Shown: piece after piece, positions 1 through 64,000 of the stretch
Layout: each line of letters opens with the position of its first letter
Position numbering within the stretch: position 1 is the stretch's first letter
Assembly: GCA_008632985.1 (NCBI GenBank)
Contig: QPGO01000045.1
Location: 186,001 to 250,000, forward strand
Origin: Psammoneis japonica
Taxonomy: Eukaryota
Length of the DNA: 64,000 nt
Reading direction: 5' to 3'
The notes under the pieces: model-generated
Seen by the model: only the letters and a program-made list of their open reading frames with translations
Told to the model about the DNA's origin: nothing
Databases searched by the model: none
Translations under genes and position numbers: made by a program

Positions 1-1521
1 GAGAATTGCAGCAGTTTCTGGTTGATCCAGCACCCAGCGAGCAAGGTCGTGGGTCTTTTCTGTCACTGATTTGGCCTGCTTCATGTCTTCCCTTTTGCTG
101 CGGCAGGCCAACAGGGCGAAGATCCTTGAAAAGATGTCGCCAAGCATGCCTCCTCCGCCTTCTGTTTTGATGCTTCCTGGAATGAGTGTGCACGGCAAAT
201 GGACTTGCTTTTGTTCTGCATTGAACATGTCCGCCATGAGGAGACGTCTCTTTCCAGAGTGCATTGGAGGGCTTCGCCCACTGATGCAGAAACGTACGAA
301 TGCCAAGAGGGCAAAGGGCTCTCCCAACCAACGATGACCGTGCTGGCCTTCCAATCGAAAAAGAAATCATCTCCTTCCTCTACGTTGTCGTCATGCTTCA
401 TGGCAAGTGAAAAGGCCAAGTGAATCAGATTCGAATGTCGTCGCTGAGCCACCGTGTGGAACAGCAGTTCACCACACCAACGATCCGTCAACCAATTAAA
501 GTTAGAGATGTCGAAAGACATCAGAACTTTCTCTCGCGTTCCCATGCCAAGAGGCGCTTCGGGTCCCGCCAACTTGAGCGCTTCCTCCTTCGACTGTCAA
601 CTTCTCCTTCAATCTCCTCCACACTTTTCCCAGACACAATGAGTCGCCCAATCCCCCCCTTGACATGATTCATTGTGACTTTCGCACTTCCCTGACACGA
701 TCAAGGCGAGCTAGAAGTGGAGCGAAAACGCACACCTTCCCCAGCTCCTCGGTAACAGGTCGAAGAGTAAACCCAGCCAGCCAAAGGAAGGAGCCCCGGT
801 CTGCTTCTGTTGCATGTAAATCAAACCTGCTTCGACCACATTCACTACAAAATGCTTCCAAGGTTGAAAACGCAGTGACAACATCGACCCGATCACACTC
901 AATGACGGCAAACATCTTGTCGCGGATCCAACCGATCAGTGCGGTTTCCATGATTTTTTTGGCATTGCGAAGATGCCACTTGCCACAGTAGTTTGCAGGA
1001 TCCACCGAAAACAACGATGGCGGAGCCTTCCAATAACGCATCCCGAGCCGACGGATGTGTCAAGTAAATAAAAATGCACGCTTCTTTCCGGAAATAATTT
1101 CAAAGGCCTCCACATCAATTTCCTCCGTACAGCATCCGACATTCACCCAAGATCCAGAGACATACGTGAGTTATGTCCTCGATGAAACACAACAACTCGG
1201 CGAGATGGATCCTCGCAGTGCGGGGTACTGTTCGACAATGGCTCTGACAGAAAGATCAACCTGCATAGCACCATCCGCGGCCAAAAAGTCCATGAGAGCA
1301 AAAACAACCGACTTGGCAAAACTGGGGAATCGCACAGCGCATCATTCTCTAGTAGCTACAATCCAAGCATCATGCTTCTACAAGTGCTATTCTCTTTTAG
1401 AAAGTCTCTCTCACGCTAAAATTCATACGAAGACTGCAGTTGGAGCGAGTTCTTACCATCAAGAGAGTGCGCTGATGTGTAGTCAAAACGTTTCACACGG
1501 GATTAGTTAGACTTGTAAGTG

Positions 1522-2792
1522 TTAGCTGCGCGCCCCACGTTCTCGTCCTGAACCAAAATCTAGGGATTTGTAGATAAACTTCAGCCATCCAGGCTGTTTG
1601 CTGCTCTCGCCACCGTCGTCGTCATCATCGTTGTCAACCAAAAATGCGTACCCATAGGCAGCTGCCACCACAACAAGGTTGGCTATTTTCGCAAAAGTAA
1701 AAATTTGAGTGAGATTTCACAAAGAGTGAGGTGAGCCACGCATGAAAAAAAATAAAACCTTACCTCCCCAGATCAAAGCCGTGTCTTTTGTGGCGATCGG
1801 CGCAAGAATTGAAATGAGCGGAGTTCCCAAAAAAGCAATGTCAAGTGCTGCTTTCTCGGCACCAGATGGTCGTCTGGATCGCAGTGATGGCACAATGAAC
1901 AGCCACCACCACCAGAATCCAAGAACTCGTATCGATTGGTCCCTATTGATCACAGTCAAGTTATGATATAGTGAGAACCGAAACGACTTACTGAATATGC
2001 AAAGACACTGTCGGCAGCACGTACATGTTGTAAGAATAGAACCAATCGAAACCTCCAAACAGGGCACCGGGATTCGTTGCCATTACCCAGGAAATAGCAA
2101 AGCTTAAGATTGCTTGCACCAAAAATACATTCTTTAGCCACCCACGAAAGACAGAACGACGCTCGATAGCTAGATCTGCTTCCTTCTTTGCAATAGATTT
2201 GCGCAGAGCTTCGGCGTCTTCGCCACCACCACCTCCATCACATTCTTCTGTGGTCAACCCGCCAACCTCCAGATCCTCCTTTCCTGTCATCACAGAAAGT
2301 TCTGACCGAAGGTTGTACAAGTCTCTCTCTAAATTCACAACCTAGATTGTAGTAAGCGGTTCAGGACAAGCTGAGCATCTTTGAAAGACAAGAGGCATGA
2401 CGATAAAACGAAATCGAAATCCACAAAGCACGAACCTTTGCAGGATTCAACAATTCATCCAAAGATACACCAATATCCTTTTGAATAGAAGCATCAATCT
2501 GCTTGACAAACGGGTCGTCGGATGTCATCTCACCGTCATCCATTGGTCGGGCCCATCCAACCGAAGCAAGAGCTTCATTCGCTTCCTCCATGACCTCGGA
2601 CGAAAAGGCACTTTCTGCTGCTTTCTCATCTTGATCGGGAGGCGATGACCATACTGAGGTGCTCCTGAGAAATGGAGAGCTCTCTCGCGTTGAGAGCAGA
2701 GCGATACATTGTCGATGTGTGCTAAACGCGAGTGTTTCTGTGTAGAGTACAGCAAACACTGCGAGAAAGCATTTCATTCTCCATGCTATCAT
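1522..2792 (-). CDS. Plastid-targeted integral membrane protein, RPH1 (Resistance to Phytophthora 1)-like; 4 exons (2792-2436, 2341-2025, 1942-1764, 1682-1522)
   Basis: GT-AG introns join three ORF pieces in frame to a TAA at 1524-1522. Signal peptide ends TLA-FS. Segment GFWWWWLFIVPSLRSRRPSGAEKAALDIAFLGTPLISILAP..KDTALIWGAN resembles my recollection of the plant RPH1 core (W.FTIPSLRAR....EKEALN.LF...PL). Confidence 0.7.
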
Positions 2793-3277
2793 TGTTCAGG
2801 TTCCTCTGATCCGAAACGAAAAAGATAAAATCCCAGATTTCAATGATTCCTAATAACCGCTTTGGGGGGTACAACGTCCAGTGGTTGGTGTGAGCCTTCT
2901 TGTGATCAACGCAATGTGAGAAGTTGCAGTTTGCACTTTTCTCTGGTGCAAAGATGATGATTCACTCCTACATACTGTCTACTGTACCTTACCCCGCTCG
3001 CGCTATCACAGTGCGCGCGATTTGGCGGGAAAACTGTCGGAGGGAAGTCTGATGGAAGTGCGTCACAAAACGGTTATTTATCCGTTTACTCATTTTTCTC
3101 ATTCTTTGTGTTGGTGTGCGTGTCGTGCTTCAAGGCAAGCTTCGAGTTTCGGTTGCGACTTCTTGTTGGTCTGACGTCTGACGTGTTGTGGCTCTGATGA
3201 TGCCTGAGTTCCTTCATTGTTGTGCTGATATTTACCTCTTTCTAGATTTCGGTTCGGTGTAGATCGTTCTGGCTACA

Positions 3278-4267
3278 ATGATGAGGCTTTCCATCGCATC
3301 AATCCTTGCTCTTGCGGCGCTGACGGAGGCTTTTGTGGGTCCGTCTACTTCCTTCAAGAGACCAGTGTCGATGAGCATGTCGACCGCTGAGTCTGCCATT
3401 TCCCCGTTTGTCCAGGGAGAAAGGATCATTCGTGATGCTCTACCATCTGTCTATGTGTATGATCACTGCCCATTTTGTGTTCGCGTCAGGCTTGCTCTTG
3501 GAATCAAAAACATTAAGCACAACGTGCAGTTCATGGCCAACGACGACATCCCAACTCCTTCTGCTCTTGTTGGAAAGAAGATTGCTCCGATTTTTGTAAG
3601 TGAGCAGAAATCTTGTGGATTGTTTTCGTTGGATCGCAGTGCTTTGGCGGTTGTCTCACGTCTTTTTCTTTATCCACAGGTCCTCCCCGAAGATGATCTA
3701 GCCATGGCCGAGTCGATGGACATTATTAAGCTAATTGATTCCGACCCACGTTTCGGCGAGACTGGCGTACTTAGGCCTGCCACCGGCCGGACTGATTTAA
3801 AGGCGTGGCAAAAGTCCGTTCAAACTCTTCTTAGAACTTTGCAACGGCCTCGTTACGTCGCGACTGGCCTTTTGCCCGAATTCCAACAGCTTGATGCGCG
3901 CCATGCCTTCATCAAGAATCATCAGCTCCCTCCTTATGAGAAGCCTGAGTGGAAGGGCGATGGTACGGCTGAAAACCCCGGAATGCCAATGGATAAGAAA
4001 CTCCAACTTTACGCCGAAGCCATGGCAAAGGATCCTGCTCCTTTGATTGAGGAGCTCAACGCAAAGCTTGTTGAGTTGGATGATATTGTACTCTGTCAAC
4101 ACCATTGCAGTGAAGGTGGCGTGTCTATGGACGACATTGATTTGTGGGCGCGTCTCCGATCCATTACTATCATTAAGGGTGTCGAGTGGCCGACGAAGCT
4201 TAGGGCATACATGGACAATCTCAGTGCCATGGGCGATGTGCCGTTGTACGATGAGATGGCACTTTAA
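3278..4267 (+). CDS. Glutaredoxin 2 (GrxB/GST-fold type) with bipartite plastid presequence; one in-frame 84-nt intron at 3596-3679
   Basis: YVYDHCPFCVRVRLALG active site, MAESMDII, SMDDIDLWARLRSITIIKGVEWP..LRAYMDNLS match GrxB. N-terminus has a signal peptide ending TEA-FV. Intron is GTAAGT...CCACAG. Confidence 0.88.
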   Translation: MMRLSIASILALAALTEAFVGPSTSFKRPVSMSMSTAESAISPFVQGERIIRDALPSVYVYDHCPFCVRVRLALGIKNIKHNVQFMANDDIPTPSALVGKKIAPIFVSEQKSCGLFSLDRSALAVVSRLFLYPQVLPEDDLAMAESMDIIKLIDSDPRFGETGVLRPATGRTDLKAWQKSVQTLLRTLQRPRYVATGLLPEFQQLDARHAFIKNHQLPPYEKPEWKGDGTAENPGMPMDKKLQLYAEAMAKDPAPLIEELNAKLVELDDIVLCQHHCSEGGVSMDDIDLWARLRSITIIKGVEWPTKLRAYMDNLSAMGDVPLYDEMAL

Positions 4268-4624
4268 GTAGGTAGAAGCCTGCAGTAGCAGTCCTCTTTA
4301 TGTTAGCATCATGTGTGTTTCTCGTTGAAGTTGTAGCTCGGTTTTATTCCATGTGAATGGTAATTCGATTGTGTTTGAAGAAAAGCCTATACAACAAACT
4401 CTCTCTACTAGTAGTAGCTAGTGCATACCGGTACAAAAAGATAAAAGTATGTTCATAACTCGACGTGTCATCAATGCAGCAACCGTTTACTCAGCATGAC
4501 AAAAACTCCTTCGTTACCAATAACAGCTTTGAATAATTAACCGTTCGACTCCCTCACTCCAGTAAAGAGAGTGGTTCCAACCGGGCTACTGTAACCAAGC
4601 TAGTAAAAGTTAGAAGCGAAATTC

Positions 4625-5438
4625 TTAGACATACGGGAATCCGTGTCCGCTGACGATTGACTGGGTTGCAATACCTCCGACGGCAATCATAGCAAGGCGT
4701 CCATTGAGTAGTTCGGATTCACGCTTCTTATCCATGCCCTCCTTTGTGTCTGGTCCGAACCAATACCAGGCGTAATCTAAATTTGAAAATAATCGAAAGA
4801 ATCATCTTTGTAAGCACAACTGCCTGCAATCGAAGAGTTTGACATTAGTTCCAACTTACCACCAGGTTCACGTTCTCCATTTCCCATTGCCATAATAGCT
4901 GGGGCAGTGATGACAATATCAATAAGTCCAATCCACAAAGCAATCTGATACATTGGGCCGCTCTTCAAAAGTGCGTCATGAGCATCAATAGTTTTTGGGA
5001 TGGCTTCGAAGGAATACATGTCGCCAGGGATGCGAACGAAATCAGTGGTAATGAAACCCAAGACAGCAAGCATAGCTGTGCGTCCATGGCGGAGCTCAGC
5101 TTCCCTGAAAAATGGCACCCACGGTGGGTACTGCTCGGCAAGGCCCAACTGCGGTTGAGAAAGGACGGGATCGAAGTGCGTGAGAATTACCTTATTGTAG
5201 GTGACGTTACGGAATACAAAATATTCGTATTCAAACCATAATACACTATTCAATTATCATGCGCAATGACCAAACTCACCGGGTCAAACTCGAACTTCTT
5301 GCCACGCAAATCGACAGCACCGACGTAGTCATCGAAAACCGACTTCATGACGCTCTTTGCGTTGGAAGCGGCATTGGGGGCAGTGAAGGCACTGGCGCCC
5401 GCAAGGCACGCAAGGAGAGCAGCGGCGGTTCCCTTCAT
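4625..5438 (-). CDS. Light-harvesting chlorophyll a/c (FCP) protein, Lhcr/Lhcz-like; exons 5438-5280, 5148-4860, 4776-4625
   Basis: GASA-FT presequence, FDPLGL, FREAELRHGRTAMLA (helix 1), SELLNGRLAMIA (helix 3), canonical introns. Confidence 0.93.
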
Positions 5439-5732
5439 TGCTTCTATTTCGTGAAGAGAATGTGGTCAATGTCGCGCCGATCACTACGAGTTCTTCAACG
5501 TAGAAATGTACACGTCGGGTTGAACACAAATCTTTTCGGCTGTACGTGAGAAACATACCAGCGTCTACAAGTTGAACTCGTGCAGAGCAAATCCTTTTGA
5601 AACAGCCGACTGAAAAAGATCGCAGTATGTGAGCTCCGTAGGAGCTACGTAAAACCGCACAGCACCGTCGTGATGACGAGAGCATCCCTTCCCTTTGTCG
5701 ATCAAGGCATCTGCCCAAGAACTAGATCAACC
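5439..5732. promoter_or_regulatory. Putative bidirectional promoter between two divergent LHC genes
   Basis: Only 294 bp separate the two outward-facing ATGs (5438 and 5733). Function inferred from geometry. Confidence 0.6.
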
Positions 5733-6446
5733 ATGGCCAAGTTTCTTCTTATTGCCGCTGCTCTTGCCGGATCGGCTTCGGCCTTTTCTCCTGCCGGGCT
5801 TTCAAAGTCTAGTACTAGTCTCAATGCTTTCGCCAACGGTATGGTGGGAGGCGAGGGACCAGAGCCCATTCCATTCTCGTCGCAGTTCTCCTCTGTGAAC
5901 TGGGACCCAGCAGGTTTCACCGAGGTAATTTCTTCCTCTGTTTCTATCAATCGCTTTTGATTGGAACTGTATCCTCATTTCTCTTTTCTTTGTGTCGCTG
6001 AAAAATTCGTTTATTTCCAGCGTGCTCCAGAATGGCTTCCTTGGTTCCGTGAAGCGGAGTTGAAGCATGGACGTGCTGCTATGCTTGCTACTGTTGGCTT
6101 CGTCATGCCCGAGTTCGTCCGCATCCCTGGTGAACAGTTCTCTTTTGAGGCTATCCCCAAAGTCATTGATGCCCATGATGCCCTTCCCGATTCCATGATT
6201 CAAATTTTCGGATGGATCAGCTTTCTTGAGGCTGTGTCGTTCCCTGCACTTGCTAACATGAACAACTACGACCGCCGCCCTGGTGACTTTGGCTTTGATC
6301 CAATGGGCCTTTACCCCGAAAGTGAGGAGAAGCAAAAGGAAATGCAGCTTGCTGAGCTCAAAAACGGTCGCCTTGCGATGATTGCTATCGGTGGAATGGT
6401 TGCTGGAGCTGCTGTCACCGGAAACGGATTCCCATACCTTCCGTAA
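5733..6446 (+). CDS. Light-harvesting chlorophyll a/c (FCP) protein, Lhcr/Lhcz-like; exons 5733-5924, 6021-6446
   Basis: SASA-FS presequence, WDPAGF, FREAELKHGRAAMLA, PGDFGFDPMGL, AELKNGRLAMIA. Intron 5925-6020 is GT...CAG. Confidence 0.94.
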
Positions 6447-6702
6447 GAACTACTAGACCTAGGGTGATCATAGATTGATTTTCTTTCCAGCAATTGTAAC
6501 TACCAGTAATACAAGCTTGGCATTCACAGGATGCCGAAGTCCAATAAAGTTAAGACCGGATAAAACAGTAATGTAGTAATAACTGCCAGAAACGAAGTAG
6601 GTCTGCTTCGCTTCTACATATGGTGAACCTTTTGTTATGAATGAAGTTAATTTCTAAACTACTGGAAATGCATGCTACATAATATACTGTCATACGGAAA
6701 TC

Positions 6703-9700
6703 TTATGTTCCTTCCGTTGTTTTCTCGGCTTCACCGTCGATCTCCCCTTCTCTGTCATCTTCGGACAACATTAGCTTGAACTTTTTCCTACGACGCTTCT
6801 TCTTCTTGGCATTATCTTGTTTAGCTTCCGCCAAGCGGCGAAGAACAAGTCTATCCGGTTCAGAACCTTCGTGGCTGTCTTTGGTGCTTCTGATACTATG
6901 TTCAAAACTTCTCACAGCACTAGCAAACTCCTTGTTTGCATGCTGGGCGGAACCAAGTCGGAAATAGGCTTTGGCTTGAAGCTCCTTAGCTTCCCGATAC
7001 GTTTCGTGTGGCTCGTCACCTGGCCTCACTTGTTCCAGTCCAGGTCCCATCAAAACCTTCCCTTTTTCTGAAGCAAATGGTTTGAGTTCCAGTAACGCCT
7101 GCCGAGTCTGTTCCGAAGCCCCAGGACAATCACAGATCTGTGGCTTTAGCAGCGTCATGGCGAGGTTCAGTCGACTTGTGACGAGCAGCTTCAGGAGAGG
7201 AGACCAGAGCACACTCCCCATCACTCTCGCCCCGTGAGGTTTCAGGAACTCAATATTGCCGTACGGAAAGGACATGAATGCAACCGAACAGTAATTGATA
7301 GCCTTGTCGTACCGCCGAGCTGCAGCCTGAAGGTGTCCTGCCTTCATGGCTTCATTCCCGCTTTCCTTCAACAGGGATGCAGTCTCGTAAAGGACCTTCC
7401 AAGACAGCTTTGATGAAGCCGTTTCGCCTGTAGTATCGTCTGATGGGGACAACGGCTCCGATTCGCTCTTTAGATTTGGGGTCATTTCAATTCCGTTGGG
7501 AACCATCGAAGGAGAAGATGACTCCCCTTGAGGTTGGGATGTTGCCGATTCATCATCACTGGTACGGAGACCGCGGTTCTTGGTCTGGTCTATTGGCGCT
7601 CCCCTCGGAAAAGCCTCATACCGTTCCAGATAAAAGTCTTCATAGTCCTCAGTATTGAAAGTAGCCCCACAATCCTGAGGTGGCGCAGCCATATCTGGGT
7701 CATATGGCAGCCAATCGGAAGGCTTCTCGGGAACAAGATCAGCGGGGTGCCCATACCTTATAGAGTCACCAGTAGATTGAGACGCAATATTGCTTGTGTA
7801 CTGAGGCCTTGCCTGCATATCCCAAGGAACTTGACTGTTCCACATGAGACCTCGCTGATCTGCTTGATGACGAAGCCGAATTAGGCTCACTCTCCGTTTG
7901 AGGTCAGTAATACCACTTCTCACTGGCTCATCGTCACCACTTTCTTCTGCTCTGATACACGCGAACAAATTTTGTCGGAGGAGATCAGGAAGATGCCGCA
8001 AATTATTTCCAATATAGGCTCCACCTGGTTCGTGGGGCCCAGTTCGTCGTCGACGAAAGAATAAACTTCCGAGGCTCTCAAAAATGCTGCGTTCCAGTTC
8101 CTCATCCCGAGATGGAACTTCGTCAGGAAGTATGCTTAATTTATCATCACCGGACTCCATCTCACTAACACTAGCAAGCGTAGTTTGGACATTCTTCCAA
8201 TTTGCCGCAATGGGACTCTTCTCGTAGTTCAGCATATTGCTGCACATTGAACGTCCTGCAGAAGAATCGTCAACATCCCGGTCGACAGGATTACTGGCTC
8301 TCCAGAGCTTGGCCGTGGAATCAATCCCGTATGTGATGAAGAAAGGTAACGATGGATGTGGGATACTGCCCGATGTGAGAGGATAGACATGAACAAAGAT
8401 TAGTCTTCGAGCTTACAAGGACCGACGCGCATCGCAACAAGACTACCAGTGCAACAACTTACATGCCATTGCACGTGCTGTGGTCGGTATTCAACAAAGA
8501 CACCACAGCCCCGGTGGAACGTTCATATACCCAAGCATTGCCCGAATCCGATCCTGTGCAGATGTATTCATCTCTTGGGCCCGCGTATTTTGCGTTCTGC
8601 GTCCAAAAACAATGCAGAGCAGAGTTAGCAAATTTCTCCCACAGAACTTTTGCGTGGACACAATTATCACTCTCACCTTGAGAAAAGTATACCGGTTTAA
8701 GTGTCCACCATATGAGGCCAGCTCTCGGAGTAAAGATGAGTCTTCATCTTCTTCTTCGCTATCACTAGTAGCACGACAGCACGAGTTTAATTCGTCAACC
8801 GTCGGACCAGAGGCAGAAGCTGCGTCGGCAAAAATCGGGAAGGTATAAATCTGGTCATTCTCATAGGAAACGAGCAACTCACGTTTGTCGGAAGAAATGT
8901 CCAAGCCACTAACGGACACCGATGCGTCTGGACCAAGGCAACGTGGACGATAGTGTTGCACGACTTTGCTACCGGCGTCATCAGTCATTCGAAGATCATA
9001 CAAAGCTACATCTCCGGAAGAACCTCCAGCGAAGACATACGCAGAGTCCACATCATCCGATGACGTGTTACTTGCCGCCCAAATGGCGCAAGACTTGCAC
9101 GTTCTGTAAGGTCCGCCCAAAATTGATTGCGATCGTTGGTCTCTCGGATTGAGCCGAAGGTCGAAACGCCGAAGACCTCGCTCACTGCACAGCAACCCTG
9201 TAGACTCATTCAAAAAGTGAAAGGAAAAGCACATACTAGGCCTCAAACTCAGCAACCCAGCAGGTAGTCCGCCTTCAGCATCATCCTCATCGAACTCTGG
9301 GCTAATCACAATTGACGATGAAGTTGGTCGTTCCAGGTCTGCGACACGCAAATACCCGTCCGCAGCACAAGTCGCGACTTTTCCCGGCTGTGAATTGAGC
9401 GGAGTCGCATGGAAAACGTTGCCACGATGCCCCGTTGTCAATGTTGCCAATGGTATAACAGTTCCTGCAATAGGGCAGACATTCGAGGATTTTGCGTCGA
9501 ATTCTTTCCATTCGGGAAACGGAGCAGTTGCGTGCGGAATCGTTGGCGCCGAGAAGGGACAGATAGTATCAATGCCACCGGGGAGTGGGTTCGATGTTCC
9601 CATAGCATAACGCACATCCCAGAACTTGACAACTCGATCGTCGCCGGAGGTGATGAGTTGTGTAGGGCAATCTTCGGTTTGAACCGCACTTGCGAGACAC

Positions 9701-10537
9701 TCACTGTTTGACGACAGCGAGTCTCTTGTCACGGAAAGACGCCATTTACACGTTAACCAAGCAGCAGTGTTGATGCAGCCACCATGCCTCATGCTTGGTG
9801 CTCCTTTGCTATGCCTGTTTTGTTGGACACACTCCTGCCGCGCCCTCTGCATCACAAGGCGCTCAAATGAATCGTACCCGGAATCTTCGTCATCCGAAGC
9901 GTTGGTCCACCTAAAGAGCGGATGCGCATCCTCTGTGGGGTTGTTGTCTTCTTCCGAGTCAGGTGAGCGGTGCCTTCTTCGCTGTTGGTCGCTGCTTGCC
10001 TCTCTGAGTACCCACCGCGATCTCCGAGTAGACACTCCTTCATCCTCGTCATTATGCGCGTCTTTTTCTTCCTCCATGTTGATGTCATCTTCGGCCTGCT
10101 CTTCTTCAAGATCCATCTCATTTGGGTTTTCAACTCCATCCTCTTCGTCTACAGAATCTGATGATGAAGAAGAATCGTCCTTCACCGTCATGGCTGTCGC
10201 TGGCGTTCCGGGACCTACCGCGAGAATCATGTTGTTCATCCTCGATGCGTTCCTTGAGAACAAAAAGCGAAGAAAACGGGTTTGTGAGTGGTGTGAGCGA
10301 TCAAATAGCTGGGTAGGACCAGACTGCGCAGAAGGATTCTATTCGAAGAAAAAGAAATACATACCATGCGACGGATGATGAAAGAGTCGTCGGCGTCACA
10401 CGAGAATTTCGATTTCGACCTCTTCGACCTCCAAGCTCTTGTCGCGTTTTCAGCAGGGAAGGAATACTTCCTGTAGGTCGATGGTACAAAGCTGACATTG
10501 GCTCAAGGGGATTACCTTCCCACAAACTACTGCTCAT
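6703..10537 (-). CDS. WD40-repeat protein of the DCAF6/DCAF8/WDTC1 type with a C-terminal TPR region; 4 exons (about 10537-10365, 10252-8677, 8596-8463, 8365-6703)
   Basis: HGGCINTAAW, LITSGDDRVVKFWD, TGHRGNVF, YGGHLNRYTFLK|NAKYAGPRDEYICTGSDSG, PHPSLPFFITYGIDSTAKLW. TPR-like LKESGNEAMKAG..AARRYDKAI and KAYFRLGSAQ; basic NLS-like tail. Splices restore one continuous frame. Confidence 0.85.
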
Positions 10538-11120
10538 GGTGTCAAGAAAGCAAGTCGAGGGCTTAGAGTTCTGCGGTAGTGAATCAATCGATCACAGCAG
10601 GGAACAGGGAAGACATGCAATCACGTTTTTATAGCGGATCGATGTGATCGAAATGATCGATGCCTCATGCATGATGCATGTCGCCTGTGTGCGTGTCACT
10701 TTGTCAGGATGCCATACGGTAGAAGACAGCCTCGTCCTAGCTCTTTAGAGTAGTAGAGACTAAGGCCTTCCGCCTTCCGTTCGGGCGATTGGATATCTAT
10801 TCCTGTTGCTACAATTCATAGTACGGTAGTATTAGATAGAGTCTAGAGTAGAGAATATGAAGGTTGGAGTATGAGCCTGGGCTGGAGCTACCTGTCCGTA
10901 ATAGTAAGAATGAGCCACACTTGCTTACCGCAAGCAACAGGAGTTCTCATTCTTCACTCTCTTTCTCTCTACAACATTGCTCGTGTGGTCACTTCTAAAA
11001 GCATCAGAATAGAAAGAGTCTGAGATTCTGACTCAACCTAGAATCCGAGAAAGTATCTGCACTGTCCTGTTCAGTTGTATTTCTCCCTGACATGACAGGT
11101 TTCTCGTCCAGACAGATTGT

Positions 11121-11724
11121 CTATTTATGGTCCTCTTCCGTTGACAGCAAAGAATCAATACACCGTATTATCTCCTCTATATTCCTGCCAACTGCTGCTG
11201 GGTATGACATTGTAAGTGCTATTCGCTTGTCCGGCTTTAGAATGTACAATCCCCGCATGGTCAGAGGCCTTCCCTTGCTATCCAAATTGCTTGTGTCCAA
11301 AACACCCAATTTCGTTGAATACTCGCGGCTCGGATCGCAAAAGAGAGGGAAATCAACAATGGCGCCCGTTGTGTATTCAATGTCACGAATCCATTCTCGG
11401 TGACTCGAGCCGTCATTGCAGGAGAATCCACACACTTTAACTCGTCGATTGGAAAACTCAATGGATAAATTTGCTACTGCTCCGAGCTCTGTTGTACACA
11501 CGGGTGTAAAGTCACCGGGGTGCAAAATAATTAAACCCCAGCATTCCCCAAGATATTTGTAGAGTTCAAAATCGTCTGAGAGTTGGGTTGAACCGATTAA
11601 ATTGGGAAACTGTGCCGCACCACCGAAGAACAAACGACAAACGTCAGCTAAACTTCTAAATCACGGCAATCAAACGTCAATGCGAATTTATACGTACAGT
11701 ATCGCCAACGTTTGGTCCTTTCAT
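11121..11724 (-). CDS. 1-Cys peroxiredoxin (PRDX6-like), short at the C-terminus; exons 11724-11698, 11609-11121
   Basis: HPGDFTPVCTTELG peroxidatic motif and YPAAVGRNIEEIIRCIDSL. First exon MKGPNVGDT joins via GTACGT...CAG. Confidence 0.85.
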
Positions 11725-13624
11725 TGTTGCAACACTCCTGTTTTAGATTACACTCGTAGCTACGATGTCCAGTAGGCAACTTCTGTTATTTTGTGTTGGG
11801 TTTGTGGTGTTACCGGCTCGCTCTTTTCTCGGAGGGAGTTTTTCGGTTTTTCCTCCGTTATCCTGACGTCATTACAAAATTTTCCTTCAATCATGAATAA
11901 CATATTGAATTTTCAAAAGATCGTGTGTTGAAAATGGCGGGAAACAAGGAAGTTGCAACACAGGCTCTGAGCCTGTGGTTGCAACACCCTCGCTTGTAGT
12001 ACCCCCTTCTCCTGTCATTACCATTATTACTGAACCTTCTGTTGTGTAAGAAGAAGAAGAAATGAATGAAATTGCCATAAAAGGATTGTCGTCACACTTG
12101 CTCAAGGAAGGAGCGTTGGAAGCAAGCACGAGAATGAACCAGAACTCGAGTATCTTATGCAGCAGACGGTTCTAGCTATCCTCATGCAGGAACCTTTGGC
12201 AATGCCTTCGCCACAACTATTGCCATTGAATCATTTCAAATGGTACGACGGGTAACAGCCGTACGGGGATTGGCGTTCGTGGTACGTTTCAACCCTTTAC
12301 GCTAGATGAATATCGACGCTTCCCTGTACGTAGTTTGAGACTTTCTTGATATCAGACGTTCTGCTTTGGTAGGATGGCTCGCTTGGAATTGTGGGGCATC
12401 TTCTTTGCTACGACATGATGCCCATGCTGTCACCATTTACCTTTGGTGATCTAGAATCTACTCTTTTGAGGCGTCTCTAGCCGCTTCTCTTGTATGGATC
12501 GCCAAGAATCCAATACGAGGGTTGATACGACGTTATGGGGAATTGGATGGGGCTGTTACGAGACGGACACGAAAGAGAAACAACAAGGACAAGCTCCCTG
12601 AAAATAAGCAAGAGCCGAAACTACGAACTTTGCGACAGCTGATTGAATGGACAAAGTAGCACATTTCAAAAGCACTCTCACGCAATGATGGGGAGCATGA
12701 GCCAGATATTCACTTTCTTGATGACGACTGAATCGTTCAAAAGGATATTCTCGTAAAGAAGACTCCTTATACAAGAGAAACAGAAGATACACAATGATGC
12801 TTACCACTGCGACATTTTCACGAGGAAAGGAACGATTTCAAAAATCAAGACGTCAAAGGCTTTCAGGAGCGACTGAATTATTTTGCGTGAATGGTAAGTA
12901 CATTGCTTGCCAATTATGGAGCTTTAATATTTTGAAGGAGTGTTCCACTAATGATCCTTTCTTTGCGACACAAATGTCTAGTGTTCCAATGCAGGCTTTT
13001 CTCTTGAGCCTTTTGCAGAGTCGCAGTCCGACATGAAAGATGCGGTCAGTTGCTTTCATTGTCAACCGAGATAACCTTGCCTTATCATCAGAGATCTCAA
13101 CGAAGCATTGAAAGAAGACGGTGGCATCATCCTCGATGTCTGTTGGATTTGCATAGAGACGCAGGAGCTCATTGATGTTGTTGTACCCACACACCACAAG
13201 TCGTACTTTCCTCCGTCGGGCGTGCTTTTGTTGCCCAGCAGAGCCCGTAATAGGATTTGACACCCTTCATGACGGTGCAATAGGGTTGGGCTACCGGAAG
13301 GCTCCGCATGCATGGTACCAAAGAATCTAATTAGTTCTTGCTGGTAAATTCGCATCCATAATGCCTATTGTCGCGGCAAAGCGCTCGATGAAGAAGCACT
13401 CTAGATGAGTTTTATTCAAGCTCCGGCGAGCAAATCTTCGTGCGAGCAGCTTGCTGTGTACGCAAGATGGCTCGTAAACCGTGCAAAACAAAATACGATT
13501 TGCTGCTTGGAGACTTCCACTTTAGCGTAGCAAGTGCTCTGCACCATGGAAACTTTAGAGCAACGATTGAAATGACAGGACCAATTGTTCAAAAAAGAGA
13601 CGAAGGCGGAGCATCACTAGTAGC

Positions 13625-13779
13625 TTGGAGAGCCGTCTTCTTGCTTCAAAGAGGATTTCCTTGCTTATGGCTTGACGAAGTTAAGTAGTACTTGAGGTTG
13701 CGATGACTCCATTGGAGAGATTGGAGAGCCGTCTTCTTGCTTCGAAGAGGATTTCCTTGCTTATGGCTTGAAGAAGTTG
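13625..13779 (+). repeat. Direct repeat of about 58 bp, two copies (13625 and 13721)
   Basis: TTGGAGAGCCGTCTTCTTGCTTC(A/G)AAGAGGATTTCCTTGCTTATGGCTTGA is present twice. Confidence 0.85.
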
Positions 13780-14255
13780 AGAGTACAAGCTAGAATGTCA
13801 GTCCCGGCAAGTCTTGGGTTTCATCAGGAGTAGTTGGCTACTAAACAGGAGAGGAGAGTATGCGAGGCGCACCGCAAACATCCGACCTTCACACCAACCT
13901 CTTTCGCCCGTTGTTTGCAATTCATTTCATTCGGATTAGGATGGCTGGTGCAGTATGAACGACTTAATCTTGGACGAGGACTTGGGAATGCTGCAAGAAA
14001 TATTCTGCTGGTGAGCGGCGTGCTGTCGCATCGAGGACGATAGGGTGTCAATGCTCGATACATAGCAAAGCGTTGCGTCTGAGAGAAGACGAATACCGCA
14101 GGACTCGAATGAACCACAATCTTGGAATGGAGTATTCTTGCAGTGTCCGAATCGGGACGAGAGCCGCATAGCAAGAACCGTGACGTCGTCAAAATGATCC
14201 AGCAACCGATCATCTTCTTGCACTTTGTGAAAGACTTGGACGACTCTTTAAGTTC

Positions 14256-14526
14256 TTGGAGGAGGACTTGGGAAGGCCGCAAGAAAAGGAGAATAGAGTA
14301 TCAAGGCTTAATATATATAATCAAAGCTTTACGTCCAAGAGAAGATGAATACAGTGCGGCTTGAGCGAACGACAGTCTTGCGACGACGTGCTTTGGAGGA
14401 GGACTTTTGAAGGCCGCAAGCAAAGGACGATAGACTATCAAGGCTTGATATACATATCAAAGATTTGCGTCCGAGAGTAGATGAATACAGTACGGCTTGG
14501 GCGAACGACAATCTTGCGATGACGTA
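14256..14526 (+). repeat. Diverged tandem duplication, unit about 137 bp
   Basis: TTGGAGGAGGACTT..GAAGGCCGCAAG...TATCAAGGCTT...GATGAATACAGT.CGGCTTG.GCGAACGACA.TCTTGCGA.GACGT occurs at about 14256 and about 14393. Confidence 0.8.
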
Positions 14527-16369
14527 CTCTTGCAGTGCTCGAACGGGGACAAGAGCCACATGTCAAGAGAGAGTTCTTGGAGGAGGACTATATCGAGGAA
14601 ATGACTTGTGCTCTTCGACGAAATGCACCAGAAGGAAGACAAGCGTCATTCTTCAACTCTTTCGATTCGACACATCTTAGTTGGAAAATAACTTTCGAGA
14701 ACAGATGTCGTAACATGACAAGGGAAGAAATGGTTCGATCCGAGTGGCTCCTAGCAATGGTAGATCCCATCGAAGTGCAGCTTTCGTCGATTCTCTTTTT
14801 CTTTCCTTATTCATCTTACGATGCATCCTTATTTGAAGCACGGCATGAACCTGCGACAGACTCGATGGAAGCAGCAGCGTAGCCATATCGAGTACATGAC
14901 TAATGCTACCTTCGATGAAGTGCTTCCCAAGTAAAGCAAGCGTCATTCTTCAACTCTTTCGACTTGACACATCTTGAGATTCGCCTTGTTGGACTCGATA
15001 TGAGGCTTGAAGGTAGATACAATTGATATTCGGATGGCGCTTGACGGAGCACTTCAGCCGGCATACTGCTACAACGAGGATATTTGGATATCCTTTCTCG
15101 ATACATGTGACAGCTTTGAGTTCTGCTCATGCTTTTGGGCTTTGATATATTTTGAAAAAAGAACTTCTGAAAAGGAATCGCTCGAGAGACGGAGATATCA
15201 CGCTTTCGCTTCATACGGGTAGGACTCTAGAGAGAGCCATGACAACACTGTTGCCGTACCATCGTCAACAAGGACCAGCAATTGATAACCTTGTAAATAG
15301 CATGTGGACCCCCCCTGGTTGCATTTCTTCATTCATATTCGTCTGTCAAAAATAGAAATCAAAATCTGAATAAAAGTGTGAGTTATGAAGTATAACTCAG
15401 CGAGACGGTCACAATCGCAAACGCAACAAAACAGATCTTCAAACGCTGTGGGACGTGGAGAATATAGCTGATATAACGGGCCGGCGACCCATAGGAGTAT
15501 TAAACCTACGGGGGTACAGATATGAGATGCTCAATGAGCAACTCAAGCGGTCTGAACCACCTTACAACCTTCACGAAAAAGGCTGCCCTTCGGGGTATCT
15601 AGCACACCGTCTTAGTCCACGACGTCTACAGGCGTTCAGCGTGCATTCAAAAAAGAAAGCAGGGGCTGGCCCTCACATGGTTCCTGCTTAAACAACCATT
15701 GCACTAAAAAGTGCGTTGGTTGGCACCGGGTTACTGCCGCATTGGACGTTTACAAGCATTCAGCGCACACGCAAGAAGCGAGTTTGCTGGCAATCGTGGT
15801 GTGTCTCCGTCGGAACCACGGACCACTTTGACAGGCAATCGTCATTTCACCTCGAACCGACTTCCAAAGATATACGCAATCAAACGCACAGAGGAAAACC
15901 GTCAAGGACCCAAGCCTTCAGGTCTACATGGTAATCGTGTGCGGACGACATTCAATGACTTAACTCCAGCAGATCCAACTCGCAACGGGAACGAGACGAT
16001 CGACTCACCTTTGGCAGAAAACTGATGCAACCATGGCAATGAAGATAGTGATGCGTTTCAAAAGGTCTAATGGCGATTTTTGTGTGCTCCGTGCAACAAT
16101 GAGCAAAAGTGATTCGGAACTCGCCTTTCCCGGGTTTGCCGTTTCAAATTTTTTTTGAAAATGTGGCGGGAAAACCAACGGCTTCTTCCACTATCACATT
16201 TTTTTGTGCTACTTGCGAACCCTAATGACGTCAGTCAAATTCAGAAAAGTACGAGTTCCGAACTCCAAGATTTCTTTGCCCCAACCTTCACACCTCACAC
16301 CTCACACATATCACCACCCATTACGCCTGGCAATGGCGTCGTCAAAAGCACCACTGTGCAGTGTTTTCC

Positions 16370-17148
16370 ATGATGTTCCACCCCACATGGTTCTCATACA
16401 TCCTTACAATCTCCAGTGCTTTTTGTATTCGATTGGTATGGGTAATTGCAGTGGTGTATCGCCGTCGTAAGTTCCCGACGAAACGCAACAAAAGATATCC
16501 TCCCAGTTCGACAAAGTTCCGACCCATCAAGACGTTGGTGGTCTTGGGAAGCGGTGGCCATACTACCGAAATGCTTCAGTTGCTGGTAAATGTAGACGCT
16601 TCTATATATTCTCCGCTGATTTATGTGGTTGCCACTTCGGATGACACGAGTGAACGACGAGTAGCCGCAAGCACGGGTGGTCGACAGCCTGATGCGATTT
16701 GCAAAATCCCAAGAAGTCGAGAGGTGGGACAATCTTACATTACTTCAGTCGCTACAACCCTGTATTCCTTTCCTTATTCATTTTGGTTGGTCGGTCGCAT
16801 ACGACCAGATTTGCTTCTCTGTAATGGTCCAGGAACTTGTCTCCCGATAGCAATTGCAACGTTGGTATTTAGAATACTGGGGTTGTGCGAAGGGAACTTG
16901 GTTTTTGTAGAGTCGTTTTGTCGTGTTACCAGGTACGTTGTTTACTTTTGATTTAGTGTGTGAGGCTTCATCTGAATGTGACATTTTTTATAACGAAACA
17001 TTCATTCTTTTGTTTCTATCGATTCAGCCTGTCCCTCACGGGCAAGCTGCTCTATCCAGTTGCTGATATGTTTGTTGTTCACTGGAAGGAGCTACAGCAG
17101 CGGTATCCACGGAGCCAGACTGTCGCGACCTTTGTTCCTAATCGATAG
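16370..17148 (+). CDS. ALG14: UDP-N-acetylglucosamine transferase subunit ALG14; exons 16370-16932, 17028-17148
   Basis: TLVVLGSGGHTTEML, IPRSREVGQSY, PDLLLCNGPGTCLP, FVESFCRV.S|LSLTGKLLY, N-terminal TM segment. Confidence 0.93.
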
Positions 17149-17323
17149 TCACTAATGAGTTTGTACGGAAGTTCTTTGACTTGCTTCAAAAGAGGCTTCT
17201 GCTCTCTAGAGATCTCGTTGCAGTCGTATTGTGGTCACTGGGGAACCAACGCTAACGAGCCACCGATAAGACACACCAACCGCACAATTGGAAATACAAT
17301 ATAAAAGTAAGAAGCAACCTCCT

Positions 17324-17966
17324 TTAAAAGAACTTAATTCCGTCCTCCGAAGATGTATCTCCCTGGAAGACTGCACACTTGCCCTGATCTTGGAGTATAT
17401 CTAGTGCACGCCGTAACAGTTCCTCGTCCGCGCCCTGAAAAGACATTCCATTGACATCTTCACCGCTGTGTAACTCATATACAGTACAAACACTGTTAAT
17501 GTACCCATTAGCCTGCGCCCAATCATAAATATCGGATGCCAATTGATTTGGTTTTCGCCACAAAATTCGACACCGCGTCTTGTTGGAAGGGTCTTCCCAT
17601 TCGCCATGGCCACTATTGCAAAAATCCTCCATGACAGTTTGAATCCCCTCGGGTGTCAAGCGCCTCTTTATGTCATCGTTACGCCACAATGGACAGTCGT
17701 GCACGACAAGGGTTTTGATTCGATTGTCCGTGTGATACCGCAGTATCAACTCTCGCCACAGCGCCATTTGCTTTTCCCGTGTTGCCAACACTGGCTGAAT
17801 TGTAAAAAAGGGAGGAAACGAATAAAACTCTGGGAACTGCAAATTATGAAATGTATTGATACGCATTATTGCAAAGGAAAATGGTGAGAATCAAGTGACG
17901 AAAGAGCAGGATATAGAGTGTGAGATTTCTGTGCAGAACTGAACTCACCTCGAAATTCGTAGACAT
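17324..17966 (-). CDS. VPS25: ESCRT-II subunit VPS25; exons about 17966-17949 and 17836-17324
   Basis: MSTNFE|FPEFYSFPPFFTIQP...TREKQMALW, ILWRKP, VCTVYEL..G, C-terminal GIKFF. Confidence 0.93.
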
Positions 17967-18528
17967 TGTCAACAACAACTAAGAAAGGAAAGTAGCAGTA
18001 TCGGACTATAAATAGGTCAATGACGATTTGAGAGTATCAACAGGCTTGTTCAGGCAACCGGCAGCAAGCAGCAGCGAAGAATAGCAATGCCATCGCGATA
18101 GTCGCGAGAGAAGACGAAAATGAACAAAGCAGCAAGTTCCGCCGGGCGGGGGTCGGACGGCGTGACTCTGGATTTCTCATCTTTCCTCACTCATACGGTA
18201 CTATGGGTATCCAAACCTGGGAAGGTGGGGCTGGTAGTGTGGCAGATCGACAGCAACTGTGATGCAAATCAGCGGCTCTAGTACCGAGAAATTGTCTACG
18301 TTGATTCTCTAGAGAGCCCCGTTGCACACTAATGAGCCAATCGTGACTTTTCAACTTTTCTTTAGCTCTTGTTCATTGCTATAGCTATGACTTGAGTCAC
18401 TTCTATTTCCCAAGTATGTTGTCCCTACCGCAATGCCAACAAAGCTTGCGTACTGTCTTGTAGTGATTCCTCACTGATCCGCGTGTAATCATATCCATCT
18501 TCCACTCTCCTGCTACATCCATCTCTCT

Positions 18529-19872
18529 TTACAATCCCAAATCTCCAGTTATTTGCCAAACGAGAAGCTTTCCATCATCGCCACCCGAGTAAAAGGTACT
18601 GGAGGGCCCCTCTCGAATCGCCTTGACGGGTCCGTCATGACCAGTCGTAAACCTTTTGTTGAGGGTAAATAAAAGACAAAACGCTGGTGCATTGTTTGTT
18701 TGCACAACATTCCGCACCATGATGCCTCCCCAATCAAGTCCCAGCAAAAGAATGGGGTGTCCCTTTGTGTCCTTGGAGAGCGCCATGCTGACAACGCCAC
18801 CTCCGTGCGATTCACTCGCGACACAATCGGCATTCTGTCCGTTCCAAGCCTTGACCGTTCCGTCCAACGAGGAACTCAACACAAAGGTACCACTCGAAGA
18901 CGAAAATGCCAATAGTTCCGTAACGGCGTGAGTATGACCCACACCGGCTCCACCCGTGTTGGTTTGAGGATTGGTCGTGACACCACCTCCCGGTGTCTTG
19001 CTGGTAATAACGTGAGCCAGCTCTCCGTTCTTGTTGAGATCCCAAAGTCGAATCGACCGATCCGACGAAGACGAGCTCCACAACATGGTATTGTCCACAA
19101 TGACTAGTCCCGTAACTTCTCCGACATGTCCATGAAGCGTATGGTTCAACACAAACCGATCTCCTGAATAGGACCAGACCCGAATGACTCCATCCCGTGA
19201 TCCACTCAATACCTTGTGATCACTCCCAACGACTTTGATTTGTGTCACGGTCTGGGCATGCGCATAGGGCGCTAGCGCACTCATGTGAAATTCCAGTGGC
19301 GGGTTGGTCGGAGACGCCAAGTTCCATGCGTGAATCATGCCCGCCTTGACGTCGGGCAGCGACAGCGAAACGGCTTCAAAGCCACAAAACATAAAGTTGG
19401 ACGCCACCTCCAGACACGCGAGCTCGCCGCCGCCCATGTTGTGCTCAAATTCCTTGGCAAAGTTGGCAGCCGCGTTCCATAATCGCCAATATCCGTCCTG
19501 GGAGGCTGTGAAAATCTTGATGGCGCCTTGTGTTTCCCAAATCGATACAGCACTGACACCAGATTTGGTGTTGCTGTTTTTGTTATTGTTGTAATTGCTG
19601 TTGTAATTGTTGCGATTGTTGTTGGTATTGCCAGGCACAACGTCGATTGACGCGTGGAGTTGACATACATGAGCAAATGTGCAATTGTGGTTGGAGCATT
19701 TGCCAGTAGTAGTAAATTCACGGCACGGTTTCAACCGAGGATGAGGACCGTCGGGGGTAGAGTGCGAGTGATGGCCTCCTCCGCCGCCGCCGCCTCCACG
19801 GCCTCCTCCGCGATAACTGGAACGCCCTCGTCCTCGACCACGACCTCGACTGGAACCACCGTAATTCGACAT
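18529..19872 (-). CDS. RGG-rich N-terminus + CCCH zinc finger + WD40 repeat protein (ZFWD-like)
   Basis: CREFTTTGKCSNHNCTFAH zinc finger; repeated GH...SGS.DG.IRVW WD40 units; intact single ORF. Confidence 0.88.
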   Translation of the reverse strand: MSNYGGSSRGRGRGRGRSSYRGGGRGGGGGGGGHHSHSTPDGPHPRLKPCREFTTTGKCSNHNCTFAHVCQLHASIDVVPGNTNNNRNNYNSNYNNNKNSNTKSGVSAVSIWETQGAIKIFTASQDGYWRLWNAAANFAKEFEHNMGGGELACLEVASNFMFCGFEAVSLSLPDVKAGMIHAWNLASPTNPPLEFHMSALAPYAHAQTVTQIKVVGSDHKVLSGSRDGVIRVWSYSGDRFVLNHTLHGHVGEVTGLVIVDNTMLWSSSSSDRSIRLWDLNKNGELAHVITSKTPGGGVTTNPQTNTGGAGVGHTHAVTELLAFSSSSGTFVLSSSLDGTVKAWNGQNADCVASESHGGGVVSMALSKDTKGHPILLLGLDWGGIMVRNVVQTNNAPAFCLLFTLNKRFTTGHDGPVKAIREGPSSTFYSGGDDGKLLVWQITGDLGL

Positions 19873-21217
19873 TGCAGATCTTTGTATGTATCAAGTGAAG
19901 CTATGATCAAAAGAGAGCAAAATCAGAACGGGTGCCAGAGCAGACAAGCAACGCAACCATAGGAGGCGAAACATACCGCGTGCGCAAGAAATTCAAGTTA
20001 GATCCCCCATTGTTTCTCTAGCCATTCTCACTCACTTATCTTCTGCCTTCATACTATATACTTACCTACTGATCCCACAGACTTATGCGAACAAGTCTCT
20101 CTTCGGTGACTGACTGGCGCTTTGCTCGTTGTTGCTGTTTGCTTGTTGCCGCTCCAATGCAAAAAGAGTGGTGCGGCGTGCGCTGAGTGTCTGTAGAAAT
20201 CCACGCGGTGTTTGTACGGAACGGAATCCCACCATGGTACGTAGAACGTACGTGCACACAAGTATTGAGTCTCACCCGGATGTAAAAGTCATAAGTGAGA
20301 CAGATAACTGTCCTCGAGCAATCCGCAAGGCGAGATTCCCCATTCCATTTGAAAGTTCCCGAACTTCCTGGCCGCCTCTCTCACCGGCTGCTTTGTTTCC
20401 TCTCATTCTTTTGGAAACAACAACAGCAAGCCGGCCCGTAGATAGATTAAAACGCTATCGCTTCGACGCAGGATACCTCCGCCGCTGTTGTCTTTCGTTT
20501 CCGTAGAAGAAGTTGCCATTGAGCATGTTGAATCCAGGAGGTTTTCCTCCAGCGAATCCAGGAGCGCCAGCTCCAGAGGAGCCTCAGGCTCCCAATGTAG
20601 CGCCACCTGTACATCCAGCACCAGGGACAAGGCCCGCCTCAGGGGCCACCAATCCCACCACAGGGGCAGCAACAGCCGCCCCCTCCAGCCGCGCAAGCAC
20701 CACCACAGGCTGTTCCACCGGCACAAGCCGGCGGACAACCGAATGTTCATGGCCATGGACAACCGGTGGCCATGCCACCTCTTCCACACGCCATGCGCAC
20801 GTGCGCAGATTTCTACACCACGCAGGCGTTGGATCCGCACTGCGGTGCGTGCGCGAACACTGTGGCAGACGCAGCCGCGGCCGCAAACGGCCAGCCCCGT
20901 TACAGCCCCGCTGCGCTGTTTACAAGATTGACCGCGGCGTGCCTCGGAAATGACCCGGGAAAGATTCAAATTTCCCATCGAATCTCCACTCATCCGATCA
21001 CGGTGGTTGGCGACCCGCAGCCTTGGGACGGCCGCCACTTCGGTCTTGTGGGCGACCTCACCCACGATCAGCATCAAGTTGCCAAGCACACGGCGGACTC
21101 AATGCAACTGGCACCAGCTGGCATGCACGTCTTGGAAGATGCAGCCATGCTTGCTGTGATTGCAGCAACTCCGGATGGCCTGCACCCGGCCGTCAACGAC
21201 CAAACGCCGGACGCCNN

Positions 21218-21670
21218 TGTGCCTTTCCCAAACCAGGTCACCCAGGACCTCGCCACCTACGAGAATCCTCACGGCCCGATCACCAACACCGACCTTGAAC
21301 TCGTGGGCAGCATCGTCCACACATGCGCTGCATCTGAATGTTTCGACCTGCGGGAGCGCACCAACCTTCAGCGCACTGATGGTTTGGGCACTTTGTTCTG
21401 GCAACGCAAAGGTTCCTCCACTGCCTCTAAGCTTCGTGCCGAGTTCCATCACTGCCAAGCTTGCCATCAACGATTCCATCGTCACGTCACCATTCACGAC
21501 TTCCTACAAGGCACCCTCAACACCGCCGCTGACGATGCTTCCCGTTTACAATCCCTGACCAACACGGAATTTTTGCACCATTTTAATGCTCATTACCCGC
21601 AGACCAAACCTTGGCGCTTGTGGACCCCGCCACGAAAGCTGATTTCCTTCGTGACCTCGGTGCTGCGCAG
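21218..21670 (+). pseudogene. DIRS-type RNase H domain remnant
   Basis: NPHGPITNTDLELVG...RTDGLGTLFWQRKGSST...HDFLQGTLNTAADDASRL. Confidence 0.75.
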
Positions 21671-22670
21671 AGAGCCGTTGCCCTCGCAGTTGCCCCTTCA
21701 CGAGCCTCCGCCGCCGATGCCCATTGGAACCTCTGGGCCAATTTCTGCCACACACTGGCCGTCGATCCACTCCTTGTCAAGTCGAAGACCCCATCTCATT
21801 CCTCCAAGTCTTCCTCCACCGATGTCGAGTCGGAGTCCTCGCCCCACGTGGCAATCCCGTCCGTGCACGCACCGCTGAAGATGCCCCACGGTCGGTTGGC
21901 CAAACGTTCACTGCAATGGGGGCCCCGGACCCACGGCTCACCCTCCAAGGCGGCTTGGATTTCCGTCTCACCCGCCAGATCCGTCACTGCAAGAAGCAGG
22001 ATCCGCCCACCGACCGTGTAAAACCTGTCCCCGTGGCCGCACTCCATTGGATCTTGGCTGCTGCTGCCACCAGTCAGCACCCCGGCACCCATGCTGTCGC
22101 TGACATGATCGCCCTTGCCTTTTTCTTTCTCTTGCGTCCTGGTGAACACACAGCCACCCCTTCGGAGACTGCTCCTTTTCGGCTCGCCGACGTACGCCTC
22201 TCCGCTGGTGGCATCTATTTGGATGTCTTCCACACCCCAGACGCGCAGCTCGCCGCTGCAACCTTCACCACGCTCACCTTCACTGCGCAAAAGAATGGAG
22301 TTCGTGGCAAAGTCATCGGCCTTGGCCAGTCTACTTCTGCAACGGACGCTGGCACCGAGTCAGTCCCACTGACATCACGTCCATCCTCTGCACTGCCGTC
22401 ACTGCACTTGGTCCACAGAATCTCGGATTCCTTCCCTCCGATGTCTCCGCGCGCTGCCTTCGAGCCGCGGGTGCCATGGGATTGCTGTGTGCCCAAGTCG
22501 ACACGGACACAATTCGTCTCTTGGGCCGATGGCGGTCCGACGAAATGCTCCAATGCCTCCATCTACAAGCGGAGCCCATCATGCGCAATTTCGCCCAACG
22601 CATGCTCGCCGGTGGCCACTTCGTCCTCCATCCGAATGCCGACGTTCCCATTGCTCCTGCCATGCCTTGA
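21611..22670 (+). pseudogene. Tyrosine recombinase, frameshifted, catalytic Tyr position mutated
   Basis: DPPTDRVKPVP, AFFFLLRPGEH, FTAQKNGVRG, then in another frame SARCLRAAGAMGLLCAQVDTDTIRLLGRWRSDEMLQCLHLQA. Confidence 0.85.
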
Positions 22671-23842
22671 CCGCCACAGCCCGCCAGACGATCCCACCTC
22701 TCCCACCCAATTTATCACAGCCTCCACTGCGCCCTGCGCAGCTCATGCAATGCATTTAAAGGTGGCTGGAGGCCCTTGCCGTCCAGCCTGGGTTTCTTGT
22801 TTGGAGAAGGAAAGCTCGTGTGCCAGCAAAGCCCACTCCACTCCCACCTTGGATCACTGGCCTTTAGATTTACACCAGCTTGAAGATCGCCGCCGAGGAC
22901 AAACGAGAAAAGCGGCGATAGCCGCTGTCCTCGAGCAATCCGCAAGGCGAGATTCCCCATTCCATTTGAAAGTTCCCGAACTTCCTGGCCGCCTCTCTCA
23001 CCGGCTGCTTTGTTTCCTCTCACTCTTTTGGAAACAACAACAGCAAGCCGGCCCGCAGACAGATTAAAACGCTCCCACCTCTCCCGCCCTCTGGCCCTTG
23101 CCGTCCAGCCTGGGTTTCTTGTTTGGAGAAGGAAAGTTCGTGTGCTAGTAAAGCCCACTCCACTCCTACCTTGGATCACTGGCCTTTAGATTTACACTAG
23201 CTTGAAGATCGCCGCCGAGGATAAACGAGAAAAGCGGCGATAGCCGCGCGATCATCTGTTGAAAACACGATTCAGAATGACTCGAGAAGCGACGGAATGA
23301 CGAATATTCGCCCAGTTTTCTTTTTTCTCAAAAACATTTGGTCTCTCTCTATCTTCTCTACCTAGAGTTAGGAATGCTAGAGTTCGTCAGGCAAAAGACA
23401 TGTTGGCTACTCGCCTCTTTCACAGAACCTCGTGTGAAACATCTGAAGATATTTTTGCCTTTGCACAGGCACCATGTCTCAAGGCGACAAGGAACTAATA
23501 GAAACGACTAAGTACACTGAAAGAGGTGCTGTTAGAGACGAACAAACTCAAAATTTCTGAGTCGCATACTTGGCGGATCCAAGAGTTGCTCTTGCGACGT
23601 CACGGTCTCTTATTCTAATGGCACAACTAGAGTCTGCATCTGCGACGTCTATTCACACTCCACGAGAGAAACAAACAAGGTGCTCACGTATATGCGACTA
23701 GCGCACACTTTGGTCACTCGAAAACGAAATGCGTGAGTAACCACAACTACTATCAAGCCAGTAAGCTATAATGATCAGATGGCTGCTTAAAAAGTATAGT
23801 AACATCATCAAAACATCATGGTATCTGTCCGCGGATCCAACC

Positions 23843-24740
<898 letters not shown>

Positions 24741-25513
24741 GGTTTCCTATTTTGAACCAAGGAGCAGGCTCTTTTCTTTCTCAACAACAGAGAAGTGCCA
24801 TGCCAGCAAACGAATGTTTGAAGTGCTCGCGTTGTTCCGCCTCAAACGGCATGCATCCGTTGAGAATTTAAATAATATATTCAGAAATTTTATGTCTATA
24901 CTACGGATCATTTCAAAACCATCATGATGAGGAAGTCGATATTTTTGCGGACGCACAACAGGCAGAATATTACCGTGTATGTGTATCTTAATAACTTATA
25001 TAAAGTCATTGTATTAAATAAAAATCAGTTGTATGGTCATTTTACTAAGTAAAAATCATATAAATGTTAGATGGGCAATTGTGCGTGACCGAACTTTTTG
25101 CTCATGAAATGATGACTTTTCTCTCCTCATTTTTTTCTTCTTCTTCTTGCAACAACTCGAAGGCATCCTTCATCCCCACGAGGCTTCCTAATCAGTAGAA
25201 GTACGAATCTAACTGCTACCTATTGTGAATGTAAGAGGACACTGTGCGTTTCTTCGCTTCCGTCCGATCCTAAAGGAATCGTTTTGTTCCTTGTCACATT
25301 TTCCGAGCAGTTTCGTTCTCACGAGCAGTTGATTTGTTGTTTTTGCCACCTCTAAGAGCATCGCATTCTGAGAGAAACAAAGTCGTAGTGAAAAAAAGTC
25401 GTTGAAAGATCGATATTCCTCTGTCAAGCAGCTATAGTGTAACCAACCTTCGATTCATTTGAAGATTCTAAGACATTATCTCTTCCTACTGTTCAACAAC
25501 CCAAGACATTCGA

Positions 25514-27381
25514 ATGGAGAAGACACGAATCATGCGTCCAATCAACACGAAATCTAGACTAGTTGTCATTGCGGGGACGCTCGTGCTGCTTTTTACAGCC
25601 ATGGCGAGTCGCTATTATGGCAAGCACTCGCCCGATGGAGTGTATCCTCAAGTAAATGATCTCGCCTTTGCTAGTAGCGAGTATTCTCTTCGTCGGGCTC
25701 TGGGTAGCTCACAAGAATGGCAACAGGTTGGGAGCGACATTGTCGGCAAGAGCAAAGAGGAACGAGCTGGTTGGTCGATTGCAATGTCGACAGATGGAAA
25801 ACGCATTGCGGTCGGGCACCTTGGTATGATGGCTCCGATGAAAATGACGGTGTTGTTCGCGTTTACGAGTGGGATGACACCATGCGAAAGTGGAAGCAGA
25901 TGGGCATGGAAGGCCTCACTCACTACAATGCCAATCAAGCAATGCAAGGATCAAATTCTGACTACTTTGGTAAGCGCTTGTCAATGTCTGGGAATGGGTC
26001 ACGTATCGCAGTTGGTGTTCCAGACGCCCTCGTTCTGAAAAATTGTAGTAGAACCAATGAGGACGATCTTCCAAACAACTATGATGACGAAAATTGTTTG
26101 AATGGTTTCTTCGACGTACCCAATGGCGGTGCTGTGTACATCTTTGAATGGGATGGATCACGTTGGAGAGTTATGGACTACTTTGAAAGTTACGATGAAG
26201 GAAGGAGACTAGGAGAGAGTGTGTCCCTTTCAGAAGATGGAAACCGCCTTGTAACCCTGCAACATGGAACGGCTTACATGTACGAGTGGGATGGGGATTC
26301 TGATCTTTGGAAGCCAATTGGTAGTGTCACCGTCGACTCTAACAGCAATTCGGCATCCATATCCGCAATCGGGGACAGAGTCGCAGTCTCTTCTCCTTCT
26401 CGTGTCCAGGTATATGACTACCAAGGCCAAGACCAAGACGTCACGCATTATTTGTGGACTAGCGTTGGTGATTCCATATATCACGATGACATAAATGTCG
26501 TATTCTTATCATCCGATTTAAATCGAATTGGGGTTGGAGACTGCCCATTTCGAGTTTACGACTTGGTGGATGGCTCGTGGGTCCAAGTCGGACCGACCCT
26601 CGAGGATCTCAACTGTGTGAGCAGTCACGTGTCAATGTCTCGAGATGGACGACGTTTGCTGGCATCACGAACGGATGGTTATTTGGCTCGCGTCTATGAA
26701 TATGATGGTTCGTCACTCAAGCAGGTCGGCTCTGATATCCTCGTCGGAGAGACGCAAGAGGAGAGTACAGGACGTGCACTGGCAATTTCAGGCACTGGTG
26801 AACGTGTCGCCGTGGGATCACCCAACACCAATGGTGTCCATGGACTGGATTCTGGAATTGTTCGGGTATTTGATTTCGGAAACTCTCCTACGGCGTCCTT
26901 TCCGAGGAACTTCAACAAGGTGATCTGCGACTACTCAGTCTGTCTTGACAAGTTGTTGGACAAGTACAAGGGGCGGAAGAAGTTTGAAGCAGGGCAAGAT
27001 TTTTACGACACGTCCAGACGCAAAGCGCGTTATGCCAAGACGTCGATTGAAAAGGATGCAAAGTTGATAAAGTCCCTCTACCTGTTGAGACAAGCGGCAA
27101 AGTCAATTGAAGAATTAAAGATGTCCGCACCTGGCTTCTCCAAGGTGATTGGGAAATTCATAAGTGACTGCGCCATTGATTTGACCGAAGATTTTATCAA
27201 TGTGTATCGAGACAAGGGCATTCTTGAAGAGAAATTCCTCGACAGTATGCGCAAGAACCAGTTGGATTTTGCCAAGCATAAACGAAGTGTCCAGAAGTGG
27301 AGGAGAAGCATCGGAAAGAGCAGGACGGCCATTGAATTGATGATGATCAAACTCAACGAGACGACTGTTCCAACCTGCTAA
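25514..27381 (+). CDS. Membrane-anchored or secreted FG-GAP/integrin-alpha-like beta-propeller protein with a helical C-terminal region; one apparent frameshift near 25815
   Basis: N-terminal hydrophobic helix and repeated W.Q.G.DI.G...G.S.A.S.DG.R.AVG.P...G.VRVY units. ORFs 25514-26038 and 25717-27381 join if one G is added at GTCGGGCAC. Confidence 0.72.
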
Positions 27382-27676
27382 AAAAGTAACATTGATAGTT
27401 CATGAGTTTATGGTGAAAATTGTTTAGCCAGCGCTCATTCTCTGTTGCAAGCAACATGCGTACGGAGAACTTGACGTAGCTATATGGCCGTGGTTTCGGC
27501 CTCTAACTATTGGTTGCTCTCGTCCTCACGATGATATGTAGTACCATTGGTCACCATGAGATGTAGTACCATTGGTGCGAGCAATAGGAAAGCATTCAAG
27601 CCGGACCGAACAAGTATTCGTGTCTAACCAAACATTGGTTGAATTGTTGCTGGAAGCCATTGCTTGAAGGCATTCG

Positions 27677-28519
27677 TTACTCTTGTTCCATTTCATCATT
27701 TTGACCACGTGAATTCAACGCCTTGTCCGTATCATTCACCAGCGAAATTCGAAACAACTCTCCGTTTTGTAACACTGTACCAGAGATTCCCGTCTTGGCC
27801 ACGGCGAGATCCGTCAAGTAGTCATCACATGGTTGCGGCGTGAATAGGCTGTTGAGTGTAGCCAACCGATCGCGTTTTGGTGTGATCGCATCGTAGCCAA
27901 CCGTAATGTGTGGCTGGAATCCATCTCGTACATTGGGTGATCCAAAGGTATGAATGCGCTCAAAGGCTCGTTTTCGTTCAGGCTCGGGCAAGGAGTGAAT
28001 CCAATCGGGAATGACGGGTGGACGATGAATGTACTGCATGGTGGCATTGACCACGATATCCGACAAGTGACGAAGACATTGACTCTCGTCATTGACGAAG
28101 AACATGGCGTATCCTTCTCGTATGGTTGGAATTGGAGGCCAGTCTACTCGACATGTTTTTGTTGTGTTCTGAAGAGCATGTTGGAGCGCGTCATAAATCG
28201 TGTCGAGCTTGGATTCCACGACCGTTCCGTTTTCATCCTCGACATTGAAGTCTACCAAGTAGAGTGTAATGTGTGGGCTGTGTTTGGAAAAGAAATCAAT
28301 TTCTTCCGACACTGCACCACTGTCGTTAGAACATGCTGCTTGTCGGAGGGCTAGATTGCAGGCGAGTGCCACGTTCTCCAAACACTGCTGCGAGTGGGTG
28401 CCGGAATTTAATTTGAGTGGTAAATGAATATTCAAAAGTAGGCCTTCTGCACAAGCCGATATGATCGAGAGAACAAGCGTCGCAATAGCGTAGCTCTGTT
28501 TTGTTTTCATCGCCGCCAT
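27677..28519 (-). CDS. 2H-phosphoesterase-like protein with signal peptide
   Basis: Two HxT motifs (SPHITLY and QPHITVG) about 120 aa apart; hydrophobic leader after MAAMKTKQ. Confidence 0.7.
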   Translation of the reverse strand: MAAMKTKQSYAIATLVLSIISACAEGLLLNIHLPLKLNSGTHSQQCLENVALACNLALRQAACSNDSGAVSEEIDFFSKHSPHITLYLVDFNVEDENGTVVESKLDTIYDALQHALQNTTKTCRVDWPPIPTIREGYAMFFVNDESQCLRHLSDIVVNATMQYIHRPPVIPDWIHSLPEPERKRAFERIHTFGSPNVRDGFQPHITVGYDAITPKRDRLATLNSLFTPQPCDDYLTDLAVAKTGISGTVLQNGELFRISLVNDTDKALNSRGQNDEMEQE

Positions 28520-28821
28520 GGTGATGTCACGTGTCAAAAAATTCTTGAAGAGAAGAAAAATTGAAAATGCCAAAATGCCAAAAAACTGCCGCCAACAAGC
28601 TGGACGGGCAAAGCTTCAGAAGGTGTCGGACAGAGAGACACCAACAATGCATCTTACGTAGGTTTTGGTATATTTTCTACACACGAATCAAGATATGCGA
28701 ACTCGCCAAACACAAAAAATCTTCCGTGCTCTTCATCGCCCACGCGACACAACACAACTTTGACCAGTGTTTTGTGTGTTACATCCATAACCATAACAAC
28801 AACAACATACTGTAAGCAACC

Positions 28822-30211
28822 ATGTCTTCTTCTGAACCAGCAGAACAGCCAATGGAAGTACAAGCAGAAGATTCCAAGGACGATACCAGCGAATCACAAC
28901 AACAGCCAACAGTAACGCCGCCAGAATTGCCTCTGGATTGGACTCGTGTCAATGAAGCCACAGCAGGCCCAACGTCTGTGATTCGCTTGCCCCAAGATGT
29001 GGATGACTTTACCAAGGAGGATGATTCCATTTGCATTGTCGGAACCGCCGGACAAAAATTACCAAAATGGGCGAAAATCTAGCGAGTTATTGCAATCCGA
29101 ATTTGGAACAATTGGTGCTACGGTCGCATCTGATTCAAACCATGGAGGGATTGCGGGGATTTCAGAATTTGGAACTTCTTGAATTGTATGATAATATGAT
29201 TGAAGAATTGAGAGAACTAGGGAGTGACAACGACGATGATAAGGACGATTATCCTGGAAAGACTCTTCGGGTGTTGGATATGAGCTACAATGTTATTCGA
29301 GACATGCGACCGGTATGCTTTTGTACCAATCTGCAGGAGCTCTATCTGGCCAACAACAAACTCAAGAGCATGGCGGGATTAAGTGGCTTGACAAAGCTAC
29401 GAAAAATGACTTGGGAGCGAATCGTATTCGTGTCATGGACGAAAAGGAACTGTCAGGATTGGTTAATCTGGAGAATTGTGGCTGGGCAAAAACAAGATTG
29501 AAAAGATTCAGGGACTCGAAAAGGTATGTGCATGCAATTCGTTGTTGTGGATACCGCGTGTACTGTACCGCTGCTTGGGCATAAGTGGAAAATGGAATGA
29601 CGCTCACGTTCTCTATTGCTGCTCAACATCACCATTACGTCGTGCTTTTTTAAAGTTGACAAAGCTCAGACGACTGGATGTACAGTCCAATCGTCTCACG
29701 TCGGTGGAAAACTTGTCTACTCAAATCGATACACTGGAAGAACTTTACTTGGCACACAATGGAATCACCAATGAGGGTGCTTCCCAGCCCACCGGATTGG
29801 GACTAGCCTTTACGGAACTGAATACGCTCGACTTGAGTCGGAACTTGGTCACCCTTGATGAGTTGGGCTGTCTGGAAACAAGATTGCAACGTTTGAAAGC
29901 GTCCAGCCTCTAGCAGCTTTAGGAACGTCTCCGGGGCACTTGGAAGGCTTGTATCTAGAATACAATCCAGTCGCGGACGAATTTGAATACCGCAAAAAGC
30001 TCAAGGAGATTATTCCCTCGTTGAAACAAATTGACGCAAACCTCATTGGCGGTTTGGCTATGCACGGTATTCAACCGGTTCACACGGGTGGTGGTGCAGC
30101 GGAAAGCGTAGAAGATCGGTTGCGGCGTTTGCAAGATATTGCTGTGGCCAAGGCTCGGGCAGAAAAGGAAGCGTTGCAAGCAAAGAGCAGGAGAAGGAAG
30201 GGAATGCCTAG
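28822..30211 (+). CDS. SDS22: Protein phosphatase 1 regulatory subunit 7 (SDS22-like LRR protein); several apparent frameshifts; intron 29524-29655
   Basis: LELLELYDNMIEEL, LRVLDMSYNVI, LQELYLANNKL, DLGANRIR, LWLGKNKIEKI, LDVQSNRLT, LEELYLAHNGI, LYLEYNPV...YRKKL...IPSLKQIDA spread over shifting frames. Confidence 0.85.
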
Positions 30212-30301
30212 AGAGGAAAAAAAGAGCTGTTTGACCAAAATGCAGTTTAACAATAAATTCTGTGTATGTAATCTTTTTCCATGTAGCGTAATCTTTGTAC
30301 A

Positions 30302-33300
30302 TTATCCCGCGTTCACTTCAGAAAGTGTGGATGTGTTGAGAGCCTCGTTCATGGCATGACTGCTAATTACTCGTAGAGCACGTTGTCGATCTTTTCGTCC
30401 GGTTAAAATGCTCACAATGTCACGGACTCTCATTCCACTCACAGGAATCTCATCAATGGCTATCAAAATGTCAGAGGCAAACACCCATCCCGACAAGGGA
30501 CTGTCTCGTGCGACATCGCTCACTACAGCATGACCGCGATACTCAACAAACGTGACACCAATGCGACCAGGAGGAGCCGACACGACACGATGGTAGGGTT
30601 CACTTTCACTTTCGCTCCGAGGGAAAGGGGGTAGCGATGCGTTGGCCCCAAGAGGCGATGCCGGGGGCTTTAGAAATGGTGGAAGATCTTCTTGCGGCAC
30701 TGGATCGGGAAAGTTCCGAGTTTCATCGTCAAAGGACGGAGCACGAAAATCGGGGGGATGGTTCTGCGCTGGCTTTCGTCGCCCTAAAAGCCCCAAGGCG
30801 CCTCCAATCGTACTCATCAAACCGGACTGTTGTTCTTTATTACTTCGTTGACTACCGCTGCTCCGAGATATGCTGGAGCCAACACTTGCTTCGTCACCCA
30901 TCAGAGAGGAGGCAGGATGTGTTAAAAATTGATCAGCGTCATTCTCGGCTTGAGCTGTCGGTGGTTGCGACGGAACCTGGTGAGCTCGCGAAGAATTCGT
31001 AATGTGAGCAGTTATCGCACTGTGAGTAACGCTGTCGCTTCTAGTTTCGAACGATCTCGAGAAATTGCCTAAACGAAAGTACTCCGCTCCTTCCGACCTT
31101 GAGTTGTCTTCTGCTGGTTCCTCTACAACGTGATTGCTTCCATGACTTGCTTTAAAGGCCATCATGTGCTTCTTGTCAGCTCGCTGACCAGCAAAGGCAT
31201 TAGAATTAGATGAAGCCTGGGATTGATCGTCAGTGGAACCAGCTCCAGGCATGGAGGTTGAAACAGTAACTGCCATGTCATATGTTGTCATTCGATGAGC
31301 ACGCGTCGTCACGTCAACGCGAATGTCTGATCTTCTCAAGAGTAATGGCAAAAGATGCATAGAGAATCCGTCTCGCACCTGGTGGTTTAAGCTGGATATC
31401 GTTAACGGTGGTATATTCCGCGGATGTTCTCCACTCAACACTCTGTCCATCCAAGAGAGGAGTGAACTTTGCATAGAGGCATCAGAAGTCCATTGGTCCA
31501 GAAGATCTTTCACAATTGGCGAGCGCAATCCATGGTCTGGTGGAGGTGGTAGCGGTGGAGCGAGCTCGTCCCATTCTGTCGTGAAATTCTCGCCATCCAA
31601 CATGCGAACATTCACAGTTCGCTTGTCTGGAGAGTCGAAAGAAGACTCCAATGCCTGAGCACGAGTTTCTGCTTCATAGGCTTTTTGCACCGCCTCCTTG
31701 TACTCATCGAGCTCTCTTTCGAAGTCAGGATGATCTAGGGTTACAGTATGCCGCTTGGTGCTCTCTGTAGCTTCATCTGCATCCTCAGTGTCTGGTTCCT
31801 GTTTTCCGTTAGCATCGTTGGCTTGGGCTAGCGCAGCTTTTAGCAAAATAATTTCTCGCTTTGCATTCACCAGCGCTGCCCAGTCCCGCGTCTCGTCAAG
31901 AGCAGATCTCTCGGCTGCAATCTCACTCCGGAGAAACGATTCATCGAAGCTGGTAAGAGCATCTCCACTACTGCCTTCACCACTGCTCTTCAGTATTGGG
32001 CTTTCATCATCCCCAATCTCCTCAATAGCGCCACTCTCTTCCACTTTTGATGCGTCCTCTGATGATGCAGTTGAATCATCCGCGTCGAGGATAGAGCGAT
32101 CGGGAGAAGTGTATACGTGCTCTGTACGCGATGTCATCTTTAACCTACCAATCTCGGCGCGGCATTTAGAGAGCTCCTCATTCAGTCGTTGAGCAGCTTC
32201 TTCCTGTTCTCGAGACTTCAACTCCGCGGCGTGTAGCATGGCTTTCATCGCAACAAGGTCCATGTTCTCTGTTGAGACAGGACTTGCTTCCTTGCCTTCT
32301 TCTTCGGGAACAACTTCTGCTCCGACCGTTTTACTAACATTATCACCTTCCTCCTTTACCGGCATGTCTTCACGTCCAATCGAGCGAAGCCATGCTGACG
32401 CCGACGTGGCAGCTTGCTTCATTTCTGAAGCATATGTGTGGGACCGCAGCAATTCATCAACCGCCTTCATTCTTGCTTCGTGGTCAATGCGGGAAGCCGC
32501 CGTGCTTTCGCCTCCCTTCGTGTGAGTCCTGCTTATTTGGCGCAGGAGATCGATGGCCTCAAAAAGATCCGAATCACCAGAATCTGACAAAACACTTGAG
32601 CCCGCTTCGCTTTCATCTATTTGATTAGATTTCTGAATGCTTGTAGCGACGTTGCTGCGTTCTTCAATGTCTGGCGCAGTTGAAGAATCGCCAATATCGA
32701 GTGGACTAGCTTTTCCCGAATGGTTGGTCTCTTTTTCAGATGAGACAGATTGGCCACTTGCGGTTTCCTCAATGACTTCTTCACCTTTGCCTCTTTTCTC
32801 CGTGTCTTCTGCAGATGTTTTGTCATCCTTTTGAACAAAGTCCCTGCTTCGCTGAACAAGGCACGCAAGAATATCCAATGCATCCTCTCTTTCAATCTCG
32901 ATCCGATTTGGAGTACGAAGGGACACGGCGTCTCTAGAACTTAGAACAGCAGGACTGTAGGCTTTTCGCATCAGAAACCGACTTGGAGTTGTTGACTCGT
33001 CTGCTTCTGCAATGGCTTCTGAATACATGTCCGGCTGAAACATGTGTACTGCATCCGGCGCCCGAAAAGCGCTAGAGTTGGCAGTTGCGTGGAAACTCGA
33101 GCCGTTGGGACGCAAGACACGAAAGTCTCGTCTTATGAAAGGTCCAGTATGTCCAGGTACGGCCAAAACCGATGAAGCTGCATCCCAACTTTTACTGCGA
33201 TATTGACTCGCGTCCGGTCGCTCGGCTTCGGCACTTGAAGCGGACATGGAGGATGAACTCTCTCGAATTGTTCTCACATAATTCTTTCCTTCCTCAGCAG

Positions 33301-34857
33301 ACGGATCGTAAGACAAGCCTCCTCGAGCAAAACGCAACGGTGAGGAGAGGGAATTCGCATGGCGTAATCGGGTGACTTGCGGCTTCTGAGGAGAACTGAA
33401 AGCTCTATAACGAGGGGATAGCAAATGTGCATTGTAGTCGTTCCTGGCAAACTGTTGGGAACTGAAATGAGCCAAAGAGCCTGGTGAACGGAGGAGAAAA
33501 GAAGGTGGTACAGAGCTGCCGGGTCTTGGACGTGCGTAGTCTGGTCTTGGTGTGGGAGGTGTTGGTGGTGGTGCCGTTACTCCGTTTGTAGGTGTTGGAA
33601 TAGGCGTCCTCATTTGAGTCAAACTGCCAACACCGCTGCCTGCTATGCGACGAAACGCTGCTGTAACCATTGAAGATGCCGACGTTTCTGGTTGATCGTG
33701 ATCATTTTGAGGGATATTCTCGCTTGGTATTTCTGGGGCTGAATGTGCCATCTGACTCTGGTTTTCATTTGGTGGTGGACGATGGGAAGGAGAAAGCTTA
33801 AGCGGCGACGGCATCTCCGCGAGGGGATTCCTCGGACCCGGACCTTCCAAAGACGGTAGAGCAAGACCAGCAACTTCTGAAGTTAATGCAACAGACTCAA
33901 GTTCATCCGAGGCGCATTCATGGGATCGATCCGAATATTGAAGAGAAGCAAAGTCGGGCTCTTCTTTCATGGGAGTAAGGAGTGGTGCTGTCTTCGAATT
34001 CCCTTCCTCCGCTTCAACCATTGCAGCCATAGCTTGGACATCTGCTAAACGACCTGGCGCTTCAATTACTGTTCCATATTCTGATATATTCGAGTTTACA
34101 TCTGACATGGCATCATTATTCCGTCCCGCGGTTGCTCCATTTCTTTCAGCGTTTCCATTGTCAACGGCCTAATTTCTGGTACATCGTCCGAGTTTTTTCG
34201 CGATACATTGCTTTTGACTGGTGTGTCAAGACTTTCTTCATCGCGTCCCTGTTGTGAAAATTGATAACCCAACGCGGAGCTGGAAACTCCCGAACTCGTA
34301 GCAGTCAAAGCAAACGAGGATTGAGCTACATTCGATTCTGCATCCTGCGTGTCGTTCTCTGGCTCTACAGCTTTGAGACTAGGCGATGTTGTCGGGAAGG
34401 GCATTATTCGTGGCGTCACAGATGTCATACCTCCCACAAATGCTGTGGTGGATACACTTCTTTCGGGCGGGGCCGGTCTCACCATGGGCCGAGGAGACGG
34501 GGGAACTTCTGCGGTATTTTTGTTGCTACTACTGCTTGGATTTGTCAGCGGAAACGGACGAGTCGTTTTGGAAGGAGGCAAGCCTGGAGGCAATTCGTCA
34601 GGGCCATTCTCCATCTCGCTGTTAACTTCATCCGACTGCGAATACGACGTGGCACCGGTCTCTGTGTTCATACTGTCGTCAACTGGTCGAGTTGTTGTGG
34701 GCTGGGAAATCAACGAAGGAATTTGTGTAGAGCCGGAGGGTGCGTATCCTCCGACTCGATCACCGTCATACTGTTCCTCGTGTTGTTGCGGTTTCGATGT
34801 CGCTCGATTATCGTGAACGGCTGTTGTGGCTTCTGAACTCGTCGTCATGTCTTCCAT
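30302..34857 (-). CDS. Large low-complexity/coiled-coil protein with a C-terminal PDZ-like domain; probable frameshift near 34170 joins ORFs 34096-34857 and 30302-34108
   Basis: 1268-aa open frame. C-terminus VSAPPGRIGVTF...VSDVARDSPL.G.....DILIAID is PDZ-like. The upstream 253-aa ORF has similar S/T/P-rich composition and overlaps it. Confidence 0.75.
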
Positions 34858-37535
34858 GCTGTCATGGCTTGCAGCCGTTCTGGTTGTGGACGAAATGTAT
34901 CGTTGGCACCAGCATCTGTGAAACTGGGAAACAAGAGGTTCTTAACTAACCCTCCTCCCTTCTCCGTCATTGTGAAATGCTATTATCTCGATGTATAAGA
35001 AGCTTCCGACAAGAGACAACCCTCATCCGCCGGATGTTCTGTTGTTCGCGTTTGTTGGCTTCTTTTCTCATTCTGACTTCTCCGTCGGCGGCAAACCGTT
35101 GAAAGCAGTGTTCAGAGTATGGACGTGCAGCGATTTGGATACAAAAAAAAAATAATTCTAATTAACTAATACCTTGAAATACAAAAAAATTATTACAACC
35201 TTCGTAATGAAAACTAATAATGAGAAAATGAATCTACAGTACTTAAGATCGGAGAACAAAATTTTCGATTATTGAGACCTCCAGATATGATTAAAGTGAA
35301 CATACAAGTTTAAGACTGAGAAGACAAAGCGCCGAAAACCAGCAAGAACCAGCAGCTGCTGGGGCCCCAGTGGAGAGCAGAGAGTGCTAAGTAGAGAGAA
35401 CAGTGCACCGGTGTGTTGTACATGCTGTAACATGCTTGGCCAAAGTGAATATGGGTGGTGTGAGAACAAGCTGCATGCTGGCAGACTGTGTGAGAGAGAG
35501 TCAGCACCAGCACTGTCGCCACCACACAAAGCGTGCCTTGGTTGAATCGACAAATCTTGAAACAATCTCGGCTCTTCTTCATTGCTCTCCTGCTGTGGCT
35601 CTGAAAGATCAAATTCTGGTGTGGCATGAGGTGACAGCTCTCTTGTTCTGATGAGAAAAAGCAGTGCGGTGGCTCTGCTCCCCTCCTCACCCCATTGTCG
35701 ACTCTCCTCAAAAAGTTTGCCTTCTTCTTCTTCTGGTTGGCAACAACAGACGTGCTGGGCTGAAAATTTTGTGTCAACTCATGGGTCACCTGGTTTTCTG
35801 TCAAGACTGAGTCTGCTGCTGCATGTTCTGCCACTCTGAGATGCACGCAGGAGACAACAGAGAAGATCCTGAGAGGACGGCATGGTGGTGTCAAACCTCC
35901 TGGCTGGCACTCTGAGAGAAATGTTTCCACCATCAGAGCACATGGTGTTTGCAGCTTTGCTTCCTGGCAGCAAATGGCTGCCAACTCCTTGGTTGTGTGC
36001 TGAGGCTGTGAAAAAAGAGTGATCATGCTGCACAGCCTGGCCTGTTGCTCCATCAGAGAGGGGGCAGGAACAACTTCAGTGCAAGGTCACACTGGAGAGT
36101 TGAGTGCAAACCTGCATTGTGGCCCAGGTCTGCTGATTTTCAAAGTGGGTCATGTGGGTGGAAGCCAACATGTGTGGGGCCAGCAACTCCTTCATCTTGA
36201 TGAATGAGCGCCAAATCCCTCCAAGCCTTGACCACCCAGATGCATGGGTTTGTCTTCTTGTTTGCACCAAACAAGATTGACTTGATTGAGATTTTCCATT
36301 GGAGCCACCATGTCCCACTCCTTTGCAACCCTCTCAAACATTGTCACTTGTTCAAGAACCTTGTGATGGACAGCTTTCATGCACTGTCTCATGATCACAC
36401 TGAGTGCCCTTGCCTTCTGCATCTTGCAGATCCTCTCCTGTTTCACACATTGACTGCATTGCCTCCCGCAGATTGCCTTGTCCTGCTCTGATGTGGCGGC
36501 ATTGCTCAACGGATGTTTTGGCTCCTCCAGTTTTCAATCTCCTGCCTTAAAGACACCAGTGCCTCCTGCATCTCTGGCTGGAACATTCTTCCAACATGCT
36601 TGCTTGTTTTGCTCATGGTCTCTGTTCAACCATCTGCTTGTCAACCCATCTTTGCGGTGGCATCAGGCACCCACTCCTTTAAATCCATCATGCTTCCATG
36701 CTCAGCTGTGTCCTTGCCCATGTCTCTGATCCAACACAACCTTGCTGTGCCCTCTTTCAGCAGACCATTGACAACTTCCCACAGCAAGGTCCTCCAATGA
36801 TTGTCTCTTTGCCTTCATCCAGCCAGCTTGTTTGCCACAATCCACTGACATGAGTTGTTGTGCGTTTGGGTTCTTGATGGCTTCCCAACTGGCCTTTCTG
36901 GCTTCTGCACTGGGATTTCATGGCTTGCCAATTGGTGTGTGCTTGCTGGTCTCACCAACTTCCAAACTCACTGCATGGATTGCAAACACAGCCATTTTCT
37001 TCACTGCTGCAGACAATGGCAACATTTTCATGTGTTGCTCACTGCATCTTCATGGGTTTGGCAGACTTGGTGCCCTCCCAGCCTCTTGTCTTGTGCCTCA
37101 CTGTGAGTCTAGAAGGCAACGGACATTCAGGGGATCAGGGTTGGCAACTGAAGGCCTTCATGTGGAGGGCATCAACAACGATGGGAGCAATGCACATTTT
37201 TGCAAGACGAGTCACACAGTGCAAAGGACAAATCTCTGCTTTCTGTTGCTGGGGTGGGTGTGTCGGCGATTCTGAACAAGACAAGAACCACATGCATGGG
37301 TGACTTTAGAGAGCAACTGCTTTGGTCCAGGGCACTGCCACCACCTCAGCAGGACCATGCCTTGATGACATGACACAGCAATGCTGCCAAATGGGAGCAA
37401 CACAACCACACACAAATGCATCCAATGCACAGCACACACACACACACAAACATGTGTGCTCATGTGTTGCTGCTGTGACAGCAGCCAGGAAAACAGGGAA
37501 CAAATCTGTGGATGTGACTCTGTCCATTTGTCCCC

Positions 37536-37630
37536 CTTTGGCAAGTTTGGCAAGTTTGTCAACTTTGGCAAGTTTGGCAAGTTTGGTGACTTTGGTGAGT
37601 TTGTCAACTTTGCCAACTTTGTCAACTTTG
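37536..37630 (+). repeat. Short outlying array of the 9-bp satellite
   Basis: About 10 units of TTTGGCAAG / TTTGTCAAC / TTTGGTGAC. Confidence 0.9.
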
Positions 37631-38973
37631 ATGTGCTGTGTCGTGACTCACTGTGGCGAGGCAACCAACTGAAGAACTGGTCGGTCATGACCAACTCGCC
37701 GAGTCACAGAGTTCAGTGCGATTTCGCATCGTTGTGGAGGAGACATCAAGGGGAAGATTTCTGCTGTGCAACCAGAGGCATGCACTGTGTTGTGATTCAC
37801 AGTGGGTCAACCACAATGGAAGAGAACCAGTCGGTCGTGACCAACTCACCGAATCGAGGAATTCGGAAAACTCTCCAGATGCCAACAAGAAAGCAAGGAA
37901 AACACTGTGGCAATTCTCACCAGTGTCAAAAGTCCCATCTTTTTCTTTTCAGAATGGAGATGAATTTGTGTGAGCCGGATCTTGCATTTTTCAATTCGTG
38001 TGGTGTTCTCGTTGTTTAAAATGGAGATGCATCTCCAGCAGTTTTTCGCCCGCAAGGCACCGGCCATTGCCGAAATGGGAGCGACGCTGAGTTCCCCTCT
38101 CCGGTTGATGAGCTCTCATAAAGCATGACTTGGTGCAACCGAGAAGGATGATGACACTTGGAGAAAAGAAATTGAAAACTGGAAGAGCGAACGTGCATCA
38201 TTCATTGTTCATGTGCCAGCACAGCATCGCGGCACAAGTCTTGAGCTGACTAAAGACACAACAGCAATGCTCTCTAGCCACCGGCAAAAGAGAGTGCTCT
38301 TTGAGCTTGGACGTTGCTCATGACCCCTTGCAAATCTTTGCAACTGCCAGCAACTCATTGCAAACACCTTGCCTTGCTTGTTGGGCTTGAGCATCGTCAG
38401 GCGTCTCCAGTGACAAAGACTCAACAATGTGCTTTTCTGTTTTTGGTCAGTGAAATGGCTTGCCAGAATGTCGTGCGCCTCTGACTGAGACAGAATCAGT
38501 TCATCACCAGCGATGCGTGTGTCTCTCAAGGATCCGTTGAGTGGCTCTGCAGCGGCACTCACCTCGTCCAAAGACACTGACATGCAAACAACCTTGGGTG
38601 CCGATTCGTGTTCCGCCAAACTTGTCTTCGAAAGCCGGGCTGGTGAGTCAGTCAAGCTTGCTCTCAAAGCTTCACTTCCATTGCTTGAGGTTGTGTCGGG
38701 ATGGCTTTGAGAAGCAGCAGCAGATTGCAGTGGCGCACTTGCTGGTGCAATCGGTGAGAGTGAGGTGCTGTGACTGTCCACACCAATGGAGTCTTTCATT
38801 CCCTTTGTCTCTTTGGGCAAATGTTTTGCAATCCAAGCCGAAGTCACTGGAGTCCTTGGCAGTGCACTGCCAATGTTTCCTTTGCTGTGTCAAGTCGCAG
38901 ACTTGTTTGGGGTTGTCTCCAGGCAAGAAAATTGAAGAGACAGACTTTGTCAACTTTGGCAAGTTTGGTGAGT

Positions 38974-39531
38974 GGGTCTGCGGGAAATCGCAATTTTCGC
39001 CACCTGCTTGTCAAAATTGATGGAATTGCGCCTGCCAGTGCAAAATCTGTCTGACAAGACAAATTTGTTGCCAACATCACCTTGCAGAAAAGACATTTTC
39101 CAGACACAACTTTTGATGCAAAAAACTGTGTGAGACAAAGAAAGCTGTGTAAAGACCCGGATGTGTGCAATTGAAAATGTCCCAAAATTTGTGTTGTGTG
39201 GGAATGTGCCAGGCTTCTACACATGAAAGAACCCGCACGTGCATTTTTCAAAATGTGTGGCACAACTTTCAAAATGCACACCCGGGTTGCATTTTTTTGT
39301 GTGGATTTTGTGCTGGAAGTCTTGCAGGAATTCTAAAAACACCAGGATGTGCATTTTCGAAACTGCGGCACAACTTTGATTTGTGTCAAAAGTTGTGCCA
39401 AAGTTGTGTCAAAAATGTGCAAGCTCGTCATGCAGAAAAAGCACGTGTGGCTGCGCTGTTGGCATTGCAAATGGTCGAAACTCACAGAGATTCTCTGTTT
39501 TTTGCTTAAAAACACGATTTCCCACAGACCC
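38974..39531. mobile_element. Non-autonomous TIR element (MITE, PIF/Harbinger-like) inserted in the 9-bp satellite
   Basis: 17-bp TIRs GGGTCTGCGGGAAATCG (38974-38990) and CGATTTCCCACAGACCC (39515-39531) with one mismatch. AGT lies on both flanks (38971-38973 and 39532-39534). Satellite units continue on both sides. Confidence 0.8.
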
Positions 39532-41380
39532 AGTTTGTCAACTTTGGCAACTTTGGCAAGTTTGTCAACTTTGGTGACTTTGGCAAGTTTGGTGAGTTTG
39601 GCAACTTTGGTGAGTTTGGCAAGTTTGGCAGTTTGACAACTTTGGCGAGTTTGGCAAGTTTGGTGGCAACTTTTGCAAGTTTGGTGACTTTGGCAAGTTT
39701 GCCAACTTTGGCAAGTTTGGCAACTTTGGTGACTTTGGCGAGTTTGGCAAGTTTGGTGACTTGGGCAAGTTTGTCAACTTTGGCGACTTTGGCGACTTTG
39801 GCAAGTTTGGCAACTTTGGCAAGATTGGCAAGTTTGGCGACTTTGGTGAGTTTGGCAACTTTGGCAAGTTTGGTGACTTTGGCGAGTTTGGCAACTTTGG
39901 CAAGTTTGGCGACTTTGACGAGTTTGGCAACTTTGGCAAGTTTGTCAACTTTGGCAACTTTGGTGAGTTTGGCAACTTTGGCAAGTTTGGTGACTTTGGC
40001 GAGTTTGGCAACTTGGGTGACTTTGGCAAGTTTGGCAACTTTGGCGAGTTTGGCAACTTTGGCAAGTTTGGCAGTGTTGGTGAGTTCAGCAAGTTTGGCG
40101 GCAACTTTTGCAAGTTTGGTGACTTTGGCAAGTTTGTCAACTTTGGCAACTTTGGTGAGTTTGGCGACTTTGGTGACTTTGGCAACTTTGGCAAGTTTGG
40201 TGACTTTGGCAAGTTTGTCAACTTTGGCAAGTTTGGTGACTTTGGCGAGTTTGGCAAGCATGGCAAGTTTGGTGACTTTGGCAACTTTGGCGAGAGTTTG
40301 GTGAGTTTGGTGACTTTGGCAACTTTGGCGAGTTTGGCAACTTTGGCAAGTTTGGCAACTTTGGTGAGTTTGGTGACTTTGTGGCAAGTTTGGCAACTTT
40401 GGCGACTTTGGCGAGCTTGGCAAGTTTGGTGACTTTGGCGAGTTTGGCAACTTTGGCGACTTTGGCGAGTTTGGCAACTTTGGCAAGTTTGGTGACTTTG
40501 ACGAGTTTGGCAACTTTGGCAAGTTTGTCATTTTTGTCAACTTTGGCGAGTTTTGCAAGTTTGGTGACTTTGGCAAGTTTGGAACTTTGGCGAGTTTGGC
40601 GAGTTTGGCAACTTTGGTGACTTTGGCAAGTTTGGTGATTTTGGCAAGTTTGGCAAGTTTGGTGAGTTTGGCAACTTTGGCGACTTTAGCAAGTTTGGCA
40701 ACTTTGGCAAGTTTGGTGACTTTGGCGAGTTTGGCAACTTTGGCGAGTTTGGCAAGCATGGCAAGTTTGGTGACTTTGGCAACTTTGGCGAGAGTTTGGC
40801 AAGTTTGGTGACTTTGGCAACTTTGGCGAGTTTGGCAACTTTGGCAAGTTTGGCAACTTTGGTGAGTTTGGTGACTTTGTGGCAAGTTTGGCAACTTTGG
40901 TGAGTTTGGCAACTTTGGCAAGTTTGGCAACTTTGGCAAGTTTGGCGACTTTGGTGAGTTTGGCAAATTTGGCAAGTTTGGTGACTTTGGTGACTTTGGC
41001 AACTTTGGCGACTTTGGTGACTTTGTCAAGTTTGTCAACTTTGGTGACTTTGGCGAATTTGGCAACTTTGTCAAGTTTGTCAACTTTGGTGAATTTGGTG
41101 AGTTTTGTGAGTTTGTCAACTTTGGCAAGTTTGGCAAGTTTGCCAACTTTGTCAACTGTGTTGAGTGTGTCAACTTTGTCAACTTTGGCGAGTTTTGTGA
41201 GTTTTTGTCAACTTTGGCGAGTTTGGCAAGTTTGCCATTTTTTGTCAACTTTGGCAAGTTTGGCGAGTTTGTCTGCTTTGGCGAGTTTGGCAACTTTGGC
41301 AAGTTTTCCAACTTTGGCAACTTTGGTCACTTTGGTGAGTTTGGCAACTTTGGCGACTCATTTTGCAAGTTTGGCAAGTT
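39532..41380 (+). repeat. 9-bp tandem satellite of about 1.85 kb, consensus TTTGGCAA(G/C)
   Basis: Roughly 200 units with variants TTTGGCAAG/C, TTTGGTGAC/G, TTTGGCGAC/G, TTTGTCAAC. Confidence 0.97.
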
Positions 41381-41399
41381 GAGCAAGGCATGCACAGCC

Positions 41400-44300
41400 A
41401 GCTGCAGTTGATGCCAATGAGCTGGAAGATCTTCTGCAGCATTTCCGGGTCATCAACATCATGCATGAGCTGTCCCAAGTGCAGTGTGGTCTGCACAGGG
41501 ACCAGCGATGACTTGGAGAATGGTTGACAGCACACCAGCCATGCAGCAGCTCTTGTCAGAAAAGGGTGCTTCTGACAAAGAAGCAGCTGAGAGACATGGA
41601 CAGAATGAGGCAGGTTGGGATCAATCGGACGAGACATGTCATCTGCCAGCCCATTCTTTTCACCAGCCAAATTGCCACTTGGGAATTGATGCCGACACCC
41701 CCACAAAGGCAAAGCACAGACCAAATGCACAAATGCCATTGTCGTTGAGGAGAGCTGGCAGTGCCCAGATTGCATCAACCAGAGCTGACCACATTGTCAA
41801 CTCGGTTGAGGTGGATCAAATTTTTGGGGGCCCATGGGGAAAGAGGGAGGCCACCAGTTCCAGATCCATGGATGTGCTGACAGATTTCACGAAAGTGACC
41901 GTGCCTGCAAGCAGGAGGAGGGCAACAACAAAATTGAGAGCATTGTCAGAAACCTGTCCTTGGGGCCATGAGAACAAGGTCAAACCTGAGCTTGCCATGG
42001 GGCTCCACATCACAAGGAACCAAAGTTGAAATTCCTGGCAGCAACTGCCACCACCAAGTTTTCTTGCATCACCAATTCCTTGGCAGTGCAGATCACATGG
42101 GACAATGGCCTCAATCTTTGTCACAAAAGAGTGTGGAGTGCTTTTGGCACAGCCCAAAAGACAGAAAATGGACGAGCAAAATTCAGGAAACACTGCCGTC
42201 TTGAGATGCAGATGATGTGCGAACTGTGCCTTTCCCCTGGCAATGATGTTTGGGAGATGATGAACCAACTTGTGTGGGAGTTGGTCACAAACCTGCTGCT
42301 CATGCCCTTGCCATTGCAGGGTCTGCTTGGCAACATGGCACTGAACCGTCAAATTGCAACAAAGAGCACCCTGAAAAACAAAAAACCAACACCAAAGTGT
42401 GCCGATCATGCCAAAAGCATGATGCTCCAAAATGCCATTCAAGGTTGCCACCTCCAAGAGGAGGCACTCAATCTTGGGCTTCCAATCGTAAAGAACAAAG
42501 ATGATCTTGTCAAGCTTGTGATCCACAATCCCAACAGTCAAAGAGCGGGTGTTGTGTGAGCACCCAAGAAGCTTGCAAAGGAAAGACAGGATGAGGTGAA
42601 GCTTTTTCAAGCTCAAGGCATTCAGGACTTCATCCTGTGGAAAGCTGTGCAACACATGAATGGCAAAGGCACTTGCAGACATGGTGTGTGCCAAGAATTG
42701 TGCAACATCAGCTTGCAAGTTGTTGTCCACCTGATGCTTGTGAATTGGCAAAATTTCACAGTCCTTCCTGGAGAATTCCAGGGTTCAAGGAATCTGGGAG
42801 CACACAAGAAAACGCCTGTGCCCACCTTGGATGGAGTCAGCTGCGATGGAAACTCAATCCTTGGAAGGAATGGGTGCGTGATCTTGACAACATTTGAGAC
42901 ACAAAATGCATGCTGCGCAAGCTGCTGATGGCATTGCGACCATCCATCACTCCAATTGTGCAGGTCAGGGGTGTCCCCAAAACTGCAACCAAGTTGAGCC
43001 ACAGCTGTGCTGGACCAACGCATGCATCCCAGCCAGGTTTGGGTTGCATTTCATCATGCAGCAAGCTCCAGTGGTGTCATTGTCAATTGGGTGGATCTCC
43101 TGAGATGGACAATTGATCCGTGCATTCCAGATCCAATGCACAACATCAAGCTCCTCCACAGCTTTGGAGCACTCCGGCTTGTGCTCCAGTGACAAAAAGT
43201 TGTTGAAGGCCATGGACAAAGGCTTGGGTTGGAACGAGCTGTCCAAAACTGGTCAAGGCTGCTTGAACAATTTGTCAATGTCAACCAAGCTCTGAGGTGA
43301 CAGATGACAGTTCAAAACACATGGTGTCAATTGTTGGTCAAAAATGAGAACAAAACTCTGCTTGGAGTCCTTGACAAGAGCCTTGCAAGTTTTCTCTGGA
43401 TCAACACAAATGGGCAGTTTGTTCCTTCAGTTAAAACAGTCTTGAAAATTTTCTTCTGTGTGTTGCGCCCATTGCAGCAGGCTGGAACGCCATCTTGGCA
43501 GATGCAAGCAATGATCTTGACAGCAACAGGATCAACTTTGCCATCAAGATGATGTGACACAATGCGCTCAATGTTCCGATGTGCTCAAGCATGTGGGCCA
43601 CCAACCCATTGCACCAATGAAGCCATGTCTCTGTCAAAATGGAGCAATCCTGCCAAGGTCTGACAAACACGTGTCTTGTTGAGGTCTGACTCTTGTTCCC
43701 ATCCCAAAGGGTGCCCTTGGAGAGAATTAAAGTCAACATTGTTGTGCTCACAAAGAAGGGCATGCAAACAGAAAGCATCGGGTGTCACACAACATGGATC
43801 CTCCCAATTGTTGACCACACACTGCCAGAGTCAAAGGATGGCATCTCTTGGGGAACAGAGTGCAGGAAACCCAACTTCCAAAGGGGCAACAAGACATGGC
43901 AAAAAAAACAGCTTCAGACACAAAGTTTCTGACAAGCATTGTCCTTGCCAAAAGGTTGGTCCAGTTGGGGCTGAACACAAAGTGACAACTGAGTCCTGAT
44001 GAACTCTTCACACTCAGCTTTCTTGAATGAGTTGCCAATTGTCAGGATGAGCTGAGAGGAAGAGCCTCCAGTCACCACAGGGGAAAGGACCGGGCAGAAC
44101 TCCTCAATCTCTTCAGAGGCAACTGGCGGGACATCAGGCACATTTTTGGCACACCAAACCAAGTGATGCAGACTTGGAAAATTCTGCACCCTGGGGCAAG
44201 GGGGGCACACCTTCATCCACAGGGACACCAATGTGGCCTGGGGACAAAGTGCTGCCAATGGTGAACAGCCAGTGGATGTTTCCAAATGAAACAAATGCGC

Positions 44301-44600
44301 CAGTTTCATCTGAGACAAAACCAACAAGAAGACACACCAGCAGGACCTTTCCCAGGTGCAAAAGAAAGATTTTCCATCTTCTCCTCAAAGTCAACCAACT
44401 CGGCACACACTTTGCTCCAGGGAGAGCACAAAGATGGTGACACGCGGCTTCTTGCATCTGGGACGGTTACAATGAAAGCCACAAGTCAAAAAATGAGCAC
44501 AAAGGCACTCTTCAGACGTTGAGTCAGAGTTCTTCTTAGCCACAACTGGGATGTTGTGAGTCTGGTGGGAATCATCAGAGATGACAAGCATGCCCATCTT
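41400..44600 (-). mobile_element. Heavily decayed DIRS-order retrotransposon RT/RNase H relic
   Basis: Minus-strand fragments HWIWNARINCP, DNDTTGACCMMKCNPNLAGMHA, GCSFGDTPDLHNW (RT-like) and NLAGEKNGLADDMSR (RNase H-like) are in the expected order. Boundaries are approximate. Confidence 0.6.
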
Positions 44601-46135
44601 CTTGATGAGCTCAATCTCATCTGCAGACAACAATGACTTGGATTTCTCACTGGGTGAAGCAGCTCCAGTTGTCAACGGCAATTCAGCGAATTGCTTGTTT
44701 GAAGAAACATTCAAGTTGGCAATGTTCCATTTCTTGCTTGCTTCAATGCCTCACTTGTCCTTGCACAGTGTTTTCCAGCACTGTGCTGTGCCAGCACACA
44801 AAAGTCCTCCTGCAGTGTCCTTGTTGCTTTGTGCTCTGGCATGTCTCTTGTTTTGTTTTGTGCAGCAGAGCATTTTGTTTTTTTGGAGCCAAGCAAGTCA
44901 GCCTGTTGAGCCATCTGGTGTCATGCAGCCATTTTCAGTTTTTAAGCTGTTTTGTTTGTGCCCATTCTTGTGGAGATTTGTGGCTCAAATCCTGTCAGCC
45001 AAATCACACACATGATCTTGACAAACAAAAGATGAGTCAAATCTTTTGAAAGTTTTGAGCTGAGCATGGTGCCTGCTGCCTCTGTGTCCAAAAACAACTC
45101 ATGCTTTGGCTTTTGTGACACAAAAGTGCTCTTGTGAAAAGAAATTGCAGATGTGCTTGTGGCTGCTCAATTGCCAGTCAGGCCAATTTGTCAAAAAGCA
45201 GACTGCTGAAGAAACCCAAGAGAACACAAAACAACAACAACATGACAAAGCATGGGGAAGTCTGTTTTTTGTTTGTTCTTGCTGGTGCTGGGAGAACTCA
45301 ATTGTGGCCTGGTGTCAGAGAGGTGGATTTGGAGGTGAGTGGCCAAGCAGGCAACAAGCAGGTTGTCCAGGCCACAGCATCATTCCCACATGCACAGAGG
45401 GGGGGGGGGGGGACAAAAGAAGTGGTGTTGGCCCAGCCAATGCCACAGCACCTGCAAACAAGGCACCTCTGCTGCTCCTGCTGACCAGGCTCCTGCAACC
45501 CCATCTCTGGCACAGGAGGCCCTCAGCTTCTTAAGTGTCACATGACAAAATGTTGTTGTTCAACACCCACAAGCTTGCCAAAGCATTGCAGCAGCAGCAG
45601 CAAGCCCTTTGTGCATTTGATCCCTCTGCACAGCTCCCCCCCCCCCCCCCTGTGTTGATCATGTGGCTTCTAGCAAGAGGTTGTGAGCAGCATGTGAGTT
45701 GTCAACCAGTCAAGGTGCATCCTCATGAGACATGCCAAAAATGTGCTCTCTCATGCAATTGAAAGTGCCATCATGGAGGCACTCACCCAGCTGATTTGTG
45801 CAAAGCATCTGCTCACCTGCCTCTTTCAGGGTTGTCATGATGATCTCATGTCCGTGGAATTCCCATGCTGCCTCAACCAAAACAATGAAGCCAACTGCAT
45901 TGCCCAGGTTGACTGCAGTCTTGTGAACAAACACTGTGTGGCCAACTGCACACAGGCACAGGCAGCACTCCTCTACACTGGTGTGCCACAAGGCCAAGTG
46001 CTCCACAAAGGATGCCAAATGTTTCCTTCATCATCTCATGTGACACCATCCCTGCACGCAACAAGAGCTTGGGTGTGACCCTCCATGTTCCTGGCAACAT
46101 TTCTTCAGGGTTTGAGTTGGCACTTGTTTTTGCCA

Positions 46136-46195
46136 AAGTTGAGTCTGCCCAGTCCAGACAGACAAAAGTTGAGTCTGCCCAGTCCAGACAGACAG
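46136..46195 (+). repeat. 30-bp tandem duplication
   Basis: AAGTTGAGTCTGCCCAGTCCAGACAGA occurs twice, 30 bp apart. Confidence 0.85.
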
Positions 46196-47669
46196 ATGCT
46201 GAGCATGAAAAAAATGCAAGTGAGTGAACCCCTTCCTCATCATCCAGTGATGAGCTGCAACTCATGGTGCAGAGTGTGATGTGATGCACACCAGCACAGC
46301 ATTGCACTCAAAGTGGGGTGAGTGCACAAAAGGTGTTTGAGCTCTCTCATGAGCACATTTGACAGCACAGCACCCACTGCACCCACTGCACCCCCCCTGG
46401 CTCTGCCAGCATGCACAAGAACAGCCCAGCAGGTGGCATGAGCCAAATGCAAATTTTCCTGCATCAACTGGGTGAAAAGCCCATGAACTCTTCCTCTGGA
46501 GGGGAACACAGAGAGAGAAGCAGCAGATGCATTCCAGCCCTGGGCAGGATTGTGTGCAACATTGGGCCCGCAGAATTCTGTGTGCAAGCTCCACAGCAAA
46601 AACATCAAGCAATGAACATGTGAGTCATCGCCAACAGAAAAAGAGGCCATTTTGTGAATGTGCCTCCTCCTCCACACTTCAAGCATGTTGCTTGAAGTTT
46701 GCCCTGGGGTTGCATTCTTCAGACATCAAAGAATGTGCCCGGCTTGCAACTTGCTCCAGATTTGGGTGGGCCCACATGAAAAAATGTGCCCATTTTTGCA
46801 TGAAACATGCGGTCTAAACTTGTGGCACCATTTTTGACAGTTGCAACACAGTGATTTGCATGTGTCATCATGGCAGCACAAATGCACACAAAAATGTCTT
46901 GTGCATGCACCCATGCATTCGAAGCTGAGGATGGACTGAGTTTTTGATCACCAAATGGTGCCGCAAGATGAGAGCTTGGTTTTCCAATGAGCAATTTATG
47001 ACTGCATTCGTGTGATTCAAACACACAAAGCAAATGTTCTCATGCACAAACTGGCCCTTCAATGGACAATTAAAAGTGTGTTTTGTCAACATGCTTTGAC
47101 CAGATTTGCCCTCAAGAATGGATTCAATGACACATGCATTGCTTGCAAAGTGTGAGAAGACACAAGAAGAAATGAGTCCCAGCTCACACCCTGACATCAA
47201 CTTTGGACCCTTTTACAATGATTTGTGGATGTGAGCAACTGAAACACTTGCATCAGTTGATGACATGGAGGGAACACACATGGCAGTGGAAAAGAATTTG
47301 TCTGCAGAAGCAAGCTGCAAATGAAATGAAACCAAGTTACAGTTGATGACAGATTGGTCTTTTTTTGCTCTGATTCAGCCTGCAACAAGCATTTTCATCA
47401 ATGTCGTTGATGCCATGGAGCCACACAAAATGCTGCTGTCATCATCATGTTGTTCAATTTCCTGCAAGGTTGAAAAAAGTGGGCCATCATGGCGCTGAAA
47501 GCCACGGCCATTTTGGCCATTGCTTGGTTCAAATTTCACCCAGTCATTTAATTCCCAGTGCATGAACACAACAACAATTGTGTGATGTCATCGACATTGA
47601 ACAAAGCATGAAATGTTTGTTTTTTGTGCCAAAACGGGCATGTGCGCTCCACCCAAGTCTGGAACATGT

Positions 47670-47990
47670 CCCATTTTTGTGCTCATGGATGGAGAAAATG
47701 GAGAGCTTTGGCTTTGCAAAACAGGGAGCACGGGACAATTTTGCAGAAAATCACACGTCAAAATGTGCGTGCATGGCATGCAACAAGATCCAAAAAACTG
47801 TTGATGTCACAGCTGAGCAATGCAAGGTCTTGCCTGGAGAGTTGGAGAGCACATCAGCAGGGACAAGAAGCTGTTGCTCCCATCTCTGCAATCTGCAACA
47901 TGTTTTTGCAATTGATGGGAGAAAATCAACCAAGAACAAAACTTTTGCACCTGTGGTTGGTGTGCTCTCCACAGGCCAGCATCAGAGCAC
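47670..47990 (+). mobile_element. Possible Ty1/copia RT N-terminal relic
   Basis: Order KVLPG...SHLC...KTFAPVV resembles copia VLP..W...KARLC..G..Q.....TFAPVV; very degraded. Confidence 0.4.
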
Positions 47991-48090
47991 GCAACACAGT
48001 GATTGAGCATGCCTGTCTCACAGTGATTTTTTGTGCCATTTGTTTTAAAATTTTTGTGCTGTGATTGGAGACTAGTTGCACACATGGTTG

Positions 48091-50122
48091 TCACATGTCA
48101 ATTGTGACAGTTTGACAAATTGCTGCTGTGGGATTTCTGCCCCCCTCCGTCTGCAGGGGAAATTTCAAACCACTGCGAAACATCCACTTCTCTTCCACAG
48201 CTGTGAGCTTGCGGACCCTGCATCCCCACAAAATGTGCAAACCAAAAGCACTCCATTCATCCCTTTTTTGTTGATTGTCAAAGTCAAACGCAAACTGAGG
48301 GGCATTCTCTTCTCCAAAAAGATCTGTCAATGCTTTGATGTTGAGATCAGAATTGCCGTCACTGTCCGCTGACACGGAAGCCGATGTCGTTACAAGATGG
48401 AATTTTGGTGTCTTGTCCTCTGAATTCGCCGTCACGAACAGCACATGACGCTTGCCACCATGAAATGTAGAGTCGTCGTCGCAAGTATAAATCATGATGT
48501 CATTGCCACACTCGTCTTGAACCATCGAGTGCTTTTGGAAATTACATCTTAGGCGGAAAGCATCAATCAGGGTCGAGACGCTGCACACGATTTCGAGTTG
48601 TCGACTCCGACGTAAACTCTTCTTCCTTGAGAGCTCTCCCAAGGAATAATGGGGCGAGCGCATTCAGCAACCCACCCATTCTTGACAAGCAAATGTTGCA
48701 GCAATGGCGAACGTGTCGGACGACTTGTGCTGCTCTGTCCTTAATGCTATACACGCCATTCTGAAGTCGATTGAAGTTTTTTTCGAGGAAACTCTTATTC
48801 GACTCTCTGCATCGCTCGCAGTCGCCGCATTGGTGGCAGTCTCCGCATCGCTCGCCTTCTGCAAATCGCTTGACTTGATCAAGCCAATCAATCAGTGGTT
48901 CATCGTCAGAAGGTTCGAAATATTGCTGGGTTGCCACAAATTCACCACGAACAGTCTTAATGATCCGTCTGGAGGCCTGAAGCTTGAAAATAGACATCGT
49001 CTCGAGAGACTGGATGGCATCGGACGATGGTTCGAATCCCCGAGTCTTGCATGCCTCCACGATCGCCGCAGTATCTCCAATGCTGTTACTCTGGTCCGTT
49101 GAAAGCAAAATAAATTCCAGTTCAGAGAAAGCTCTCAAATCAACCTTTGCCAATTGCCGCAATGGTGCCATGAGCCAAGGATCTTCAACACGGTTGATAC
49201 TACTGTCTTTGTCGCATTCGTCGTCGTCGTCTTGATCCACAATGGAGTCCTCGTCAGTTCTGGGGCGCTTGGATGGTGGTGGAGAGACAAAATTGTTGCC
49301 TTCACGGGTGCCTGCATCATCACTGTCAGAATCAAGATCCATGGCGCTTGAGTCTGGCTCAAACAGCAAGTTGCTATCCCTCAAAATTGTCCGAAGCTCG
49401 TCTGCAACACGCTCCATGTCTTCAGGATGGTCAAAAAAATCCGAGAAACCTTCTGCTATTATCGGTAGATCTTTTTCCTGAAATTGAGTGGCTTCCATGG
49501 TGGACTCCGCTTGTGCCCAAGCAAGCCAACCAGCCTCTCGTCGAGCTTTTGTAGTAGGGTCGTTGATCCACCGACTACGACCACGAACATGCTCACATAT
49601 CGAGTGCTGAGTCCTCATTAGAAGTGGACTCTCCCCAAATTGGAAATACCTGGGTCTGGCTTTGATGGTCTTTCCATTTACATTCATGAAGTTTTCTTTT
49701 GACCCATATTGTTGCACCGACCACGAAAATGTTGGAAACCTATCCTGCGTTGCCCGTAGGACTGCTCCCAGCCGCTCCCTCGCCGTCTCCTCTGCGGTCG
49801 CTTCCATGCCAATTTCACGAACCAATACAAGCTCATGCAACCACCATTTTCGATTTATGTTTTTTAGCCTTTTTATAACCGCCGGCTTTAACTCAGCGGG
49901 TGTCGAAAATCCGGCGTATGAGTGGTTGATGAAGACTCGGCACGTGACATGGCCGTCACGAACGACTGAATCGGCATGTTTGTCAACAGCTCGCCACAAA
50001 ATCAAAATCGTGGAGAACGTATTTAGATACCTATCCAACAGATACTAATTGATTATATGCCAAATACGTTCTCGCAGAATCGAAGGTTTAGATAACTTTC
50101 TTAGCGTCGCAATCATCACCAT
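48091..50122 (-). pseudogene. Disrupted gene of unknown function (in-frame TAG near 50045, frameshift near 48565, 3' end decaying into the TpA-free block)
   Basis: The 491-aa ORF extends in frame to an ATG at 50122 across a single TAG. A protein-like continuation lies in ORF 48091-48663. Cys cluster CGDCHQCGDCERC...HCCNIC. Confidence 0.6.
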
Positions 50123-50677
50123 CGTCGGTACGAGATTTGATCAAATTCCCCGCGATAGCACCGCGGTGTTTCACGCAGTGGGCGCGCGCGCGATCCGCGG
50201 CCGCGAACCGGAATTCATCCTGGAATATATATCTTAGAGTTTTAACATTTAAATAACTTCATTTTCCATAAATCCATGACGTCATAAAGTTCGTTGGAAT
50301 CCGAGCGCTTCATCAGCAATCATCTTCACTCTCACTCACAAAAACCACGACACTCAAATCGCTTTGCCGTTGTCGTTGTTGTTGCTGCTGATACGAGTGT
50401 AAGTGCGACTCTTTGCATCTTCGTCCCGTTTGATGCTTATCGTTGATTTTCTTATTCTTATCTAATGAAGCCGTTGTTCTTTGTATAGTGTACAACTGCA
50501 GGGAAATCAGCTTGACGCACACGGTTTTTGAAACACATCAGCTAAAAGCACGTCTCCGTCGGCACCGTTTGAGGTAAGAGTCGCTTTGTCTCGCAATATT
50601 CGATTATGACCAACGATCCTTCTAATGTCTATTGTTTCAATCTTTGCAGTTTGTATCACTAGAAGATACGGAGTGAT

Positions 50678-53600
50678 ATGAAGTTCACGGTTCCACCAGA
50701 TACGCCGGCAAAAAAACCGCCTCAGCTCCATCAACATTCAAAAGCAAACCGGGATCTATTTGAGCGAACACATGGAATGATTGCGGGTTTATCGAGAGAA
50801 CATGCAGCAAGCAACCAGTCTGGTGCTACTGCTGCCGCCGAACTGAACAGAACTACGACGGTCAATACGAAGCATTCTTCTTCGCAAGGAGGTCCGCTTC
50901 GAAGCATCCATGACCGTAATCAACGTCCTCCAAGACAACAGCAAGTATTGTCTCGTGGCTCTGTGCCCTCTGCTCCTCGAAAGCAACCCGCTGCCAATCC
51001 TCAGCAGCAACTGAACGAGATCAAGACGGTGAGGAAGAATCTGCATCCGACGAACAATGGAAATCTACCAATTGCACACGACGGGCTCGTTCCGTTTTGG
51101 AGACGGCGGAAGAATCGGTACCAGCCCTCGAAGTTGCTCACCGGGCACAGGCGCAGAAAAGCTGCCTTGTTGGCTTTGGACAGTGAAAACAAGAGTAGCA
51201 TCAGACCGGGTGTGACAGGGACTGAAACGCAAAAAGCTCCGGTTTTCAGAGATAGTTCATCTGCAACCGAAACAACGGAGTCTGGTGTGGAGCGCAAGGC
51301 GAGAACGAACGCCCATGATTGTAGCACGGCAAATGCAAGCTTTCCTTCCAGGAAGGACATTGTTTCTCAGAACAAGGAAGTTTCTGCAGGAAACTGCAAT
51401 GATCCGTCGGCAACTCCTTTGACGGCTTCTGGAACNNNNNNNNNNNNNNNNNNNNNNNNNNNNNNNNNNNNNNNNNNNNNNNNNNNNNNNNNNNNNNNNN
51501 NNNNNNNNNNNNNNNNNNNNNNNNNNNNNNNNNNNNNNNNNNNNNNNNNNNNNNNNNNNNNNNNNNNNNNNNNNNNNNNNNNNNNNNNNNNNNNNNNNNN
51601 NNNNNNNNNNNNNNNNNNNNNNNNNNNNNNNNNNNNNNNNNNNNNGAAGGATGGAGTCTGGCTGTCCGGAAACAAGAGACATGAGATCAAGAGAATTATG
51701 GACCGTACAACGACCAAACGACAGAAGATCTCTCGTGGCCAAGATGTTGCAGCTGCCACCGTTGTCATGCTAGACGCGAACACAACTGAAAAGCCCAGGG
51801 AGGCTTCCAATGGATGTCTAGAACCAGCCGAAGTTTTACCGGGCAAACCGAGCGGAGCGCTGTTAGCGAAAGTATCTGCTACAGTTGGGAGAGAGGGTGA
51901 CGAAGCTGAAGGACGTGAAGGGGATAACGCCACACTACCACCCTCAAACCGAGACGGATCACCCGCTGAAGAGTGCAACATGCCAGGCGTCGATTCCTTC
52001 TCCGGGCCCGACAGCAATGGCAAAACTCAGCTAGATGTCAACGGATCTGTCAAACCAGGCAACAACGGTGATGCATTTCCAGAAGATTGTGGACCTGGTA
52101 AGCCAACGAGCGAAGTTTCCGTTGTTGAATCATCAGAGCCCACCACAACCACCCAGCACACCGCTGAGCCTACCACCATTGGCGCGATGGAGGCCACGAA
52201 TGCGAACGACGACTCAAAAACGAAACGGCACTCGGCAGTCCACACCAACAACGAATTGGAGTTTGCTGGGGGGGGTGTAGAGGCCGCTGCAAACGCGGAA
52301 AAGGGTGCGATTGACGGAACGAAAAAGAATGTAAGTCCATTTCGGATCTTGATTTCTTTTCAAGGATGATGTTCTCTCATTAAATTCGGTTATTTCTGCC
52401 TTTCAGGTTTCGATGAACGATGGGGCGGTCGCTCACTCCAACCTTCGAACCAGGAACAACGACGATATTGCGATCGACGTAGCTGGCACAGAGGAGTTGC
52501 TGGCTGCGACGGTTGTTGGGGCGGTCGCTCTTAACGAGCTGGGAACCGAGAGCACCGACGAATCGCCTTTGTCAGAAGCGAGTGCCGACAACAATGAAAT
52601 CGTCGAAGCAACGACTGGCGACAAGGTCGCTCACGCAAACCCCGGCAACAGGAGCAACTTTGATGGTGGAGCAATCGAGGCCGGACGAACTGGTGAGCTT
52701 GTCGTGGCGACCAAGCAGGGCAGAAGCGAACGGGGTCGAGTTTCCTTGGAAGCGCCTTCTGCCAAGCATGGTTCTGGCAAACAAGACCAAGCTTCCTTGG
52801 CAACACCTCGTGCTGTAACGGGGGGTGCCACGGACGATAGAGATGACAAGCACACCACACGTAGAAACGGATCTCACTCTGATACAACCCCTACAATCAC
52901 TGGGGACGATGCGAACGGCGACACGAGAAAGAAATGCCCCCCTGGAGGCGTCCCAACGACCGAAATGGAGAACACTACGAAACGGCACCCGACAGTCCAC
53001 ACCAACAACGAATTGGAGTTTGCTGGGGGGGATGCAGAGGCCGCTGCAAACGTGGAAAAGGATGCGATTGACGGAACGAAAAAGAATGTAAGTCCATTTC
53101 CCGGATCTTGATTTCATTTCAAGGATGATTTTCTCTCATTAAATTCGTGTATTTCTGTCTTTCAGGTTTCAATGAACGATGGGGCGGCCGCTCACGCCAA
53201 CCTTCGAACCAGGAACAACGACGATATTGCAATCGACGTAGCTAGCACAGAGGAGTTGCTGGCTGCGACGGTTGTTGGGGCCATCGCTCTTGATGAGCTG
53301 GGAGCCGAGAGCACCAACGAATCGCCTTTTTCAGAAGCGAGTGCCGACAACAATGAAATCGTCAAAGCAACGACTGGCGACAAGGTCGCTCACACAAACC
53401 CGGGCACCAGGAGCAACTTCGATGGTGGAGCAATCGAGGCCGCACGGACTGGTGAGCTTGTCGTGGCGACCAAGCAGGGCAGAAGCGAACGGGGTCGAGT
53501 TTCCTTGGAAGCGCCTTCTGCCAAGCATGGTTCTGGCAAACAAGACCGAGCTTCCTTGGTAACACCTCGTGCTGTAACAGGGGATGCCACGGATGATAGA

Positions 53601-54650
53601 GATGACAAGCACACCACACGTAGAAACGGATCTCACTCTGATACAACCCCTACAATCACTAGGGACGATGCGAACGGCAACACGAGAAAGAAATGCCCCC
53701 CTGAAGGCGTCCCAACGACCGAAACGGAGAACACAAATGCCGCCGTGATGGAGGCAACGGATGCGAGCGACGACTCGAAAACGAAACGGCACCCGGCAGT
53801 CCACACCAACAACGAATTGGAGTTTGCTGGGGGGGATGTAGAGGCCGCTGCAAACGTGGAAAAGGATGCGATTGACGGAACGAAAAAGAATGTAAGTCCA
53901 TTTCCCGGATCTTGGTTTCATTTCAAGGATGATTTTCTCTCATTAAATTCGTGTATTTCTGTCTTTCAGGTTTCGACGAACGATGGGGCGGCCGCTCACG
54001 GTGGTGGAACAATCGACGCCGCAGATGGCAAGCCGATGAAAACGAGTCGACCATCTCGAAAAATGAGACGCAAGCTCAAGCGAGACAACACCAAGAGTGG
54101 AGCCAAGCTTTTACCGAAAGGAGTGCTCCGCGACGATGGCGTCCTCATTCCCGTTGGGAAGAAGTCCACATGCGTCCCTGATGCTTGCTTAACAATAGCT
54201 AGCGACTTAGTCCCAGAAGAGGAAATGAGAAAGGAACTAGGCATTGACAAGGATTTATTTCGAAGAGACATAGTTGCCGATAAGGATGGCTGGGTTTCAG
54301 TGCCTGACATGGAAGCTTTTCTTAAAAGTAAAGGATTTCAGGTTGATGAGTTGGGATGTCACGAACGAGCTAGCAAGCTAAATTTGCTCAGAAAAACAGA
54401 AGGCAATTACATCATCATTGTTAAACAAACGGACGCAGGTGCGGAATCAACTCATGCCCTTGCCTTTTTAGCTGCAAGAGGTTGTCTCGTGGACAACGGT
54501 CCAAGAGCTCGCTTCGTCGAGATTCAAGACGAAGACCGCGTAATATTGAATAAGGAGAAGCTAGGAGCCAAGCGAAAAGCGAAAAAGATCTTTTCTCTTG
54601 TTATGAAGGGGGCGCTCGAAATCGAACATCTATACAGGATCTCAAGATAG
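50678..54650 (+). CDS. Long disordered protein with tandemly duplicated exons and a C-terminal putative papain-like Cys-His-Asp domain; exons 50678-52330, 52407-53087, 53166-53891, 53970-54650
   Basis: Three nearly identical phase-0 introns (GTAAGTCCATTT...TTTCAG) and all exon lengths are multiples of 3. An N-gap at 51436-51645 leaves exon 1 continuity unverified. Confidence 0.7.
51436..51645. other. Assembly gap (N run)
   Basis: Run of n characters. Confidence 0.99.
52187..54000 (+). repeat. Tandem duplication of an exon+intron unit of about 760-800 bp (about 2.3 copies)
   Basis: 52407-53165 and 53166-53969 are near-identical. The VHTNNELEFAGG..KKN + intron block occurs three times. Confidence 0.95.
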
Positions 54651-55280
54651 GGCAAGGCCTCATTGGCTGAGGGTCGGCAGGAGTAGGAAGAGGCGGCCGT
54701 AGATTCAATCGCTAAATGACTAACGGATTCGAGATGATTGCTTCCGAGTAGGCGAGAATATGCATGTGTATACCGGTAGCGTCGAGACTATCGACATTAT
54801 TAGTTACTATGCATTTTGTCTAGAACGTATGTCCCACTTGACATGGTCATTGGGGTTGTATTCAATTCCGTGCCCAAGGGATTATGATGGCGTCTGTAGC
54901 GTGAAATGTTGATGCGTGTCTTGCTAACGTTTCTATTGCGATTCCTCCTCTCGTTTTGTATCAGAAGGCGTAGGGTGGCAAATATTATCTCCGTGCCGCC
55001 TGTGATTCTTCCAACAAAGAAACACAGGCCTATCATGAAAGATCTGTGGTATGAGTACCCGCATTGCCCACGTCGCCACCGTCATCGTCAAAACCTCCAA
55101 AGTCGCGGTATTTGCCATCGTCTCCAAAGTCTGAATCCATAGCGCCCATACCTGCACCGTCATTGAGGCCTAGAAGAGTATCCGCTTCGTGCGTTGGAAA
55201 AGATGATGGGCTGGCACCGAATACTAATCGTTTCAACAAAACAACAGAAGAATCTCGTTCCAAACAACACGGCTGGGCAA

Positions 55281-55525
55281 CGTGACGTCGACGGCTTCAA
55301 ACCCCGAGGGCAAACGATGACAAATCACTGTGCTGACATTGCCCGATGCTCCAAAATGAACAACATACGTTTTGCCCGAACAAAAGGATGGTTGCGGGTG
55401 ACGTAACGTCGACGACTTCCGAACCCGAGGGCAAACGACAAATAATAATAACCACACTGAAATTGCCGGATGCGCTAAAATGAACAACATACGTTTTGCC
55501 CAAACAAAAGGATGGTTGCGGTGAC
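55281..55525 (+). repeat. Tandem duplication, unit about 121 bp
   Basis: ACGTCGACG.CTTC..A.CCCGAGGGCAAACGA...AAAATGAACAACATACGTTTTGCCC.AACAAAAGGATGGTTGCGG occurs twice. Confidence 0.85.
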
Positions 55526-56989
55526 AGTGCAAGTGCCACGCCCTCTCGCACCATGGCTCTGAAATCAAAATTTGCGCAAAAGTACAAGTTCCAGCAAAAA
55601 ACTAATGCCAGATCCCATCGCATACACCGGTATAACAAATTGGAAACAAGATGATGAAATTCGTAAAGTCTCAAGTTTTTACCTTCCAGTGTCACAACCA
55701 TGTCTTGTCCTCCACAGAAAAGACGGTAAAAGGCATGAAAGTGTACGTTATCCCATCCTCCGTATTCACGCTCCATGGGTGCCACGCGAATCGAATTAGC
55801 TTCACTGAGCACGGTACAGGACAGAGTCAGCAGCCCATCCACTTCGCCTTGTTTGGAAACAAACCATGAATCATCGTCTTGCGATGATGTCTTGATAATG
55901 GCAGCTTGATGCGTACATTCGGACGTGGTGGTGTGCTCTCGTGCAACGGATGTGGATGACGAAACATTATGGAACGACAACAACCTTTGCGTGCTTGTAC
56001 CGGTGTGGAATGCTCGACCGCGTTGTGCTTTGTAATCGGAAGAAAATGACAACAGCCTGCAAAAGCTCGTGATACTCCACAAACTAGACACAAGTCGTCC
56101 TCAAGCATACAGTATACAGAGAGCGTACAGTGAGACTCCTGTGTCCTCTTTTAGTTTGCTCATGTCGTCCTATGACGCTGGATTCGTTGGAACCAAGGCA
56201 CAATGCTGCGCCACACTTTTCCTGCAGTTTCGTTTTTTCTCGGTCATTTGATTTGCGTTGAGAACGCACCGGGGGTTAGTTGCGGCGCGTTGCTGGGGAT
56301 GGCTTCTTGTGCTAAAAGCACGTCAATCGCTAACATTATAATAAAATCGCATTGTAACGAAATTGTGAGACCTCGTCGTCAAATGGAGATTCTCGTCTCA
56401 CGCAAAAGACCCATGGTAGAAGATGTGTCCATGCCATTTACAAAAAATGACCGGGACAAATCTGGAACATGTGCGCTGACGCGCCCCAACGGTTAACGAA
56501 CACACTACTTGAAGGCCCGAGAAGGATTCTCTCTACTGGCTATAGTGGAAGAAAATTGAGATAGGCCGCTGATGCAGGGACTGCGTTGAGGAAGAAAAAC
56601 AGGCCAGCAGGGACTGCTTGACTGTGAGGACACATGGTATTCCTTCAGCGATAGCTCAAAGGTTGCACCGCATAGCAGATGATGTGTTGACCGACTATCC
56701 TCCATCCTTGCCCAGGGATGACGCATCCTCTCATTCAAAGAACTGAATCACGGACACTCCGGGAGCAGCTGAACAATAGCTCGAGAATGACTTAAGGTTT
56801 ACAGGAGTTTCGTAAGTCTTCATCCGCCGGCCTCGAGGTTGTCCTGTCGACGCCAAGCAACCATTCGTTGCTACGAGGCATTTCTTGTATGGCACACTGA
56901 TGCTCACTGCGATACACGGTTTTCTTGAGAAGCTTTCAGCAATTCTGCTTCGCGTTCCTTTGCTGCCGGTGTCGTTCCAAGCCGTTGTG

Positions 56990-57160
56990 TGCCGTCGATT
57001 CTTTTTCCCAGAACTGCATGGGCGATGTTTCAATCTTCCCCGTCAAAGCCTCCACGCCATCTGTAGTGACCAAGAGGGTGTGCTCAAATTGTGCCGACCG
57101 CTTTCCATCAATGGTGGTGGCCGTCCATTCGTCTGGCCATGTTAATGCTTTGGCTGTGTC
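56990..57160 (-). pseudogene. Isolated C-terminal fragment of a type I methionine aminopeptidase
   Basis: [34 protein letters not shown] is the MetAP1 C-terminal signature. The upstream catalytic region (FTIEPM etc.) is absent. Confidence 0.85.
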
Positions 57161-57249
57161 ACGGCAGCGCAAACAGTTAGACAGAGCCGACAGCAATCTC
57201 ATCAAACGCACATCTCATCAACTCTGCTCACCCGATCCCCTTCACAAAT

Positions 57250-57962
57250 CATGGGTTCAATTCTGAAGTGGAAGAATTCAACAACAAGAATCTTCAGAGG
57301 CTTGGCAAGCCCATTGCTCTAGTGCGAGCTAAAAGCACTGGTGACGGCAAGAAAAAGACGTCTGATTCCTTTCGAGGCTTGGAGAATTCGATGTACCTCA
57401 GCGTCGGAGCAAGAGCAATGCTTACCATGAATGTTGCCCAGTCGGCGGGATTGTGCAATGGAGCAACTGGGACAGCAAAGGACGTTGTGCATGACGAATC
57501 AGGCTCGGCTCCATCTCTTCCAAAGTTTGTGTGGGTTGACTTCGGCAGAGACTACGGTGGAGGATCGTTTTTCCCCGACGATGACAGTCCCCGAGTTTGG
57601 GTGCCAATTCACCCTGTGACTGCAGCCGTGTACACTCGAACGCGAGATGATACGGGCTATGATGAACATACTCGTACTATGTTGCCCTTGAAGCTTTGCT
57701 GGGCGATGACTATTTGGAAAGCTCAAGGCCAAACCATCAAGTCCCATTTTGTCGTCGATTTGTCCAACCGCGAGAAGGAGCATGGTTTGACCTACACTGC
57801 TTTTTCCCGTGCCCAATGCCTTTCAGATATTGCATTAGTCGATGGTATTACGCAAGATCGACTTTGTAAGAAGGTACGCAAGCACAAGGAATGGATAAGC
57901 GTCTACAGGAGGAGAGGCGTCTAGAAGCGCTACTACGAACGACCATCCAAGCTTTTCGATAA
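57250..57962 (+). pseudogene. C-terminal half of a PIF1/RecD-like SF1 helicase (Helitron-type), 5'-truncated
   Basis: LSVGARAMLTMNVAQSAGLCNGATG, RTMLPLKLCWAMTIWKAQGQTI (motif V), EHGLTYTAFSRA (motif VI). No Walker A/B upstream. Confidence 0.85.
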
Positions 57963-58351
57963 CCATTCTGTACTGTAGATCAATCCAATCCAGCTATTTT
58001 ATCCTTCTATCCTACCACATTCCTTGAAAACAACCAATCACCACCTTTGAGGGCAGGCGAACCCTATCTAACTGAGATTCGGGTCGTAGCACGTCGAGTG
58101 GCACCCCCTTCCTTGGAGGTACCACTCTCAGTCTCACCGGGGAGCAACCCCTTGGCTCTCGTGGGCCGTCTTGCAGAAAAAAATTACCGAGGCGCCACTG
58201 CAGTCAGCTACCTTGGTATAGTTGCTCGTAATTATTAGAGACGAGAGCAACCTCGTCTGCCCTTTATATCGGGACTTTCCCAAAAGTGGTAGATTGTAGA
58301 TTTTAAAATGAAGAATACTCCTCACCCTTGGACCACTCCATATAATATTCA

Positions 58352-58538
58352 ATATTGGTATCCGCTTGAGTCACCCAGTAAGGTGTTGGTATCCACTTGA
58401 GCCGCCCAGCAAGGTATTGGCATCCGCTTGAGCCGCCTCGTATGATGTAGTATCCGCTTGAACCGCCTCGTATGATGTAGTATCCGCTTGAGCCGCCCGC
58501 ATGACATGGCATCAACTTGAGCCGCCCCGCATGATGTG
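58352..58538 (+). repeat. Minisatellite, six units of about 30 bp
   Basis: Core (T/C)ATCCGCTTGAGCCGCC is repeated at about 30-bp spacing. Confidence 0.9.
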
Positions 58539-58982
58539 ACATTTTCCTATAGAGAAATATGGACAAAGATTAAAGGAAAACAAGAAGTTGAGAAAACCAT
58601 AAAAATACCGTGGAGTGATTTGATTCACTCACTGAGAATGTGAGAATGAAGAAACACATTTCGGCTCAAGAGAATATTCCCATTTGTTTTCATTGTGAAT
58701 CAGTTTTTGGGTTGACAACAGCAGGTCCAATGGTGTCAACACAACATCGATAATGCTCGTTTTCAGCGGCGACGGCCATTGTTGCAGGTGCTCCGTGTGG
58801 ATGATGTTTGTGGTTTGTGGTGCGGGGAGAAACGAGAAACGGCGCCGTCTTCAACGTGCGTGCGGCTCACTGCGATGCTGTGCAAGCGCCTGTGCTCCTG
58901 ATGTGAGCGCCGGTGCTCGCTCGCTCGCTGCGCAGCGCCCCAGACTGCGCGCGGCATGTGTGTTTTTTCATTTGCAGAGCGT

Positions 58983-59352
58983 GGCTAACGCCACCAACGC
59001 TGCTTGGGAGTTCGTCCTGCTGGCTGTGGTGGCAGTTTTGGTGGCTTCAGGCTTTACTGGGGTGACAACTCCCCAGCCCAAAACCGCCACCAGGCAGCCC
59101 AGGGAGGGAGAGGAGGGTCAATCACAGCTGCTCTTGCGGCCTCGACAGGCGGCGATGAGCTGCAACAAAGAATGCCATTGGCACTCGGTTCGTTCAAGGC
59201 TGTGAGTGGCTGCGGCATCTGTCCTTCTCCCTTCCAGCTCAAATGGCTGATGCCACCAATGCTGCTTCGGAGTTCGTCCCACTGAATGTGGCGGTGGTTT
59301 TGGCGACTTCAGGCTTTGCTGGGGTGACACAACTCCCCAGCCCAGAACCGCC
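58983..59352 (+). repeat. Diverged direct repeat of about 105 bp (58983 and 59244)
   Basis: GGCT.A.GCCACCAA.GCTGCTT.GGAGTTCGTCC...CTTCAGGCTTT.CTGGGGTGACA..ACTCCCCAGCCCA.AACCGCC occurs twice. Confidence 0.85.
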
Positions 59353-62279
59353 GCTGCTGCCAATCTTGGGAGCAAACAAGCAGGGCAGGAAAAAGAGGCA
59401 GAGCCGAGGGTGAGAAAATCAAGGGGCGGCAGCAAGTGCAGCTTCATTTGCAATTTGTTGGGCAGCCAGTGGGACGTCGGAGCCAGGCAAAAGAGTGAGA
59501 AGTTCCCGTAAATTCCAAGTGCCGCTGCACCGCCGCATCAACCCCACAGTGCAATGACAATGCAAGATGCCAGCAGTTTGTTCTTCCCAACAGACAAGTG
59601 ACACAATCACACCACCAAAGAAAACTGCAACACTGAGAGTCATGCCATCACACCTCCAAAGAATGACAAAATGCCATGAGTCGTTTTAACGGATCATCAA
59701 GCTTTTCATCGTCAACGGAAAATGCCGAAAATGCCACCGCAAGTGGAAGGTCACAAATGGACAATGCATTTGATGGTTGCCTTGATGCTTCCACATTTGC
59801 TTCACAGATGCAACACCAGGACAATGCATTGAAAAATGTTCAAAACATTTTGACAAGCGGGAGGAAAGTGACCAAGCGGAAATTGAAGGAAGCCAACAAC
59901 CAGCTGGCATTGGTGCAAAACAGCCTCTTAATTTTGCAAGCGGCAACAAAAGGAGCAACTGTGGCAGCTGCTGAAGCTGCTAGAATTCCCAATGTTGGAC
60001 ATGTCCACAACCACTTGAACAGTGAAAGGGCATGCAAGAAGCGAGTGGAAGAGCAGTTGAGAAAAAACCAGAAGCCGTCTCCATCTCAAGAATCAAGCAC
60101 AGCACCGGCAGGTCAAAAACCTGTGCTGGCAAAATTGGAGCCCCTCATTGCATTGGAGGACATGTGCAAAGAAAATCAGCAGCTGCAATCAGAGACTCAT
60201 GCCCAAAACAAGAGACCTCATCTCATGCCATCATCTCAATTTCATGAAAACTTCTGAATGCCGACAAACAAGGAATCAGGATTGCACAGAAAATTGGAGT
60301 TTGTTGACATGGTCCTGCTGGCTGTTCCCACATCAAAGCATGCCAAAGACATTGATTTTGCAGTGGAAAACTCAATGACTCAATTGAGCAGCCAATGAGT
60401 GGCTGACAGGATCATCCAAAAGTGATTGAATGCCACAGCCATGATGCACTCAGAGTGGGGCACTTCCGGCAACATCCCCACTGCTTCTGCTGATGAGATT
60501 TCATCAGCAACTCAAGAACTGCGACACTCACCACAGCCACTGGACACTCCAATGGGCAGAACAGAATCTGCCGCTGATGGCAGCTGTGATGGTCAGCCGC
60601 GGCCATGTCCTCCCAAACATTGAGTTTCGGAGTGGTGCCACATCCTTGTTGCTCCACCCAAAGGCACAGTCCAAGAAGTGCGCTGCTGGAGATCTTCACA
60701 AGAAGGAAGGTGCCCGCGGATTGTGTTGCTTCTGCACACCTGTTGGGTTGGGAAAGAATTCACGTGCCAACACAAATTTTGGAGTGCAAGATGATGAGCA
60801 TCTAAAGTGCTCTGAGCTCACCAAATCCAAGCATGTCAACAATGCTCTCCACTCCTTGCATCCATCCAAGGAAATCAGCTGAGACATGAAAGAGGGTGGT
60901 CACGCAGTGATGAAGATGTCACAAATTTGCTCACCTCAGAAGGCCCTGACAGTTTGTTCCAATGAGATGCTGAGACCTTGAAACACCCAGAAGAGTCCAA
61001 AGTCAGCGGCACTCTTTGGCTCAAGAAATTGTGGCAATGGCGGGTCATCTGGCTGAGTGGCAAAGACAGTGTCTCTGAATTCTCCTGGATTTGAAAGCTT
61101 TGGGTTGCTTCAGATTCACTTGACTGGGACCAAGAGACAAATGGTGTCCCTCTGCAGCTTTGACAGCTGCTGTCTCACGTGCATTGTCCTCCAGTGCAAA
61201 GCTGTCCATGTGTGGGTCAAAAAGAACAATTGACTGCATTGGTCTCAGCACCAAAAGGGGGCACATGGCACACAACTTCTCAATTGACACTTGCCTTTTG
61301 CACCAAGTTACAATCAAAGCAGTGGCACTTGCTGCCAGAGAGTTCATCCCACAATGGCAGAGACTTCTGTGCTTGGGCCAGTGCCGTCTTCATTGCTGTG
61401 TGGCTTTTTGCACACAGCCAGCACAGTGCCCCCCACTTCTGGCAGAGAGATGTCTTTCTTCCTGTGCCTCTTAGAATGGCAGATTGGCAAGTCATCATTC
61501 AAAATGGTGAAGCACGCCACACACACACCAGAGTGACAGATCACACATGAAGATGACCGCCTTCATGTTTGCCATGTCATGCTGGCGTGCACGCTTTGGT
61601 TCCGTGATGGCATCAATCCACACCCGGGTGCTTGTTTTGGCTTCACTCTGCTTTTTCCTCAAACAGGTGCTGAAAATCCAGCAAAGAGAGAAGTGCGCCA
61701 TAAAGCTAGAGGAAAACAACAAAAAACAAAGGCAAGTGCAAATGTGGGATGACTTGTGTGCAGAAGGGACACCAGCAAGTGCTGTGGTGCATGTGTGTGG
61801 GGTGGTGCCATTGAAAAGCAATTTCAAAGCCAATGCATCAAAAGAAAAGGGCAAATGTTGTCAAAAAACAATTCAACAATTAAAAGCAATTGTGATTTAA
61901 AACAGATCAGTTCACAAAATTGATCAAGAGCAAAAGACAACAAAGACACACATGAAACACAAACAACAAATGCATTGTGTGAAATCAAATTTGGAACGTT
62001 GTTTCACAAAAACAGCTGGAATGAAAAACACAAAGTGAAAAGCATCAAAACATGCAAATGAAAGCGGACATCAACATGTTGCAGCCTCTGATGATGGGAA
62101 AGGCAAGAGGAATGGAAATTCATTCAGGACCCCTGTCCATTTTATGAGCTTGGTGCCATCAGAAGCAATGGCAAGAGATGCCATGTGTGAGACAGAAGCA
62201 ACATTGCAGCATTGCTTTTGTCATTCAAACACTGCGCCCTTTTTGTGTGTTTGTTTCATCCAATGCTTTGGCATCTCAA

Positions 62280-63358
62280 ACCCAAGTCCATGGCATGTGT
62301 GAAGGCATGCGCTGCTGCATTTCAGCGTGGCTCCTGCCAGTCACAGGGAATCAGATGTGGAAAAAGAGAACACTGGGATTTGTTGGCCGCCATGGTCACC
62401 TTGATTCTTCTTGATCATGAAGCCCAATCTGCAGTGCTTGGTGCATGTCCTTCCTTTGGCTTGATCCGCAAGCCTGTCATGAGAGTCGTTGGCTCAATGT
62501 GTGGTTTGGACTTTCAAATGGGAGACAGCAAGCACAGAATGTTGAAATTCCATTGGCTGTGTTCAGGGATTTGAACAAATGCATTGGACAAATGGTGCAC
62601 AAGCACATGTCTGCACTCTCAGCTTCTTTCTGCTGGAGTTTGCACCTGAAGGATCTGTGTCAAGTGCATCAGCACTTGTGGCGCCCAAAGCACAGATGCT
62701 TGACGTGTCCAAGAGCATCAACCTCATCAACAGTTTGCACAGCTCAGTTCAATGTGGCCTCTCTCCTTGTTTCCATGACATGAGAGCTGGGCATCAGCTT
62801 GGTTTTGGTGCCTTTTCTGACCCTCTGGTGGGCTGCGGAGGCTGCCGAGATGGGATGACAAGAAGTTTGGCAGAGCTTCAGAAATGTTCATGCATGAATC
62901 CTCAGGCGAAACTTCTGGAGCAATTGTTGATGAGCTCACCACTCTTTTGGCATTGGGAAGGCTCAGCACCAAGAACAGGAAGCACGCTGCAGCTGCTTTT
63001 GATGCTGCAGTGGTCAACGTTGAAATCCAAGGATTTGTGAGACAATGTGGCCACATTGCAAACCTTGCAATTTGGTTGAACACTCCCTCAAAACTCTGGC
63101 AATGGCGCGGAACATGCCTGGGGTGGCAACTGCTTTGTGGCTGGCGGAGCCATCAAGGGTGGCAGAATCTTGGGAGAGTGTGGTCCTTCCGACATGTCTG
63201 AGAACAGCAAAGTTGATGTTGGAAGAGGACAGCTCATCCCGACAACTTCTTGGGATCTGATCTGGCCCGGCATTGCACAATGGACCGGCATCACCAATGC
63301 TGAAGATTTTGACCATGTCTGCCCAAATCGATTTTGTTTCCACATTTGCTGCATTTGA
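62280..63358 (+). pseudogene. Decayed DUF1800 + DUF1501 fusion-type gene relic (may extend upstream to about 60300)
   Basis: ILLDHEAQSAVL...PSFGLIRKP, IGQMVH, SFFLLEFAPEG...LVAPKAQMLD, IVDELTTLLALGRL (DUF1800-like), then NGAEHAWGGNCFVAGGAIKGGRILG...GRGQLIPTTSWD.IW.GIAQW.G (DUF1501 C-terminus), with frameshifts. Confidence 0.75.
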
Positions 63359-64000
63359 TTTGTTTGAGAATGCACCTCAAGATTCAATCCCATGACCCAT
63401 CCCCAGAGGCAACAGAGAGATGTCTGCACCTGGAGAGCAGCAGCCTGGCAAAAGCCCCTCTCCACCACCCATGATGCACCCCAACGCAAACTTGGAATCA
63501 TCTGCAGTGCCCCACATGGTTGTCGCCTTTGCTTCCAGCATGCTGGTCCTGTCAGTCCCAACTGGGATTCAGCCAGTTTGGTGCCTTTCCGCAAGTGCGC
63601 ATTGGATGCCCATTTGTGCATTGGATGCCCATTTGCAGGAGACAAGTTGGTGAGTGACATTAGAATGAGTAACAACAAGAAGAAGCTGCTGCTTCTCAAT
63701 GGACAGTTCAGAGATGGAGTGCGCTCAACAGACAAAACCTCACACAATTGAGTTTGTCGAAAGACAACTGCGACGAGACGCGGTCTGCAAGAATTCGCAT
63801 CAACCGGAGCACCCTTTTATCGCACTGTGCTCCCAACAAGGCCACCACCGGCAACCAACACAATGACAAAACAGATCACAAGCTCTACTTGCACAGCACA
63901 AAACAAGAGGAGGCAGTTCCCACCTACATGATGCGAATCGAAAAAGAAGCAGCAGCAAGACCCGCCTGAGCAATGGCAAATTCTATGGCCACCATCGCAA

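Follow-up and report, generated by a model that had tools for sequence, protein, structure and literature searches.

TpA-specific hypermutation of foreign DNA has so far been known from one 2026 preprint on one chlorarachniophyte, Bigelowiella natans, in which integrated NCLDV and virophage DNA is affected (Mettrop et al., bioRxiv 10.64898/2026.01.13.699255). According to that preprint, 230 of the 231 mutations found in two integrated viral regions of mutation-accumulation lines changed A to G or T to C, each of them in a TpA, and the de novo rate was approximately 1000-fold above background, with only some of the lines being active. The authors describe 124 clusters genome-wide that are poor in TpA and rich in CpA and TpG, and propose an ADAT2-like DNA adenosine deaminase (10.64898/2026.01.13.699255). 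We analysed a stretch of 64,000 nucleotides (the window), for which an earlier note had proposed a TpA hypermutation without a described mechanism; the preprint shows the process by experiment in B. natans. In the literature on diatoms we found no report of TpA hypermutation. The window was also compared with the contigs of a public sequencing run (X1) from a strain that is about 1% diverged, and the following features were delimited outside the retroelement described below:

1–700, no strand assigned: TA-poor block with CpG mostly retained (4 TA in 700 nt)
35,451–48,390, no strand assigned: main TA-erased, CpG-poor and CA/TG-rich block, a mosaic of mostly multi-copy sequence
37,536–37,630: shorter array of the satellite unit TTTGGCAAC, inside the main block
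39,534–41,358, no strand assigned: 9-bp satellite TTTGGCAAC, about 201 copies (Tandem Repeats Finder), inside the main block
48,391–50,200, minus strand: TA-normal neighbour, multi-copy in run X1 (depth 284–767; TA O/E 0.41–0.67)
48,566–50,044: intact 493-codon ORF P0004, within the TA-normal neighbour
58,680–64,000, no strand assigned: second TA-erased block, running past the window end
58,700–59,600, no strand assigned: sub-block that has lost TA and keeps much CpG (TA O/E 0.10, CG O/E 0.70, GC 0.575)

Across 35,300–48,370 (13,071 nt) TA was found 37 times compared to 889 expected from base composition (observed/expected ratio, O/E, 0.042), CG was found 190 times (O/E 0.25), and the O/E of TG and CA was 1.71 and 1.83, respectively; the narrower span 35,450–48,370 held 31 TA compared to 880 expected. 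Between 58,700 and 64,000 there were 21 TA compared to 334 expected (O/E 0.063), with O/E values of 0.39 for CG, 1.78 for TG and 1.66 for CA. These counts confirm the near-erasure of TpA reported in the earlier note for both places, together with its reduced CpG (O/E 0.25–0.39) and enriched TG and CA (1.66–1.83), and its reading of no TA from 41,401 to 42,488 is exact, as the sole TA within 41,000–42,600 sits at 42,489. Twelve consecutive segments over 36,001–48,000 and five over 59,001–64,000 all fell within TA O/E 0.00–0.06 and CA/TG O/E 1.54–1.94. The flanking 1-kb segments, from which the other TA-poor blocks at 1–1,000 and 21,001–23,000 were excluded, had a CG O/E of 0.73–1.39 and a TA O/E of 0.31–0.79.

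On the plus strand of the blocks CA and TG were about equal in number. Per kb, blocks and flanks had 3 vs 39 TA (−36), 14 vs 56 CG (−42) and 111 vs 72 CA (equal to TG), with a gain of 78 for CA and TG together; the 78 TA and CG lost match the 78 CA and TG gained, a balance that is possibly coincidental in part. When the excess of CA/TG was regressed on the losses of TA and of CG at the level of contexts, the fit was poor (R2 about 0.01). GC was 0.482 in the hypermutated blocks vs 0.477 in the flanks, the remaining six symmetrised dinucleotide classes shifted by at most 13 per kb, and AA/TT showed no depletion (O/E 1.24 in blocks vs 1.14 in flanks). The same picture is obtained when the 9-bp satellite is removed. 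As the main blocks come without an outgroup or intact copy, the evidence for them consists of their composition, the differences seen in run X1 and the parallel with the retroelement.

The blocks have sharp borders. On the left of the main block, ordinary TA stops at 35,450 and none follows until 36,548; on the right, 48,073 is the last TA inside the block and 48,391 the first one after it, and from there on TA and CG are dense. The start of the second block was placed between 58,675 and 58,751, and in its sub-block a paralogue pair (58,981–59,092 and 59,243–59,356) differed at 23 positions, of which 19 were transitions and 13 lay in YR-to-YR steps. At the other end of the window, 1–1,000 had a TA O/E of 0.17 and a CG O/E of 0.78. 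None of the 217 stop-to-stop ORFs within 35,300–48,370 gave a credible Pfam match, and the collagen hits obtained are spurious since they are a product of the 9-bp satellite. Searches for homologues and viral relatives of the two large blocks gave none, and no viral genes were seen in them.

Tetranucleotides were counted over both strands in the hypermutated blocks and in the flanks, and the loss of TA was found to depend on the flanking bases: RTAY disappears first and entirely, YTAR is more resistant and most TTAA escapes. The blocks contained no ATAT, ATAC, GTAT or GTAC, vs 244, 234, 234 and 208, respectively, in the flanks, whereas TTAA was found 28 times vs 122 (per-kb ratio 0.585). The per-kb ratio was 0.21 for CTAG and 0.015–0.09 for the mixed NTAN contexts. 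Read on one strand the rule is T-A-Y > T-A-G > T-A-A; a hand calculation from the survival ratios puts the relative hazards at roughly 9:8:3:1 when the 3' base is T, C, G or A, respectively. As the data are strand-symmetric, R-T-A with T>C fits the rule as well as T-A-Y with A>G. CpG survival was 0.14–0.26 in W-flanked and 0.47–0.54 in S-flanked contexts.

The direction of change was visible in a retroelement elsewhere in the window, with the following parts:

20,308–23,247, plus strand: PAT/DIRS-like tyrosine-recombinase retrotransposon with split direct repeats, a TA-depleted interior and intact CpG
20,308–20,456: repeat A1, matching A2 (22,925–23,073) at 98%
22,771–22,925: repeat B1, matching B2 (23,093–23,247) at 96%

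The repeat order A1 ... B1 A2 B2 is the layout of PAT/DIRS-like elements. P0005 has 7 homologues, one of which carries RVT_1, and P0006 has 1,580 homologues that match over residues 19–207, its frame being broken past residue ~207. The window's own ORFs in the element reached no Pfam threshold, and for P0014, a homologue of P0006, several of the nearest Atlas clusters carry Phage_integrase on 18–44% of their members.

The inner and outer repeat copies (304 aligned nt) differed at 9 positions, all nine being T in the outer and C in the inner copy (p ~0.004 for 9 of 9 on one strand). Seven of the 11 TA had become CA in the inner copies, while 0 of 18 CG, 0 of 15 CA and 0 of 15 TG were changed, and no TA of an inner copy was missing from the outer one. 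This polarity presumes that the copies were identical at integration, as would be expected of DIRS/PAT split-repeat copies. Seven of the 9 repeat differences are TA>CA. The context rule explains the bias to one strand only partly, a purine being the 3' neighbour at 6 of the 7 changed TA sites. At either end of the element the outermost ~150 bp escape the loss of TA, and 17 of the 20 TA left in the element have a 5' pyrimidine. TA was lost while CpG was kept both here (O/E 0.21 and 0.86) and in the sub-block at 58,700–59,600 (0.10 and 0.70).

The closest relative of the element, L001 (75% amino-acid identity, GC 0.595, TA O/E 0.87), has 35 aligned TA, which in the window are TG at nine positions, CA at eight and TA at three; no CA or TG of L001 is TA in the window, and other L001 dinucleotides are kept at 47–61%. 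Among 80 related metagenome loci the TA O/E was 0.38–0.90, none being as low as 0.21. All three conserved tyrosine columns of the recombinase are Cys or His in the window (TGT, TGC and CAC), with Cys at these columns in none of 60 homologues, and in the P0005 family a column with Tyr in 7 of 7 is CAC in the window. Relics with Tyr replaced by His or Cys, which had been claimed for the main block, were not seen among its 217 ORFs and are found in the retroelement at 20.3–23.2 kb.

Additionally, the contigs of run X1 reproduced the TA-free sequence at depths of 50–115, with 4 differences over 525 nt at 35,811–36,335 and 4 over 662 nt at 44,758–45,412. The X1 depth of the main block was 100–9,500 vs about 50 in the single-copy flanks; these depths are rough, being sums over contigs. 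At 35,450–36,170 the depth was 48–73, and the initial ~700 bp of the block, at 48–53x, are single-copy by depth. In this single-copy part the window and X1 differed by TA/TG, CA/CG and CG/TG and by one TG/CA double difference at 35,534–35,535, YR-step differences that give the sole hint here of new mutation. Copies of the block sequence in X1 differed by at most 15%, mostly by transitions, and X1 copies compared with the window gave 717 transitions and 171 transversions. In the TA-normal neighbour, 6 of the 7 differences listed for 49,466–49,619 were TA in the window and CA or TG in X1 contigs. The description of the process as repeat-targeted was not borne out, as the start of the main block (~700 bp) is single-copy by depth and the multi-copy neighbour at 48.4–52 kb is TA-normal.

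With good confidence we conclude that bounded, silenced foreign or repetitive DNA undergoes in-place hypermutation of A:T to G:C at TpA. The changes are transitions, nearly all at TpA, and arise after integration; both strands are attacked, with no strand-coordinated tracts at saturation, and TpA is lost per site much faster than CpG. The strand attacked would determine whether TpG or CpA is produced. The proposal of a process on both strands that is distinct from CpG decay and converts TpA to CpA or TpG is supported by the mass balance, the comparison with L001 and the repeat copies (7 of 11 TA vs 0 of 18 CG changed). The decay of CpG to TpG and CpA would be a second, slower process, presumably 5-methylcytosine deamination, which catches up in older blocks. 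The agent may quite possibly be a polynucleotide adenosine deaminase of the ADAT2/TadA type that makes inosine in DNA. The outcome would be permanent inactivation, as Tyr codons would turn into His or Cys codons, among them the one for the conserved Tyr in the GEY motif of the recombinase that the element itself encodes, and signals that contain TA, such as TATA and AATAAA, would be lost too.

The thymine rather than the adenine could be the target, if a TET/JBP-type oxidase made 5-hydroxymethyl- or 5-formyl-uracil at TpA in silenced DNA, which mispairs with G and gives T>C. Thymine modification with a preference for TpA occurs in dinoflagellates and trypanosomes, the context is captured equally well by R-T-A (T>C) and T-A-Y (A>G), and the 9 differences between repeat copies are all T>C when read on the sense strand; this explanation is nevertheless unlikely, and the sole experimental paper on the process favours adenosine deamination, though it does not test it (10.64898/2026.01.13.699255). 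Pol-eta-type error-prone patch repair at WA motifs, as in somatic hypermutation, had been suggested in the earlier note; it would mutate A in AA as well as in TA. With T:G mismatches from 5-methylcytosine deamination as its trigger it would suit the co-occurrence of CpG decay in older blocks. It is contradicted by AA/TT, which is not depleted (1.24 vs 1.14), and by TA being lost where CpG is intact (7 of 11 TA vs 0 of 18 CG), and we regard it as extremely improbable. Editing of the retroelement RNA or cDNA before integration, in the style of ADAR or APOBEC, with hypermutated copies inserted afterwards, would fit the fact that one affected unit is a retroelement. However, repeat copies within one insertion differ, the outermost ~150 bp per end escape, the satellite and a single-copy stretch are affected too and the strands are hit equally. 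ADAR prefers a 3' G and here TAG resists more than TAY, the opposite; in B. natans, as the preprint describes, mutations arise in place in single-copy integrated DNA. Such editing is thus highly improbable.

The blocks could also stem from GC-rich, CpG-rich foreign DNA that was intrinsically poor in TA and has since undergone CpG decay only. A template like 21,001–22,000 (GC 0.595, 6 TA and 76 CG per kb) with all CpG turned into TG or CA would have a GC of ~0.52 and a CA/TG O/E of ~1.9, near those of the blocks. However, this template is itself derived and TA-depleted, since L001 at equal GC has a TA O/E of 0.87 and 17 of its 35 TA are CA or TG in the window. A TA O/E below 0.31 was seen neither among the 80 related loci nor in any flank segment outside the TA-poor blocks. 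Copies that differ mostly by transitions should regenerate TA, but the blocks stay at 0.03–0.06 with copies differing by up to 15%, and the residual TA obeys a strict flanking-base rule; we consider ancestral composition very unlikely. A sequencing or base-calling artefact of modified DNA was raised in the earlier note, and no library type is recorded for run X1. The same error would be needed in both the window assembly and run X1, in which contigs of the ~1%-diverged strain show the TA-free sequence again at 50–115-fold depth, and the protein changes agree with family alignments, which leaves an artefact barely credible.

Hypermutation in place at TpA could possibly be the same defence in at least two distant SAR branches, the rhizarian alga and the present host, which is probably a stramenopile. 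Its enzyme would read beyond TpA, prefer R-T-A-Y and largely spare TTAA, act in place on chromatin domains that end ~150 bp inside the element termini, and inactivate invaders faster than CpG methylation decay does. If this is true, the defence is ancient and widespread rather than an oddity of Bigelowiella. The window shows the process run to completion, apparently in another host, and adds as constraints the flanking-base rule, the lack of strand-coordinated tracts at saturation, a pace per site well ahead of CpG decay and borders just inside the retroelement terminal repeats. The four-base rule provides a fingerprint by which the enzyme could be recognised, be it a DNA-acting adenosine deaminase or a thymine modifier. 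In practical terms, the lack of any recognisable Pfam family defeats repeat annotation in DNA of this kind, the loss of TAA and TAG will lead gene callers to long false ORFs, and detection of horizontal transfer by dinucleotides would misread TA-erased blocks.

Compared with known systems, RIP of ascomycete fungi is likewise transition-only and dinucleotide-specific, permanently cripples invading DNA in bounded regions and can reach unique DNA adjoining repeats. However, RIP turns C into T at CpA and creates TpA, while here TpA is destroyed and CpA and TpG are gained, and it lowers GC, which is unchanged here (0.482 vs 0.477); fungal RIP was rejected on these grounds. RIP also needs duplication; here most of the main block is multi-copy, but by the rough depths single-copy 35,450–36,170 is affected and multi-copy 48.4–52 kb is not. 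In methylated transposons, 5-methylcytosine deamination explains the CG>TG/CA part of the signature but cannot remove TpA, the loss of which is earlier and faster here. APOBEC3 and ADAR in animals also mutate parasitic nucleic acid with a neighbour-base preference, ADAR favouring a 5' U. Their substrates are cDNA or dsRNA, prior to integration or apart from it, and the result is strand-biased, unlike the change of integrated DNA on both strands seen here, where a 3' pyrimidine is favoured over a 3' G. ADAR-type editing was rejected, as the survival of TAY per kb is below that of TAG and the changes post-date integration. In the natural substrate of ADAT2/ADAT3 and TadA, A34 follows U33, which is a built-in preference for a 5' T or U, comparable to TpA here. 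Of the ADATs, only amphioxus BjADAT2 is known to have a reported context for deaminating A in DNA; on E. coli DNA its preference is GAA for A and TCG for C, not TA (PMC10354150), and DNA activity of Trypanosoma ADAT2 is cited in 10.64898/2026.01.13.699255.

The closest likeness is to B. natans, where, according to the preprint, the changes are also A>G or T>C only, at TpA only, with TpG or CpA depending on the strand. The host here probably differs, because TpA makes up 3.9% of dinucleotides in the flanks vs 6.0% genome-wide in B. natans and uninterrupted ORFs in the window reach 1,268 codons. The CpG decay that accompanies TA loss here and the flanking-base rule (RTAY lost, TTAA spared) are not mentioned in the preprint's main text. 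Its targets are described as viral DNA, compared to a tyrosine-recombinase retroelement, a satellite and other repeats here. The process in B. natans is confined to bounded foreign DNA; here the blocks are bounded and one unit is a retroelement, while the two large blocks gave no Pfam family, homologue or viral relative. The TpA-poor sequences of B. natans are reported to be enriched in retroelement domains, and single-copy DNA can be targeted both there and here. In the B. natans NCLDV region the TA O/E is given as 0.45, compared to 0.03–0.06 here, where the process has reached saturation.

Based on a 1-kb dinucleotide profile we found that the observed-to-expected ratio (O/E) of TA was 0.00-0.06 across 36-48 kb and 0.01-0.10 across 59-64 kb, compared to 0.31-0.79 in ordinary windows. 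The TA-erased windows had a CG O/E of 0.02-0.59, compared to 0.73-1.39 in ordinary windows, and a CA/TG O/E of 1.54-1.94. The main features are as follows.

About 35,450-48,390: main block, TA erased
About 58,700-64,000: second block, TA erased, running off the end of the window
20,308-23,247, + strand: PAT/DIRS-like retroelement, outside the stretch first flagged
39,534-41,358 and 37,536-37,630: 9-bp satellite (TTTGGCAAC and variants) with a Gly-X-Y-like translation and a depth of up to 1,500-5,000 in X1, a public sequencing run

Base composition predicts 889 TA at 35,300-48,370 and 334 at 58,700-64,000, and the counts were 37 and 21, which bears out the near-erasure claimed for both stretches in the earlier note; its statement that 41,401-42,488 holds no TA was exact. 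The borders of the main block were sharp, with a TA at 35,450 followed by the next only at 36,548 on the left, and TA at 48,073, at 48,391 and densely beyond on the right, and the second block starts between 58,675 and 58,751. On the + strand CA was about as frequent as TG in the erased blocks, indicating that both strands are affected. A 190-codon open frame on the - strand (48,094-48,663) crosses the main block's right-hand border (~48,390), so that this border may not coincide with the end of a unit but fall within one. Outside the second block, a CpG- and TA-rich 30-31-bp tandem array (58,355-58,537) adjoins its left border.

The composition of the blocks was compared to that of 38 kb of flanks, leaving out the satellite at 39,534-41,358 from all such figures. 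The blocks contained 3 TA and 14 CG per kb in comparison to 39 and 56 in the flanks, and 111 CA (equal to TG) per kb in comparison to 72, so that the loss of 78 TA+CG per kb equals the gain of 78 CA+TG per kb. GC content was 0.482 in the blocks and 0.477 in the flanks, and the remaining six symmetrised dinucleotide classes shifted by at most 13 per kb. When the excess of CA/TG was regressed on the losses of TA and CG at the level of contexts, no fit was obtained (R2 ~0.01); we attribute this to neighbouring sites altering each other's context, but it still counts against the simple model. Error-prone synthesis of the Pol-eta type, with its WA hotspots, had been suggested as the source of the change. 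AA/TT was not depleted in the blocks (O/E 1.24 compared to 1.14 in the flanks), which speaks against polymerase error at WA motifs. The loss of TA is distinct from that of CpG and outpaces it, as TA O/E was 0.10 with CG O/E 0.70 at 58,700-59,600, 0.21 with 0.86 in the unit at 20.6-23.0 kb, and 0.17 with 0.78 at the window start (1-1,000). At these three places TA was lost with CpG largely kept, and the proposal of a second process besides CpG decay is thereby sustained.

The run X1 contains 66% of the sampled window words, and in single-copy flanks its contigs are ~1% divergent from the window, indicating another strain; from the even depth of ~50 we infer a short-read library. TA-free sequence was reproduced in X1 contigs at 35,811-36,335 (525 nt, 4 differences), 44,758-45,412 (662 nt, 4 differences) and 47,254-47,722 (471 nt, 2 differences), and a sequencing artefact was rejected since another strain carries the same TA-free sequence. 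Summed contig depth was 100-9,500 over most of the main block compared to ~50 in the flanks, so most of this block is multi-copy, and the peak of ~9,500 at 46,314-46,947 indicates a very abundant short repeat family there. The depth stayed at 48-73 across 35,450-36,170, which is thus single-copy by this measure, and reached 146-767 in the stretch beyond the block's right border (48.4-52 kb), yet TA is ordinary there. By these depths, which are rough sums over contigs, the presence of erased single-copy sequence and of multi-copy sequence with ordinary TA suggests that repetition is neither necessary nor sufficient. Satellite aside, comparison of the window with itself in plain and in purine/pyrimidine letters gave no paired copies within the main block. 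Assembly gaps (N runs) are present at 51,436-51,645 and at 21,216-21,217, the latter within the first ORF of the retroelement.

At 52,177-54,005, units of ~757 bp are repeated in tandem inside what looks like an ordinary gene, each with an intron (GTAAGT...TTTCAG). The identity of the copies was 91% in plain letters but 98% once the bases were reduced to purine/pyrimidine, which means that almost every difference between them is a transition, with many of these at CpG. As the units are repeated exons of an ordinary gene, the 52.2-54.0 kb repeat was rejected as a candidate target. No credible Pfam family was found in 217 ORFs (94 of at least 90 aa and 123 of 55-89 aa), and collagen hits were rejected as products of the 9-bp satellite. 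P0001 (322 aa, the longest block ORF), P0004 (493 codons, 48,566-50,044) and the retroelement ORFs P0005 and P0006 gave nothing usable in a relaxed Pfam scan. Similarly, P0001 and P0004 had no homologues within the searched length range and no relatives in scans of viral contigs. The 217 ORFs thus include no recognisable coding relic inside the flagged stretch, and the relics with Tyr replaced by His or Cys that the earlier note had placed there were not recovered.

The replacement of Tyr does hold for the retroelement outside that stretch. In the window all three conserved Tyr columns of its recombinase are changed (TGT, TGC and CAC), Cys occurs at these columns in 0 of 60 homologues, and 10 of 11 conserved columns retain F. 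The Tyr of the GEY motif, conserved in 53 of the 60 homologues, is among those lost, and a column of the P0005 family with Tyr in 7 of 7 members is CAC in the window. The unit (20,308-23,247) has split direct repeats of PAT/DIRS-like type in the order A1 ... B1 A2 B2, and its ORFs probably belong to a reverse-transcriptase and tyrosine-recombinase retroelement family with its nearest recorded clusters in diatoms and oomycetes. Repeat copies of PAT/DIRS-like elements are identical at the start, and polarity read from the repeat pairs assumes this. Over 304 aligned nt the pairs showed nine differences, all with T in the outer (A1, B2) and C in the inner copy (B1, A2). TA in the outer copy was CA in the inner copy at 7 of 11 sites, none of 18 CG, 15 CA or 15 TG differed, and no TA was private to the inner copy. 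The change is therefore later than the formation of the repeats, spares the terminal ~150 bp on either side, and has a per-site rate far above that of CpG decay.

Related metagenome loci (n = 80) had a TA O/E of 0.38-0.90. The closest one, L001, has 75% amino-acid identity, the GC content of the window unit (0.595) and a TA O/E of 0.87. Its 35 aligned TA include 9 that are TG, 8 that are CA and 3 that are TA in the window, its other dinucleotides were kept at 47-61%, and none of its CA or TG appeared as TA. The repeat pairs, these related loci and the Tyr columns are three independent comparisons that give the direction of the change. Another relative, L006 (a 1,852-nt metagenome contig), has O/E values of 0.38 for TA, 0.48 for CG and 1.47 for CA/TG, a milder version of the TA and CG double signature in a different genome.

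In the saturated blocks, the bases flanking the 45 TA sites that survive were not random.

TA contexts on both strands: count in blocks, count in flanks, per-kb ratio
ATAT: 0, 244, 0.000
ATAC: 0, 234, 0.000
GTAT: 0, 234, 0.000
GTAC: 0, 208, 0.000
TTAA: 28, 122, 0.585
CTAG: 12, 146, 0.21
CTAA, TTAG: 8, 130 each, 0.157
Mixed context classes: ratio 0.015-0.09

A model in which the A of T-A-N is hit on one strand fits most context classes, with relative hazards for N = T, C, G and A of roughly 9:8:3:1, derived by hand from the survival ratios; for CTAC it predicts 0.055, and 0.048 was observed. The rule reads equally well as R-T-A with thymine as the target. The same rule recurs in the retroelement, where a pyrimidine precedes 17 of 20 residual TA and RTAY makes up 1 of 20 TA sites, compared to 11 of 37 in L001. 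A 3' purine was present at 6 of the 7 TA sites changed between the repeat pairs, all of which became CA and not TG, as the T-A-N hazards in part account for.

No strand-coordinated CA or TG tracts were detected at saturation (runs tests of CA/TG order, z -1.9 to +0.5), and the imbalance between CA and TG varied no more among bins in the blocks (variance 0.75-1.03) than in the flanks (1.55-1.60). Many independent single-site events thus fit better than few sweeping ones. In the single-copy part of the main block, the window and X1 differed at YR steps at 35,451 (TA/TG), 35,521 (CA/CG) and 35,846 (CG/TG), with a double difference (TG/CA) at 35,534-35,535, and at 49,466-49,619 TA in the window was CA or TG in all X1 contigs at 6 of the 7 differences listed. 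These sites, which are examples among 40 of 899 differences listed and not a spectrum, are possible signs of recent activity. Summed over all places, X1 copies showed 717 transitions and 171 transversions relative to the window. Among the differences listed for the single-copy flank 33,000-35,300, 3 of the 5 A>G or T>C changes lay at TpA (33,149, 34,118 and 35,235); these small numbers hint that TpA transitions may be common outside the blocks too.

Taken together, the window shows a real hypermutation process, acting in place and specific to TpA, that turns A:T into G:C in bounded stretches of probably foreign or repetitive DNA and is overlaid by slower CpG decay. This confirms the earlier observation and upholds the core of its interpretation. 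The same kind of process has been described once before, very recently, and in the full-text literature we found this Bigelowiella natans work (Mettrop et al.) as the only precedent for TpA hypermutation, and none for diatoms. According to its main text, two integrated viral regions accounted for 231 of 302 nuclear mutations in mutation-accumulation lines, 230 of these 231 were A>G or T>C, all 230 at TpA, and the rate was ~6e-7 per site per generation, in part of the lines only (bioRxiv 10.64898/2026.01.13.699255). It also describes 124 TpA-poor and CpA+TpG-rich clusters genome-wide, puts forward an ADAT2-like protein as a proposed, untested agent, and is silent in its main text on flanking context beyond TpA, on CpG and on diatoms (bioRxiv 10.64898/2026.01.13.699255). 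Amphioxus ADAT2 was reported to prefer GAA and TCG in DNA editing (PMC10354150). An ADAT origin of the TA rule is therefore not self-evident. In the flanks of our window, ORFs extend for up to 1,268 codons without interruption, a poor match to the genes of B. natans, which are intron-rich. We consider it unlikely that the window comes from B. natans itself, in which case the hypermutation would already be known. TpA makes up 3.9% of dinucleotides in these flanks compared to 6.0% genome-wide in B. natans (bioRxiv 10.64898/2026.01.13.699255). To the description in B. natans the window adds a saturated end state, a flanking-base rule, a comparison of its speed with that of CpG decay, and a retroelement as target.
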